The notes under the pieces were generated by a model. That model was not told the origin of the DNA. It made no database searches and saw nothing but the letters and a program-made list of their open reading frames with translations. A program made the translations under genes and the position numbers. DNA of 64,000 nt from Planctomycetota bacterium (GTDB lineage Bacteria > Planctomycetota > UBA8108 > SXIK01), in contig CBDCXR010000004.1 of assembly GCA_965223845.1 (NCBI GenBank), positions 1,568,001 through 1,632,000 on the forward strand, given 5' to 3'. Of this stretch, positions 1 through 64,000 are shown one piece after another; the stretch's first letter is position 1; each line of letters starts with the position of its first letter.

Positions 1-1
1 G

Positions 2-712
2 CCTTTCCGTCCCGCCGGACTCTCGGTCGAGGCCGACGCCGAAGCGGCGATCTCCGGTCGCCCCGCCGACACCGCGACGGCCGTTGGACTGGGACTCACT
101 CACTTGCGTCAGGCCGCAGGTGCCGAGGGGATCGAGGCGATCTCGATTCTTCCGGGCGAGTACGTTGAGAAGCGGACGTTCCGCGAGCGTACGGTGTTTC
201 TCTACGCAGCGGGAGCGATCCTCGTCTTGGTTCTCCTCGCCCGCCTTCTGCTCGGGGTCGTGCGGACGAGTGAGGCGAACTCCGTGTTCGCTCACAACCA
301 GTCCACGCTCACGGAGCTCCAGAGCATGCAGGCGGAGTACGCGGCGAACCGAACCGCCGAAGAAGCGTCTCGCAGTCGAATGAATCGTCTCCTAGCGGAG
401 GCCGAGCAATCTGCGTTTCAGGCGCTCCTCCTCGATTTTTTCGGGGCGCGGCTCCGACCGGAGCTGCAGCTCCAGCGCGCGTGGCTGGAGCCCGAGGAGT
501 CCTCGGAAGGGCAGATCGACTACGTCTTTCACGTCGAAGGTCGGGCGAACAACGAAAAGCGGCGCGCGTCGAGCTGGATCCGCGAGATGTTGAGCGACCT
601 CGAGAGCGAGGAGACCGTTCGCTCGGCCGCGCTCATCGAATCGGCGCCTGAGAAGGGTGGCAGCTGGTACAACTTCTCGGTCGCGATCCGACCGAACTAC
701 ATCCAGTACTGA
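2..712 (+). CDS. PilM-PilN fusion-like type IV pilus/T2SS assembly protein (5'-truncated by window edge)
   Basis: Frame is open from base 2. ...DTATAVGLGL resembles the PilM C-terminal AVAxGLAL, followed by ISILP (PilN INLLP-like), a TM helix, a coiled coil and a ferredoxin-like tail (FHVEGRA...YNFSVAIR). Confidence 0.7.
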   Translation, partial: PFRPAGLSVEADAEAAISGRPADTATAVGLGLTHLRQAAGAEGIEAISILPGEYVEKRTFRERTVFLYAAGAILVLVLLARLLLGVVRTSEANSVFAHNQSTLTELQSMQAEYAANRTAEEASRSRMNRLLAEAEQSAFQALLLDFFGARLRPELQLQRAWLEPEESSEGQIDYVFHVEGRANNEKRRASSWIREMLSDLESEETVRSAALIESAPEKGGSWYNFSVAIRPNYIQY

Positions 713-714
713 CG

Positions 715-1533
715 ATGAACGAGAGCAAGATCAAGAGGATCTGGGAGGAGAACAAGCGCTTCTTCCTCGTCGCAGGCGCAGGTCTGGCGGTGTTTCTCGG
801 ATTGAACGCGTGGATCTCTTCCTACCTCGCGGGCGCGGACGCCACGCTGCGAAAGGCGAGCGAGCTCGCCGAGCAGAGCCGAAAGCTCAAGCAAGAGCTA
901 AAGGGCGGTTACTGGGAGGTGCGCGGGCGCATCGACGACTACGCCGAGCTGGAGAAGCGTCTCCTTGGGGATCTCGCGGTGGCGCCGCTTTCCGAGGCGA
1001 GTCGACTCGACCAGAACGCGCTTCTCGTCGAGTTCAACGAGTCCATCGAAAAGGTCTGGGAAGACGCGCTCAAGATCGCGAATCGCCAAGGGGTCGAGCT
1101 GCCCGAGCGATTGAGCCCGGACGATTTTGGCTACGAGCCGTCGGACGACCTCACGGCGTTTCAACGGTACTACAAATACCTCGCGATCATTCGTCGGGCG
1201 ATGAATGCGATCCTCGAAGCGGACGTGCGTGAGCTCGGTCAGCCGGAGCTCATCGCCGAAGACGTTCATGCCATCGAAAATAATCCGGAGCGAGGTCTTC
1301 TTCTCCGTGTCGTTCGCTTCAGCACGCTCGCGTCGTACGACACGTACGTACGGCTCCTCAAGTCTGTGCAAACGCCGGGAGATTTTCTTCAGGTGCAGAT
1401 CCTGAGTCTCGCCGTCCCCAAGGGGGGAGACGGCAGCCTCCTTCGCGCCGACATGATCTTCGGCACCTGTGAGCTGACGACTGTCGAGCCGCGCGCGAGG
1501 GCCGGTACGCGCGTTCAATTCACTGGCGACTGA
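715..1533 (+). CDS. PilO/GspM-like inner-membrane platform protein
   Basis: N-terminal TM helix, coiled coil, C-terminal FSTLASYDTYVRLLKSV..FLQVQILSL resembling PilO; starts 2 bp after the PilN-like gene. Confidence 0.6.
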   Translation: MNESKIKRIWEENKRFFLVAGAGLAVFLGLNAWISSYLAGADATLRKASELAEQSRKLKQELKGGYWEVRGRIDDYAELEKRLLGDLAVAPLSEASRLDQNALLVEFNESIEKVWEDALKIANRQGVELPERLSPDDFGYEPSDDLTAFQRYYKYLAIIRRAMNAILEADVRELGQPELIAEDVHAIENNPERGLLLRVVRFSTLASYDTYVRLLKSVQTPGDFLQVQILSLAVPKGGDGSLLRADMIFGTCELTTVEPRARAGTRVQFTGD

Positions 1534-1551
1534 GGTCGCGGAATCCTTCCC

Positions 1552-1923
1552 ATGAAGCTCAATCGTGAAGTTTGCGCCCTGATCCTAGCGCTCGCGATTC
1601 TGGCGATCGGCCTCCGCGAGATCGTCCCGGGGTTCTTCGCCCCGGCCGGGTCTGTGCAGCTCGTCGACGCGTCGATCCCGAAGGCACGGCGCGACGTCGT
1701 CCCGCGATCGATCCGTTCGCACGTCCGGGACGTCGAGCTCGCTCGCGATCCCTTCACGTTCAGCGAGGGGTGGCAGCGACTCGACGCCTTGCCACTCGAC
1801 CCGCCTCCCCTCCCGCCGGCGCCGCGTCCCTTGCCGCTCTTTTACGGTGCCGAGCGCGCGAGTGAGCGTCACGTCGAGTTCGCCGAACGTCGGATGATTC
1901 CGAAGCGGAAGGAGACCCCGTGA
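1552..1923 (+). CDS. Small membrane-anchored Pro-rich protein (PilP-position; RDPF motif)
   Basis: N-terminal hydrophobic helix, RDPF motif reminiscent of PilP/GspC linkers; stop overlaps next start (GTGA). Confidence 0.5.
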   Translation: MKLNREVCALILALAILAIGLREIVPGFFAPAGSVQLVDASIPKARRDVVPRSIRSHVRDVELARDPFTFSEGWQRLDALPLDPPPLPPAPRPLPLFYGAERASERHVEFAERRMIPKRKETP

Positions 1924-4385
1924 AGCTTCGAAGCGGCCGAGTTTGGTTGGGCGTCTGCGGACTCGTGACCGTTACCGGTCTCGCGCCGTTCCTCCGCGCG
2001 GACGTCGACGACGAGATTCGCCTGTTCGACACGCTCTTTCTCTCCGGTGGTCGCAAGATCGAGGGCACGATTCTGAGCGCCGGGGATCTCGAGACGGCAG
2101 AGAAGATTCTCGTCCAGACACGCTCGGGGCGCGGGCAGTTCGAGCTGGCGACGAAAGACATCGAGCGCATCGTCCGCCGCCGTACGGTGGAAGAGGTCTA
2201 CAAATCGAAGCAGGAGCGCGTTGCCGCCATCGGCGACGAGAGCGAGCGGGCGAACGCCTACGCCGAGCTCGCGCGTTGGTGCAGGGCACCGCGCATCGAG
2301 CTGGATGGTCAGCCGCCTCGGGCGGAGAAGGCGCTCGAGCATTTTCTCGCGGCGCTCGAGATCGATCCGACGCAGCGAGATCTCTACGCCTTCGTACTCG
2401 ACGAGCTTTCCGCCACGGGGAGCCTCGACGAAGCGAGCGCCGAGCGCATCGAAACTGAGTTGCTCGTGGCGGAGCTTGCGCAGCGCGGAGGACTCGATCT
2501 TCCGGAAGTCGTCTTTCGCCGCGGGTACATCATCGCGACTCACGGGCAATCCAAGAACAAAGCCGTCGCCGACTTCCGGCGAGTTCTCGCGAGCGACTAC
2601 GACAATCGCGCCCACCGCCGGACGGCCCGGAAGCTCCTCAGCGAGGCGCTCGTCGAAGCGGGAGATCGAGCTGGAGCGCGGCGGGTGTTCGAAGAGATCC
2701 TCGTCGAGCCGGCGACGGACCCGAGCAACTTCGAGGCGCTCTACGAGCTCGGGCGACTCAGTGCCGGTGACGCCGACCCCGCCGTGAGAGGGCGGGCGAA
2801 AGCTCTTCTCGAGCAGGCGCGCGCGATCCAGCCCGAGTTCGCGCCGATCTACGAGCTCCTCGGCGCGCTCGAGTTTGAATCCGGGAACCACCGCGACGCG
2901 ATGAAGCACCTCAAGGAGGCGATCGCAAAGGATCCGAGCCGCATCGGACCGCAGGTCAACCTCGCCGTCGTTCAAGCGGCCGGCGGCCTCCGATCGACGG
3001 CGACGAAATCGCTCGCGATGATCCTCGGGCAGTCGGCGGGAGCGGATCGCGCTGCGGCGCACGCCGCGCTCGGACGCATCAAGGAAGACGCCGGTGACCT
3101 CGCCGGTGCGATCACCGAGTATCGCGCGGCGGTCGCAGCCGATGAGTCGTTCGTCGACGCGCAGCTCGCACTCGGCGCGGCGCTCGCGCGTGCGGGTGAA
3201 GCCGACGAAGCTCGCCTTGTCGCGAGCGCACTTCTCACGGCGAACCGAGACGATCCCGGAGTCTTCGTCGCGGGAACTCGGATTCTTGCCGAAGCCGAGC
3301 TCGCGGCCGGACAGATCAGCACTGCCACGGCGCATCTCGAGCGTGCGCTCGCGCTCCGACCCGAGGACGCGCATTTGCGCGAGCGTCTCGGTCTCGTTCT
3401 CATCCGGCAGGGGAATCTGGACGAAGCCTACCGTCACCTCGGCGCGCTCGGTTCACTCGAGGAGCGTCCGTCTGCGCAGGCCGCACTCGGGTACTACCAC
3501 TACTCGCGGGGTGAGCTGGCGGAGGCGGCGATCCAGTTCAAGCTCGTCGAGAAGCTGACCCGCGCACAGAAAGCGAGCGACAAAAAAGACCGCGCGCGGA
3601 TGGCGCTGTTCGCGTACGCCCAGGCGAGTCTAGCGCAGCTGCGCGATCTCGCGGAGCTCGAGATTTGGCGGGCGGAGTTCGCGGGCGATGACGCACCGCG
3701 GGTGGATGGATGGACGGAAGTCGAGCGCTTCGGCATCGCGATTTCGCGCGCTGGCGGGCGGATGCTCTTCGCGGGAACTCAACGCGAAGAGGCGGACGGC
3801 GTCACGCTCGCCCAGCTCGATCGCACCGCCGAAAGCGCGTCATTTGATCGCGTGTCGATGCGCGGCGCGGTTCACAGCGGGCGCGTTCGCTTCGGTCTTC
3901 GGATGGAAGGCGAGACGCAGCGCGGTGCCTCGACGGGGATTCTCGTCCACCGCGACTTCGACGGAACCGTGCGGATTCTCGTGAAGGGCACGCGAGGGTC
4001 GTGGAAACCTCTCGAGCCGACCGAGCCGGAAGAGGAAGACGGCAAGGACGAAAGTAGCACGCGCCGGCGCACATCCCGCCGCGCTCTCGTCTACCCGGGG
4101 ACCGTTTCCTGGCCGAACGACTCCGCCTCCCGCCGGCTCGAGATTCGCCGGAGTCCGGAGCCGAAGCTCGGAACTTCCTCACGCGCGACCAAGGACACAT
4201 TCGACGTCGTGCTCGACGGTGAGAACGTCGCGAGCTTCGTTCCCGTGAGCGGCCTCTCACGCGCGAAGCTCCGATTCTCGATCTCGGCGCAGACCGACGC
4301 GGAGGGGAACGAATTCTCCGTTTCCGTCGACGAATTCCATCTCTACCGAAAGCAGCCACGGGCAAAGCGGCGTTCGCGCTATTAG
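1920..4385 (+). CDS. Exported TPR-repeat protein with C-terminal beta-sandwich domain
   Basis: RBS AAGGAG then GTG; signal peptide; DTLFLSGGRKIEGTI N-domain; many TPR-like helices (ALYELG, AHAALG, AQLALG, AQAALGYYHY). Confidence 0.75.
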   Translation: MKLRSGRVWLGVCGLVTVTGLAPFLRADVDDEIRLFDTLFLSGGRKIEGTILSAGDLETAEKILVQTRSGRGQFELATKDIERIVRRRTVEEVYKSKQERVAAIGDESERANAYAELARWCRAPRIELDGQPPRAEKALEHFLAALEIDPTQRDLYAFVLDELSATGSLDEASAERIETELLVAELAQRGGLDLPEVVFRRGYIIATHGQSKNKAVADFRRVLASDYDNRAHRRTARKLLSEALVEAGDRAGARRVFEEILVEPATDPSNFEALYELGRLSAGDADPAVRGRAKALLEQARAIQPEFAPIYELLGALEFESGNHRDAMKHLKEAIAKDPSRIGPQVNLAVVQAAGGLRSTATKSLAMILGQSAGADRAAAHAALGRIKEDAGDLAGAITEYRAAVAADESFVDAQLALGAALARAGEADEARLVASALLTANRDDPGVFVAGTRILAEAELAAGQISTATAHLERALALRPEDAHLRERLGLVLIRQGNLDEAYRHLGALGSLEERPSAQAALGYYHYSRGELAEAAIQFKLVEKLTRAQKASDKKDRARMALFAYAQASLAQLRDLAELEIWRAEFAGDDAPRVDGWTEVERFGIAISRAGGRMLFAGTQREEADGVTLAQLDRTAESASFDRVSMRGAVHSGRVRFGLRMEGETQRGASTGILVHRDFDGTVRILVKGTRGSWKPLEPTEPEEEDGKDESSTRRRTSRRALVYPGTVSWPNDSASRRLEIRRSPEPKLGTSSRATKDTFDVVLDGENVASFVPVSGLSRAKLRFSISAQTDAEGNEFSVSVDEFHLYRKQPRAKRRSRY

Positions 4386-4437
4386 AACGAAGGGATACGG
4401 GGAGGCTGTCCGAACCTGAGCGAGGCGCTGAGCTTCG

Positions 4438-5175
4438 ATGATGAGAACAACTGCTCTGTTTGCCGTTCGACATCAAGACGAGATCCCGCGGGTGGAAGCG
4501 GGATCGATCGCGCGACGGAGGCGTCGTGGAGATCGGTCTCGACGAGTGGCGGGTTTCACTTTGATCGAGATGCTAGTCGTCATCAGCATCATCTCGATCC
4601 TCATGGGGGTCGCGCTCGTGGGAATCAACTCCGCGCGGGAGGCCGGTGACTCGAGCGCCGTCGAGACCGACCTACAGTTCCTTCGCTCCGCGATCGAGAA
4701 ATTCAGCGTTGCGATGGGTGACTATCCGCCGACACGGCTGAGCGATCTCGATCCCAAGCTGAAGGGAAATCCCCTCAACGAAGGCAACGAGAGCCTCTTC
4801 GCGTGCCTCTTGTCGCGACGCGGCGGCGGTCCGCACGCCGAGCTCGCAGAGGACCGTTGGGAGAATCTCGACGGTGACTCGCTCACGACGGAACAGCTCG
4901 GCATCGTCAAGAAGGAGCTCGACTGGATTCGCGGGAACGGCAATCTACTCGAGTACTGCGATCTCTGGGGACAACCCTATATCTACTTTCACCACCGCGA
5001 CTACGGCACGGCTCGGCGCGTGCGTCTTGCGGACGGTTCGGAGGTCGAGGTCGCCGCGCAGAAGAATGCGCAGACAGGAACATATTTCGCACCGACGACG
5101 TTTCAGCTTTGGTCGATCGGACCGAACGGAATCAACGAAAACGGCGGAGGCGACGATCTCGTCTCGTGGCGATGA
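4438..5175 (+). CDS. Major pseudopilin GspG-like prepilin
   Basis: G|FTLIEMLVVISIISILMGV N-methylation motif; AIEKF...GDYPP; DLWGQPYIY; FQLWSIGPNG...DDL, all GspG C-terminal hallmarks. Confidence 0.85.
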   Translation: MMRTTALFAVRHQDEIPRVEAGSIARRRRRGDRSRRVAGFTLIEMLVVISIISILMGVALVGINSAREAGDSSAVETDLQFLRSAIEKFSVAMGDYPPTRLSDLDPKLKGNPLNEGNESLFACLLSRRGGGPHAELAEDRWENLDGDSLTTEQLGIVKKELDWIRGNGNLLEYCDLWGQPYIYFHHRDYGTARRVRLADGSEVEVAAQKNAQTGTYFAPTTFQLWSIGPNGINENGGGDDLVSWR

Positions 5176-5302
5176 CGGCCTCCCCAGCGGGCGTCGTCTA
5201 CTCGCCGTGCGTCGGAAGTCGGATCGCACCGCAATTCCCCGAGGGAGGGCGAGCCTCCGGCACGCTGACGAACAACCCGATGGGAGCGGGAGCGAGGATG
5301 GA

Positions 5303-6685
5303 ATGAGGCGGATCGACATCCGGACGCGAGCTCGGTCGAACCCCGAAGGGGGAACGCGCCACCGCCGCCATCGTGCGCGAGCGTTCGGCGCGGCGGCGGC
5401 GCTTCGACGACGATCCGTCGGATTCACGCTCGCCGAGCTCCTCACGGTCATCGGCATCGTCGCGATCATCGGCACCCTCGGAACGGGAGCGTTCCACGTT
5501 GCTCGCCGGAGCTACGCGCTCAACGCGACGGCAGGAGAGCTGCAGGCCGTATTGCGAGCGGCGCGAAACTCCGCGCTTCATGCGGGCAGCCCGGCGTTCG
5601 TCGTCGTAGACCCGGTCGAGAGAAGCGCGCGCGCCTACGTGTACGACCCGGTCGGTGAGTGGAGCTTCGACGAAACTCCGAACTCGTTCTCGGTTCGGCG
5701 CGAGAAGGAAGTTCGGACGAGCGCCGTATCGGGAAAGGTCGGACGGGGTCGATCGTTCGCGGGCGGTGGCCATATCGATTGCGGGAACTTACCGCAGTTT
5801 CAGCTTCGTGACTCGATTCTCATCGAGGCGTGGATCCGCCACCGCGAGTTCCGAACGATTCCCCCCGACCGCCGGGTGAAGGATCGACGCCGCCGCCTCG
5901 AGAGGCGACGAACGCCGGCGCGCGCGGCGCCCGACGCGTCCTTCGCGATCGTCGAGAAGGCCGGTGCCTACTCGCTTGCGCTTTCGAAGAAAGGGCGATT
6001 GCGCGGCTCGATCGGAAACTACACGGTCGAGACGACGGACGCCGTCGTTCCTCCCGGTCGCTGGATCTTCGTGAGCCTTAGGTACGACGGCGAGGAGATC
6101 GACCTTCGCTCCGAGGGCGTTCCGCGCCGTACGCGGCCGTTCGCGGGAGCTGCCGGACTAACGGGCCTCGGATCGATCGCCGGTGCGCGCTCCGAAGCGT
6201 CGAGCTCAACGCAGCCGGCTCGCGCGAGTGCGAAGTCGAAAGTCCCCAGCTTCGCCCCCGTCACGAGCGCTCCGCTGACGATTTCTTCGGCCACCTCTCC
6301 GTTCAACGGCGAAATCGACGAAGTGCGCGTGGCTGGATCTGTCGAGCCGGTCGAGTTCACGTGGTCGGATGGCGAGCTCATCCTCGGGTGGAAGAAGGTG
6401 ATTCGGTTCGATCGGCGCGGCCACCTCGACGGGCGGAGTCACGACGGCGAGGTGCGGCTTGTTCTCGTCGAGCTGCCCGACTTCGCATCACGCGGCACAA
6501 GCACGTCGGTGGTCGACTTCGGGGGAACGTTCGACGATTGGCGCGCACGATGGAAGGAGCCGCCGCCGGACCTCACCGAAGAAAACGAGGAGAGGAAGTT
6601 GCTCGCGGTGTACGCGAGCGCGCGGAAGATCGCGATCTCGATCGGACGGCTGGGCACGATTCGCTGGGAGGAGCTCGAGCCATGA
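5303..6685 (+). CDS. GspH/FimU-like minor pseudopilin with LamG (concanavalin A-like) domain, 460 aa
   Basis: G|FTLAELLTVIGIV; LRAARNSA; WSFDE, IEAWIR, WIFVSLRYDG and FNGEIDEVRV are LamG motifs; IRFDRRG. Confidence 0.8.
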   Translation: MRRIDIRTRARSNPEGGTRHRRHRARAFGAAAALRRRSVGFTLAELLTVIGIVAIIGTLGTGAFHVARRSYALNATAGELQAVLRAARNSALHAGSPAFVVVDPVERSARAYVYDPVGEWSFDETPNSFSVRREKEVRTSAVSGKVGRGRSFAGGGHIDCGNLPQFQLRDSILIEAWIRHREFRTIPPDRRVKDRRRRLERRRTPARAAPDASFAIVEKAGAYSLALSKKGRLRGSIGNYTVETTDAVVPPGRWIFVSLRYDGEEIDLRSEGVPRRTRPFAGAAGLTGLGSIAGARSEASSSTQPARASAKSKVPSFAPVTSAPLTISSATSPFNGEIDEVRVAGSVEPVEFTWSDGELILGWKKVIRFDRRGHLDGRSHDGEVRLVLVELPDFASRGTSTSVVDFGGTFDDWRARWKEPPPDLTEENEERKLLAVYASARKIAISIGRLGTIRWEELEP

Positions 6686-9600
6686 ACCGTGCGTGCTGCG
6701 AGGAACGACAAGTCTCGCCGGCGGAACGAGAGAGCTTCGACGCGCGCGGCGTAGCGCTCATCATGGTCCTTCTCGTCCTCACGACACTCGCCTTGCTCGG
6801 CGTTCCCTTCGTCGTTTCGATGACCCTTCAAGACCGTGAGAGCCATCACTTCGCGGGACGAGTGAGCGCGCGGCTCGCGGCCGAGGCGGCGAGGAATCAC
6901 GCGATCGCAAAGCTGCAGAACACTGTCTACTCGGTGGAATGGGAGCGAGAAGCGAACGCGCTCGAGCCCGAGCGCCCGAAGGGCAGTCGAAAGCGCGGCA
7001 CGACGGTCGGCCGGCGCCGGTTCGGAGCGGAGTCGAAGCTCGGCTCGCTCGATCGAGTGCGGAGAAACGTCGTCCGCGGCGATCTCGGGGAAACGAAGCG
7101 CCGGCTGAGCGACGGCCTCCGCCGCGCCGCGAGACTGCGGGGCGACGACGAGACCAACGAGAACCCGAACGCGCTCCCCGAATACATGCGGCTCTCCGAG
7201 AAGGGGCCGTCGGAGCGCGAGGTCGACTCGTCATCGGAGATCGAAACCGAACTGCCGGAGAAGATCCCGCTCCCGGCGCGAGCCGAGAGCACCAAGGGAC
7301 CTGCGGCAAAAAAACCTGCGAGTACTCGCACGACCGTCGGCCCGAGTCCGGCGGCGACCGTTAGCCTGCGCGGAGGCGTGTACGCCGACGCACGCGTGAC
7401 GGACGAACAAGGGAAGATCAATGTCAACACGGCGCCGCCGCCGGTCATCGCCGGCGTACTCGGCGTCTCGGAGCTCGCGTACGAGCTCGGGCCGGAGGAG
7501 ACCCGCCTTTCGCTCGTCGACGCGAGTGAGTTCCGCGGCGACCACGACGCCAAATCGATCGACGGAGCCGTCGTCCTCTGGGATCCAGGGGGCGGTGGGA
7601 TGGAGGTCGTGACCTATCGGCGAAAGATCGGTACGCGACTCGAGGATTGCTTCCGCGGTGCGTTTTTCTCGCTTCCCTTCCGCCGGGGTCGGTTCCGTGA
7701 AGGCACGATGGTGTTCGACCTTCGCGGCTGGAAGATCGCGTACCACCGTCTCTGGGCGCGACGGGAGGGAGGCTTCCATCCGGGTGACCTCACGCGGTTT
7801 CGGACGCTCGAGGAGCTGCGCGACATCGCGAACTGGCAGGTCGCGTCGCTCTTCTTGGGTCGTTTCAGCGGTCGCGGTCTCACCGCCGCGTTTCTTCGCG
7901 AGAACGGCATCAACGTCAAGAAGGTGAGTGAGCTCGGACTCGACCCCTTTCTCTTCGTCGACGAGGTCGAGACGGACGATCGAGAACGCAAGGCACGGCT
8001 TCGGACGGCGGAGCGAGAGCTCAGGCGGCTTCGATTCTCGGCGAATCTGGTGAAGCGACTGAAGAAAGCTCGCGGCGGCGACGTCGTCGTCGAGCTCGCG
8101 GCGCGACTGACCGGCGCGACAAGTGAAGACGTGAAGACGCTCGAGAAGGCCGTTGAACAATCACTTGCCGGCGGGAAACGCCAAGTGCCGAAATTTCCGC
8201 GCGGCTACGTCCGACGCTGCCTCGAAGATCTCGCCGCCGCATACAACACCGAGGGCATCGAAACGCTCCTTCCCGGCGACGTCGAGCGGCTCCGTCCGTA
8301 CCTCACTTGCCACTCGTGGGTACCGGTCACGTGGTCCGAGGGACAAGCCCTCCTCAGTGACCTCGTCGCCGGCGGAGACCAGGACGCACGCCTTCCGCGT
8401 GCGAGCGAATTCAACGCCGGAACGATCGTTCGCATTCGCAGCCGGAAGGATCCGACTTACCTCGAGTTCAATGAAGTGAGCTCGAGTGGGCCGAATGGCA
8501 TCACCCTCGCGTTTCCGGTTCGTCGCACGCTGCGGGCGTACGACGCGTATCTGCAGGCGCTTCAGCGCCACCCGGTGAACGTAAACACGGCTTCTCGGCG
8601 CGTCCTTCGGGCTGCGCTCGCGGGGTTGAAAGGAGAAGACAAGAAGGCCCGCGTCACGCTCTACGAAGCCGACGGAATCGCCGGACGGATCGTCGGCGCG
8701 CGGCCGCTCGACGGTTTCGCCGCCCTCTATCGGCTTTTCGACGAGGCCGGGGAGAACGACGACGCGCTCGACGACGAGGATGTCAAAGTCCTCCTCACGA
8801 ACGCAGTCCAGCCAACGCACGCTTCGCTCCGGGCGTCCTCGATCGGGTTCACGTTTCGAACGGGGGACGTCTACTCGATCGACTCCCGGGCCGTGGTCCG
8901 CGCGCCGAGCGGACGATCGGTGGCTCAGGTTCAGTTCCGAGATCTGTGGGAGGCGTCCGCACCCGGCACTCGCTCGATCGGGCTCCTCACGCAGAGGGAT
9001 TTCAGCGAAGGAAGCTACCTCGTCGACCCGCTCCTCGGCGGGCGATTTCCCGATTTTCATCACCGGTTCCTCCTCGCGTTCAGCGGAACGAGAGGGCGGT
9101 GGCTCGATTCGCGTCCGCTGGTTCTTCACCGGGCGCCGCGGCACTTTGCCGCCGGGGACTTGGGTAGCCTGCGGCTTCTTCACTCAGAGAGTGTGGAGGG
9201 ACCGCCCGGGTTCGTCATCGATCGGATCCAGCACTTCCGGGACACCTACGACGGCCTCGAGCTCGAGGCGGGCGAGCCGTACGCGATCGCGTTCGGCGCC
9301 GGTACGAGCGATCTTTCGACCGTTCCCGCGGGGATCGAGTTTTGGCTCCGCATGTCCACCTACCCGACCGAGCGCTCCGTCGACGGTCACATGGTGCTCT
9401 TCTCGACGGGGGACGATCCCGAGCGGAACCGCATCGCCCTCCTCTACGATCAACGTCGCGGCGCGTTTCTTCTTCGAGTCTACGACGCTTCGCTTCCCGA
9501 CCCGTCGATGCGGAGTGTCCGCGACGGAGGACCGTACCTGGAGATCTCCGCGTTCCGGCCACTCGAACTCGAGACGTGGTACCAGATCCGCGCGGTCTGG

Positions 9601-12600
9601 GACGGGACCTACGGTGGTGGGTGTCAGCTTTTCATCGACGGAGTGCCCGCGGGCGAAAACAACCTCTCGGCCGAGCTGATCAGCGCGATCCCCGCGCCGG
9701 GCGAGCGCGACGCGCGGGCGACGTCGCTCGCGGTTCGCAACGGCGAGCGCTTTCCGCGCGAGGGGGCCGTCGTCCTCGGGGGCGAGATCTTCGAGTACGT
9801 ACGAAGCGGAAACTCGCTTCAGATTCGGCGCGAGCCGAAGTCTTCGTGGCAGCTCCAGCCCGACAAGCTGAACGACGCGATCCCCGCGCTCGGAAACCGG
9901 GCGCCGCGGCTCTGGTACCGCGATCTCGATGCGGTGAAGATCGGTCCCGGCGGCGGGCGAATTCCGGCGCCACCGGACGAAGACCGTCCGCGCGGGAGCG
10001 GGGGCACGGGCGGTAGCGGCGGGACCGGAGGACGGGGGAAGCGCGAGGGCGAGCCGTCCCTCACGGCGAAGGCACTCGGGCAGACGGTACCTCCCGGCGG
10101 AGGGGGAGCGGGACCCCGCGGTCCCGGAGGAACCGGGCCCGGCGGCGGCCTACCCGGCGGCGGGGGGCCGGGGGCCACACTTCCCCTCGATCGAGTCGAC
10201 GTCATGCGAGGTCCGTGGAACCGGCGCGGATCGACCGGTGCGGCGCACGGCGCCGGGACGCAGGTGTCCCTCCACGGTTACTCTCTCAAAATCCGGCGTA
10301 AGCTCCGCCGATCGAACGGCGAAGAAGCCCAGACGGACGGACTGGTCTGGGGGCGCGGAGGGCGTCAGCTCGGCGACCCGCTCCCCGCGTTCCATTTCCC
10401 TCCTGGCACGCACACGATCCTTCACTACGAGATCGGACCCGGTGAGGTGGGGCCGAGCCAAGAGCGATATCTGATTCCGCTCTTTCACCTCGACGACGCC
10501 GCGGGGTTTTGGGACGACTCGTTTCTCGGTGGATACGGCTCGAGCCACGCGATGGGCAATCTGAGCGTCGCGCTTCCGGGAGCGGCCGGGCGCGTCGCCT
10601 CGGACTACTACCAGAGCCGGGGAATCGTGCTCGTGTCGAACGTCCCGGAGTTCGAGTTCGAGATCGTGGGGAACGGCAGTGCGATCATGACTTGGAGCTC
10701 GAGCGGATCGTTCCCGCTCTTCTATGAGAAGGTGCCGCTTCCGCCTCAGTACGCACAGGCACTCGGCGCTGATCCGCAGGTGCAAGTGAACGGCTCCATC
10801 ATGGCGCTCAAGATCGTCGGCGGGTATGCGGGAAGTCAAGCCGACGGCACCGGCGCGACGGCGTACGACCGCATCCTCACGAAGACCTGGCAGGCGGTTC
10901 AGGAAGCGGAGAAGTTCCTCGCGCAGTTTCCCGGGCAGTCGGGAAAGCTGCGTTGGCGTTTCGGTTACCCCGTGGTCCAGCGGAGCCTGATGGCTGACGG
11001 CTCGATTTCCGACCGCTACCCGCCGACCGGGATCCTTGAGCTGCGCGGAACGCCTGCGCCGTGGGAAACGTGGCGACGGGGGTCAGCGGGGCAGTCGGTG
11101 TTCGGCCGGCACCCGGAAGATGTCGTCGAATGGATTCGGTACGTCGACATCACGCCGCATCCGAGCGGCGGAGAGCTCTTCGTCGGGCGTATTTCGCGCC
11201 GTAGCAACTTTCGCGGCTATCCCGAACGCGATCTCGAGCTGAAGCGGCAGCTCGATCACGAACGAAGCGAGCCGCTGCGACTCGTCATGGAGCTCTCCGA
11301 GGGCGGCGCCGGTTACGGCGACTACGTCACGATCGCGACGAACGATCCGCTCAAGTACGAACCGAAAATCTACCGCGTGTTCAAATCGTTCGAGCACACC
11401 GACGGCAGATTCTTCGTCTCGCTCTACGAGACGAACTCAGCCGGTCAAGACATTCCGTCCGCGATCCAGGCGTTTCGCTACGACTACACCGCCGAAGAGA
11501 ATCCGCGGCTGGTTAAGTTCCCTTCGTGGACCCTACCTCAGATCGGGACGGGGACACTCACGTTTTTCTCCGAAGGGCAGGCGGCTTCTTCGTCGATTCG
11601 TCGCCGAACGGGCAGCAGTGTCCGCAATCGTCGCCAGCGGCGGAGCGAGGACGAGCCGACGGGAATCACGATCGACGAGATCAAGCGTTACTACAATCCT
11701 AGCGTGCCGTCGAGCCAGGCCGGCGGTTCGAGCGTTCGTTTCGTCGTGGCGCCGCTTCCGCTCCGGCTGGAGCGATCCGGCAGCAACCGGGCGATGGTCT
11801 CGGGATCGATTCCCGCGGGAAAGGCGATCACTCCATCGAGTCCGCTCGAGGTGCTCGTTGTCTCGCGGAGCACGGGAGGCGTCGTTCTGTTCGCCCAAGG
11901 CCAGAAGGAGGGCCTCCTTCGCATCGGCGACGAGCTCTTCTACTGGGAAGATCCGCGCGGCGATGGCGGCGAAGGGACGACTCAGGGAGTCGGAGGGCAG
12001 GGAGGTCAAGGGGGCCAGGGCGGGCAGGCCGGAGGGGGACGACTCACCGGGATTCGTCGCCCGACGAGCAACCCGAATCAAAACCAGAATCAGCAGAACA
12101 CGATTCAGCTCTACCGGAACGAACGCGACCCGCTGGCGCGTATGCTCGTGATCCCGCGAGTCACGGCATCGGTGAGTGGTCACTTCGAGCCGGAGGGATT
12201 TGCGCGGATTCAAGGCAATGACGCGGAGATCTCGCGCTTTTACGAGACGTTCTACTACAACCGATTTGGTGGGGGGAGCTTTTCGAATTGCCTCGGCGGG
12301 CAGTTCAACACTCCGCTCCTTCTTCAGAGCTCGAAGCTCCATCGCGGCGCGCCCATCGTCAACGTCACGCGGCGGATCCGCCTCGTCGCGCGGAGTCTTC
12401 TCGGCACCGAGCGCCGCACGCACTCGCTCGGGGACGCGGTGTCCTTCGTCCCCTACGTCCGTGCGAGCCCGATCAGCGGCCCGATGACGCACGATGGAAT
12501 TCGACTGAAGCGCGCGGAGCTGTTTCCCTCCCCGGGCTACCTCATTCTCGATGGCGGGCACCCGACCGCGCCCTGGGAGATCGCGGCTCATCTCGGGGCG

Positions 12601-13167
12601 CGAGGCGAGGGAGTGCTCGCGCGACCGCGCAGCGAGACGGGTGAAGGGATCTTCCGCGCCGCCTTCGGTACGCCGCAGCGTCCCCTCTCCCGCGACCACA
12701 TCGCGATCGAGCTCCCCTTTCGCTATCCCGACCGCTACCAAGGTGGGATCGACAGCGAGGAGCTCGCGTACTTGCAGAAGAGTTACCGCATCCCGGGGGC
12801 GCGTTGGCGCGCGCTCGAATGGCGGGAGCGAGAAACGGACCTGCGCGACCGTCTCGTCGACCTCGTCGTCGTCGCTCGCTTCGACGGCGCGCCCGAGTGG
12901 GACGCGGAGATCACGAACGAACCGGGCGGACTCTATCTCTTCGAGGACAAGAGCCGGAGTCGCCGGGAAGACCCTCGCTTCGAGCTCGACCGCTTCGCCG
13001 ACGAGATGGAGATTCGCGTCTACTTCCGGTACCGCCCCGGGGCCTACCGCCGAGTGAACGAGGACGTGTGGTCGAACGATTGGAAACAGACTCCGATCCT
13101 CGATTTCCTCAAGATCGAGTACGAGAAGGCAGGAACGAATTTGCGCCATGAGATCCTTCCCTTCTGA
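6682..13167 (+). CDS. Giant GspK/PilX-like pseudopilin, 2161 aa, with LamG domain and repeated beta modules
   Basis: ATGA overlap with upstream stop; G|VALIMVLLVL (no Glu5, as in GspK/PilX); ARLAAEAA; DEQGKINVNTA and PVNVNTA GspK motifs; LamG IEFWLR...WYQIRAVWDG...LFIDG. Confidence 0.8.
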   Translation: MNRACCEERQVSPAERESFDARGVALIMVLLVLTTLALLGVPFVVSMTLQDRESHHFAGRVSARLAAEAARNHAIAKLQNTVYSVEWEREANALEPERPKGSRKRGTTVGRRRFGAESKLGSLDRVRRNVVRGDLGETKRRLSDGLRRAARLRGDDETNENPNALPEYMRLSEKGPSEREVDSSSEIETELPEKIPLPARAESTKGPAAKKPASTRTTVGPSPAATVSLRGGVYADARVTDEQGKINVNTAPPPVIAGVLGVSELAYELGPEETRLSLVDASEFRGDHDAKSIDGAVVLWDPGGGGMEVVTYRRKIGTRLEDCFRGAFFSLPFRRGRFREGTMVFDLRGWKIAYHRLWARREGGFHPGDLTRFRTLEELRDIANWQVASLFLGRFSGRGLTAAFLRENGINVKKVSELGLDPFLFVDEVETDDRERKARLRTAERELRRLRFSANLVKRLKKARGGDVVVELAARLTGATSEDVKTLEKAVEQSLAGGKRQVPKFPRGYVRRCLEDLAAAYNTEGIETLLPGDVERLRPYLTCHSWVPVTWSEGQALLSDLVAGGDQDARLPRASEFNAGTIVRIRSRKDPTYLEFNEVSSSGPNGITLAFPVRRTLRAYDAYLQALQRHPVNVNTASRRVLRAALAGLKGEDKKARVTLYEADGIAGRIVGARPLDGFAALYRLFDEAGENDDALDDEDVKVLLTNAVQPTHASLRASSIGFTFRTGDVYSIDSRAVVRAPSGRSVAQVQFRDLWEASAPGTRSIGLLTQRDFSEGSYLVDPLLGGRFPDFHHRFLLAFSGTRGRWLDSRPLVLHRAPRHFAAGDLGSLRLLHSESVEGPPGFVIDRIQHFRDTYDGLELEAGEPYAIAFGAGTSDLSTVPAGIEFWLRMSTYPTERSVDGHMVLFSTGDDPERNRIALLYDQRRGAFLLRVYDASLPDPSMRSVRDGGPYLEISAFRPLELETWYQIRAVWDGTYGGGCQLFIDGVPAGENNLSAELISAIPAPGERDARATSLAVRNGERFPREGAVVLGGEIFEYVRSGNSLQIRREPKSSWQLQPDKLNDAIPALGNRAPRLWYRDLDAVKIGPGGGRIPAPPDEDRPRGSGGTGGSGGTGGRGKREGEPSLTAKALGQTVPPGGGGAGPRGPGGTGPGGGLPGGGGPGATLPLDRVDVMRGPWNRRGSTGAAHGAGTQVSLHGYSLKIRRKLRRSNGEEAQTDGLVWGRGGRQLGDPLPAFHFPPGTHTILHYEIGPGEVGPSQERYLIPLFHLDDAAGFWDDSFLGGYGSSHAMGNLSVALPGAAGRVASDYYQSRGIVLVSNVPEFEFEIVGNGSAIMTWSSSGSFPLFYEKVPLPPQYAQALGADPQVQVNGSIMALKIVGGYAGSQADGTGATAYDRILTKTWQAVQEAEKFLAQFPGQSGKLRWRFGYPVVQRSLMADGSISDRYPPTGILELRGTPAPWETWRRGSAGQSVFGRHPEDVVEWIRYVDITPHPSGGELFVGRISRRSNFRGYPERDLELKRQLDHERSEPLRLVMELSEGGAGYGDYVTIATNDPLKYEPKIYRVFKSFEHTDGRFFVSLYETNSAGQDIPSAIQAFRYDYTAEENPRLVKFPSWTLPQIGTGTLTFFSEGQAASSSIRRRTGSSVRNRRQRRSEDEPTGITIDEIKRYYNPSVPSSQAGGSSVRFVVAPLPLRLERSGSNRAMVSGSIPAGKAITPSSPLEVLVVSRSTGGVVLFAQGQKEGLLRIGDELFYWEDPRGDGGEGTTQGVGGQGGQGGQGGQAGGGRLTGIRRPTSNPNQNQNQQNTIQLYRNERDPLARMLVIPRVTASVSGHFEPEGFARIQGNDAEISRFYETFYYNRFGGGSFSNCLGGQFNTPLLLQSSKLHRGAPIVNVTRRIRLVARSLLGTERRTHSLGDAVSFVPYVRASPISGPMTHDGIRLKRAELFPSPGYLILDGGHPTAPWEIAAHLGARGEGVLARPRSETGEGIFRAAFGTPQRPLSRDHIAIELPFRYPDRYQGGIDSEELAYLQKSYRIPGARWRALEWRERETDLRDRLVDLVVVARFDGAPEWDAEITNEPGGLYLFEDKSRSRREDPRFELDRFADEMEIRVYFRYRPGAYRRVNEDVWSNDWKQTPILDFLKIEYEKAGTNLRHEILPF

Positions 13168-14560
13168 CGCCGCCGCCGCGCGGCGGCGGAGGAGCGATCT
13201 CGGCGACCAGCGAAGCTTGGCGTGGTCGACTCCCGACGGCTCGACGTCGCAGCGGCTGCCTGGCTGCCGTTCGGCCGGTTACACGCTCATGGAGATCATC
13301 GTCGCGACGGGGCTCCTCGTCGCGCTCGGCGGGGGACTTGTGACTCTGCTCCGGGAGGGCGTGGGGATTTGGGAAACCGCGAGTGAGCGAGGCCGCGTGT
13401 ACGAGGAGGCGCGGGCGGTGCTCGACCTCATCACCGAGGACCTTCGGTCGACGGCGATTCGCGCGCACAGCTCGGCGGACGATTCGTGGATACGCTTCCT
13501 CGCGGATGCGGTTTCGCCCGAAACTCACGGCAAGCAGAAGTCGGAGTTCCGTGCCGTGCAGCGCCTTCGCTTCGTGCGGACGACAGGCGGTGAGATGGCC
13601 GACCCGATTCTCCGTCACGGAGGGAAGAAGCTCGCATCGCGCACTCCGCTTTACTACGACGGGTCGCCGCTCTCGGGGGCCGCGGAATCCGGACTTCTTC
13701 GTCCGGCGGCCGGGACGATGGAAGTTCTCTACATGCTCGATCCGCGTCAGGATTCACGCACTTTGTGGCGTGCGGTGCGAGCGCCGGTCGGAGGGGCGGA
13801 CTCTCTCTTCATCGACGCCAACGTCGCTCCCCCGCTAAAGGCCGTTACGCCGCCGAAGGCTCCGGCGAAACCCGCGGGCAGCGCAGCGACGAGCGCGACG
13901 GATCCCACGGCCAAGACGACGGCCCCGCCGCCCGCGCCGCCGCCGTTCTACTTGAGCCGCTTCGCGACGCCGGTCTCGGAACAGGTCCTCTATGTCGGCT
14001 TTCGTTTCTGGACTCGCAGCACGACGACGTGGGCGGAAACGGAGAGCACGAGCGCTCGAGCCGCGACCGTAGCCGTGGGGCCGAGCTGGTACTGGGACTC
14101 GACTCGCGCGCTTCTTCGACCGAAGTCGAGAACGCGAACGACGAGGACGGGATCCGTCGAGGACGCGAGCGACGACGTCTTTCCGGAGTTCGTCGAGGTC
14201 ACGCTCGCCCTCGAGCCGAAGGAAGAGGTGCTCGGCCCTCGGCTCACGGCGCCGATGACGGCACAAGATTCGACGATTCAGCTGTCGACGCCGCTCGATC
14301 TCCCGGAACGCGCCGGCGGAAACTACGTCCTCGTGGGGAACGAGTGGATCGCGGTCGAGCGCCTGTCGGGATCGACCCTCGCAGTGCGGAAAGGCGGACG
14401 CGGCGTGCGCGGCTCCACGCCATCGGCGCATTCGCGCGGGACCCGCGTCCGGAGCGGGATCGAGTTCCGGCGAGTGGTCGCCATTCCGAGCTACCGCACT
14501 GGGTCGGAGCCGCCGAAATCGACGCGACGCACGCTGCGAAAGCGAGGACGGGGACGATGA
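13148..14560 (+). CDS. GspJ/PilW-like minor pseudopilin
   Basis: G|YTLMEIIVATGLLVAL; ARAVLDLITEDLRS; EVLY; TLWR; FPEFVEVTL, GspJ-like architecture. Confidence 0.8.
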   Translation: MRSFPSDAAAARRRRSDLGDQRSLAWSTPDGSTSQRLPGCRSAGYTLMEIIVATGLLVALGGGLVTLLREGVGIWETASERGRVYEEARAVLDLITEDLRSTAIRAHSSADDSWIRFLADAVSPETHGKQKSEFRAVQRLRFVRTTGGEMADPILRHGGKKLASRTPLYYDGSPLSGAAESGLLRPAAGTMEVLYMLDPRQDSRTLWRAVRAPVGGADSLFIDANVAPPLKAVTPPKAPAKPAGSAATSATDPTAKTTAPPPAPPPFYLSRFATPVSEQVLYVGFRFWTRSTTTWAETESTSARAATVAVGPSWYWDSTRALLRPKSRTRTTRTGSVEDASDDVFPEFVEVTLALEPKEEVLGPRLTAPMTAQDSTIQLSTPLDLPERAGGNYVLVGNEWIAVERLSGSTLAVRKGGRGVRGSTPSAHSRGTRVRSGIEFRRVVAIPSYRTGSEPPKSTRRTLRKRGRGR

Positions 14561-14994
14561 TCGCCGTGACGCGTCGATTCGGAGGTTTCACCGGGTCACA
14601 GGGCTTCTCGCTTCTCGAAGTGCTGATCGCCATGTTCGTGCTCTCGGTCGGAGCGGCGAGTGTGATCTCGCTCTTCGCCGCCGGCTCGTCGACGCACCGC
14701 CGCTCCGTCGATCGTACGCGCGCGGCACTCGTCGCGGAGCAGGTCATCGCCGAGGCTGCGATCGCCTATGTCCCGGGCCGCACGGCGGCCGAGATTCCGG
14801 GAGTCGTTCAAGGCCGGCTCCCCGCCGTGATCGACGGCTACCGATTCGACCTGACGGTAGCGCATCCCCAGGGAAAAGAGTGGCAGCCGTCCGAGCTCGT
14901 CGTCCACGTCGCCGTGCGCTGGCAGGAGAGTGGTCAAGCGCGAGCCGAGACGTTCACGACGATCCTCCTTCCGCGCGCGCCGGCGATTCGCTGA
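14557..14994 (+). CDS. GspI/PilV-like minor pseudopilin, 145 aa
   Basis: ATGA overlap; G|FSLLEVLIAMFVLSVG; VHVAVRW C-terminal strand. Confidence 0.8.
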   Translation: MIAVTRRFGGFTGSQGFSLLEVLIAMFVLSVGAASVISLFAAGSSTHRRSVDRTRAALVAEQVIAEAAIAYVPGRTAAEIPGVVQGRLPAVIDGYRFDLTVAHPQGKEWQPSELVVHVAVRWQESGQARAETFTTILLPRAPAIR

Positions 14995-15003
14995 GGGGAT
15001 CGA

Positions 15004-16158
15004 CTATCTCGTTCGAGCCTCGGGCATGGGGCCGGCGCGCGCCAGCACCATCTCGAGCCCCGCCTTGGGATCGCCTCCCCTCTTCATCCCGCGATCTGCG
15101 TCGTAGAGCGCTTCCAGAATCTGCGCGATTCGAGCGCCGGGAGTCGCGCGCAACTGACGCTCGAATCGCCCGAGAAACGGACGCTGGACGAGACCCTCCC
15201 GGAGCCAGTCGTCGGAGCTCGCACCGCGACGGTGCATCTCCTGCGCCCGGCGGAGGCCGCGGAGTCGGGGGACGATCGCTCCGATGAAGAGCTGCGCGAC
15301 TCCCATGGGATCCGTGGACTTCGCGCCGCGCGGACCGGACGAGTAACCGTGGGTGAACAGCCGCTCGGCTTCGGCGAGCGCCTCGCTTCTTCGTCCCTCG
15401 AGAAAGAGATCGATGAGGTGGAACACCGAGCTGTCGTGCGCGTCGGCGGTGATCGCGAGAATGTCCGCTTCCTTCACTTCTGGATCGCCCCGCGCCGTGG
15501 TCAGGGTAACGAACTTTTCGAGCTCTTCGTCGAGAACCGAGAGATCCGTGCCCGCTCGCTCGTGGAGCACGAACGCCGTTCGGAGGTCGAGCTCGAGGCC
15601 CCTCGACCGCGCTTCGGCAACGATCCAACGCGACAGCTCGCTGTCCCACGCTGGCGTCCGAGAGTCCCACGGCGGCGGCCGGTCGTAGGGCTGCGCGCAG
15701 TCGACGATCCAGCCGAAACGACCGATCGCCTTCGTGATCTTTCGCCTGCCGTCGAGCTTTCCCGCGACGAGGGCGACAAGATACCCGCCCGAGAAACCGG
15801 TCTCGAGGAAGGGCGAGAGGAGATCGCCGTGGGCGGAGAGAAACGCGCCGGCGTCTTCGAGAACGACGACACGGTAGGGCGAAAAAAAGGACGGCGTGCG
15901 CAGCTCGTCGAGGACCTGCGCCGGGGGAAGCGTCGAGAGCTCTCGGTCGTTCGCCGGCCCGCGAAACTGCGAGACGACCCGCTCGCTCGCATCGCCGAAT
16001 ACGGTCTCGGTGAATCGCGCGACCACTCTCTTCTTGAGAAACGCGCAGCCACCCGTTAGAGCGACCACCGGCGGGAGAGGGTTCCAGCGCTTCTTCGCCA
16101 TCAGCGCGGTGTACGCGATGCCAGCCGACTGCGCGCGGGAGGACGAGCGCTTCGCCAT
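15004..16158 (-). CDS. holA: DNA polymerase III subunit delta
   Basis: VVALTG..FLKK; LDELRTPSFFSPYRVVVLEDA; KLDGRRK; GTDL..LDEELEK; VFHLID; LYDADRGMKRG. Confidence 0.85.
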   Translation of the reverse strand: MAKRSSSRAQSAGIAYTALMAKKRWNPLPPVVALTGGCAFLKKRVVARFTETVFGDASERVVSQFRGPANDRELSTLPPAQVLDELRTPSFFSPYRVVVLEDAGAFLSAHGDLLSPFLETGFSGGYLVALVAGKLDGRRKITKAIGRFGWIVDCAQPYDRPPPWDSRTPAWDSELSRWIVAEARSRGLELDLRTAFVLHERAGTDLSVLDEELEKFVTLTTARGDPEVKEADILAITADAHDSSVFHLIDLFLEGRRSEALAEAERLFTHGYSSGPRGAKSTDPMGVAQLFIGAIVPRLRGLRRAQEMHRRGASSDDWLREGLVQRPFLGRFERQLRATPGARIAQILEALYDADRGMKRGGDPKAGLEMVLARAGPMPEARTR

Positions 16159-16275
16159 CGCCTTACCTCGAAACTGGCCCGGCCTGCCGTGGCCTCGGGC
16201 ACAGCCTCGTTCCTCGAGGTCGTCCCCGGCGACTCTCGCACTCTCGCGCCAGCTGAATCATGACCCGACTCGAGC

Positions 16276-16704
16276 TCACGCCCGGGCGTAGAGTTGATGG
16301 ACGACTTGGATGCACGTCTCGGCGATGAGCGTCAGGCCGAGCGACTCTGCACGCGCGATCGCCGCGGGTGACGACACTCCGAGTTGAAGCCACACCGGGC
16401 CGAGTCCGAGCTCCGCCGCCTCTTCGAGGAGTGCCGGAACAGCTTCGGGGCGGCGGAAGACGAGAACGAGGTCGATCTCGGCACGGACGTCATCCGGAAT
16501 ATCGCTCAGGGAATCGTAGCACGGGGCGTCGAGGACGCGGTCGAGCGACGGATGAACGCCGACGATGCGTTTTCCGGCCGACTGAAGGTAGGCGCTCACC
16601 CGATGGGAGTCACGCTCGGGTCGAGGGGAAATCCCCACGACCGCGATGGTCGTCGCTTCCGCCGCGATCGAACGGATCACCGCCGGATCTTCGATGAGAG
16701 GCAT
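16276..16704 (-). CDS. CoA-binding protein (YccU family)
   Basis: TIAVVGISPRPERDSHRV..YL; IDLVLVFRRPE; VWLQLGV; CI. Confidence 0.9.
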   Translation of the reverse strand: MPLIEDPAVIRSIAAEATTIAVVGISPRPERDSHRVSAYLQSAGKRIVGVHPSLDRVLDAPCYDSLSDIPDDVRAEIDLVLVFRRPEAVPALLEEAAELGLGPVWLQLGVSSPAAIARAESLGLTLIAETCIQVVHQLYARA

Positions 16705-17235
16705 CTACTGAATCTCCTCGAGATAGCGCAGGACGAGATGCTCATCGTCGACCGTACGCAGGCGCTCCACCGCGTCGGGTTGGAGGAGGAACTTAGCGAG
16801 GCTCTTGTAGACTCGAAGGTAGGTGCGGTCGTCGTACGGAGGCGCGATCATCGCGAAAAAAAGATGGACGGGTTCGTCGTCGGGAGCGCCGAACGGGAGC
16901 CCTTCGGTCGATCGGGCGAAGGCCATCACGAACGACTTCGCTTGGAGCGTCCGCAGATGAGGGAGGGCGATTCCGCCCCCGAGCGCCGTCGGTGCTTTCT
17001 TCTCGCGATCGTAGAGCTCGCGGGTGAGCTTCCGCGGGTTGGCGACCGCCCCGGTTGCCTCGAACAGCGTCGTGAGCTCCGCGGCGACACTCTCACGGAT
17101 CCGATTGAGGTTCCGTTTGTCGGTCTCGTCGAAGTCGTCCGAATCGCCGTCGTTCGTGTTTCGGTCGCCCGGAATCGCTCGCGTTTCGAGCTCCAAACAT
17201 ACGGATTCCGGTCGCAGGAATCGCCGCAGCTTCAC
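16705..17235 (-). CDS. PTS sugar transporter IIA (fructose/Ntr-type) domain protein, 176 aa
   Basis: GTG start VKLRRFL; LYDREKKAPTALGGGIALPHLR with phospho-His; FGAPDDEPVHLFF. Confidence 0.85.
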   Translation of the reverse strand: MKLRRFLRPESVCLELETRAIPGDRNTNDGDSDDFDETDKRNLNRIRESVAAELTTLFEATGAVANPRKLTRELYDREKKAPTALGGGIALPHLRTLQAKSFVMAFARSTEGLPFGAPDDEPVHLFFAMIAPPYDDRTYLRVYKSLAKFLLQPDAVERLRTVDDEHLVLRYLEEIQ

Positions 17236-17416
17236 GAAAGGATGTCCATCGTCACCAAGACTCTCGAACCGCCCCCCGAAGTGCGGGGACGGGGATCCGA
17301 CGTCCACCGCGGGAGACTCACCCCGGTGCCGGCGTATCCTATCCGACGACCCGGGGCGAAGAAAGAGAACGGGAGTCGGTCGCTGCCGTTCCGGTCGCGG
17401 CCTCGGTGGCCTCGCC

Positions 17417-17445
17417 TTGATCCCCATCGGCGCCGGTGCTATAAG
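17417..17445 (+). promoter_or_regulatory. sigma70-type promoter of tRNA-Arg
   Basis: TTGATC-N17-TATAAG with extended -10 TG, about 40 bp upstream of the tRNA. Confidence 0.65.
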
Positions 17446-17484
17446 GGCCGGATCCGGTGGAGGCCACGTCTCCGCCGATGCCGA

Positions 17485-17561
17485 GGCCCCGTAGCTCAGC
17501 TGAATAGAGCGTCTGCCTCCGAAGCAGAAGGTCGCAGGTTTGAATCCTGCCGGGGTCACCA
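17485..17561 (+). tRNA. tRNA-Arg(CCG)
   Basis: Acceptor GGCCCCG/CGGGGTC, D arm GCTC..GAGC, anticodon stem TCTGC/GCAGA with loop CT-CCG-AA, T arm GCAGG/CCTGC, encoded CCA. Confidence 0.95.
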
Positions 17562-17567
17562 CCGGAG

Positions 17568-17600
17568 GGACTCGCGGCGTGCGCTCGCGAGTCCGTTTTT
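17568..17600 (+). terminator. Intrinsic terminator after tRNA-Arg
   Basis: GGACTCGCG...CGCGAGTCC stem followed by GTTTTT. Confidence 0.75.
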
Positions 17601-17699
17601 GTATTCGCACCGACGCGTCGTGCGCCGAATCGGGGCGGTCGCGACGGCGACGACGGTGGCGGCGGGTCGACGCGCACGGATCCTTCGAGTACGGATCGC

Positions 17700-18587
17700 A
17701 TGATCGACACCTCTTGGAAGGACCGGGACGAGGTCCGCCTCTACTCGGGCTCGCGCCGTCTCGGGGACGCTCTTCTCGCGACGACGGTCGCGCGCGAGAT
17801 CAAGAAACTGCGACCCGACATTCGCGTCGTCGTCGAGAGTCACTGGCCGCAGATTTTCTTCAACAATCGCGACGTCGACGCGACCTTTCCCGCCGGCAAC
17901 AAGGCACAGCGGAGCGCGATCGTTCTCCGCTACGACGATCCTTGGCCGCCGACGGACACGCGCCACGTTCTCGAAATCCTCTGCGCGCGGCTCGGCATCG
18001 AAGACCCGGATCTTTCGCCGTACTACTATCCGTCGCCGGAGGAGCGAGCGAAGGCGCGCCTCATCCGGCCACCGAGCTCGCGTCCTTTGCTCGTCGTCCA
18101 TCCGTTCAGCGGATTCTTCGCCGCACGCTCCAAGCAGTGGGATTTTCGCCACTGGAAGCGATACCTCGAATCGCTACCGCCGGAAATCGAGACCGTGCGC
18201 TTCGGCGAAGTCGAAGATCCCGCGACACCGACCGAGCGTCCGAGCCACCGCGAGATCGTCGGTATGGACGTCCGACTCGCTGCAGCGATTTTGCAGAGTG
18301 CGGACGCGTTCGTCGGTCAGGATTCCGGCCTCGCTCACCTCGCAACCGCGCTCGGAGTCCCGAGCGTCGTTCTCTTCACCGGATACGTGTCGCCCGCGAT
18401 GTTCGGTTACGAGCAGAACGTCAATCTCGTTCCGGAGCTACCGTACGCGCCCTGCTGGGAGAAGGACGGCTGCCCGCCGTGTAAGGCCGAGATCTGCACG
18501 CGAGCGGTCCAGCCGGAAACCGTTCTCGAAAAAACGCTCGGCGTTCTAGAGCGCAGCTTGACGCGGTCGCGGAAGCGGCTGTGGTAG
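17700..18587 (+). CDS. Glycosyltransferase family 9 (heptosyltransferase-like)
   Basis: RLGDALLAT; VVHPFSG...KQW; FVGQDSGLAHLATALGVPSVVLF; Cys-rich tail. Confidence 0.88.
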   Translation: MIDTSWKDRDEVRLYSGSRRLGDALLATTVAREIKKLRPDIRVVVESHWPQIFFNNRDVDATFPAGNKAQRSAIVLRYDDPWPPTDTRHVLEILCARLGIEDPDLSPYYYPSPEERAKARLIRPPSSRPLLVVHPFSGFFAARSKQWDFRHWKRYLESLPPEIETVRFGEVEDPATPTERPSHREIVGMDVRLAAAILQSADAFVGQDSGLAHLATALGVPSVVLFTGYVSPAMFGYEQNVNLVPELPYAPCWEKDGCPPCKAEICTRAVQPETVLEKTLGVLERSLTRSRKRLW

Positions 18588-18630
18588 TCGCCGGGCCCCT
18601 CTCGACGCGACGAAACTGAGTTCGTCGGCT

Positions 18631-19416
18631 TCAGCTCGAACTCGGGGAATCGGGAGATTTCGGGTCCGACGGTTCGTCGCCGACACGACGGAAATAGCAG
18701 ACGTGCGTCGCGCGTCGATTGCCGAAGCGACGCTTACCCGTCGAGACACTCGCGTTCCACGGTGGTCGATCCGCGTGCTGATCGACGAGCGGAACGACGA
18801 AGAACTCGACGTTCGGACGCGAGGAGACGCGCCACGGCTCGCCGACGAGCGCGTCGAGCCGCGCGAGGATCGCCCGTCGGCGGAGGAGATTCGCGGCCGG
18901 GTTGATCATCGAGGCGCTGCTCCGGACGTTGCGTCCGCGGGTGAGCGCGACGTCGCAGTGGTTCTCCGTGAGGAGACAGAATCCGGTCGGTGTGTCGCCC
19001 GAAAGCTGGTCGAGCATCCGGCCGAGCTGGAGGGCCGGGAATTGCTGCGCGTCGAAGTCTTCGAGAAAAAGCGCGAGGAGCCTCGCCTTCCCGGTGTCAT
19101 CTCGAAGGTGCTGGTCGAGCGCTGCCTGCTGGGCGGGCGAGAGGTTCGCGTCGACGAGCCAGGATTCGAACAGTTCCGGCGAGCGTTCGAGCTTCGCGAG
19201 TGCGAGCGCGCGTTCGATCGCCGGCGTGGCCAGGACGGCGAAGGAAACCACCGTGAGCAGCGCTCCGCCAAGAGCGGTGCCGAGAATCCAGCGACGCGTG
19301 TGCCGGTGCGCCGCGACGCCGCGGCGATGCTCCTCGGGTTCGACGGACGTCGCACTTCGCGCCCGCGGATCGTCGGCTTGGGTGCGTGGCGGAGGTGCGG
19401 GAGTCACGGGCGGCAC
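18631..19416 (-). CDS. Hypothetical membrane-anchored protein
   Basis: One TM segment (WILGTALGGALLTVVSFAVL); follows the CRTAC1-like gene by 16 bp; no family recognised. Confidence 0.5.
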   Translation of the reverse strand: MPPVTPAPPPRTQADDPRARSATSVEPEEHRRGVAAHRHTRRWILGTALGGALLTVVSFAVLATPAIERALALAKLERSPELFESWLVDANLSPAQQAALDQHLRDDTGKARLLALFLEDFDAQQFPALQLGRMLDQLSGDTPTGFCLLTENHCDVALTRGRNVRSSASMINPAANLLRRRAILARLDALVGEPWRVSSRPNVEFFVVPLVDQHADRPPWNASVSTGKRRFGNRRATHVCYFRRVGDEPSDPKSPDSPSSS

Positions 19417-19432
19417 TCGAGTTAGCGATGGG

Positions 19433-21157
19433 TTAGCGGTCTCGGGTTCGACTGCCCGTACCTTCGGCTAGACGAACGCGGCCGGGGAGGGCGAGCGATC
19501 GACGCGACGGCGCGGAGAAGTCTTCGATCCGGCCCGACGGCCATTCGACCGTCACCCGAGTGAGGGGGGGTGCCGATGACGGGCGGCCGAGCCCGAAGCG
19601 CGCGACGAGCTCGGGCTGCGACGCGTAGCTCGATCCGCTGCGAAGAACCCGGGACTGTCGACGATCGCCGGCTTCGATGATAACACGCGCTCCGATCGCC
19701 GCTCGATTGGATGCGCCGGAACTGAGCAGCCCGAACGTGATTCTCGCCGCCGGAGGTGAGCGGTTCTCGATGATCTGCGGCGGCGCGTCCATGTTCGAGA
19801 CGACGATGTCCGGGTCGCCGTCGCCGTCGAGGTCGCCTGTCGCGGCGCCGCGCGACGACGCTTCGAGCGCGAGAGCGGCAACGCCCTCCGAGATCTCCCG
19901 GAACGAGCGTCCTTCGTCCTCGTTGAGGAAAAGCTGGTTTCTTTGACGGTAGCCCGGGCTGCCCCGCATCGCGTCGGCCTGCGGGGCCACGTGGCCGTTC
20001 GCGACGAAGAGGTCCTCGTCACCGTCGCCGTCGAAATCACAGAAGAGAGTTCCCCAGCCGAGGTAGCGGTAGCTCGCCGCGCCGAGTCGGGCCGGGAAGG
20101 TGCCTTCGACGTAATTGGTCCCGGACTCCGCGAGATAGAGCGTGTTCGTGTCATCTTCGAAGTTGGTGACGAAGATGTCCTCTCGGTCAAAGCGCCGCGG
20201 AGTCCCCGCCGCGAGTCCCATGCTTCCCTGCTCGACACCGTAGTCGTTGTACGCGAGCCCGAGAAAGAGTCCGCCGTCACGAAACCGCCTGCCGCGTTCG
20301 TTGACGAAACAGAAGTTCGCCATCGTGTCGTTCGCGACGAGGACGTCGGGCCAGCCGTCCGTGCCGACATCGATGACGAGCGTTCCGAGTCCGAAGGATG
20401 GCGTCACGGCTGAGAATCCCCATCTCTCCGTAACGTCCTCGAACCGGCCCTCGCCGAGATTGCGGTAGACGCGGTCGGGAGCGGGTCGGAGTCCGCCCGG
20501 GCCGCAAAAGATCGCCTCTCCCTTGTACACGCAGCGACCCGAGCGGCGGCTTCGGTCGCTGTCGCGCCCCGGGTGCAGGTCGACGTAGTTCGCCACGTAG
20601 AGATCGACGTAACCGTCGCGGTCGAAGTCGGCGAAGCTCGCACTCGTGCTCATCGCCCGGTCTTCGACTCCGCGGGGGCTCCGATCGAATGTGCCATCGC
20701 CGCGATTGCGATAAAGGACGTTCGGACCCCAGTTCGTCACGTAGAGATCGAGGTGCCCATCGTTGTCGACATCGGCGACGGCCGCCCCGCAGCCCCAACC
20801 GGCGCCGTCGGTCCCGCTCTGTCGGCTGACGTCCGTGAATCGCCAGTCGCCGTCGTTTCGGTAGAGCGCGTTCGTCGGAATCGATCGAGGATCGGACAGC
20901 GGACCGGATTCCGACCAGGAACGCGAGCCGCCGTTCACGAAGTAGATGTCGAGATCCCCGTCGGAATCGAAATCGAAGAGTGCGACACCGCTACCGTTCA
21001 CCTCGAAGATCCAGTCCTTTTCGAGCGAGCCGCACTCGTGGACGAACTGAATGCCCGTTCGATCGGGGGTCACGGTGACGAGCTCGATGTCGCCCGCGAT
21101 CGCGCGCGCTCCGCAACAAGCGACCAGAATGGCGATGGCCGTTGTCGTACTCTTCAC
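19433..21157 (-). CDS. CRTAC1-family protein (FG-GAP repeats + ASPIC/UnbV)
   Basis: Repeated DFDSDGDLDIY, DVDNDGHLDLY, DFDRDGYVDLY, DLDGDGDPDI; SSRGAA; NRAAIGARV...GSSYASQ...VEWPSG. Start placed at GTG before the signal peptide. Confidence 0.9.
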   Translation of the reverse strand: MKSTTTAIAILVACCGARAIAGDIELVTVTPDRTGIQFVHECGSLEKDWIFEVNGSGVALFDFDSDGDLDIYFVNGGSRSWSESGPLSDPRSIPTNALYRNDGDWRFTDVSRQSGTDGAGWGCGAAVADVDNDGHLDLYVTNWGPNVLYRNRGDGTFDRSPRGVEDRAMSTSASFADFDRDGYVDLYVANYVDLHPGRDSDRSRRSGRCVYKGEAIFCGPGGLRPAPDRVYRNLGEGRFEDVTERWGFSAVTPSFGLGTLVIDVGTDGWPDVLVANDTMANFCFVNERGRRFRDGGLFLGLAYNDYGVEQGSMGLAAGTPRRFDREDIFVTNFEDDTNTLYLAESGTNYVEGTFPARLGAASYRYLGWGTLFCDFDGDGDEDLFVANGHVAPQADAMRGSPGYRQRNQLFLNEDEGRSFREISEGVAALALEASSRGAATGDLDGDGDPDIVVSNMDAPPQIIENRSPPAARITFGLLSSGASNRAAIGARVIIEAGDRRQSRVLRSGSSYASQPELVARFGLGRPSSAPPLTRVTVEWPSGRIEDFSAPSRRSLALPGRVRLAEGTGSRTRDR

Positions 21158-21321
21158 ACGCCGAGTCCTTTCCCGATTCGACCCGGCCGCGCGCCGAGCC
21201 AGAGTTTCTCTTTCGTTCTCGCTCTCATGAGCATTGCTCCGATGCGCGAAACGTGGACCCATTCCGTGCACCGGGGCCACCGAAGGCAGCCATGCTGACC
21301 GAACGTTTTTGTGAAAGCGCG

Positions 21322-24300
21322 CTAGCAGCTCACGTAGCGATCACAACCGAGCGAGCTCTCCGGGTCTTCGTCGGGCCCGCATTCGAGGTGACCGGGTGTC
21401 ACCGGCGGATCGCCGTCTCCGAAGAGGAAGTTGAGCAGATAGATCGGGTCGGCGACGTTGAACGCGCTGTCTCCGTTCACGTCCATCGCCTCCGGGCAAA
21501 CCTGGAGCGGCGCGTCACCAAAGAGATGGTTCAGAGACCCGATCGCATCGGCGATGTTCGCAGATCCCGAGTCGTTCGGATCGCCTCGTCTGAAGCGGAG
21601 CTCGGTCTCTTCCGTCGTGCCGGACACGCGAACGTTCGTGATCGCCCACCAGCCGGCGGCCGGAGCGCTGCGATAGTGAAACGCGAAGGCGACGCCGTCC
21701 TGACCGTCCGCGGCGGGAACGGGAAGGGCGCGCGTGGCAAAGAAGGGCTCCTCCCGGCTGTCGAAAAGGCCACCGCCGGCGTAGGAGAAGAGCGGCCGGT
21801 CGAGGAAGGTCTCGCCGCCGTCGACGCTGAGAAGCACCCTCTCGACCGCGGCTTCGGAGGCGAGCACCTCGGAGTCGAAGTGGAGAGTCACGCCGACGAC
21901 GTCCGAGCAGTCGATCGCCGGAGTGATGAGAAACTCGTCGAAGGGGTTCAGCCCGTCGCACTCGGCGTCGACGAGCGCGAAGCTCTGTCCGATGCGATTG
22001 ATCCCCTGCTCGCTGATCCCTTCCGGAATCTGGCGAAAACAGAGATCTTCTGCGGCCCATCGACCGTCGTCGCCGTCGGCGTGGATCGACAACCACTCGT
22101 CCGGAACGCCGTCCTCGAACGTCTCGTTCGGGAGCACGTCTTCCTCTCCGCCCGGTGGACCGCGCGTCGACACGACGACGTTGTCGATCGCAATCCACCA
22201 GTCATCGTCCGGTTCGAACTGGCGGATGCGAACGAGAAACGGCCCTCCCGGCGCGAAGTCCGAAAGGTCGACGTGGAGGCGACCGAAGTACCCGTCGGTG
22301 TTCTCGTTCGACGGCTCGGGAACGGCTCCGCCGCGGGCGGGGGCTACGCGACGAAACGCGTTCTCCCACGTCTCCCCCGCGTCGGAGGAGACGTCGATAT
22401 CGAACACGACGAAGCCATTGTTGTTGAGCTGCGCCGAGCAGTCGAGCTGAAGCCACACCGAATCGACGCCGGTGGCATCGATCGACGGAGTCCAAAGATC
22501 GTGCGACATTCCGCTCCCGGTCGAGTCCGTGCCGCCCGACCAGTCCGAGTCAGAGATCATGAAGGCTCCTTGGCTCGGAGTGCCGTCGAGCACGGGGGGA
22601 TTTGCGCGTCCACCTGGATTCGTCACGGTCCAGCGGGATCCGGTTTCGTTCGGCTCGTTCACTTCGAGAACACGCCAGCCGGCCGCGGTGACGTCCTCGT
22701 CCGATTCGAAACAGTCGAAGTTCTCCGCGAAGAGAACTCCATCTCCCGGAACGGCGGCGAAGTATTCCAGCGCGGAGGTGCACGACGAGCCGCCGCTGAC
22801 GTCGACCTGATAGACGTATTGACCGCCGCGAGGCGAATCTTCGAAGCTCGAGGCTTCGAGCGGCAGGGTTGCGACGACCTCTCCGCCTCGCCGCACGCGC
22901 ACCGCCTCTCCGGCGAGGTTCGCTCCGGGTTCCCATTCGAGCCGAAGCGCGCCGCCCTGAACGCAGCCGCGAATCTCCGCCGGACAGACGAAAGCGGAGA
23001 CGGGAGGGGCTTCGCAAGTGAAGTCGACGGCTCCCCCGACGATCGTCTCGAGCGAGTAGGTGATCGTACTGCCGGGTGGTGGGGCCGCGTGAGTGAACGA
23101 CCGAACTTCCGCGGCGAGCTCTCCACTCAGATCGACGCCGTCCGCTAGGACGCGATAGGCCGCGTCGCCCGGAAGTCCCCGCCACGTCATCGAGATCGAA
23201 TTCGAGGTCGCGTCGTACGCCTCCACTTCGAACGCTTGAGAAGCGCAGGTTCGAGCATCGATCTCCCCGTCGGCGGAGATCACGACATCGTCGATCGCCA
23301 CCCACCCGGGAGTCGCGGACGGCGCGTACAAGAATCCGATCGAGACGGTCGACTGCCCTTCTGCCCCCTCGAGGCGAAATGCCCGTTCCGCGTAGAACGG
23401 ATCCTCGTCTCCCGCGCCGCCGTAGACGCTCGTGTCGAAGGAAAAAATGGGCTCCTCGAACGTGGCGCCGCCGTCGTAGCTGACGGCGACTTCGTACGTC
23501 GTCGGCGAGTCCGTGCCGCGGATTTCCTCCTTCCAGCTCACATAGACGGCAGTTGCGTTCGTTGCGTCAACGGCGGGAGAGATCAAACGATCATTCACGA
23601 TCGCCGTCGAGCAGGCGGGATCGATCAGAGCGAAGTCACCGTGGATCCGGTGCATGCGGCGGCCGTCGTCGCCGTCGGGGAACGTGCCACCGTTGAACGC
23701 GATGAGGTTCCGCGTGCAAGCGTCGTTCGAAGTCCAGGAGTTGTCTCCCTCGTTGCCCGGCTCCGAGACGATCGTCCAGGTGGAAGGGATGCCTCCCGTG
23801 AACGAGGCACTGAGAAGAGGGACCTCTCCGCCGAGCGGCGGCGGAACGTCGTCGACGAGAACGTTGTCCACCGCGATCCACCACTCGTCGTCCGGCTCGA
23901 ACTGCCGGATGCGAAAGCGGGCGTTTTCCGTATTCGCGGCCACGGACGAAAGGTCGACGTGGAGTCGCCCGTGAAACCCATTGCAGTTCTCGGTGCTCAC
24001 GGTCGGAGCGAACGCGGTCCGTGCCGGCGCCACCCGGCGAAAAAGATTCGTCCAAGTCTCGCCGTCGTCGCTCGAGGCGTCGATGTCAAATACGCCGAGT
24101 CCGTTGTTATTGAGGATGGCCGTGCAGTCGAAGTGGAGCCAGACGACATCGCTTCCGATGGTATCGAAGGGTGGGCTCCATAGGTCGTGCGACATTCCCG
24201 AGCCCTGCTCGTCGGCGCTCCCGGACGCGTCCGAATCGGAGATCATGAACTGCGAGAACTCCCCCGGGATTCCCGAAGCGTCGGGTGGATTCGGGCGAGC

Positions 24301-24504
24301 ACCGATGTTCGTGATGGTCCACTTCGATCCGGTCTCGAGAGGTTCGTTCTCTTCGACGAGCCTCCACTCGCCGATATCTTCGACTTCGAAGTCGTCGAGG
24401 TAGGACTCGAAGTCCTCCTCGAGGAAGATCGCTTGCGCGACGAGGGGACTAGACGATACGAACGTAGAGAAGAACACCACGAGGACTTGATCGATACGAC
24501 TCAT
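21322..24504 (-). CDS. Secreted multidomain protein: duplicated beta-sandwich (MAM/cleaved-adhesin-like) pairs, two Fn3-like domains, C-terminal dockerin-like domain
   Basis: Signal peptide; EDFE...WWIAVDNV domains duplicated; FRRGDPNDSG...DVNGD dockerin-like Ca loops. Confidence 0.8.
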   Translation of the reverse strand: MSRIDQVLVVFFSTFVSSSPLVAQAIFLEEDFESYLDDFEVEDIGEWRLVEENEPLETGSKWTITNIGARPNPPDASGIPGEFSQFMISDSDASGSADEQGSGMSHDLWSPPFDTIGSDVVWLHFDCTAILNNNGLGVFDIDASSDDGETWTNLFRRVAPARTAFAPTVSTENCNGFHGRLHVDLSSVAANTENARFRIRQFEPDDEWWIAVDNVLVDDVPPPLGGEVPLLSASFTGGIPSTWTIVSEPGNEGDNSWTSNDACTRNLIAFNGGTFPDGDDGRRMHRIHGDFALIDPACSTAIVNDRLISPAVDATNATAVYVSWKEEIRGTDSPTTYEVAVSYDGGATFEEPIFSFDTSVYGGAGDEDPFYAERAFRLEGAEGQSTVSIGFLYAPSATPGWVAIDDVVISADGEIDARTCASQAFEVEAYDATSNSISMTWRGLPGDAAYRVLADGVDLSGELAAEVRSFTHAAPPPGSTITYSLETIVGGAVDFTCEAPPVSAFVCPAEIRGCVQGGALRLEWEPGANLAGEAVRVRRGGEVVATLPLEASSFEDSPRGGQYVYQVDVSGGSSCTSALEYFAAVPGDGVLFAENFDCFESDEDVTAAGWRVLEVNEPNETGSRWTVTNPGGRANPPVLDGTPSQGAFMISDSDWSGGTDSTGSGMSHDLWTPSIDATGVDSVWLQLDCSAQLNNNGFVVFDIDVSSDAGETWENAFRRVAPARGGAVPEPSNENTDGYFGRLHVDLSDFAPGGPFLVRIRQFEPDDDWWIAIDNVVVSTRGPPGGEEDVLPNETFEDGVPDEWLSIHADGDDGRWAAEDLCFRQIPEGISEQGINRIGQSFALVDAECDGLNPFDEFLITPAIDCSDVVGVTLHFDSEVLASEAAVERVLLSVDGGETFLDRPLFSYAGGGLFDSREEPFFATRALPVPAADGQDGVAFAFHYRSAPAAGWWAITNVRVSGTTEETELRFRRGDPNDSGSANIADAIGSLNHLFGDAPLQVCPEAMDVNGDSAFNVADPIYLLNFLFGDGDPPVTPGHLECGPDEDPESSLGCDRYVSC

Positions 24505-24604
24505 GGCCGCGCCCTCCATCCCAACTGAGTACCGAGCCGATCGTGCACTCCGTGCGGCAGCGCGAGCCGCCGGCTGGTCCGTACACCTGTTTCCAGGCTA
24601 CCTC

Positions 24605-26056
24605 GTGGGCGCACGGCGAGATCGGGAAATCTCTCCGCTCTCGGCCGCGGCGAGCTGGCGGGCGAGATTCGCGCGGGTCGGTGGCGCGGGACTTCTCGTA
24701 GCGGTCGTCGGCTCGAGCTGGAGCTTCGCATTCGGGAGTGGAGACCTCGGCGAGCGGGACGGCTCGGCGCGAGCGAGTGAACGACTGCGCGAGATCGATC
24801 GCGAGATCGGCCGCGCGCCGAGCGGGGACGGTCTACTCGAGCTCCGCACGGAGCGGGCACGGCTGCTCCTCGCGCTCGGTCGTTACCCAGAGGCGGAGCG
24901 AGACGCGCGCGCCCTGATCGCGAAGAGCGAGTCGCGCGTGCCTCTCCTCACGGCGAACCGCCTCACGCTCGCGGACGCCCTCCGGCGACAGGGCGACGCC
25001 GAGACGGCGTCGGGGATCCTCACCGCGCTTCTCGCGGAATCGCCGAGCGATGAAGCCAGGCGCCTCCTCGCGCGGATCTATCTGAGCGAGCGCCGGTACG
25101 CAGACGCAGGGGCCGTCGCCGATGAGATCGAGCACGCGCGGAACGACGATCCTCTCGTGCGTTTCGCGCGAGGGGCGCGCGCGGCGAAACACGGACCACC
25201 CGAGCTAGCCGTCGACGATCTTCGGGCTGCGGCACGGTCCCCGGAGTGGGAGCGCGCCGCGCGGTTCGAGCTCGCGCTCGCTTGGGGGCGCCTCGGACGC
25301 CCGGTCGACGCGCTCCGCGAGCTGGTCACGTTGGCGGAACGCGACCCGTTCGACCTCGAGGTCTGTTACCAAGTTTCGCGCCAACTCGTCCGCAGTCGGC
25401 GGGGCGGTTCGATCGAGAAAGCCGCACTCGTCACGCGGTACTTCGAGTTCCTGAAGGAAAGCGCCGGGCCGTCGTCGCGCGCCGAGCACCTCGCTCGAAG
25501 CGGAGATCGCGCCGGTGCACTCGCGGAGTCGGCGGCGGCGGCCGAGCGGAGCGGAGACACCGAGCGCGCCGTCCGATTCGCCGTGCGGGCTCTAAGCGCG
25601 GCCGGGACGGTCGAAGCGCGAACCGCGGCGGCGCTTCTCCTCGTTCGCTTCGATCTTCTCCACGTTGCTTCGACTCAGGGGGGCGCTGGGATCGACCGAG
25701 CGGTTGTCACCGGCGCCGTGGACCGAGCTCGGGCGCGCATCGCCTCGAGCACGCCGCCTCTCGCCGCACTGCGTCTCGCCGTAGCGAGTGCGAAGTGGGA
25801 ACGACTGGACTCGGCGATCGCACCATTCCTCGCGCCGAAGAGAATCGATCCCGGCAGCGCCGATCGCGCGGCGAAGATCCTCCTTGCTCGCGAGCCGAGG
25901 CACGCAGGGGCGCTCCGCCATCTCGCCGAGCGGACTCGAACTCCGGAACTCATCGTCCCGCACCTTCACTTCGTTCGGCGGCTCGCGGATGTCGACCGAT
26001 CGCCCGATCGGCTCCGCGAGCTCGATCGCGTGCGGGGCTGGTTTCTCGGCGATTGA
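24605..26056 (+). CDS. TPR-repeat exported protein
   Basis: Hydrophobic N-terminal segment then TPR helices (LLLALGRYPEAE, LARIYLSERRYADA); start uncertain (ATG 24503 or GTG 24605). Confidence 0.65.
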   Translation: MGARRDREISPLSAAASWRARFARVGGAGLLVAVVGSSWSFAFGSGDLGERDGSARASERLREIDREIGRAPSGDGLLELRTERARLLLALGRYPEAERDARALIAKSESRVPLLTANRLTLADALRRQGDAETASGILTALLAESPSDEARRLLARIYLSERRYADAGAVADEIEHARNDDPLVRFARGARAAKHGPPELAVDDLRAAARSPEWERAARFELALAWGRLGRPVDALRELVTLAERDPFDLEVCYQVSRQLVRSRRGGSIEKAALVTRYFEFLKESAGPSSRAEHLARSGDRAGALAESAAAAERSGDTERAVRFAVRALSAAGTVEARTAAALLLVRFDLLHVASTQGGAGIDRAVVTGAVDRARARIASSTPPLAALRLAVASAKWERLDSAIAPFLAPKRIDPGSADRAAKILLAREPRHAGALRHLAERTRTPELIVPHLHFVRRLADVDRSPDRLRELDRVRGWFLGD

Positions 26057-26095
26057 GGCCCTTCCGCGAAGGGATCAGGCTTGCGCGCGAAGGGG

Positions 26096-27325
26096 TCAGG
26101 CGTCCAGTGATTGCTTCAGAGTCGTCTCGATCGCGTCGAGAAACTCATCCGTCGTGACGAACGATTCGGCCGGGGGCCGCGTCGTCTTGTGAATCGCGAC
26201 GGCGAGATCCTTTGTCATCGTCCCGCTTTCGATCGTCGACACGCACGCCCGCTCGAGCGTCTTCGCAAACTCGCTGACGGCCGGCGTTCCGTCGAGTCGG
26301 CCGCGGTGCGCGAGGCCGCGAGTCCACGCGTAGATGCTCGCGACGGGGTTGGTGCTCGTCGGGTTCCCTTTCTGGTGCTCGCGATAGTGGCGCGTCACTG
26401 TTCCGTGCGCAGCCTCCGCCTCGATCGTCTCACCGTCGGGACACATGAGGACCGAAGTCATGAGACCGAGAGAGCCGAAGCCCTGCGCGACCGTGTCCGA
26501 CTGCACGTCGCCATCGTAGTTCTTGCACGCCCAGACGATGCCGCCGTCCCACTTGAGCACTTGTGCGACCATGTCGTCGATCAAGCGGTGCTCGTAAGTG
26601 ATCCCCGCCGCGGAGAACCGGTCGGCAAACTCGCGTTCGAACACCTCGGCGAAGATGTCGCGGAACCGGCCGTCGTAGGTTTTGAGGATCGTGTTCTTCG
26701 TGCTCAGGTAGACGGGGTAGCCTTCCTGAAGACCGTAGTTCATGCAGGACCGCGCAAAGTCCGCGATCGACGCGTCGGTGTTGTACATTCCGAGCGCGAC
26801 GCCGGGGCCGTCGAACTCGTGAATCGTCCAGTCGCTCGCGTCGCCGCCAGTCGGCTCGTACACGAGTCGCAGCTTCCCGGGGCCGGGTACGCGGATGTCG
26901 GTCGCGCGGTACTGATCCGCGTGCGCGTGACGGCCGACGACGATCGGCTTCTTCCACGCGGGGACGAGCCGCGGCACGTTCGTGCAGAGAATCGGCGCGC
27001 GAAACACCGTCCCCCCGAGAAAGTTTCGAATCGTGCCGTTCGGACTCCTCCACATCTTCTTCAGTCCGAATTCTTCGACCCGGTCTTCGTCCGGAGTGAT
27101 GGTGGCGCATTTCACGCCGACCTTGTGCTCGCGGATCGCCTTTGCGGCGTCGAGAGTGATCTCGTCCTCCGTCTCGTCCCGCTTCTGAATCGAGAGGTCG
27201 AAGTAGCGGAGATCGATCTCGAGAAACGGAAGGAGAAGCTTCGCTTTGATCTTCTCCCAGATGATGCGGGTCATCTCGTCGCCGTCGAGCTCGACGACAG
27301 GGCCCGAGACGCGGATTTTGCTCAT
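26096..27325 (-). CDS. icd: NADP-dependent isocitrate dehydrogenase (eukaryote-like subfamily)
   Basis: [14 protein letters not shown]; KCATITPDE; [11 protein letters not shown]; NYDGDVQSD; [10 protein letters not shown]. Confidence 0.97.
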
Positions 27326-27394
27326 GTCGGTACTCTCTCCGGCGGCGCGGTGGAATCCGGTGAACAGCCCGGGCTCCGTCGACGAAAGCCCGCG

Positions 27395-27423
27395 ATTGTA
27401 GCGACGCCCTCGGAGAGGGGCAA
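27395..27423 (-). promoter_or_regulatory. sigma70-type promoter of icd
   Basis: Minus strand TTGCCC-N17-TACAAT, about 70 bp upstream of the ATG. Confidence 0.6.
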
Positions 27424-27621
27424 GCGGAGGGGGCGAGTGGAGCCCGAGAAGGCCCCGATTCGGGCCGCATGAGTCCCTGTCCGCGGGGATCACGGACGGT
27501 GAACGTGAGTCCATGAACGCCGCGTCGTCCCGAAGGGACGGTGGGGCTGAAGTCGACAGGAGCGCACGTGACCGCGACGCGAGTCGGAGGCTCTCGCGTC
27601 GCGGACACGGGGCGATCGACC

Positions 27622-30279
<2,658 letters not shown>

Positions 30280-30320
30280 GCCTTCACCTCCGTTGCGGGA
30301 TTCGGTTGGGAAGTAGAATC

Positions 30321-30335
30321 GCAATCTGCGTGCCA
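30321..30335 (-). promoter_or_regulatory. sigma54 (-24/-12) promoter of clpB
   Basis: Minus strand TGGCACG-CAGA-TTGC, an exact consensus, about 40 bp upstream of the start codon. Confidence 0.8.
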
Positions 30336-30398
30336 CGAGATCGGAAGCTATAAACCCCTTAAATTTAAGAAGATAGGTGAGTGGCGAGAAGAGTGGGG

Positions 30399-30464
30399 CT
30401 GCCGATGTGGCAGTTCTGGTTCGCGCGGAGAGCCTGGGCTTGAGGGTGGGAGCCATATTGGCAG
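30399..30464. promoter_or_regulatory. Two palindromic enhancer (UAS)-like sites upstream of the clpB sigma54 promoter
   Basis: CTGCC-GATGT-GGCAG (30399-30413) and GAGCC-ATATT-GGCAG (30450-30464), 51 bp apart; AT-rich IHF-like tract at about 30349-30374. Confidence 0.55.
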
Positions 30465-30557
30465 TCGAGCGGCCGCACGCGGGGCAGGTGCGGAAGCCGG
30501 GGCCCGCGGTTGCGGCCGCCAACGGGTTGGGACCGATCGACGCCTCAGGGTCGTCGA

Positions 30558-31961
30558 TCAGAGCTCTTTGACCTCGGCGGCGAGGTTCGAGAGCGACGCC
30601 TTCGCGTCGCCGAAGAGCATGCGCGTATTCGGGTGGTAGAAGAGCTCGTTGTCGATCCCGGCGAACCCGGGGTTCATGCTGCGCTTCAGAACGACGATGC
30701 TCTTCGCCTCGTCGACGTTCAGGATCGGCATGCCGTAGATCGGGCTCGTCGGATTGTCGCGCGCCGCTGGATTGACCACGTCGTTGGCGCCGACGACGAT
30801 CACCACGTCCGCCGACGAGAACTCGGAGTTGATCGAGTCCATGTCGTAGAGCTGTTCGTACGGAACGTCCGCCTCGGCGAGAAGGACGTTCATGTGGCCC
30901 GGCATCCTTCCGGCGACCGGATGGATCGCGTACTTCACCTCGACGTCGCGTTCCTCGAGGAGGGTCGCGAGCTCGCGCACTTGTCGCTGCGCCTGCGCGA
31001 CGGCCAGCCCGTAGCCGGGAACGAAGACAACGAGCCGCGCGTATCCGATGAGGAGGGCGACATCGTCCGCCTGGACGTCGCGCACCGTGCGATCGCGATC
31101 GCCGTCGACCGCGCCGCCGGTCGCACCGGAACCGAACGCGCTGAAGAGGACGTTTCCGAGCGACCGATTCATCGCGCGGCACATGATCTGAGTGAGAATG
31201 AGTCCCGAAGCACCGACGAGCGCGCCGCAGATGACGAGTGCGCTGTTCGAGATGACGAACCCGGTAATCGCCGCTGCGACGCCGGAGAACGAATTGAGGA
31301 GGGAAATCACGACGGGCATGTCGGCGCCACCGATCGGAATGACGAAAAGAACGCCGAATACGAGAGACGCGATGAGGAGCAAGCTGAAGACGTCGCCCCG
31401 GGGAGCTGCACCCGAGAGGAACGCGATTCCTCCGATGACCGCGAGGAAGAGCGCGAAGTTTGCGAGTCGCTGAAAGGGGTACGTGATCGGACGGCCGGTC
31501 ATCAGCTCCTGGAGCTTCGCGAACGCGACCACGCTTCCCGAGAGGGTGATGCTCCCGACGACGGCTCCGAGCTGGATCGAGAGGCCGAGCGCGAGCTCGG
31601 GCTCCGCTTCGCGGGGGAGTTGGGCATACGTCGCCGCGGCAACGAGTGCCGAGGCACCGCCGCCGAAGCCGTTGAAGAGCGCGACCATCTGCGGCATGGC
31701 GGTCATCTGGACCTTCCGTGCCATCACGGCGCCGATGCCCGAGCCGACGACGACGCCGGCGAGGATCAGCCAGAGAGACTTCGCGGCGACGAGAGGTTCA
31801 CCGCTCTCCGAACGCGCCAGCAGCGTCGCGATGACTGCGACAAACATTCCGACCGCGGCGAGGAGATTCCCCCGGCGAGCGGTCTTCGGGGAGCCGAGAC
31901 GCTTCAGCGCCAGGATGAAGAGAACCGCAGCCGCGAGGTAGGAGAGTTGAATGAACGCCAC
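30558..31961 (-). CDS. pntB: NAD(P) transhydrogenase subunit beta
   Basis: MTAMPQMVALFNGFGGG; IGGADMPVVISLLNS; VPGYGLAVAQAQ; HPVAGRMPGHMNVLLAEA; GANDVVNPAA. Confidence 0.97.
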   Translation of the reverse strand: MAFIQLSYLAAAVLFILALKRLGSPKTARRGNLLAAVGMFVAVIATLLARSESGEPLVAAKSLWLILAGVVVGSGIGAVMARKVQMTAMPQMVALFNGFGGGASALVAAATYAQLPREAEPELALGLSIQLGAVVGSITLSGSVVAFAKLQELMTGRPITYPFQRLANFALFLAVIGGIAFLSGAAPRGDVFSLLLIASLVFGVLFVIPIGGADMPVVISLLNSFSGVAAAITGFVISNSALVICGALVGASGLILTQIMCRAMNRSLGNVLFSAFGSGATGGAVDGDRDRTVRDVQADDVALLIGYARLVVFVPGYGLAVAQAQRQVRELATLLEERDVEVKYAIHPVAGRMPGHMNVLLAEADVPYEQLYDMDSINSEFSSADVVIVVGANDVVNPAARDNPTSPIYGMPILNVDEAKSIVVLKRSMNPGFAGIDNELFYHPNTRMLFGDAKASLSNLAAEVKEL

Positions 31962-31997
31962 CGAAATCGTTTCCCTCGAGTGTCGTCGAGCCCCGAC

Positions 31998-32297
31998 TCA
32001 GCTCTTCGGTTTCGAATCGTCGCCGCCGAACATCTGAAGCATTCGATCGGTGACGAGGAATCCGCCCATGACGTTGATCGTGGCGAGCACGACCGCGCAG
32101 AAGCCGAGGACGTCTGCGAGTGTTCCTGCGTCGGCGCCGGTCACGATGAGGGCTCCCACGATCGTGATTCCGGAGATCGCGTTCGAGCCCGACATGAGCG
32201 GCGTGTGGAGAGTCGGCGGGACGCGAGTGATCAGCTCGAGGCCGATGATCGTCGCGAGCACGAAGACGACGATTCCTCCGACGAGTCCTTCGATCAT
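31998..32297 (-). CDS. pntA: NAD(P) transhydrogenase subunit alpha, membrane part (split alpha 2)
   Basis: VPPTLHTPLMSGSNAISGITIVGAL; GGFLVTDRMLQMF. Confidence 0.95.
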   Translation of the reverse strand: MIEGLVGGIVVFVLATIIGLELITRVPPTLHTPLMSGSNAISGITIVGALIVTGADAGTLADVLGFCAVVLATINVMGGFLVTDRMLQMFGGDDSKPKS

Positions 32298-33487
32298 GCG
32301 GAGTCTCTCTCTTCCTCGCAGAGCTGGCGGAGATCCTCGCGGCAGATCTCTCCGTCGTGGGTGACGCACATCGCTCCCGTGATCTCGTCCGCGAGATCGA
32401 TCTCGAGCTTGCCGCTCTGGACGATGTGTTCGCACAAGGTGCTGAGATTGCGCGAATACATTTCGGAGGCATGAGTCGGGGCGGTCGACGGCAGATTGAC
32501 CGGACCGATGATCACGACTCCGTGGTGGACGACTTCCTTGGCGGCTTCACTGAGAGTGCAGTTTCCGCCCATTTCAACGGCGAGGTCGACGATGACCGAT
32601 CCGGGATTCATACCGCGCACCGCGTCCTCGGTGAGGAGAACCGGCGCGGGGCGCCCCGGTATGAGCGCCGTCGAGATCACGACGTCCGCCTGCGCGGCTG
32701 CTTCTGCGATCACGGCGCGGTTGCGCTCTTCGGTCTCCTCGTCGAGGGCCTTCGCGTAGCCGCCCGAGTCCTCGGCGGATTTGTCGAGCGACGGAGGAGC
32801 GAGGAACTTCGCTCCAAGACTCTCGACTTGCTCCTTGGCCGCCGGCCGGACGTCGAACGCCTCGACGATGGCGCCGAGGCGTCGTGCGGTTGCGATCGCC
32901 TGGAGTCCGGCGACTCCCGCCCCGAGGATGAGCACCTTCGCCGGTGTGAGCGTTCCAGCGGCGGTGACCAACATCGGAAACAGCTTCCCGAGCGAATTCG
33001 CGGCACGGAGGACGGCTTTGTAACCGGCGATCGTACTCATGCTCGACAGCGCATCCATGCTCTGAGCGCGCGTGATGCGAGGCGCCCAGTCCATCGCGAG
33101 GGTCGTGATTCCTCGGCCCGCGAGTGCGCGGATGACATCGAGATGGAGATGCGGAAACTGAAAGCCGACGAGGACACAGCCTTCAGGTAACGCCTCGACT
33201 TCGTCAAAGGTCGGCGGCTGAACCTTGAGGACGAGATTCGCGCCCTGGGCCGCATCGCCGAAGCTGGGGACGATCTCCGCGCCGGCTTCCGAGTAGGCGT
33301 CGTCCGCAAAGAACGCCCGCTTCCCCGCATCGCTCTCGACCGCGAAAGACGGCGCGGCCGACGCGTTCGATTCGTCGTCGTCCGCGTCCTTGCTCGTTAG
33401 CTTGGAGCGCAAGCGCGCCACCGCAGCGGGAACGAGAGCCACTCGACGCTCTCTCGGCGCGGTCTCTCGCGGGATTCCGATCCGCAT
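32294..33487 (-). CDS. pntA: NAD(P) transhydrogenase subunit alpha, soluble dI part
   Basis: MRIGIPRE...ERRVALVP; PRITRAQSMDALSS; GAGVAGLQA; TALIPGRPAP. Confidence 0.95.
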   Translation of the reverse strand: MRIGIPRETAPRERRVALVPAAVARLRSKLTSKDADDDESNASAAPSFAVESDAGKRAFFADDAYSEAGAEIVPSFGDAAQGANLVLKVQPPTFDEVEALPEGCVLVGFQFPHLHLDVIRALAGRGITTLAMDWAPRITRAQSMDALSSMSTIAGYKAVLRAANSLGKLFPMLVTAAGTLTPAKVLILGAGVAGLQAIATARRLGAIVEAFDVRPAAKEQVESLGAKFLAPPSLDKSAEDSGGYAKALDEETEERNRAVIAEAAAQADVVISTALIPGRPAPVLLTEDAVRGMNPGSVIVDLAVEMGGNCTLSEAAKEVVHHGVVIIGPVNLPSTAPTHASEMYSRNLSTLCEHIVQSGKLEIDLADEITGAMCVTHDGEICREDLRQLCEEERDSA

Positions 33488-33690
33488 TCCCGTTGACGTC
33501 CCTTCACCATCGTCGCGGGCCGCATCGTACGGCCGCGCCGCAGTCTCCCTCGACCGGTCGCTCGCGTACGACTTTTTGGAGCGGGCGGTCAGGCGGCGCA
33601 TGATACCCTAACGCGCTTCGGAAGAACACCGCGAAACCGCCCTCTCCGCTAGCGACGGGGTGGAGTGCAACGACGCGTCACGGAGGAGTC

Positions 33691-34581
33691 ATGGCGAAGA
33701 CCATCGGGTTCATCGGAATGGGCATCATGGGTCGGCCGATGGCGCGCCATCTCATCGACGCCGGTTACGACGTCACCGTTTACAACCGGACGAAATCGCG
33801 CACGGCCGAGCTCGTGGAAGCCGGCGCCAAGGTCGCCGACACGCCGCGCCAGTGCGGCGAAGGCAAGGACGTCGTCATCACGATCGTGACCGATTCACCC
33901 GACGTCGAAGCGGTGCTCTTCGGACCGGACGGCGCGGCGAGCGGAATCCGCACGGGCGCGACGGTGATCGACATGAGCACGATCTCTCCGGACGTGACCC
34001 GCGACATCGCCGATCGATTGAAGAATCAGGGCGTCGATTTTCTCGACGCTCCCGTGAGCGGCGGCGATATCGGCGCGCAGAAGGGGACGCTCACGATTAT
34101 GGTCGGCGGTGACCAAAGCGTCTTCGATCGCGTGAAGGATGTCTTCGAGCCCATGGGGTCGCGCATCACGCTCGTCGGCCCAGTCGGCGCGGGCCAAGTG
34201 ACGAAGTCCTGCAATCAGATCCTCTGCGCGGTGAACATGGTCGCGGTGTGCGAGGCGCTCTCGCTCGCGCGGAGGAACGGACTCGATCTCGCGAAGGTTC
34301 ACCAAGTGGTCACCGGCGGCGCGGCGAACTCGTGGGCGCTCGAAAACCTCGGCGGCGCGATGATCGAAAACAACTTCAATCCCGGCTTTATGGTGAAGCT
34401 CATCCTGAAGGACCTCAACATCGTCCTCAGCGCGGCAAAGCGCCTTCACCTTCCGCTCGCCGGAACGTCGCTTGCGCACGAGTACTTTCAATCGAACGTC
34501 GCGCACGGTGAGGGAGAGCTCGGGACTCAGGCGATGCTGAAAGTGCTCGAGCGACTCGGCAACTTTTCGCTGGAGGACTAA
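33691..34581 (+). CDS. NAD-dependent beta-hydroxyacid dehydrogenase (2-hydroxy-3-oxopropionate reductase/GarR-like)
   Basis: GFIGMGIMGRPMA; FLDAPVSGG; GTLTIMVGG; GAGQVTK.CNQ. Confidence 0.92.
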   Translation: MAKTIGFIGMGIMGRPMARHLIDAGYDVTVYNRTKSRTAELVEAGAKVADTPRQCGEGKDVVITIVTDSPDVEAVLFGPDGAASGIRTGATVIDMSTISPDVTRDIADRLKNQGVDFLDAPVSGGDIGAQKGTLTIMVGGDQSVFDRVKDVFEPMGSRITLVGPVGAGQVTKSCNQILCAVNMVAVCEALSLARRNGLDLAKVHQVVTGGAANSWALENLGGAMIENNFNPGFMVKLILKDLNIVLSAAKRLHLPLAGTSLAHEYFQSNVAHGEGELGTQAMLKVLERLGNFSLED

Positions 34582-34584
34582 ACC

Positions 34585-36873
34585 ATGCGCGGACGTCGCT
34601 CGAACCTTGCGTTTCGTATCGGGCCGGCCGGTTTCGCCGCGATGGTCGCGACGTTACTCTGCGTTCCGGCGAAGGCTGCAGGGGCGGACCTTCCCGAGGA
34701 ATCCGACGACGGAGCGAAAGCGAGCGAGAAGGTCGCGCCGGAGACCGTGGAGAACGCCGAGAAGCGGACGCCGAACCGGCTCGCTAAAGAGAAGAGCCCG
34801 TATCTCCTCCAGCATCAGTACAACCCCGTCGATTGGTATCCGTGGGGCGACGAAGCGTTCGAGAAGGCGCGGCGCGAGAATAAGCCGATCTTTCTCAGCA
34901 TCGGCTACTCGACATGCCACTGGTGTCACGTCATGGAGCGGGAATCGTTCGAAGACGAAGAGATCGCGGCCTACCTGAACAAGCACTTCGTCGCCGTCAA
35001 GGTCGATCGTGAGGAGCGGCCGGATGTCGACGGCGTGTACATGGACGCGGTCACGGCGATCACGGGTCGGGGCGGCTGGCCGCTCTCCGCTTTTCTCACC
35101 GCCGATCGCTTGCCGTTTTACGGTGGGACGTACTTCCCGCCGCGCGCCGGCGCGCGGGGCGCGCAAATGGGTTTCCTCGAGCTCTGTCAGAAAGTCGTCG
35201 AGGTCTGGTCGACGAATCGCGCTCAGATCGAAACGAGCGCGAATCAACTCCGAACGATGATCGAGAACCAGTCGACGGTTGCGACAGGAAGCGCGACCGT
35301 CGAGCCGAAGCTCGTCCGTCGCGCCTACGATGCGCTGGTCGCGAACTACGATCCCGAGCACGGTGGCTTTCGGGGGCCGCCCCGCCACGCGCCGAAGTTT
35401 CCCCGGACGTCCGTGCTCGATCTCCTTCTTCGCTACGCCCAGACGAAGGACGCCCAGTCGAAACAGACCGCGGCGGACGCGCTCGAGATGGTGTTCACAT
35501 CGCTCGACAAGATGATCCACGGCGGGATCCGAGATCACCTCGCGGGAGGCTTCCACCGCTACTCGGTGGATCGCATCTGGCTTGTTCCTCACTTCGAGAA
35601 AATGCTCTACGACCAGGCGCTCATCGCGCGCACGCTCGTCGACGCGTACCGGATATCTCGGAACCAGCAGTACCTCGCCGTGGCGCGCGAGATCATGGAC
35701 TACGTTCGCGGCCGCATGACCGGGCCGTCCGGGGAACTCTACTCCGCGGAGGACGCCGACACGAACCACGTCGAGGGTCTCACCTACACCTGGACGAGGA
35801 AGGAGGTGCTCCGAGTCGTCGGGAGCGAGGACGGCGAGAGCTTCTGCGCCTACTACGGAATCACGCCGGAGGGCAACTTCGAAGAGGGTGGCGAGCACGT
35901 CAATATTCTCAGCATTCCGGACCCGTCGGCGTTCGCTCGGATCGCCGCGGAGCGGAAGCTCTCCGAGGCCGAGCTTTCAGACAGGTTCGCCGCGGCGCGA
36001 GCGCGGCTGCTCGCTGTTCGCGACGAGCGACCACAGCCGCTCCGCGACGACAAAGTGCTCACGGCGTGGAACGGGCTCGGGATCTCCGCGCTCGCGTACA
36101 CGTATCAGGTGACTCGCGACGAGGTCTACCTCACCGCCGCCCAGCGCGCGGCCGCGTTCGTAAAGGAGCATCTCGCCGAGGGCGGCCATCTGAAGAGACG
36201 TTACCGCGCGGGTGAAGTTCGCTTCCCGGGGTATCTGAACGACTACGCGTTCCTCGCCGACGGTCTTCTCGATCTCTTCGAGTCCGACTTCGATCCCCGG
36301 TGGCTCGAGTGGGCGAATCGACTCGCGGGGACTCTGCTGAGCGATTTTCTGGATTCGGAGAGCGGCACCTTTTTTACGACGAGCGCGCACCAGGAAAAGC
36401 TCATCGTGAGACAGCGGGAGTTCTACGATGGCGCCGTGCCGTCGGGAAACTCCGTCGCCCTCTCCGTTCTCCTCCGACTCGGTCAGTACACCGACGACGC
36501 GAAGGTCCTCGCCGCGGCGCGAAAGCTCGAGGGCGCGGCGGCAGCGCTCGCGGTTCGTGCCCCCGCGAGCTACCCGGCTCTCCTCTGCGCGGCGTACTAC
36601 CGAATGGCGGAGCCGAAGCAGCTCGTCATCGCGGGCGACGCCGCGAGTACGGCATCCTGGCGCGATGCCGTCTACGATCGATTTCTGCCGGCGAAGATCC
36701 TCGTCCGCGTTCCCGGTGGAGGCGCCAACGCGAAACTCGCCGCGCTCGTCCCACTGGTCGAAGGGAAGCTCGCGATCGCGGGGAGTCCCACTGCGTACGT
36801 CTGCCGGGACAAAGTCTGCAAGTTGCCGGCGAAGGAACTCGACACGTTTCTCAAGCAGCTCGCAGCGCCGTAG
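34585..36873 (+). CDS. YyaL/SPATA20-family thioredoxin-domain protein with N-terminal signal peptide
   Basis: [23 protein letters not shown]; CHWCHVM; [11 protein letters not shown]; [12 protein letters not shown]; [10 protein letters not shown]. Confidence 0.93.
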
Positions 36874-37081
36874 TCGACGCGACCCGGCGAAAAAGAAATC
36901 CGCGCGGTGCGATTCGAGTGGTAGCATCCTCGTGAGGGCAGGCTGAGGGGGGAGTTCAACGCGGGCGGGACGCACGACGGAGCCGGATGTCGATCGTGGC
37001 CGAGACGTGTCACGAGCCGGTCTGCAACCGCCGTCGTCCGCGGCCGAGCCGGCCGGCGAAGATCGAGCGACTGCACTCTTC

Positions 37082-37202
37082 GGGGGCTGTCTCAAAACCT
37101 GTTTCGTCGGCCGGAGGCCGAGCCCGTCGAACCCTTGCGAGGAGCGAGGAAGCGACGTGCAGATCCGTACCGAAGCCGAGGTCGGGTTTTGAATCAGTTC
37201 TC
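37082..37202. mobile_element. MITE/REP-like non-autonomous element
   Basis: Imperfect 18-bp terminal inverted repeats GGGGGCTGTCTCAAAACC / GGTTTTGAATCAGTTCTC enclosing about 85 bp with no ORF. Confidence 0.5.
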
Positions 37203-37344
37203 GAGTTCGTGGTCGGGCCGTAGCGTCGCGAGCCCCGCGCATCGCGCGGAGGCTTTCGACGCGGTCGCGGTGAGAGGCCCGGGCTCAAAATGCGCAATCG
37301 GCGTCCGAGCGCGGGAGCAACGCCTGTGAGTTGGGGGGGATACA

Positions 37345-37707
37345 ATGCGAACCAAGAGTCCGCGATCGAGCACGCTCGCCGATGCCCTGCGGGGCTTCCT
37401 TCGGAGCGTCGAGCTCGACTCCGAGTCGACTCGATCCCGCGATAGCGGCGTCGAGACGATGATTCAGGTCGAGCACGACGGTTTCGTGTACGCCCTTGTC
37501 CGGCATCCCGCGCAAGGCGTTCAGCGGTTGAGTCCGCGCGAACGGGAGATCGCCACGCTGGTTGCGGAGGGCCTCGGGAACAAGACGATTGCGATCCGGC
37601 TCGGGATCCGACCGGGAAGCGTCTCGACCTACCTCCGGCGGATCTTCGTCAAGCTGGGCATCGACTCGCGCGCCGCGCTGGCGCAGCGAAGCGTAGTGCT
37701 CAGCTAG
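37345..37707 (+). CDS. LuxR-type HTH transcriptional regulator (no receiver domain)
   Basis: LSPREREIATLVAEGLGNKTIA.RLGI....VSTYLRRIFVKLGIDSRAAL. Confidence 0.88.
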   Translation: MRTKSPRSSTLADALRGFLRSVELDSESTRSRDSGVETMIQVEHDGFVYALVRHPAQGVQRLSPREREIATLVAEGLGNKTIAIRLGIRPGSVSTYLRRIFVKLGIDSRAALAQRSVVLS

Positions 37708-37750
37708 TTTGGTTCTGGGCTAGTTCGGTTCTGGGCTAGTTCGGTTCTGC
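37703..37750 (+). repeat. 16-bp tandem repeat x3
   Basis: GCTAGTTTGGTTCTGG / GCTAGTTCGGTTCTGG / GCTAGTTCGGTTCTGC; the first copy contains the luxR stop codon. Confidence 0.9.
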
Positions 37751-37857
37751 TTTGGCGAACGGAGTTGTCTCGAGGCGTCTCGACGTCGCTTGGCGGCGCC
37801 TCGACGCGGGGCGAGACCCCGACGAGATCTCGACGAGATGCTCGAAAAGCGCGGCAG

Positions 37858-37893
37858 AAAAAAACCCTCGGCACGATTGAGGGCACCGAGGGT
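37858..37893 (-). terminator. Intrinsic terminator (minus strand)
   Basis: ACCCTCGG...CCGAGGGT stem followed by a T tract on the minus strand. Confidence 0.75.
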
Positions 37894-38055
37894 CGGGGCA
37901 GTTGTGGGCTCGTTGAGGCGTCGGGTCCCGCGACTTGCGTTGCGTACCCTTCACGCGGGCGCGAACTCTAACCGAGCCCGAACCGGAAGAAAAGTCCCCA
38001 TTTCGACTGTCATCCGGACGCGATACACAAAACGGGGGAGAACGCTCCTGACGCT

Positions 38056-40638
38056 CTACTGCCTCGGCGCGAGGATTCGCATGCGCTGGGCGATGTGCGC
38101 GAGATCTGCGGCGATGCGAAAGAGAATTCCGAACGCCTGCCCGTAGACGATGGTCTGGCTGTGCGCACTGAGCGGCAAGGTATCGCGGTGTTCGGCGTCG
38201 GTGTGCTGGCGCCACTGGGCTTCGATGCGGCTCGAGTACTTCGCGAGTCGTTCGACCATCTTGACGGCGTTCTCTTCCGTCCGGATGTCGCGCTCCCGAA
38301 GGAGGCTGAGAATGTTCCCGAACTGCGCGACGACGAGATCGTAGACTTCTCCGAGGTCGCGAATGACTTCCTCGGATCCGAGGATCTTTTCGTCGATTTT
38401 GCGCGCGGCGAGCTCTCGCAGCCCCTCCGCGTACGTGCCGATGCGTGCGATCGACTCGATCGCACTCTGGAGGATTTCGGCCTGCATCGCGTCGCGGTGG
38501 GTGAGCTGGCTCGCTCCCACTTCGACGAGGTACTGGCTTGTTTCGCGGTGGAGGTCTGCGAGAACCTGTCCCCGTCGAACCACTTGGTCGGAGAGATCGA
38601 TATCGTCGTAGCGGAACGCGTCGAACGCTTCGGCGACCGTCTTTCTACACATCTCCGTCATGTAAACGACTTCCGCCGTTGTTTGGCGAAGCGCGAGCGC
38701 CGGGACTGCGATCAGGTTTTCGTCTAGGTGGAACGGCTTGACGATCTGCGTTTCACCCGCGCTCGGCCGGAGTCGTTCGAGCGGACGGATGAGAAGACCG
38801 GGGAGCGCGAGAAACACGGCCGCCCCGATGAGGTTGTACAGCGTGTGTGCCGTCGCGATGTGTTGCGTCGCGTTCTGTGGAAACTCGGAGAGAAGAGGAG
38901 CGGGCACCCAGCTTTCGACGAGCCAGAGAAGGGGCGAGTGCCCGTCGACGAGAACAATGGAGAGGATGGACGCGAGCGCGGCAGCGAGTAGGTGAAAGAT
39001 GAAATTGAGAAGGGCGGTGCGTTGCGCCTCGCGGCGCTTCCTGGCGGCGAGCGCGAGGACCATTCCGGCGGCACCGACGTTGGCGCCGATGATGAGAGGA
39101 ATCGCGTGGGCCGGCGGTAGGAGGCTCGACTCGACGAGCACCATCGCGAACACGACGAGGAGATTCGACGTGCGGAAGACGAAGCCCGTGAGCGTCCCGG
39201 CCGCGAGCACCGACACGAACATTCCGGCGTAGCTGGTGAACGAGCCGGTCGTCGGTCGGAGAAGCGGCAGCTCGCGCAGTTGCTCGCTGAGCGCGGCGGT
39301 AGACGCGACTTGCCGGAGTATGGTCCAGCTCGCGAATACGAGGCCGAAGCCGACGCAGATCCACGCCCAAGAAGCCCACTGTGTGTGCCGGCGAGCGAGG
39401 AACAGGAGCGCGCCGACGACGAGGAGAGGCGCGGCGATCGCATCGACTTCGAGGGCGAGGAGCTGACAGAGCACCGTTCCGCCGACGTTGGCGCCGAGGA
39501 CGATGGCGAGCGCACCTTTCGCTTGGAGGAGCCCGCTGTTCGCGAGGCTCGTCAGATAGGACGTGACGAGCGACGCCGACTGAAACGTCGCTCCCGCCAC
39601 GACGCCGCCGGCGAACCCCTTGAACCGGTTGGCCGCCCAGGATTCGGTCGGCAGGTGCGAATAGCGACTCGTCAAAAGGAGGAATCCTCCGCCGAGGAGA
39701 CGCACGCCGATGACAAAGAGGATCGTCGCGATCGCGCAGTGAATTCCGACCCCGAGCCAATCCGTCGCAACGACGGTGAACACCACGGGGTCCGGCGGAC
39801 GCGGCGCGTCGGGCTCCGGCGGGACCTGAGCGAGGACGAGATACTCGCCCGAGATGTCGCCGATCCCGAGTGTCCCTTCGCGGAAGCCGTCAGAGTCCGT
39901 CGTTCGATTTCGGCGGCGCTCGCGCTTGAGCACGGTCGACTCGTTCGCGCGAAGCGGAATCTCGACGAGCCGGAACGGCACTTCCCGATTGGGGATCGCG
40001 ACCGCCTGGCCCTCCTCTTCGTCCCAGCGCGTGAGCGTCAGCGAAAGATCGACGTCGTCGCCCACCGGAGCTTCGACGCGAGCGGGCACCCCGAGCTCGA
40101 CGCCTGAGTTGAGGTGAAAGTGAACCTTGTCGGATTTCGTGTTGATGCTCGCTTCGACACGCCAGTTTCCCGTCAGCGTTCCCATCCGCGCGTTGACTTG
40201 GGCGATGCCGTCTCGGTCGCTCGTCACAGTGAAGCCGAGGCGCGCGGGGGCTCGGTTCTCGCGATCGATCTCGGAGGCCGACCCCGCTCCGGCTGCTTCC
40301 GGCAGAAGTAAGACCGGGTACGGGGGCGGAGTGCCGGCGGGCACGTCAAAGGACGCCACCTCGACGATGGCATCGGGAAGGTAGTCCCGGACACCGTCCA
40401 CCTCGAAGTGAACCGCGACGCCGGGGACGGGTTGGCGCTCACGCTTCCTCCCGAAGAGGTCGAGGCGTCGAGGGCCGAGAACTCGCACTCGGAGCGGGAG
40501 CTCGATCTCGCCGCCGGCGGCCGCGCTCTGGTGGTCGCCCGAGATGATCTCGACGCGAGTCGGTTCCGGCGGATTCGCCGGTTCGCACGCGACGAGCGCG
40601 AGCACTCCGATCCAGCCGAGCAGGAGTTTTCGGATCAT
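38056..40638 (-). CDS. Na/Pi cotransporter family protein with N-terminal lipoprotein/Ig-like domains and C-terminal PhoU-like domain
   Basis: Lipobox LALVAC; IISGDHQSA...PLRVRV Big_1-like; GANVGGT and GANVGAA repeats; IATAHTLYNL; HLDENLIAVPALAL; C-terminal RIAADLAHIA. Confidence 0.85.
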   Translation of the reverse strand: MIRKLLLGWIGVLALVACEPANPPEPTRVEIISGDHQSAAAGGEIELPLRVRVLGPRRLDLFGRKRERQPVPGVAVHFEVDGVRDYLPDAIVEVASFDVPAGTPPPYPVLLLPEAAGAGSASEIDRENRAPARLGFTVTSDRDGIAQVNARMGTLTGNWRVEASINTKSDKVHFHLNSGVELGVPARVEAPVGDDVDLSLTLTRWDEEEGQAVAIPNREVPFRLVEIPLRANESTVLKRERRRNRTTDSDGFREGTLGIGDISGEYLVLAQVPPEPDAPRPPDPVVFTVVATDWLGVGIHCAIATILFVIGVRLLGGGFLLLTSRYSHLPTESWAANRFKGFAGGVVAGATFQSASLVTSYLTSLANSGLLQAKGALAIVLGANVGGTVLCQLLALEVDAIAAPLLVVGALLFLARRHTQWASWAWICVGFGLVFASWTILRQVASTAALSEQLRELPLLRPTTGSFTSYAGMFVSVLAAGTLTGFVFRTSNLLVVFAMVLVESSLLPPAHAIPLIIGANVGAAGMVLALAARKRREAQRTALLNFIFHLLAAALASILSIVLVDGHSPLLWLVESWVPAPLLSEFPQNATQHIATAHTLYNLIGAAVFLALPGLLIRPLERLRPSAGETQIVKPFHLDENLIAVPALALRQTTAEVVYMTEMCRKTVAEAFDAFRYDDIDLSDQVVRRGQVLADLHRETSQYLVEVGASQLTHRDAMQAEILQSAIESIARIGTYAEGLRELAARKIDEKILGSEEVIRDLGEVYDLVVAQFGNILSLLRERDIRTEENAVKMVERLAKYSSRIEAQWRQHTDAEHRDTLPLSAHSQTIVYGQAFGILFRIAADLAHIAQRMRILAPRQ

Positions 40639-40850
40639 AGCGACTCTGGGTTCATGCAAAATTCACGGTCCAGAGATAGGTTTTTAAAGGGAGCGGCCCA
40701 GAATCACTTCGGGTGGACGGCGGACGCCGTCCGTATTGTACGCGTCGGGCGCGAGCTCGCGACGTCCGAGCACTCGGGACGTTCGAGCCACGCCGTACAG
40801 GACGCCACTCTGGACCAACCGGCGAGAACCCTGATCGATGATCGACGGAT

Positions 40851-41795
40851 ATGACGGAAGGCGCTGACCGTTTTTCTCTCCAGACACCCGGAACGGCGAC
40901 GTTGGCACCTCGCACCGCGTTTCTCGAGTTCGGCTCGACATCGATCAAGTTCTACCTCGTGACGGCCACCGGGCCCGATGCCGGTAAGGTCGAGGTCGAG
41001 ACGAAGATCCCGTGGGATCTCGGCTACGACGTCTTCGAGCACGCGCGCATCAGTCCGACGACGATCGCCCGTGGCACGGCGACCCTGCGAGAGCTTCAGG
41101 CGGAGTATCCGGACGTTTCCTTCGAATCTGCGACGGCAGTCGGAACGGCCGCTCTCCGCGAAGCACAGAACGCCGACGTCTTCCAGCGCGTGATCGGGGA
41201 GGAGCTCGGCCTTCAGATTCACGTCATCGAAGGCGGAATCGAGGCTTTCCTGCTCGAAACCGGCTTTCGATCGACCGTGACGCAATACCCGACCGGGCTC
41301 TTCGATCTCGGCGGGGGCAGTCTCGAGCTCGTGGAATACCTGAGCGCGTACGCAACGAAGAAGACGAGTCTTCCGCTCGGGGCGATCCGGCTTCACTGTC
41401 AGCTCCGCTCGACGAAGGATCTGTTCGCCTACGTCACGGAGGCTCGACGTCACGTGGCCGCGGTCGTCGAGCACCATCTGGTCGGTCAGACGCCCCCCTA
41501 TCGCGAGCTCATCGGGACGGGCGGGACGATGCGAACTCTCATTCGTCTCGTCGGCAGCGAGGCGCTCGATGGGGAGAACATCCGCGCGCTCGTCGACCGG
41601 GAGATTCGCGGCGAGCCCTGGGAAGAGGTCGAACCGCACCGACGACGAGTTCTGCTCCCGGGCGCCTTGATCGTCGAGGGGCTCCTCGCGACGCTGAAGC
41701 TCGACCGCGTCGTCTACCGCGGCGCGTCCGTGAAGCGCGGACTGATCAACCTGACGCGACTTCTTCCGGGCGGAGGCGTCCGTCCGGCCGGTTGA
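40851..41795 (+). CDS. Ppx/GppA family phosphatase (single-domain form)
   Basis: EFGSTSIK; AVGTAALREAQN; DLGGGSLE; SLPLGAIRL; IGTGGT; LLPGALI. Confidence 0.88.
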   Translation: MTEGADRFSLQTPGTATLAPRTAFLEFGSTSIKFYLVTATGPDAGKVEVETKIPWDLGYDVFEHARISPTTIARGTATLRELQAEYPDVSFESATAVGTAALREAQNADVFQRVIGEELGLQIHVIEGGIEAFLLETGFRSTVTQYPTGLFDLGGGSLELVEYLSAYATKKTSLPLGAIRLHCQLRSTKDLFAYVTEARRHVAAVVEHHLVGQTPPYRELIGTGGTMRTLIRLVGSEALDGENIRALVDREIRGEPWEEVEPHRRRVLLPGALIVEGLLATLKLDRVVYRGASVKRGLINLTRLLPGGGVRPAG

Positions 41796-41825
41796 GCGAC
41801 TGCGGAACGGAGGTGCGCCGAGCGC

Positions 41826-43370
41826 TCAGTTCTCGAGCGCGCCCTGGTCGATCCAGCGCCGGAGCGTCGCGATGGCACTTTCGGGCAGCGGATCGGGGCT
41901 CCCGAGCGGCATCCGCGAGCGCGCGCGGTCGAAGTCGGGGTTCGATTCGTCGACGCGGCGCATCAGGTAGCTGCCGGCGCTGTCTCCGGGCACGACCGTC
42001 GGGGGCTCGCGGGTGTCTCCTCCCGTGATCACGAGCGAGCGGTAGCTAGCGAGGTCGAGGCCTCCCGAAAGGGTCTCCGCCGAGTGGCAGAACCGCTGCG
42101 AGCACCCTCCGCCGTTCGGAGGGGCGAGGTCGAAGATCGGGCGGACGCTGAGCGACCAGCTCGCCGGCGTCCGGACCGACACTTCTCGCGTGTTGGTGTC
42201 GCTGTTGTCGCTCGCGTCCACGGCTCGAACGACGACGAAATAGAGTGTGTCGGGTACGAGGGTTTCGACCACCGCGGCGTCGGTGCCGACTACGGTCAGC
42301 GTGGGCGCATCGAAGTCCTGGCCGCCCGAGACGAGCGCGAAGAAGAGGTCGTACCGGATGTCCTCGCTCCGCGTCTCGTTGTCCGTCGCCTCAGTCCAGG
42401 CGAGGCTCGCGCGGGTCGGGAAGGTCGGGTCGGTCGCTGCGCTCTCAAGGCCGTCGAAGGATGGGGGGATCGGGTCGCAGCGGTTCTCGGGCGGCGTCGT
42501 CACTTCGACCGAATCCGAGAGCGGGCTCGAATTGCCGATCGCGTCGACCGCGGCCACGGCAACGCGGTAGCTCGTCGCCGCACTGAGTCCCGAGACGAAC
42601 GCGAAGGTCTCGCCCGGCGGCGTCAGCAGTGCGGCCTCGTCCTCGGGGAGCGGGGTGTCGCTCGGCGCGACGAAGATCCGGTAACGAATCTCCGCCGGAG
42701 GTGAGTTGTCGTCGACGGAAAGAGTCTCCCAGACGACGGAGATCGCGTCGCAAGCGGTCGCGTGGGCTGAGATCGTTCCGCGAAGTCGCGGGATCTCGCG
42801 GAAGGTTTCGTACTCGAGGGGAAAGACGAGCTCGGGGGCGCCGGGTTCCGGCTCGACGGGGGCTCCGTCGATCGCTGCGATGTCGTCGCCGATCGTGAGC
42901 GAGTAGGTCGCATCGGCGCGGATGTCGTCGACGTTCGGCCTCCAGACTAGGACCTGCTCCCCCGGAACGGAACCAGCTTCGAGCGAACTCCGTCCACTGA
43001 CGAGTGCACCGTCGCCGAGTTCTCGCAGCTCGAGCGGGGAAGAGATCGTCGTCCGGTCGAGCTCGCGCGGAAACGTGAGTCGCCACGCGAGCTCCGGGCC
43101 GAGTTCGATGCGTCCGGCCGGCGGTGAGATCGCGCGGACGAAGAACGGTTCGAGTTCGGCGGGGCGATCGCGAACGGTGATCGTCTGGCGCACTGAGCTG
43201 TCGCATCCCGCGCCGGCGACGAGGGAAACTCCCAGCACCGAGACCGCGAAGAATCTCGGAACTTGGACGCGGATCCGGTCGCGTCTCAGGGGCGCGACGG
43301 TGCTCCCGCCCGGCCTTCGCCTCACGGCTCGTACGTGACGATCCTCGCGGCCGCGCCCTCGCTCATTCAT
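41826..43370 (-). CDS. Lipoprotein with Ig-like (Big_5-like) domain, two Fn3 domains and C-terminal planctomycete-type cytochrome c
   Basis: Lipobox VAGAGC; GLSAATSYRVAVAAVDAIGN; VRPIF...CSQRFCH...GGLDL.SY...VVPGD...SYL...MP...WIDQGA. Start uncertain. Confidence 0.8.
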   Translation of the reverse strand: MNERGRGREDRHVRAVRRRPGGSTVAPLRRDRIRVQVPRFFAVSVLGVSLVAGAGCDSSVRQTITVRDRPAELEPFFVRAISPPAGRIELGPELAWRLTFPRELDRTTISSPLELRELGDGALVSGRSSLEAGSVPGEQVLVWRPNVDDIRADATYSLTIGDDIAAIDGAPVEPEPGAPELVFPLEYETFREIPRLRGTISAHATACDAISVVWETLSVDDNSPPAEIRYRIFVAPSDTPLPEDEAALLTPPGETFAFVSGLSAATSYRVAVAAVDAIGNSSPLSDSVEVTTPPENRCDPIPPSFDGLESAATDPTFPTRASLAWTEATDNETRSEDIRYDLFFALVSGGQDFDAPTLTVVGTDAAVVETLVPDTLYFVVVRAVDASDNSDTNTREVSVRTPASWSLSVRPIFDLAPPNGGGCSQRFCHSAETLSGGLDLASYRSLVITGGDTREPPTVVPGDSAGSYLMRRVDESNPDFDRARSRMPLGSPDPLPESAIATLRRWIDQGALEN

Positions 43371-43514
43371 GGCCAAACTCGACTTCGAAGACGGACGAAA
43401 CTCCAGCGGGCACCCGGCGACTACGGCGGATCCGCTCTGCGTCCGTCCATTCTACCCCTCGGTTCGGGCCGCGCGCCTCGCTCGCGCACCCGGGGGCGAG
43501 AACGGTAGGGGCAC

Positions 43515-43561
43515 AAAAAAACGTGGGCTCCACGGTGGGAGGGGAGACCGTGGAGCCCACG
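43515..43561 (-). terminator. Strong intrinsic terminator downstream of the DUF1501 gene
   Basis: Perfect 15-bp stem CGTGGGCTCCACGGT/ACCGTGGAGCCCACG, 10-nt loop, T7 tail on the minus strand. Confidence 0.88.
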
Positions 43562-43677
43562 ATATCGCGGGTCACTGCTGAGACCCGGAGGAGGGATGCC
43601 CAGGTATCGGCGCGATGCGCCCCTAACCTGGAGCGAAACTCAAATCGCGGGATCGCGCGTAGTGAAGCGAACCGAGG

Positions 43678-45036
43678 CTAGGCCATGAAGCCGAGCGGGG
43701 TGAAGTCGCTCGAGTTTTTGAGTGAGTCGTACCCGGGGATGGTCGAGTCGAGGTTCGTGTTCCCCATCCACGAGAAGATCTCGGCGAACACCGAGCGATA
43801 GTCCGTTCGGTGCGCGACGTACTTCCCGTTCTTGCTGAAGAGGTCACCCGACGACCAGGTGGTCGAGTCGCAGTTGTAGACGCCGCCTTGGACTCCGCCG
43901 CCCGCGACGCACATCACGGTCGCGTACGCGTGGTCGGTGCCGCCGCTCCCGTTCTCCTTCGACGTGCGGCCGAACTCGGTCATGGTGCAAAGCACCAAGT
44001 TCTCCCACTGGTCCTGGAGGTCACGGTAGAGCGCCTGGAACCCTTGCGCGACCCGGGTGAGCAGATCGCCGTGGGAGCCGTAGGTCCCGCCTTGGCGCGA
44101 GTGCGTGTCCCACCCGCCGATGTTCACGCCGAGGACGCGCACGGGAGTGCGCTTCATGAGCATCGCGACCTGGAGGAGCTTGTCTCCGAGGCTTCCGCCC
44201 GGATAGACCGCTCCGTTCGACGGCGAGTAGGGACCCGCCGCGACCGCTTGCTGAACGACGTTGATCGAATCGGCGAGCGTGAGGCCGGTGCCGTAGACGA
44301 GGTCGCGGTACTTGCGACCCGGGTAGTCCTTCGGGCCGCCGAGGACGCCGAGGAGTCCTCCCCCGTCTGCTCCGCCCGGCGCCGACGGGAGTGCGCCGAG
44401 GAACTTGCGCACGCGGGTCGAGCTCCCCGAGAACTTGAAGTTCTCGACGTTTCGCATCGTGGGGATGGAGTTCGCGCCCTTGAGGGCGTCCATCGAGTTG
44501 CTCGTGATCGCCGCCGCGAGGAACGCAGCGGGATCCTGTTTCCGCAGCTCTTCGACGTGACGATAGATCATGCCCTCTTCGTGATCGCTCCGGGGCATCC
44601 CGTTTTCCCAGTAGAGCTGACTGTCGAAGTGCGACTGCGACTGTCCTTGGTAGCCGACGCGGTGAATCACCGCGAGGTTCCCGGGGCCGTCGACGCCGTT
44701 GAGGGCGCTGTTGTTGTAGATCTCCATCATCGGCTCGAGCATCGGGTGAAACTGCGCGAAGCCGTTGCCGAGGTCCGTGCCGTTCGCCGTGACGTTTGCT
44801 TCCGGAATGTAGATCGTCGGCCGCGTCGTCGTGTTGTAGTCGGCGTCTCCGCGCGGAATCACCGTGTTCACGCCGTCGTTTCCGCCGCGCTGGAAGATGA
44901 AGATCATCTTCTTGTCAGCGAGTCCCGGCGCCGCCGCGAGGTGGCGCTGAAGCATGGTAGGCATGAAGGACGGCATGCCGAGCGCGAGCGTCGAGAGTCC
45001 ACCCGTCTTCAGGAACGTGCGTCGGTTCCAGTTCAT
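43678..45036 (-). CDS. DUF1501 family protein with Tat signal
   Basis: NRRTFLK Tat motif; IFQRGGNDGVNTVIP; SHFDSQ..W; GGWDTH; TEFGRT..ENGSGGTDH; TDYRSVF. Confidence 0.92.
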   Translation of the reverse strand: MNWNRRTFLKTGGLSTLALGMPSFMPTMLQRHLAAAPGLADKKMIFIFQRGGNDGVNTVIPRGDADYNTTTRPTIYIPEANVTANGTDLGNGFAQFHPMLEPMMEIYNNSALNGVDGPGNLAVIHRVGYQGQSQSHFDSQLYWENGMPRSDHEEGMIYRHVEELRKQDPAAFLAAAITSNSMDALKGANSIPTMRNVENFKFSGSSTRVRKFLGALPSAPGGADGGGLLGVLGGPKDYPGRKYRDLVYGTGLTLADSINVVQQAVAAGPYSPSNGAVYPGGSLGDKLLQVAMLMKRTPVRVLGVNIGGWDTHSRQGGTYGSHGDLLTRVAQGFQALYRDLQDQWENLVLCTMTEFGRTSKENGSGGTDHAYATVMCVAGGGVQGGVYNCDSTTWSSGDLFSKNGKYVAHRTDYRSVFAEIFSWMGNTNLDSTIPGYDSLKNSSDFTPLGFMA

Positions 45037-45089
45037 GGATTCACCTGCTGTGTGGTTCTCATGGTTCGTGTTCGTTCGCCGTCGAGGTG

Positions 45090-48000
45090 CTACTGGAAGT
45101 TCCAGAGCGGAAGGCTCAACAGGAGTCCGACGAGCTCGCGAACGCGTCGCTCCGCGTCGGTTCGTGCGAGGCTGAACGTGAGTGGATTACCGCTAGAGTC
45201 CGAGTTCAGGAACTCGATGAGCTGAGCTCGGTTTGTCGCCGGCAGCGACCCCTGATAGAGGAGTCCGCTGAAATAATCGACGACGGCCTCGGCCGTGGTG
45301 AGACCACGTTCGGCGAGGAACGAGTCGGTGTCCCAGGTGTAGTCGCGATCGCCGTTGTCGGCGAGTTCCCGCGCGAATTCGATGCGAGAGAGCATCGTTC
45401 CGGTGTCGATCCAGTCGAGGCCGGACTCCGACCAGCCATCCGGCTCGTCTCGAGTGAAATAGTGCATTCCCATCTCGTCGTTGAGATCCGGGAGATCGTT
45501 CCCGCTCGAAATCCCGTCGAGGGCGCGGAGCGAGCTGTTGATGAACTCGAGCGGTGTCTTCACCTTCGCCCGGAAATAATCGGGGGCCCAGAACGGAGAC
45601 TCCTCCGCAAGGATCGCCTGCAAGACGGTCTCGATATTCCCCTTAGGCGTCGTCGAGTTCCATGCGGCGATCGCGCTCGCGAGAAGTCCGACGAGCTCCG
45701 GCGGGGCGGTCCCGTTCTTGTAGCTCGTCAGTGTCAGGTCGTCGGAGACGAACTTCTGGATGAGCTTGATGCAGATGAACTCCGCCGTCGAGGGGTGCTC
45801 GACGAGCGCGTCGATCACTTCGAGTGCGTCCTGGAGACCCGCGGCGCCCGTTCGACCGGATGGCACGTTGATCTCGTACGGGGTGTTGTTGAAGAGCGTC
45901 TTCGAACCGGTGTTGTGCTCGTCCGCGTTGAAGCGGAAGGTCCAGATTCCCGACGGATCGCCGTTCTCGACGCTACCGGGAAGAACCTCGCGATCGAGAA
46001 GGCGCGGACGCATGGTGAGATCGGAGCTCGAGATGTCGGTGTTGTGCACCTGAATCGCGAGAACGTTTTCCCCGGGCTCGAGGAGGTTGATCGCCCGCTG
46101 GAGGTTGAAGTACTCGGCCCCTTCGCTAGCCTCGTGCGAGTCGGACTCCTCGTCGAACGCCGGCGGGAAGCCCGCGTCTTCCATCGTTTCGCTTCGGGCG
46201 ACCTCCGTGCCGTTCAGGTAGCAGACGAAACCATCGTCGTATCTCACCTCGAGGATGAGGTTCCGGAATGCGCCCGGATCGTCGACGGTAAACGTGCGAC
46301 GAAGGTAGACCGACAAGTAACCGTTCCTCATGTCGGAGAGGACGGTTTGGTCGTCGCTGTCGCCGTAGCCGATTCCGGTCCGCCCGTCCGTCCAGGTCGA
46401 GTCGTCGAAATCAGGCATCGCCCACGCGGTCGTCGCGGCGCCGTTTTGGTCCGGCGTGGGCTCTTCCGTGCCCTTCAAGTATTTCCAACCGGATCCGATC
46501 CCGAGGAACTGCGTGTCGTCGAACTGCACGCCGCACTCGACCGGTGCGTTCCGCGCGCTCTCCGGGAAGCTCTGGACATCGCCTGGCGTCACCTTGCAGA
46601 CCGTCCAGCCGGTGAAGGCCTCGGCGAGCTCCTCGATGTCGCGCTGCGTGTACCGGTTGTCGACGCCCATCGCGTAAAGCTCGAGCACTTCGCGCGAGTA
46701 GTTCTCGTTCGCGTCTCGCTTTAGATTGAGGACGTTGTCGAGGTAGATCAGCATCGTCGGGCTGGTGGCGCTGTAGAGGAGCAAGTCGCCGAAGTTTCCG
46801 AGCCCATTTTCATAGAAGAATTGATACTCGAGATACTCGAGCTGGGCCGCTTCGCGCTCCGCCTGAGCGAGATCCATCGCGTCGGTCGCGTCCGAGTTTT
46901 GCAGCTCGTCGAAGTACTCGACGATCTTTTCGTAATCGGTGCAGAAGTGGTTTTCCCAGAAGTCGGCGAGCACCGACTGCAACTGCCGGCGGGAGTACAC
47001 TCCGCGTACGTGGATCAACTCCTGAAGGCTCTCGATTCCGTCGATCGTCGTGATCGGAGGGACGTCGAGTGACGCGCGATTGAGAAGAGCCGGGTTGAGC
47101 GTGAAGTCCGAGCTGCCGAGATTGACGTTGTGGCCGCTTACGGCGAGCACGTTGACTCCGTCGACGAGGAGATTCTTCCGCGCGGTGATGTCGAAGGTCT
47201 CGGCGCCTTCGGCTTCGTGTCCCTGTGACGCCGACCGGTTGTAGGTCGCGCTCCCCGAGACATTGCGGCGAAGCACTTCCGTGCCGTTCAGGTAGGCGAC
47301 GAATCCGTCGTCGTAGTCGATGCTCAGCATCAGACGATCGACGTCCGCGGGATCGACCGTGAACTCCGTCCGGATGAAGCAAGTGAGGAAGCTGTCTTCC
47401 ATGTCCGGAAAGGGCGTGAGATCGTCGCCGTCGCCGTATCCAAAACTAGCGAGGCCGGAGAGCCAGGCGCTGTCGTCGAAGCTTGGCTGGGCCCAGTCAG
47501 CCGGCGGCGCGGTCGTCCCCTTGAAGTAGCGCCAAAGGCTGCTCGAGGCGACGATCGGCACGTCCACGGCGGGCTGATATTCCGTGAAGAGTGCTTCTTC
47601 ACGCGACGTGAGCGCCGTGTTCGCCGATTCGTCGATCGACTCCGGCGCGAGCTGCTCCGCGATGTATGCGTCGATGCCGACGCGATCGATTTCATCGAGC
47701 TCCGCCTGCGTCGGTCCGTAGGCGATGCGGTTCAGCAAATGTCCGGCTTCCGATACGTCGACTTCGACCTGCTCGCAGCCGTCGAGCTCGTACGCGAGGC
47801 AGCCGATCGCGTCTGCCGTCGGATCCGGGCCGCACTCCTCGTGACCGGGAGCGGGCGGGGGAGGACCGTCGGCGAAGAGGAAGAGGAGCGTGTAGAGGCC
47901 GTCGGAGATGTCGACCGCGCCGTCATCGTTAGAGTCGGCGGAGTCGTCGCAGCCCACGGGGCCCGCCGACGTAAATAGGCTGTTGAAGATCGCCAGGGCG

Positions 48001-48194
48001 TCGCTCACGTTCACGTCGCCGTCGGCGTTCGTATCGCCGCGAATGAAGTTTCGATCCTGCGCCGGGGCGACCTCGCAGAAGAGTGCGCCCGCCAAGAGGA
48101 CGAGGACGAGCGGAGCGATCTTGATCGAACGTGCGCTCTGCCCAGCGACCCGCGGCGAAACCTGCGCCGCCGAGGTCGAGAAACACCGACCCAT
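45090..48194 (-). CDS. DUF1800 family protein with N-terminal dockerin-like domain and two inserted jelly-roll domains, 1034 aa
   Basis: RBS GGAGG; HLLNRIAYGP; FWENHF; MLIYLDN; NENYSREVLELYAMG; AFTGW; HPSTAEFIC.KL; KVKTPLE. Confidence 0.88.
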   Translation of the reverse strand: MGRCFSTSAAQVSPRVAGQSARSIKIAPLVLVLLAGALFCEVAPAQDRNFIRGDTNADGDVNVSDALAIFNSLFTSAGPVGCDDSADSNDDGAVDISDGLYTLLFLFADGPPPPAPGHEECGPDPTADAIGCLAYELDGCEQVEVDVSEAGHLLNRIAYGPTQAELDEIDRVGIDAYIAEQLAPESIDESANTALTSREEALFTEYQPAVDVPIVASSSLWRYFKGTTAPPADWAQPSFDDSAWLSGLASFGYGDGDDLTPFPDMEDSFLTCFIRTEFTVDPADVDRLMLSIDYDDGFVAYLNGTEVLRRNVSGSATYNRSASQGHEAEGAETFDITARKNLLVDGVNVLAVSGHNVNLGSSDFTLNPALLNRASLDVPPITTIDGIESLQELIHVRGVYSRRQLQSVLADFWENHFCTDYEKIVEYFDELQNSDATDAMDLAQAEREAAQLEYLEYQFFYENGLGNFGDLLLYSATSPTMLIYLDNVLNLKRDANENYSREVLELYAMGVDNRYTQRDIEELAEAFTGWTVCKVTPGDVQSFPESARNAPVECGVQFDDTQFLGIGSGWKYLKGTEEPTPDQNGAATTAWAMPDFDDSTWTDGRTGIGYGDSDDQTVLSDMRNGYLSVYLRRTFTVDDPGAFRNLILEVRYDDGFVCYLNGTEVARSETMEDAGFPPAFDEESDSHEASEGAEYFNLQRAINLLEPGENVLAIQVHNTDISSSDLTMRPRLLDREVLPGSVENGDPSGIWTFRFNADEHNTGSKTLFNNTPYEINVPSGRTGAAGLQDALEVIDALVEHPSTAEFICIKLIQKFVSDDLTLTSYKNGTAPPELVGLLASAIAAWNSTTPKGNIETVLQAILAEESPFWAPDYFRAKVKTPLEFINSSLRALDGISSGNDLPDLNDEMGMHYFTRDEPDGWSESGLDWIDTGTMLSRIEFARELADNGDRDYTWDTDSFLAERGLTTAEAVVDYFSGLLYQGSLPATNRAQLIEFLNSDSSGNPLTFSLARTDAERRVRELVGLLLSLPLWNFQ

Positions 48195-48456
48195 GTGCGT
48201 TCCTCCGATTCGTCTGGAGTCGCCGTCCCCGAGGAGACGGCATGCGAAGACCACAAGGCGAGATCGATTCACCGATCCGTTAGGGGAACAGGCGAGCTGC
48301 CCGCGCGCTCGAATCGATGGCGATTTCGCGATCCGCGACAGTTGACCGCCCGCGGACTGGTTCCTCCCCGTTTTTCGAGACTCGTTGAGTGGCTCCCGCT
48401 CATGCGGCAGCCGCGGCCGTCCCCCGAGATCTCTGCCCAGACGAGCCGAAACCGAC

Positions 48457-48484
48457 ATTATATCTGGACCCCGGGGGAGGGGAA
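48457..48484 (-). promoter_or_regulatory. Possible sigma70 promoter of the DUF1800-DUF1501 operon
   Basis: Minus strand TTCCCC-N16-TATAAT; a perfect -10 box in a very GC-rich background. Confidence 0.4.
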
Positions 48485-48550
48485 GAACGCTTAACGCCGT
48501 TCCGTGTGAAGATTTAGCGGTGTTCGCACGAGCCGTGCGCGAGTCCGGGC

Positions 48551-49219
48551 CTACGAACCGGCTGGGAGGGTCCCATCGTCGCCCGCGTCGGTGTCGGCAG
48601 CGGTGCGGGGCATCGACTTCAGCCGAATCTCCCGGCGGATTTGACGGGTGAGGTTTTTCCCGCCGCCGCCGCGATACCCCGCTCCCACCTCGAAGCCGTA
48701 GCGAAGTTGGCGCGCGGAGATCGCGGGGTGGAGATTGCCGGGAGCACCCACACCGAGCGCGGGGATCGCGAGCGTCTCGACGGCGGGCTGGCCCGCGGCC
48801 TGGTCGGCGGCCAGAGCGCGCACAGCGCCTCGAGCGCAAAGGGCGGCGTTCACCGTCGAGGCGATCGACTGCGGCGTTCGCCAGAGCGGAGCGTAGATGA
48901 GAGCTCGACCACCGTACCGTTCGACGAGCGCCTGTCCGACCAGCATTTCGCCGGCGAATTCCGAACGAACGCGCGCCCGGAGCTGATCCTGGAACTCGAG
49001 ACCGAACCGTTCCGAAGCACGCAGCTCGAAACCGCTGTCGAGGAAACCGAACGCGTTCCCGGGGACGACGAGCGCGTCGACCTCGGTCTCGAGAGGATCG
49101 GCGTCGCGGATCTCCACGTACTCGCAAGGTGCGAAGCGGAGCTCCCACGCGGAGCGCACGTCGGCGTCGCGATCGGCGAGAATGAGCCGTACGGGCAGAG
49201 TGGGGCGTTCTTCCTTCAT
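48551..49219 (-). CDS. Macrodomain (ADP-ribose-binding) family protein
   Basis: DALVVPGNAFGFLDSG; GEMLVGQA; LIYAP; LAIPALGVG; ARQL. Confidence 0.8.
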   Translation of the reverse strand: MKEERPTLPVRLILADRDADVRSAWELRFAPCEYVEIRDADPLETEVDALVVPGNAFGFLDSGFELRASERFGLEFQDQLRARVRSEFAGEMLVGQALVERYGGRALIYAPLWRTPQSIASTVNAALCARGAVRALAADQAAGQPAVETLAIPALGVGAPGNLHPAISARQLRYGFEVGAGYRGGGGKNLTRQIRREIRLKSMPRTAADTDAGDDGTLPAGS

Positions 49220-49461
49220 GATGGCTTCATCGAGCTAAATTCGCGCAAGAGGGTGAAACCTGCAGCTTAACCCGGAGCTCTTGCGGGATTCTACTGTCGG
49301 ACGCAGACGCGGCTCGAGTTCACCAGTCGCCCGTCCGGATCTCGGCGCAGCGATCGCACGGGGCTGCGGTACACTGATCCGCCTGAGCGCTCGACCGCAC
49401 TGGCGGAGGCCGAGCGACCCGCACCTCGAGCTCTTCGAACTTTACTCCAGCGCGAACCATC

Positions 49462-49872
49462 ATGCCGACAGACGCATCGAGCCTTCCGAGCGACTACGAG
49501 GGACTGCAGGGCGACGTTCGCTCCCTCGAGCTCCCCCCTCTCGAAGTGTGGGAGAATCAGTATCCCGACCGCGACTATCGGATCCGCATCGAGATTCCGG
49601 AGTTCACGTGCGTTTGTCCGAAGACGGGACTCCCCGACTTTGCGACGATTGCGATCGAGTACGTTCCCGATCGATTCTGCGTGGAGCTGAAGTCGCTCAA
49701 ACTCTACATGCTCGCCTTTCGGAACGTCGGCATCTTTCACGAGCATGCCGTGAATCGCGTGCGCGATGATTTCCTCGCTCACATTTCACCGCGGTCACTC
49801 GAGATCCATGGTGACTTCGGAACGCGAGGCGGAATTCGCACGACTGTGTGCGTGCTCTGGCCGCAAGACTGA
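49462..49872 (+). CDS. queF: preQ0 reductase QueF (type I)
   Basis: PEFTCVCPKTGLPDFA; VELKSLKLY; FHEH; RGGI. Confidence 0.96.
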   Translation: MPTDASSLPSDYEGLQGDVRSLELPPLEVWENQYPDRDYRIRIEIPEFTCVCPKTGLPDFATIAIEYVPDRFCVELKSLKLYMLAFRNVGIFHEHAVNRVRDDFLAHISPRSLEIHGDFGTRGGIRTTVCVLWPQD

Positions 49873-49989
49873 CGGAACGGGCTCGTTCCCGTTCCCCAGT
49901 CCCGCTTCTCGGCGTTCGTCTAGCGTCGGCGCGGAGCGTCACCGTGAGTCGTGAGCGGGCGAGGACGGGAACCGGAGACGCCGAGTCGT

Positions 49990-52900
49990 CTAGGTCGACG
50001 ACCGAAGCACGATCCGTTCCGTCTCCGCGCTGTCGACCGCACGGAAGAACTCGACGAGCGCCGCGACGTCCTCCGGTTCCACCGTCCCCGGCCTGAGCGT
50101 GAAGTCGCGGCGGACGACGACTTCGCCCGCCCCAGGTTCGTACTGGAGCGAGTAGGATCCGAGCGAGGAGAGAAGCGTCGCGCCGGCGGGGAGTCGAGCG
50201 ACGGCGAAACCGTCCGGAATCCGCAGTCGAGTGACGTCGCGGGAGACGCGAATCGCCCGCAGCACGAACGAATGTTCGCGTTCGGCCTTGCCGCCGTAGC
50301 TCCGAACGAGCTGGAGCGGCTGCGGAATCGGGCGGAAAAGAAACTCCCCGTCCGCTCCCGATTCGAGGACGCGCGTCGACTCGAGCTTCATGTGAATGCG
50401 AAACGGCTCGTCGTCGTCCAGCCCGTGAAACTCGCCGGCGGTGAGGCGGGCTCCCGGGTAGAGTCGTGTCGCCATTCCCTGGAGCGCGAAGCGACGCTGA
50501 AACTCTTGAATCGTTTTCATGCGATCTTTTTGCGCGAAGCCGGCGAAAACGCGCGAAGTCATGTCGATCACGACCGAAGCGGTCGGACCGTTTCCGTCGA
50601 GCGTGACGTCCACATCGAACGATGACGCGATCGAAGCGGGATCGAGACCTCGGAGCGACACCAAGCGACCGCGGGAAGCATCGGGAGCGATTATGTAGGC
50701 GACGCCTCCCGGAAGGACCTCCGGGAGGAGGCCGATCGGCAGATTTCGCTGCGCGAGCGTGATGAACCGCGGTTCGGCTCCCGGCGCTTCGAGGCAGACG
50801 TAGGGGCGCGCCTGGAACGACGAAGTCGACGGAAACCGCCAATCGATCGCCGGCATAAACTCCTCGTTCGGACGAAGAAACGCCCAGCTCGAACGGACTT
50901 GAGCGGCGTCGAGGAGCGCTTTGAAGAGCACCGTGCGGTCGCCGGCTTTTTCGAGCAGAACGGCGGCCGCGCTTCTCGAACCCCGCGGCGAGACGATCGA
51001 GTCGTTCACGAATTCGTAGAGAGCCCGCACCTTTTCGTCGTCCGTCTCCAGCCCTTCCGTCGCGGCCGCGGCCGCTCGGCGGACCTCGGAGGTGACGCGA
51101 GCCGAGCGCGCCACGCGAGCGTGAAGCCGGTGCGCGACTTCGTCCCAGTCGCTCGCTGCGGCAACTCGCACGGCCGGAATCAGTTCATCGGCCGAGGGTT
51201 GAAACGGCTCGGCGACGAGACGCGGAACTTCACGCGCTTCGTAAACGATGACTCGGGCGCCCCCCTCGAGCTCGGATTCGGTCTTCGTGACGCGCGCGAA
51301 CTCCGGGCCACCGTCCCGCCGATCTACGTCGAGGTTCGACTCTATGACTTCGGCATCCACTCCGGGGTCGAGCACGACGACGTACCGGCTGAGGAAGAAC
51401 GATTGCTCGAACTGCGGATCCTGGAAGTAAAACCGCGACCCGCGGAGCGGCCGACCGACGGGACGACTGCGGTCCACGCGGTAGGCGAACTCGACCCAGC
51501 TTCCGACTTTGAGTCCCGGCATGTCGTACGCACCGCGGCCCGTCGCGGGAACCGGCTCGAGAACGTTGCCGTCCGGATCGATCGAGCGGAGGAGGATCAC
51601 TTCACCCGGAGTCGGAACCGTCGAGAGCGACTCGACGGCCTCGTCGCTCAGAAGCCGAAACGCCTGGTGGGTGTACTCGGTCGACGAGCCGTCGGCTCGC
51701 AATCGGAGGACCGCGATGTCGAGGACGACGATCCCGCTCGCTTTGTCGACGAGCGGACCTTCGGCGGGGACTCGGTCCATCCAGTCTTCGAGGCGCTCGT
51801 CCCAAAGAGCGAACTCGTCGGACGTCGCTTCGTCGGTGCGCCAGCGCGCGCTCCTCAGATAGCGTTCGAGCTCCGATTGGCCGGGGTCGAGCGAGAGTGC
51901 TCGCTCGTACTCCTTGCGAGCTTCGTCGGCGGCTCCCGCCGCTTCGAGCGTTCGCGCGACCGCGAGAGCCAGAGTCGGCGACTGAGGGTTCTCGGCCGCG
52001 ACGCGGCGTCGAATCTCGAGCGCCTCGTCGAACCGGCCCGTGTCGGCGAGAAAGCGCGCGAGCGCATCGAGCGCGGGGCGTCGTCGTCCACTCACCTCGG
52101 CGTAGGCGCGATAGTGCTTTTCGGCATCCGCGAGAGCGCCTTGCTCCCACGCGAGCCGCCCGATCTCGCGCAGTCGATCGACGCTCGCGCGGTCGAGTGC
52201 GTAAGCCTTCTCGAGCGCGGAGCGCGCGGCGGCCGGATTCCCGAGGCTCTCGTAGCGTTCGGCCTCTACCGCATGCGGCAGTGGGGATTTCGGCAAGACC
52301 TTCGCGAGGCGCTCGATCACCTCGTGCTCGAGCGTGGTCCACTCCGCGGTCCGGTAGATCGAACGCAGCCGAAAGAGCCCGCGTACGAACCGCGGGTTCT
52401 GGGCGAGAGCCTTCTCGACGGTCGTCGCGGCTTCGCCGTACTTCGCGTCCTCCTCGAGGTAGCGCGCCACTCGCTCGTACGCGGGAAGAAACTTCGGGTC
52501 GATCTCGACGCACCGCTGGAACGAGGTCTCGGCTTGTGTCTTCCGTACCGTATCGGGAAGGTAGCCCGCGTAGCGGAACACTTGCCCCGTGTGGTAGAGA
52601 ATCGACGGCTCGTCAGGCGCGAGCTCGAGGGCGCGCTCGGCGGCTTCGACCGCGAGGTCATCCCGATCGTAGAAGATGGCGAGGCGCGCGAGCCCGGCGG
52701 CGTCGCGGGCCGCTTCGACCGCATCCGCCGCGACCGAAGGCGCCCTCGTTTCTTGCTCACGCGGACCGAGGACGCGTTCGACCCACACTGCGAGCGGAGT
52801 GCGGACCGGTGCCGTGGGCTGCTCTTCGGGAGCGCTGGCCTCGTGCAGCTCGGAATGGGAACTGATCTCGACCGCTTTCCGGTCGATCGGGCGACCACCG

Positions 52901-53721
52901 GGGTCCGTCAGGCGAAGCCGAAACGAGCCGCGGCACTTGACGAGCACGCGGTTCCATCCCGCGCTGAGGCGAACGAGCGAGCGTCGCGGCGACGGCTCGA
53001 AGGTCGGGCGGTTCACGTCGCGTACGACGACGGTGCCGTTCAGCCAGACGAGAAGCTCGTCGGCCGATTCGCGTTCGAAGCAGACATCGATCGCGGTGGC
53101 CGCGCGGAGTTCGGTCTGAGCGTAAAACGTCCCCGATCGGGGATGGAGATGCTGCGTTGGACGCACTGACGAGCGATCCGGTGGAATCTCGATCCGCTGC
53201 CAACGCAGTTGCTGCCAACCATCGGCGTGATCGACGTCGAGGCCGGGCTGCGTTTCGACGCCGTACGCGTAGTCGAGCGAACGGCTCTCCGTCTTCCCGA
53301 AGGGGCCGATGACCCACCACGTCCGCAGATGGCCGTCACGCGCACGGCGGGCCGCGGCGCCGTCGCGGTCTCCCCGCTGCGCGGCGAGGAGTGCGAGAAC
53401 ACGCTCGAGCGGAGTCTCGGTCCACCCGGAGAGCGCCCCTCCGGTGGCGAGTCGCGTCAACTCTTCCTCGAGCGCGTAGGGATCGCTGAGATCGGAGACG
53501 AGATCGGCGAGACGGCGCGCGAGAAGCTCGCTTCTCGGGTCGTCGCCGTAGCGCCGGAGGCCGTCGAGCAAGGCCTGCGCTAGCGCGTCGGCATCACCCG
53601 CGCGTTCGGCATCGGAGCCGATCGCGATCTGCGCGAGGCGCGGAGCCGCTTCGGCCGGGAGCGCTCCCGAGAGCGAGAGAGCGAGGGTCACCGTCCAGAG
53701 AGTCAACGTGCGATGGAGCAT
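49990..53721 (-). CDS. TPR + DUF3857 + transglutaminase-like protein, catalytic Cys absent, 1243 aa
   Basis: Signal peptide; WWVIGPF jelly-roll; TPR array; MPGLKVGSWVEFAY; KVRALYEFV; AGDRTVLF in place of GDCKD. Confidence 0.8.
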   Translation of the reverse strand: MLHRTLTLWTVTLALSLSGALPAEAAPRLAQIAIGSDAERAGDADALAQALLDGLRRYGDDPRSELLARRLADLVSDLSDPYALEEELTRLATGGALSGWTETPLERVLALLAAQRGDRDGAAARRARDGHLRTWWVIGPFGKTESRSLDYAYGVETQPGLDVDHADGWQQLRWQRIEIPPDRSSVRPTQHLHPRSGTFYAQTELRAATAIDVCFERESADELLVWLNGTVVVRDVNRPTFEPSPRRSLVRLSAGWNRVLVKCRGSFRLRLTDPGGRPIDRKAVEISSHSELHEASAPEEQPTAPVRTPLAVWVERVLGPREQETRAPSVAADAVEAARDAAGLARLAIFYDRDDLAVEAAERALELAPDEPSILYHTGQVFRYAGYLPDTVRKTQAETSFQRCVEIDPKFLPAYERVARYLEEDAKYGEAATTVEKALAQNPRFVRGLFRLRSIYRTAEWTTLEHEVIERLAKVLPKSPLPHAVEAERYESLGNPAAARSALEKAYALDRASVDRLREIGRLAWEQGALADAEKHYRAYAEVSGRRRPALDALARFLADTGRFDEALEIRRRVAAENPQSPTLALAVARTLEAAGAADEARKEYERALSLDPGQSELERYLRSARWRTDEATSDEFALWDERLEDWMDRVPAEGPLVDKASGIVVLDIAVLRLRADGSSTEYTHQAFRLLSDEAVESLSTVPTPGEVILLRSIDPDGNVLEPVPATGRGAYDMPGLKVGSWVEFAYRVDRSRPVGRPLRGSRFYFQDPQFEQSFFLSRYVVVLDPGVDAEVIESNLDVDRRDGGPEFARVTKTESELEGGARVIVYEAREVPRLVAEPFQPSADELIPAVRVAAASDWDEVAHRLHARVARSARVTSEVRRAAAAATEGLETDDEKVRALYEFVNDSIVSPRGSRSAAAVLLEKAGDRTVLFKALLDAAQVRSSWAFLRPNEEFMPAIDWRFPSTSSFQARPYVCLEAPGAEPRFITLAQRNLPIGLLPEVLPGGVAYIIAPDASRGRLVSLRGLDPASIASSFDVDVTLDGNGPTASVVIDMTSRVFAGFAQKDRMKTIQEFQRRFALQGMATRLYPGARLTAGEFHGLDDDEPFRIHMKLESTRVLESGADGEFLFRPIPQPLQLVRSYGGKAEREHSFVLRAIRVSRDVTRLRIPDGFAVARLPAGATLLSSLGSYSLQYEPGAGEVVVRRDFTLRPGTVEPEDVAALVEFFRAVDSAETERIVLRSST

Positions 53722-53819
53722 GGGAGTCGAGTTTCGGGCCGAGGGGCGAGGCGGTTGATTCAGCCGCGGCGATCCGAATGCGGAAGAAGCTCGGAGCGTC
53801 GCTGTAAGGGAAGGTCCAT

Positions 53820-56800
53820 TCAGGTGCGCTCGAGGAGGATGCGCTTCCGATCGAGTTCTCCGATCGCGCTCGTGAATTCGCGAAACACGTCGTATTCGGC
53901 GACGTCCACTCGCGCCGCGCGAACTTCGATGGTCCGGCGGACCACGACGCGCTGCGGCGAATCCGCGGTGTACTCGACCCGGATGAGGCCGTGCGCGGTC
54001 TCTTTCTCGAGCGGCTCCGGGAGAGATTTCACCCGCAGGCCGGCGGGAAGCTCGTACACGGTTTCGAGCGATGATCGTCGTGGATTGCCGACGAGGACGT
54101 CGAAACGCCGCTCCTCGAGCCCGCCGAGGGCCGCGAGCTGCGCCGAAGACGAGAAGAAGTCGCTCTCGGGCCTGAGCGTCAGCCCCTCGGGCGCTTCGAC
54201 CACGAACTTGGGCACGCGGATCGACGCGCGAAGAGACACCGGCTGATCGAGATCGCCGAGGGCGGAGAATTCCTGTGCCTCGATGGTCGAACCGGCGAAC
54301 TTGCGCGAGAACCACCGCTCGAGTGTCTCCTTTCGCTTCGATTCGATCTCGAAGGAGCGGCGTACGTACACCGCGTAGTCGCCAGTGCACTCGACGCGAA
54401 GATCGAGCTCGGCTCCGAGATCCTCGTCGACGCGAACCCGCGTCTCCTCGATGAGTTGAAGCCGGTTCGGATCGTTCCACGGGATCTCCTTCAGCTCGCC
54501 GCCGTCTGGATTCACGACGAGGACGTCCGCGCCGCGATCCATCGACGGGAGCTCTTCGAGAGCGTGTCGCTGAGCCGTGCCGTCGAGAAAGAGCTCGGGG
54601 TGTTCGTCGCTCCCCGGAATGTAGGTGATGCAGTGATTGAAGTGGTTGACGAGCGGCAGCGAGAGGTCTTCGTTCGCGCGCGACTGTGTGCCGTAGATGA
54701 GAACGGGATACGCGTCGATGCCGACTTCCTTCAGCATGACGGACATCAGCGTCGCCTTGTCTTTACAGTCGCCGAACTTGCGCGCGAAGATGTTCGCCGC
54801 GTTGTACGGCTTGAATCCGTGAACGCCGAACTCCCACATGTTGTAGCGAATGTCGGTGACGATGAAGTTGTAGATAGCACGGATCCGCTCGAGATCGTTC
54901 TCCGCGCCACTCGTGAGCTCACGCACCTTGCGGCGGATCTCGGGACTGCTCTCGAATTGCTTTCGGATGAGATTCCAGTACCAGGAGGTGAACTCCGTCC
55001 AATTCGCAAACGTCGACACTTCGAGGAGCGGGCTGATCTCGGTGAGCGGCGGCATCCCGGGCTCGGCTTCGAGCTTCGGGACGTTCTTTGCGACCCATTC
55101 ATAGACGATCGAGTCGGACTCCGGTCGGTCCTCGACTCTCGGCTCGACGTCGAAGTTGCGCCGATGAAAGTTGAAGCGTCGCGCGCGCGGTACTTCGAGG
55201 ACGAAGACCTTCTCGCGGATGGGGACACTCTGCTGAAAGAGCTCGCGGTGGCCGAAGTAGTCGCCGAAGAAACTTTGCCGAGTATCCTGGCGGATGTACT
55301 CGACTTCGACGACGTCACCGGGAGAGAGCGGGGGAAGATCGATCCCGCCTCGGCGGTAGGTTCCGGATCCACCGCGTTCGCCACCGTAGCGCTCGAGCTT
55401 GGCGTCCGTCACGCGTCCGTCCCGGTGGTGGACGCGCCCTTTGACGAACTCGAGCTCGTGATCGCCGTCAGCGTAGTAGGTCCCGAAGGTGTCGTACTGC
55501 CTGACCCCGTAGTCGTTGAGCACTTCGACGACGGTTTGGTGAAACTCCCGTGCCGTTCCGTCGACGTTCACTTCGGTTGCCGTCAGCTCGAACAGGATGC
55601 GTGCCGGTGACTCCTCGTCGTCGCGCTCGGCGGCCAGAGCCGCTGCGATGACGCTGGCGACGTCGCGACGGTGCTCGTCTTCGAACGAATCCCCACTCGC
55701 GCGCAGATACTCGACGTAATCGCGGATCTGTGGCGAATTCGGTTTCAGCTCGAGAACGCGATCGAAACTGGCCAGCGCCGACGCGCGCTCTCCCGACCGG
55801 AGCTCGAGTCGCGCTCGTCGTTCGACGAGATCGGGATCATCCGGACAGATGGCGACCGCGCGCGCAATCGCCGCGAGAGCGCCGTCCAAGTGATCGCGTC
55901 CCTCGTGAAAGCGAGCGATCTCACCGAGCCACGCGTCCGAGTATGGATCGAGCGTGTGTCCCTCCTCGAGGAGGGAGAGAGCTTCTTCGTCGCGAGCGGT
56001 ACCCGCGAGGAGAGTGGCGAGACGAGAGCGGAGCCTGCCGTCGAGAGCATTCGTCGCCAGTCGCTCGCGGAGGAGTCGTTCGGCCTCGGCGAGCTTGCCC
56101 GCGCGGAGCGTCTTGTCGATCCGTTCGGAGCGCGTAAGGACACTCGCGTTTGGAAGTGCCGCCAAATCTCGCTCGAGCCGCTCGGCCGCGAGAGGAAATC
56201 CCGCTGCCGTCGCGATGTCGGCGCGGAGGCGCAACGCCGCCTCGCACGACGGATTGAGCTCGAGTGCACGATCGCAGTACGTTCGCGACACCGTCAGGTT
56301 GCGGAACTGACGGTAGTAGTAGCGACCGAGCTCGTACGCCGCACGTGCGGATCCGCGGTCGAGTGCGGTGAGCATCGTCCGACGCCACGCGTTTTCTTCC
56401 TGGCGCGCGGCGATCGAGACATTGCGCCGCCGGCTCGAGGCGAGGCTCAGGTAGTAGAGCGACGGGTCGGCGTCGAGTGCGACGGCGCGCTCGATCCACT
56501 CTTCGTCCGGGTGTTCGTTTTCGTCGTGCGGGTGGAGCTGAAGGAAGAGCGCTCCGAGACGGTAAGCCTCGCGCGCGTCGGTCGTCTCGGGCGTCGTCGC
56601 CGCGGCGAGTTCCTCGAGGACGTTCGGTCGGATCTTTGGGGATTCGTTCGACGATCCTTCGGCCGGTCCCTCCGGAATCTTCGCGCGTTCCTCGGCCGGC
56701 GCGTCGCCCTCCTCGACGTCGGCGAGCGGGCTCCCGTCGGGCGCGGTGACCCGCGCCGAGAAGCGCCACGGCCCCTTCGACTGCGCGAGCTTGACGAGGA

Positions 56801-57647
56801 TTTGATTCCACCCCTTTCGGAGCCGAACACCGGCGGAATCCTGGCCCCGGCGGAACGGCCGATGGAGGTTCTTCGACTGAACGAGCTCCCCGTTCACCCA
56901 GAGCTTGTAGGAGTCTTTGGTGCCGAGACGAATCGCGACCGTCTGCGCGCTCGCCGACTCGAGATAAGTGAGCGCGTACGCGAGACACTCCTCGTTCGGC
57001 TCGAACAGACTGCCGAGGTCGACGAGACCGGCGAGCGGGGTGGAGGGAAGCTCTCGCCACGAGACGCGTTGAGTTTTTCCGTTGTACGCGGCGGTGAAGT
57101 CGACGGGCTCGGTTTCCGGCGGGTACGCGGTTTCGAAACCCCCGCCGCGTTCGTTGTCGAACGGACCGATGACGCGCCAGCGTTCGAGGTACCCGAGCGG
57201 CCTCCAGCGTTCGCGCGCCGCGTCGACGGACGCGCCCTGCGCGAGGTCCAGATAGCCGAGCTGTCGTCTCGCCCAAGCCGCGGTGAGCGGCAGGTCGTCG
57301 CGCTTCGACCACGACTCGAGCGCGCTCGCGTCCTCAACGGATTCGCCGGTGACGCCGCGGAGACCGGCGAGACGAACGAACACGAGGACGGCTTCCCCTC
57401 GCCACGGAGCGAGCGCTTCGGGAGGAAGTGGAGCGGCCAGTCGAAGCGCCGTCCGGTAAGCCTCGGACGCGGCGAACGGTTCGCCGGCGGCGATTTTCGC
57501 TTCGGCGCGCGCGATCGACTGGTTCGCTAGGGCGAGCGCTGCGTCGTCGGCAAAGAGTCCGCCGGGGCGCACTGCGAGGCCGGCGAAGACGACCAGCGGA
57601 ATCAGAATCGGGCCGGATCGGGGGCGGGACGGTCGCGGTGTTTGCAT
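53820..57647 (-). CDS. TPR + DUF3857 + transglutaminase-like protein with intact triad
   Basis: Signal peptide; WRVIGPFDN; TPR array; LPPLSPGDVVEVEY; GDCKDKATL, FNHCI, FLDGT. Confidence 0.88.
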   Translation of the reverse strand: MQTPRPSRPRSGPILIPLVVFAGLAVRPGGLFADDAALALANQSIARAEAKIAAGEPFAASEAYRTALRLAAPLPPEALAPWRGEAVLVFVRLAGLRGVTGESVEDASALESWSKRDDLPLTAAWARRQLGYLDLAQGASVDAARERWRPLGYLERWRVIGPFDNERGGGFETAYPPETEPVDFTAAYNGKTQRVSWRELPSTPLAGLVDLGSLFEPNEECLAYALTYLESASAQTVAIRLGTKDSYKLWVNGELVQSKNLHRPFRRGQDSAGVRLRKGWNQILVKLAQSKGPWRFSARVTAPDGSPLADVEEGDAPAEERAKIPEGPAEGSSNESPKIRPNVLEELAAATTPETTDAREAYRLGALFLQLHPHDENEHPDEEWIERAVALDADPSLYYLSLASSRRRNVSIAARQEENAWRRTMLTALDRGSARAAYELGRYYYRQFRNLTVSRTYCDRALELNPSCEAALRLRADIATAAGFPLAAERLERDLAALPNASVLTRSERIDKTLRAGKLAEAERLLRERLATNALDGRLRSRLATLLAGTARDEEALSLLEEGHTLDPYSDAWLGEIARFHEGRDHLDGALAAIARAVAICPDDPDLVERRARLELRSGERASALASFDRVLELKPNSPQIRDYVEYLRASGDSFEDEHRRDVASVIAAALAAERDDEESPARILFELTATEVNVDGTAREFHQTVVEVLNDYGVRQYDTFGTYYADGDHELEFVKGRVHHRDGRVTDAKLERYGGERGGSGTYRRGGIDLPPLSPGDVVEVEYIRQDTRQSFFGDYFGHRELFQQSVPIREKVFVLEVPRARRFNFHRRNFDVEPRVEDRPESDSIVYEWVAKNVPKLEAEPGMPPLTEISPLLEVSTFANWTEFTSWYWNLIRKQFESSPEIRRKVRELTSGAENDLERIRAIYNFIVTDIRYNMWEFGVHGFKPYNAANIFARKFGDCKDKATLMSVMLKEVGIDAYPVLIYGTQSRANEDLSLPLVNHFNHCITYIPGSDEHPELFLDGTAQRHALEELPSMDRGADVLVVNPDGGELKEIPWNDPNRLQLIEETRVRVDEDLGAELDLRVECTGDYAVYVRRSFEIESKRKETLERWFSRKFAGSTIEAQEFSALGDLDQPVSLRASIRVPKFVVEAPEGLTLRPESDFFSSSAQLAALGGLEERRFDVLVGNPRRSSLETVYELPAGLRVKSLPEPLEKETAHGLIRVEYTADSPQRVVVRRTIEVRAARVDVAEYDVFREFTSAIGELDRKRILLERT

Positions 57648-57802
57648 CGAACAGGATCGTCGGCGAATGGAGAGAGTCGAGGTGCGGATCGGATCGGCCG
57701 GACGGCGATCCGTTCCGCGAACGTATTCACTACGAAAGACCCGCAGGGTCGGTGCCGCGCATGGACGCGCCAGCTCCGGGCGCGAGCCGGACGAGATGCG
57801 CG

Positions 57803-59182
57803 CTAGCGATCTTCTTCCCGTCGGACGATGCGCGCGTCGGCCCAGTCGGCTCGGTCGAGCACGGAGTTCATCGTTCCGGGTACACCTCCGAAATCGACTT
57901 CGAGCGAGAGCGTCTCGCCGCCGGCGACCGGAACCGAAATCGGAACCGGTTCATCGCGCCAGGTCATGGCGCGCTCGAAGAGAAGTTTCTGATCGACTCG
58001 AACGCGGAAAACGACCGACGCCACGTTCGCGCGTGCGGCGTCCGGACTCTTCGGCCTCGCCGAATCGTCGAGCCCGATCGTCGCATGGAATCGCAGCGCC
58101 GCCTCGTCGAGCTCGTAGACGAGGAGCGAGTACGAGTGCACGCCGAGTCCCTTTCGGTACGGCCGACCGTTCATCCGCAGCGGGCCGTGAAGGACGTTCG
58201 TGTCGCGCTTGAACTCGAAGCGGCGAGTGAGTTGAAAGAGCGGGCCCGGAAACTCGTCCTTCGCCTTCGGATCGAGATCCGACAGGTACTCGACGCGGTC
58301 GTTTGCAAAGGAAATTGCGCTCACTCGCTTCGGCGAAGACGTCCAGCGGTCGAGGTGCGCGTGCTCGAGAACGATTTCGTTCGGAGAGAGCGAGACCAGC
58401 GCACCCGAAAGAGTATCGCCCGAGACCAGATGGAGCTCGACCGCCTGAGCGGCGTCGGCGGCCGGAGGAGACGAAGGCTCGATGTCTTCGTCCGGATCGG
58501 CGAGGACGACGGCCTCGATCTTTCGGTAGGGGAGCTCGAGGTCGCCCAGTCGATCCGAGTTGACGACGAGGCGCTCGTTCGCGAATTCCTCGACGAGACC
58601 GACGATGCGGTTGGTCGCGTCGTCCGGGCGATCGGATCGGACGAACACGGTGTCGTCTTCCGAGCGGACGGCGGCGAGCCGCCGCCAGAGACGCGACTCG
58701 GCGCCCGCCGCGTCCGACGCGAGGCCGGGAGTGCCCGCGACCGACGCGGCCGGCGCGAGCGCACGGATGGCGTAGAGCGGGACATCCCGCGGAGCGGACG
58801 CGCCGAGAAGAGTGAGTCCGAGCGCGTCTTCGTCGAGATCCGCCGACGGGGCGCTGAGTCGGGCTCGGGCGACATCTCCGTTCCGAAACCGGACGAGCCA
58901 AAACGACGAGCCGTCACTCCCTGAAGACGGGGTCGAGATGCGTCGGAACCGGACGCCGAGGAGCTCGTCGAGTGCGATTCGTTGCCCGCCTACATCGAGA
59001 AAGCGACCGCCGTCCTCAACTCGGATCGCGACCGCCGGATCCTCCGGAAAAGTGAGAGCTCTCGTCTCGGTGAGCGTGTCGACCTCGACGACCACTTCGG
59101 CCACGGGTGCGGCGCGGAGGGCGGGTTGCGCAGCGTCCGGCGCGGTGAGTTGAGCAAGGACCGAGACCAGAATCGAGATCAT
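57803..59182 (-). CDS. Exported NPCBM/NEW2 domain protein
   Basis: YLSDLDP; YRKGLGVHSYS.L.Y.L; FHATIGLDD; VVFRVRVD; LSLEVDFG; ADWADAR. Confidence 0.88.
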   Translation of the reverse strand: MISILVSVLAQLTAPDAAQPALRAAPVAEVVVEVDTLTETRALTFPEDPAVAIRVEDGGRFLDVGGQRIALDELLGVRFRRISTPSSGSDGSSFWLVRFRNGDVARARLSAPSADLDEDALGLTLLGASAPRDVPLYAIRALAPAASVAGTPGLASDAAGAESRLWRRLAAVRSEDDTVFVRSDRPDDATNRIVGLVEEFANERLVVNSDRLGDLELPYRKIEAVVLADPDEDIEPSSPPAADAAQAVELHLVSGDTLSGALVSLSPNEIVLEHAHLDRWTSSPKRVSAISFANDRVEYLSDLDPKAKDEFPGPLFQLTRRFEFKRDTNVLHGPLRMNGRPYRKGLGVHSYSLLVYELDEAALRFHATIGLDDSARPKSPDAARANVASVVFRVRVDQKLLFERAMTWRDEPVPISVPVAGGETLSLEVDFGGVPGTMNSVLDRADWADARIVRREEDR

Positions 59183-59613
59183 GGGACTCCGTCGGAGTGG
59201 AGAGAGCGAGGAGCGAACGAGAATCGACCGGCGAGACGCGGCGGTTCCCCTTCATCTCTCGGACGGTGAGCGTAGCGGACTGCCCGTTCTTCTCGGCGGA
59301 TTCAGCACCTGGGCCTCTCTGCGTCCGTCGCAGGATGGGCGCGGACGGACGCTTCACTCGGGCCCGTCCCGTCGGTCTCGCGTGTCCGGAAGCAGCGCGG
59401 GTGGGATGTCCGCCGGGGATTCGGCCGGAGCGACGACACCCTCCGGGAATCAGAGACCGGCAATCGCTGTCCGTGGGCGTGGGACCGACCGGACGCGCGG
59501 CGGCGCTCAGCGCTCGCCCCCCGACACCAATGTTCCGGAAAGGCGCGCGATCGGGATTCTATGTCTCGTTACGGAAAGCTTCCACCAAAAACGGTTTGCG
59601 ACGATGGCGGTCC

Positions 59614-59641
59614 TTGCAAAAACGACTCGCGGGGTTATCTT
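59614..59641 (+). promoter_or_regulatory. Possible sigma70 promoter upstream of the SPOR-like gene
   Basis: TTGCAA-N16-TATCTT in a locally AT-richer patch, about 350 bp before the ATG. Confidence 0.45.
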
Positions 59642-59988
59642 CTCGGAAGGTGAAGAGTGCGTTTCGTTGCGACGCGGGTCGACTCGTCAGAGGGTCGATC
59701 TCGGGCGAGCGAAAGCGCCGTCGACGACACGGAGTCGAGTGTCCCGTGCAAGCCGGCTGAAGGCCTCGCCGGTCGAACGCATGGGAGGCCAGAGAGAGGA
59801 GCCACGCGCCTGCGTCCGTGACGTTGCGGTCGCCGACCGTCGACCTCGACGTGTCGGGGCGCGCAAGGACGTTCCGATCGCCGCGGCGATCGGCGTCCGC
59901 ACGCGGCGGGCTCGCGTGACCTCGACCCTCCCGGCCAGACCAGGCCGGTGAAGAGCGACGAGAGCGGAAGAGAAGGAGAGGGGGAACG

Positions 59989-62118
59989 ATGGCGCGGCGG
60001 AAGAACACAGCCGAAGCGTTTGAAGTGCTCTACAAGATGAGCCGAGAGGGGACCGCGTCAGCCGAATCCGCTCGCGACGACGCAGGGGATTGCCCCGCGT
60101 GCGGTGCGCAGGGTGAAGGCGACCCCTCGCGCCGAGGGTCATCGGGTTCTCTGCCGCTCCACATTCCGCAGCGATCGGAGCCGCTCCTTCGCGCCCGTGC
60201 TGGCTGGCGCGGGCCCGAGGCCGGGATGGCGGGTTCGGGCGGATACCCCGCTGGCGGCGGCTCGTTTCCACCCGCCACCGCTGCGAATCCCCCGGGGTGG
60301 GGTCCGGCCGCCGGGACGTGGATGCAGGCGCCGCGTCCGCTCGTCTCCCCGCGGCTCGCGCTGCGACAGTCGGGCCCGGCCCAGTATCCCATCGATCCCG
60401 GGACGCTCCATCCGCCGATTCCTCCCGGGTACGTCCACCCGGCGGCAGCTTACGCGCCGCCGTCACCTCCGGAACGCCCTCCGATTCCGAATCCCCATCC
60501 GGCCTCGCCGATTCCTGCTCCCGAGCCGCTGCTCGGACCGGCGAGCGCCTCGGCCCGAGCGGATTCCGAGCCCGCGCCCCGCCTCCCGCATCGATTCGAC
60601 GAGGGCTCCGGATCTTCGCTTCCTCCGGCTGCGGCGCGGCGGTCTTCTCCCCCGGGAGCCGATCGATCGAGTGACGTCGGGATTCCGGCCGATCGCGTGG
60701 GCGACATCTTCGCCGAGCCGAGTCGAGGACGAGTCGCTTGGGAGCTCGCGGACGAGGAAGAGTGGGACGATCCCGCGGAGACGCACGTGGAGTCGAACGC
60801 GATCGAGGCCGCGGGCGAGGGCGGCGATCCGACGGACGTCGCGTTCGCGATGGCCGCGACCGAAGCGAAGAGGGGGTCGAAGACGAAATCGGGCAAGAAA
60901 AAGGGGAGCGACTCGCGGCGGCGCAGCGAGCGGAAACGCCGCTCGGAGGGGCGACCGGGTTCCGGCGGGGAGCGGCGAGCGAAACGGACGCGATCGTCCG
61001 GTCGCCCGGCCGCGAGTCGCCCGGCGGACGGAGACTCCTCGCGGAGGAAATCGGAGCGCGTCGACCGCGAGGTGGCCGAGACTGGACCCGCGGCGCCGGG
61101 AGACTCTTCGGAACTCTCCGCGGATGTGACGAGTTCGGGGGTCGGCTCGACCGATTCCGAACCGGCTCTCGCCACGAGCGCGGAGGGCACAGCTCGCGAC
61201 GCATCTCTCCGTCCGGTCGACGCGCCAGCGGTCGAGACGACTCCCGGCGACCGTTCGTCCGTCCCATCCCCGCCGGCGCGATCGAAAGGTGCCGCCGTCG
61301 CGCTCGCGGTCCTCGCGCGTTCCCGCGCGAGCGTCCGGAGGGGCGGGCGTTGGCTGCTAGGCGACGGCCTCACGTCCGCGCTGAATCGTCGACTCGAGAT
61401 GCGGGTGGCAACGGTCATCGCCCTCTCCGCGGTCGCGGTCGTCGTCTGCGCGCTTGCGTACTTGCAGGGAGGATCGAATCGCGGCATGTCCGAGCCGACG
61501 ACGTTCTTTGATCTCGAGCCGAATCGCGACGGCGAGTTCGAGCCGGGCGCGGCGGGCGAGTTCGACCCGATCGGCGAACGCGAAGCTCCGTTCGGTTCGC
61601 CGAAACCGATGTTCGGCGAAGGCGACGTGGTCGGCGCCGTCACTCGCGTAGCGGACGGCGACCGGGGTGAAGGGGCGGGTGAGAATCGATCGACCGGAGT
61701 CGCGGCCGGTCCGAGCGTCGACTCGGCGGAGACGACGGAGGCGCCTCCACCCTCGAGGCTCCCCGACGCCCCGAGGGATCTCGAGGAAGGGCTCTCGCCG
61801 CCGCCGGCCCCGGCACGGTCCGATCACTACTGGTTCATTCGGATCCACGGCATGGCGTTCGACGACGAGGCCGAGCTGATCCGTCGCTACTTCGAAATGC
61901 GTCTCGGTTACCGTGCGCGCCTCGAGCCCGAGGAGGGGGTTGTCCGGCAGGGACGACAGCTCTACGCCGTGTTCGTCGAGACTCCATTTGCCGATAAGGC
62001 TGCGGCGGACACCGAGCTCGCGCGACTGAAACAAAAGGCGCTGGACGATCCTTACGAAAAGTCCTATGTGAGGGACTTCCAGGGCGCGCTCGCCGTCCGG
62101 CGGACGTTCGCGCGTTGA
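59989..62118 (+). CDS. Bitopic membrane protein with long Pro/charged low-complexity N-terminus and SPOR-like C-terminal domain
   Basis: Purine-rich RBS; TM segment VATVIALSAVAVVVCALAYL; C-terminal WFIRI...AE.IR...LYAVFVETPFADKAAA..EL..LK is SPOR-like. Confidence 0.65.
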   Translation: MARRKNTAEAFEVLYKMSREGTASAESARDDAGDCPACGAQGEGDPSRRGSSGSLPLHIPQRSEPLLRARAGWRGPEAGMAGSGGYPAGGGSFPPATAANPPGWGPAAGTWMQAPRPLVSPRLALRQSGPAQYPIDPGTLHPPIPPGYVHPAAAYAPPSPPERPPIPNPHPASPIPAPEPLLGPASASARADSEPAPRLPHRFDEGSGSSLPPAAARRSSPPGADRSSDVGIPADRVGDIFAEPSRGRVAWELADEEEWDDPAETHVESNAIEAAGEGGDPTDVAFAMAATEAKRGSKTKSGKKKGSDSRRRSERKRRSEGRPGSGGERRAKRTRSSGRPAASRPADGDSSRRKSERVDREVAETGPAAPGDSSELSADVTSSGVGSTDSEPALATSAEGTARDASLRPVDAPAVETTPGDRSSVPSPPARSKGAAVALAVLARSRASVRRGGRWLLGDGLTSALNRRLEMRVATVIALSAVAVVVCALAYLQGGSNRGMSEPTTFFDLEPNRDGEFEPGAAGEFDPIGEREAPFGSPKPMFGEGDVVGAVTRVADGDRGEGAGENRSTGVAAGPSVDSAETTEAPPPSRLPDAPRDLEEGLSPPPAPARSDHYWFIRIHGMAFDDEAELIRRYFEMRLGYRARLEPEEGVVRQGRQLYAVFVETPFADKAAADTELARLKQKALDDPYEKSYVRDFQGALAVRRTFAR

Positions 62119-62319
62119 GCGAGGCCCCGGCGGGCGTCGTTCGCGCCGACGGGTGAGTCCGCGTGGCGGATCGGCGTTCCGTGTCCGCATCGAGCTCCCG
62201 TCGTCAACCTCGAGTCGCCGCGGCACGGAAACCTGCCAGCCGCCACCGGAAGCGCGACGCCCGCGTGGATTCTCACTCTGCTCGAAGACGATCTCCGGTC
62301 GGGCGCAGGTCCCGTCAAT

Positions 62320-63201
62320 ATGAACAATCGACCCGAGTGCATCCCGTGTTGTCTCCGCCGCGTCCTCAAGGCCGCGGACCAGAAGACGAGTGACGAGTGG
62401 CTCCACCGCAAGATTCTCGGAGAGGTCATGCAGGACCTCTCTCGGGTCGACGAGGTCGCGACCCCGGCCGAACTCGTCCACGGAGTTGCGAAGAAAACGG
62501 CGCGGGCTCTCGGCGTAGTGGATCCGTACGCCGAGGAGCGGAAGCGCTGGCTCGACGAGATCACCGGAAACGCGGAGTGGATCCGTTCCGAGGTCGCCAC
62601 GAAGCCGGACCCGTTTGTCGCCGCGCTGCGGTTGTCGATCGTAGCGAATATCTTCGATAACGAGCTCCGCGCCGACATCGTCGACGGGTTCTCGCTCAAG
62701 TCGCTCGTTCGCGGGTTCGAGAACGTCCCGTTCGTGGAGGACAGCGTCGAGGATTTTCGCCTCGCGGCGCAGAAGGCGACGAGCGTGCTCTTCGTTCACG
62801 ACAGCGCGGCTGAGCTCTTCTTCGATCGATTGCTCATCGAGGCGCTCGAGAAGCCGCGAGAGGCAGTGGCTTCGGTCGTTCGCGAGACGACGATCCTCGC
62901 CGACGCCACGCTCGCGGACGCCGAGGCCGTGGGCCTCGGGGAGGTCGCGGAGATCCTCGACATCGGGATCGACGGTCTCGGAGTCCCCCTCAACGCGTGC
63001 TCGCAGGCCTTTCGCGAGCGCTACGAGGCCGCCGACATGGTGATCGCGAAGGGGCAGGCGGCGTTTGAAACGCTGGCGGGAGATGACCTCCGCAAGGAAG
63101 GGGTCGAGAAGGAGATCTTCTACCTCTTGCGCGTGAAATGTGCGGTGATCGCGCGCGAGCTCGGGGCGGGAGTGGGGGAGGCGGTGCTCGAGCTCGGTTG
63201 A
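62320..63201 (+). CDS. DUF89/ARMT1-like damage-control phosphatase family protein
   Basis: CIPC; DPYAEERK; ANIFD; DSAAELFFDRLLIE; ILADAT..DA; ADMVIAKGQ..FETL; LLRVKC. Confidence 0.88.
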   Translation: MNNRPECIPCCLRRVLKAADQKTSDEWLHRKILGEVMQDLSRVDEVATPAELVHGVAKKTARALGVVDPYAEERKRWLDEITGNAEWIRSEVATKPDPFVAALRLSIVANIFDNELRADIVDGFSLKSLVRGFENVPFVEDSVEDFRLAAQKATSVLFVHDSAAELFFDRLLIEALEKPREAVASVVRETTILADATLADAEAVGLGEVAEILDIGIDGLGVPLNACSQAFRERYEAADMVIAKGQAAFETLAGDDLRKEGVEKEIFYLLRVKCAVIARELGAGVGEAVLELG

Positions 63202-63236
63202 GGGGGCGACGAACCGACGCTGCGCAGAGAAATCCC

Positions 63237-63264
63237 TTGTCGCGGTTCGGACCGCGACTACAAT
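63237..63264 (+). promoter_or_regulatory. sigma70-type promoter of the small basic protein gene with a palindrome in the spacer
   Basis: TTGTCG-N16-TACAAT; GTCGCGGT-TCGG-ACCGCGAC inverted repeat at 63239-63258. Confidence 0.5.
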
Positions 63265-63379
63265 GCCTCGTTCGATTCCGCGAGCAGAGTGGCGGAGTCG
63301 ACCTAAAACAAGTGATTCACAGCCGTGCTGGGCGCGACCGGTCGTGGCACCGGCGAGCCTCCTTCGGGAGCGGATGATT

Positions 63380-63619
63380 ATGAGCGTTCACAAGAGCCTT
63401 CGAACCGGCGGGAACCTCGTTCGCGCGAGAAACGTGCTTACGCGTTACGAGCGAATCCTCGAGCTGCGAAAAGGCGGGAAGTGGGACGAGGACGGCGCGT
63501 CTCCGTACCGGCTGCCGAAAGTCCGCGTTATGAAGCTGAAGAAGCGCGGCAAGGAAAAGAAGAAGAAGGAAGAGGAAGAGGCGACCGCCACCGCCACCGC
63601 CACCACGACCGCGAGCTGA
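63380..63619 (+). CDS. PVC-superphylum signature small basic protein (TIGR04137-like)
   Basis: MSVHKSL......RARNVLTRYERI..L...GKW....SPYRLPKVR with a Lys-rich tail. Confidence 0.9.
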   Translation: MSVHKSLRTGGNLVRARNVLTRYERILELRKGGKWDEDGASPYRLPKVRVMKLKKRGKEKKKKEEEEATATATATTTAS

Positions 63620-64000
63620 CGCTCCCGCGGTCGGGACGAGTCCTCTTCGCGAGCCTTTTCCCAGAGGTCCCCGGTTCCCCGTCCCCTCGCGGTCCGCGCG
63701 CAAGAGCAATTCCCTGCCCGAACGTCGTTGCGAGAGGCTTCCCCACGGCGCTCATTCTCCTCGCATCAGCGAGGTCGACGGCAGAGCGGTTGGCACCCCA
63801 ACATCGCCGTAGCGTGACGCGGTCCGTCCAGAACGTGGACGACTTTCGTCGACTCCCTCGCCGCGCATCGAGTCGTTCGCCGACGTAGGGAGGGGCGTTT
63901 GTCTCCCCCCGATCGCCCAGCGCAGGGCGATCGATCGAACTGCGGGGTTCGTGCTGACCGAGGGGGTCGTCCGCGGCCGGGAACGGATCTTGCTGCGCGG

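Follow-up and report, generated by a model that had tools for sequence, protein, structure and literature searches.

A putative cap pilin of a planctomycete type IV filament with repeated barrel domains related to those of phage tails

[quoted passage not shown] Tip pilins that carry lectin modules are an established design according to excerpts of PMC8179133; PilC of Streptococcus sanguinis (with a ConA-like lectin module), PilB and Thermus ComZ are all pilins with large extra modules. Verru_Chthon cassette protein A (TIGR02600) is likewise a very large K-like protein, from a four-pilin cassette. Lastly, phage tails contain a barrel domain that serves to stabilise the hub in the JBD30 structure (where residues 482-556 probably correspond to domain VI), as part of the fibre-attachment domain in the R4C megatron, and as an insert in lambda gpJ.

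The protein analysed here, K (2161 aa), is encoded at 6682..13167 of a 64,000-nt window from the Planctomycetota bacterium GCA_965223845.1 (contig CBDCXR010000004.1, 1,568,001-1,632,000, forward strand); all positions below refer to this window and all features within it lie on the forward strand. Like GspK, K is predicted to have a pilin plus alpha-domain fold, lacks Glu5 and is encoded with H, I and J, whereas it is about seven times longer, has barrels inserted in its core and laminin-G and C-terminal domains appended to it, and belongs to a cluster with a pilM-like gene upstream. As in the PilC-type tip pilins, its extra modules include the same lectin superfamily, but in K the barrels are nested and number seven to nine, the laminin-G domain is split, its partners J and H are modular too, and its 2161 aa compare with 860 aa for the most extreme multi-domain case in those excerpts of PMC8179133. 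The phage barrel shares the K/J motif and the predicted fold and is likewise used as an insertion, whereas the K and J copies sit on a cellular pilin, are many and are position-specific. K does not match TIGR02600 over its full length: the match is confined to the N-terminal 59 positions, with 18.8 bits against a cut-off of 332.3.

The gene order pilM-N-O-TPR-G-H-K-J-I is conserved, as judged from 41 loci, several of which end at contig ends. The pilM-like gene starts before the window (at C4:1566913) and matches PF11104 above the cut-off (C4:1567081-1568097). Downstream of it lie a gene at 104..712, called PilN-like from its position (weak NF045709 match, E 0.0014), one at 715..1533, called PilO-like on the same grounds (position conserved in 27/41 loci; no match in family searches), a membrane-anchored ORF of 123 aa (1552..1923; 17/41 loci; family searches empty), and a TPR protein matching Pfam TPR families (1920..4385; 32/41 loci). 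Then come a G-type pilin (4438..5175; N_methyl E 1e-8; TIGR01710 E 9e-11, below cut-off), an H-type minor pilin with GspH-type matches and a laminin-G domain (5303..6685; PF13385 E 3e-6), in which the barrel search found none, K itself, a J-type minor pilin of 470 aa that has Glu5 (13148..14560), and an I-type minor pilin (14557..14994; TIGR01707 E 6e-8, below cut-off; PilV E 2e-7). K is accompanied by H in 36, by J in 35 and by I in 33 of the 41 loci, and the J and K genes adjoin in nearly all. A PilY1 search gave no match here, nor did it in the controls. No secretin or ATPase is encoded within the cluster, and eight secretin and five PilB-type matches occur elsewhere in the genome, so that the surface exposure of K can only be presumed.

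One may consider here that these genes build a T2SS pseudopilus whose tip stays in the periplasm, where the barrels would dock large cargo or gate the secretin. G, H, I and J do score best against Gsp-type models, and K has a T2SS-type alpha-domain as well as its own last pilin strands; however, a pilM-like gene stands at the head of the cluster, pilD-pilT-pilB-pilC lie about 25 kb upstream, the laminin-G domains of K and H and the other hosts of the barrel (virions, surface proteins) point outward, and a head of about 235 kDa far exceeds GspK. We consider this explanation unlikely.

The assignment of K and J as K-type and J-type minor pilins is supported, for K, by family matches, by the fold of a homologue and by the lack of Glu5, which is absent from all 38 readable K homologues. 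The N-terminus of K carries a class III signal (G|VALIM) and a hydrophobic helix; PilX_N matched at E 0.055, and NF037980, the T2SS GspK equivalog, at 34.4 bits, under its curated cut-off of 130. Our large fold model is that of the homologue L063 (25% identical to K, pTM 0.57), which is without R8 and the C-terminal domain and in which the relative placement of domains is uncertain. Its residues 1-469 are predicted to adopt the GspK fold (3ci0_K, Z 14.2, rmsd 3.4, 226 aligned; 5vtm_X, Z 14.2), with the modules R1 and R2 (see below) falling inside this range. The match to the laminin-G structure 1pz7_A (Z 14.9) spans model residues 528..1035 yet aligns only about 150 (152) of them, and modules R3-R6 therefore appear to be inserts that split a predicted laminin-G domain. 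Mapped to the window, the N-terminal part of this laminin-G/ConA-like domain would lie at 9166..9657, and its closing strands (..ITIDEIKRY) at 11548..11697, where the laminin-G alignments end (model residues 1034-1040). A C-terminal domain, recognised from its conservation among homologues, occupies 12721..13164, and a Pfam search with it gave no match; a sequence scan with this end of K turned up no relative either. The genome also encodes a paralogue that retains the core of K and has no barrel match.

A preliminary description of this DNA had proposed that a module is repeated seven or eight times in K and once in J. The eight stretches it listed are all in frame in K or J (the start at 11001 is two bases off frame); we scored those in K unspliced against the profile A1, with 200 shuffles per segment. 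Six of the seven listed K copies held up, as did the J copy, and one true copy had been overlooked, so that seven barrels are counted in K. The first, R1 (7462..7719; listed as 7468-7713), is inserted in the GspK core and scores 38.2 bits, a value attained by 0/200 shuffles (counts below are given likewise), and 99% to J by HHalign. R3 (9664..10275; listed as 9670-10266; 26.6 bits, 0/200) is split by a Gly/Pro-rich insert of 125 aa (9829-10203), which measures 4-65 aa in the remaining 39 of 40 homologues. The overlooked copy, R4 (about 10393-10977, aa ~1238-1432), is degenerate and heavily inserted in this genome, where it scores -1.0 bits with 39/200 shuffles; it reaches at least 10 bits in 26/39 homologues, and its homologue profile gives 90-99% to J/A1 by HHalign. 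R5 (10975..11280), which has no first strand of its own in sequence order, was listed as 11001-11280 and scores 4.2 bits there (0/200), or 18.5 with the insert left out (HHalign 97-99%). R7 (11827..12450; listed as 11800-12442) scores 22.3 bits unspliced (0/200) and 32.2 spliced; among 39 homologues its insert measures 10-23 aa in 16 and 100-155 aa in the other 23, and here it holds a nested barrel, R8 (12157..12369; 14.9 bits, 0/200, and 14.8, also 0/200, over the listed 12166-12360), which is lineage-restricted (23/41 K proteins). R9 (12460..12720; listed as 12466-12710) scores 14.9 bits (0/200; HHalign 98%). The J barrel (14237..14458; listed as 14240-14450) lies just before the last conserved strand of J and scores 49.9 bits against a profile built without J.

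The stretch listed at 8344-8530 fared otherwise: the segment 8344-8565 scores 2.7 bits with 6/200 shuffles, and 2-22% by HHalign. This module, R2 (8338..8565), is barrel-like without the RG..GT..H loop, and a second such module, R6 (11281..11520), is seen from its strand pattern in the model only. Both show the barrel strand pattern in the L063 model, and at the threshold of at least 10 bits R2 is found in 0/37 homologues and R6 in 0/39. We thus rejected R2 and R6 as sequence-level copies, given that sequence comparisons support neither; R2 is at most a distant sibling of the module. Between R3 and R4, at 10276..10389, DSSP delineates two orphan strand-plus-bridge segments (model positions 739-747 and 752-758), probably the first strands of R6 and R5, which suggests that R4 is nested in R5 and R5 in R6. 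Adding the donated strands to the profile test gained nothing in the R5 and R6 scores.

The repeat is genuine at the level of sequence profiles, and it becomes visible only with homologues, not from this genome alone. Self-comparison of the K and J proteins by BLASTP found nothing significant (best K-J E 0.32-1.5, no off-diagonal K-K match), and a DNA repeat search found no meaningful repeat behind the copies. In contrast, an HMM made from the J-homologue modules found 59 domains of at least 10 bits among the 182 listed in the 41 K proteins, and at best 0 bits on reversed K. True copies may align poorly in pairs (HHalign 3-6% for R4-R5, 1% for R4-R7, 2-15% for R5-R7), while all give at least 90% to J; the single high value among the control pairs (94%) came from two overlapping segments. 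For 261 of 266 copies the nearest neighbour is the same position in another genome, showing that each copy has an old, position-specific identity.

The module is modelled as a six-stranded beta-barrel (pLDDT ~97; 96.7 for the J copy). Matching to solved barrels covered the J copy and R4: the former matches Chi (8vjh_A, Z 9.4), GP4 (8jov_1, 9.0), VP1 (9in6_M, 8.9) and JBD30 (8rk3_o, 8.7) with rmsd 1.9-2.5 over 68-71 residues, and the latter (model 761-845; Z 10.5-11.0) matches Chi 8vjh_A at Z 11.0. Overall, the barrel matches the tail-tip domains of Chi, JBD30 and R4C at Z 7-9, and Foldseek of the J model against the PDB gave nothing at E<=0.001. With 71 copies, the PHROG tail/baseplate families matched at E<=0.1 were phrog_4406 (35 copies), phrog_1101 (30) and phrog_2885 (24), the best E being 8e-10 and that of the J copy to phrog_1101 7e-7; PF23666 (Rcc01698_C) was matched by six (best 0.0088), and none of the 71 reached a Pfam cut-off. 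By tblastn the module occurs in 54 of 50,697 phage records. In the ESM Atlas the clusters nearest to the J copy are mostly viral, but they lie below the recognition threshold and serve as a lead only.

Homology to phage tail domains is thus shown at the sequence level, and the suggestion of the preliminary description that a similar module occurs in phage virion and tail proteins is borne out by PHROG, tblastn and predicted fold. Its idea of a stalk or assembly module common to pilus tip and phage needs correcting in that the module looks like an insertion domain, partly nested and sitting within the GspK and laminin-G domains, rather than a tandem stalk. Nor is the module phage-specific: the barrel family spans 19,864 clusters, bacterial surface proteins among them, and 70 of the best 150 matches are without the K core (other pilins, a multihaem cytochrome and surface proteins of bacteria occur in this set). 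Of the sampled genomes of the phylum, 120/151 contain the module. A phage-specific origin was rejected as unshown, the barrel being widespread in cellular proteins.

What, then, do the barrels do? The earlier reader proposed that the module possibly mediates J-K contacts; taken as the module's main job, this would mean that the J barrel docks on a K barrel or on the K core. The J barrel is present in 34/35 J homologues, with its E, W, R, R and H invariant or nearly so, and the two genes adjoin in nearly all loci. Yet E, W/Y and RG..GT....H are conserved also in phage copies, which lack any J or K to pair with, so that these residues look like determinants of the fold; moreover, one J barrel cannot explain seven to nine K modules, most of which are distant in sequence from the pilin core, and known GspK-I-J complexes assemble via their pilin folds, as far as the excerpts of PMC13533445 describe them. 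As the main function of the module, we regard such docking as quite improbable.

A second possibility is that the barrels themselves bind, each of them weakly to glycans, so that the array as a whole lends avidity to the tip. A similar barrel completes the substrate groove in the tailspikes LKA1 gp49 and KP34gp57, where mutations lower activity; Foldseek finds 4ru5/4ru4 at TM 0.61-0.68, the K1 lyase 7w1c matches at Z 7.5, and every copy is conserved by position. That the tailspike barrel helps shape a sugar-binding groove speaks for direct binding and against a mere spacer. However, the tailspike matches (E 0.04-0.15) are weaker than those to structural tail-hub and capsid inserts, the tailspike barrel functions only when a beta-helix adjoins it, non-enzymatic hub proteins share the conserved motif, and the R4 copy of this genome is decayed. 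Direct binding is therefore doubtful, although it retains some chance.

We favour a modular cap pilin in which the barrels are the scaffold of a large adhesin head at the tip, a reading to which we give a probability of about one half. K, which is encoded with the H, J and I pilins, would cap a type IV filament, its apical position with I and J being proposed by analogy with GspK. The six-stranded barrels would serve as rigid spacers from which a large head is built at the tip, and this head would present the laminin-G lectin-like domain for binding to outside surfaces; exposure at the surface, spacer role and ligand of the head are all inferred. As the number of barrels varies (R8), as loop inserts reach 155 aa and as the paralogue has a barrel-free core, the barrels appear to be add-on modules on a scaffold. 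A bolder variant, which we think improbable, is that an ancestral planctomycete put a phage-tail-like recognition head, with nested-barrel arms off a split lectin domain, on a retractile pilus; the arms would then dock or present receptor-binding parts, much as the barrel region anchors fibres in GTA-like baseplates, and these mostly uncultured planctomycetes could catch particles or other cells.

The surprise is limited, because grafting modules onto a tip pilin is a design principle known before, and it is not demonstrated that the barrel comes from phage. Nevertheless, a search of open-licence papers found no study of the K protein, and it appears that an unstudied tip complex is conserved across much of a bacterial phylum, together with a very common extracellular domain (no Pfam model at cut-off) that phage tails and pilus tips have in common. 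Should the head prove to be an adhesin, there would be a concrete protein with which to study the attachment of uncultured planctomycetes to particles or cells, and a test of the size of cap that a type IV filament can bear.

K, a gene for a putative cap pilin of GspK/PilX type (6682-13167, 2161 aa), holds a repeated module of about 70 residues, predicted to be a six-stranded beta-barrel and here called the barrel, and its pilin-type neighbour J (13148-14560, 470 aa) holds one copy. No repeat could be demonstrated from this genome alone, either by self-comparison of K and J or by a DNA repeat search; once homologues are added, it stands out clearly. An HMM of the J-homologue module found 59 domains of at least 10 bits in 41 K proteins, with reversed proteins reaching 0 bits at best. 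In profile-profile comparison, the J module aligned to positions R1, R3, R4, R5, R7, R8 and R9 of K at 90-99%, versus 2-3% for R2 and 0% for R6, and unrelated or reversed controls stayed at or below 4%, save one pair consisting of overlapping segments. When each position was left out in turn, forward medians were 18-45 bits for the true copies and about 0 for R2 and R6; all reversed maxima stayed below 7. The preliminary description had proposed seven K segments and one J copy: six of the seven outscore all 200 shuffles made of each segment, and the J module stands, but R2 (8344-8530) fails and R4 had been overlooked. R4, placed by orthology, is a true copy that has decayed in this genome, which brings the total to seven in K besides the single copy in J; R2 and R6 are look-alikes that lack the RG..GT..H loop.

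R3 is interrupted by a 125-aa insert (42% Gly+Pro), which measures 4-65 aa in the remaining 39 of 40 homologues. R7 carries an insert of 10-23 aa in 16 of 39 homologues; in the other 23 it spans 100-155 aa and holds R8, so comparison of the sequences shows R8 to be nested within R7. In 261 of 266 cases a copy's nearest neighbour comes from another genome and occupies the matching position there, although cutting the segments by shared alignment columns tilts the comparison toward this result; the duplications are therefore old and the copies not homogenised.

The link to phage virion and tail proteins that had been suggested is borne out. With E ≤ 0.1 as the limit, 35 of 71 clean copies, picked from 90 full-length hits, matched phrog_4406 (virion structural), 30 matched phrog_1101 (tail; J copy of the window, E 7e-7) and 24 the baseplate-wedge family phrog_2885. 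The profile of the 71 copies matched the PDB chains of Chi (8vjh_A, E 0.001) and JBD30 (8rk3_o, E 0.0025) with the E..RG..T..H motif aligned. A single homologue copy (L049) matches 54 of 50,697 phage records, including pelagiphage tail tube B (45%) and the cyanophage gp7 wedge. The J copy model (pLDDT 96.7) matched the folds of 8vjh_A (Z 9.4), 8jov_1 (9.0), 9in6_M (8.9), 8rk3_o (8.7), 7w1c_A (7.5), lambda gpJ (7.3) and the R4C megatron (6.9), as well as 18 viral models at E ≤ 0.001; Foldseek against the PDB gave no match at that threshold.

According to the available text of the structural reports, a small six-stranded barrel in the JBD30 hub, which we infer to be the matched segment 482-556, makes contact with an adjacent domain, stabilising the baseplate (PMC11445458); the R4C megatron match falls in the fibre-binding domain 1131-1447 (PMC10276861; RcGTA counterpart, PMC7296036), and lambda gpJ has an insert at 483-569 (PMC10721106). 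In tailspikes, the same kind of source describes an inserted barrel that makes the sugar groove deeper and, in KP34gp57, a barrel mutation that causes activity loss (PMC5701251, PMC10653864); the K and J barrels may themselves bind glycan directly.

Since the profile matches 19,864 clusters, the barrel is not restricted to phages. Of the best 150 matches, 80 have the K core; of the 70 without it, 17 were scanned, and eight of these carry Pfam families (tail collar, peptidase S74 in two, YHYH, FG-GAP, Kelch, PilX_N and multihaem cytochrome). P0091 (by PilX_N) and P0028, P0085, P0099, P0134 and P0149 (by N-termini, by eye) are pilin-like proteins outside the K family with several barrels each, and P0016, P0017, P0018 and P0020 (4,900-5,800 aa) have up to 29 barrel-matched stretches. 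Across the phylum the module is present in 120 of 151 genomes, mostly with three to seven matches each. Six near-complete genomes of family f10 (G061, G100, G125, G146, G163, G194) have one or two each, and therefore probably lack the K/J pattern. In our genome, an unrelated 1624-codon ORF (L071, C4:1090236-1095107), whose product is a glycine-rich, apparently lipoprotein-like surface protein, has one further copy at about 20 bits. Elsewhere in the window, 21322-24519 (minus strand) encodes a secreted protein of 1065 aa that contains an internal duplication and has a C-terminus that we take to be dockerin-like.

K lies in a one-strand run of genes (pilN-like, pilO-like, a 123-aa ORF, TPR, G, H, K, J, I), with a pilM-like gene 5' of the cluster (PF11104 above cut-off) and a pilD-pilT-pilB-pilC group some 25 kb upstream (a family search identified PilT and PilB, and reading of the ORFs PilD and PilC). 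The genome is rich in type IV filament systems (8 secretin, 5 PilB-type, 5 PilT, 5 PilM and 24 N-methyl matches). K matches occur in 80 of 101 related genomes, its own included, and two close homologues carry the source names Planctomycetes/Planctomycetota. In 41 loci (the window's, plus those of 40 genomes among the 79 others that matched), gene order is maintained as far as contigs reach, with J in 35, H in 36, G in 34 and I in 33. The H-type pilin (5303-6685) has a laminin-G domain and is thus modular too, which places extra modules on three of four minor pilins.

The large model covers 1200 residues of a compact K homologue (L063, 25% identical; mean pLDDT 82.1, pTM 0.57). The J copy's strand pattern recurs at R1, R2, R3, R4, R7 and R9, and R4 matches the Chi tail barrel (Z 11.0). 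Residues 1-469 match GspK (3ci0_K, Z 14.2, 226 aligned) despite containing R1 and R2; K would thus have the GspK fold, although it scores under the cut-off of the GspK equivalog family. Laminin-G domains match 528..1035 with only about 150 residues aligned, so that in the model the domain is split, with R3-R6 inserted in it. R5 and R6 lack the first strand in sequence order, two spare strand-plus-bridge segments stand directly ahead of R4, and the predicted arrangement may be an arm of R4 within R5 within R6, of which the profile scores give no confirmation.

Our literature search, covering the main texts of open-licence papers, found no study of the K protein. K lacks Glu5, an absence that the available text of one report takes as characteristic of the most apical subunit (PMC13533445), and would be incorporated first, along with I and J. 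K would work in the way of the modular tip pilins, as far as these are described in PMC8179133; a role of the cluster in periplasmic secretion, or docking of J on K through the barrel, may be alternatives. A paralogue (C4:223332-227084), a giant GspK-like ORF of 1251 codons, has K's core, no barrel match and, in a rough ORF list, no adjoining pilin genes; a core without barrels fits barrels as add-ons. The K barrels, with ends close together and loops that tolerate long inserts, would be stackable spacers for a large head carrying the laminin-G domain.
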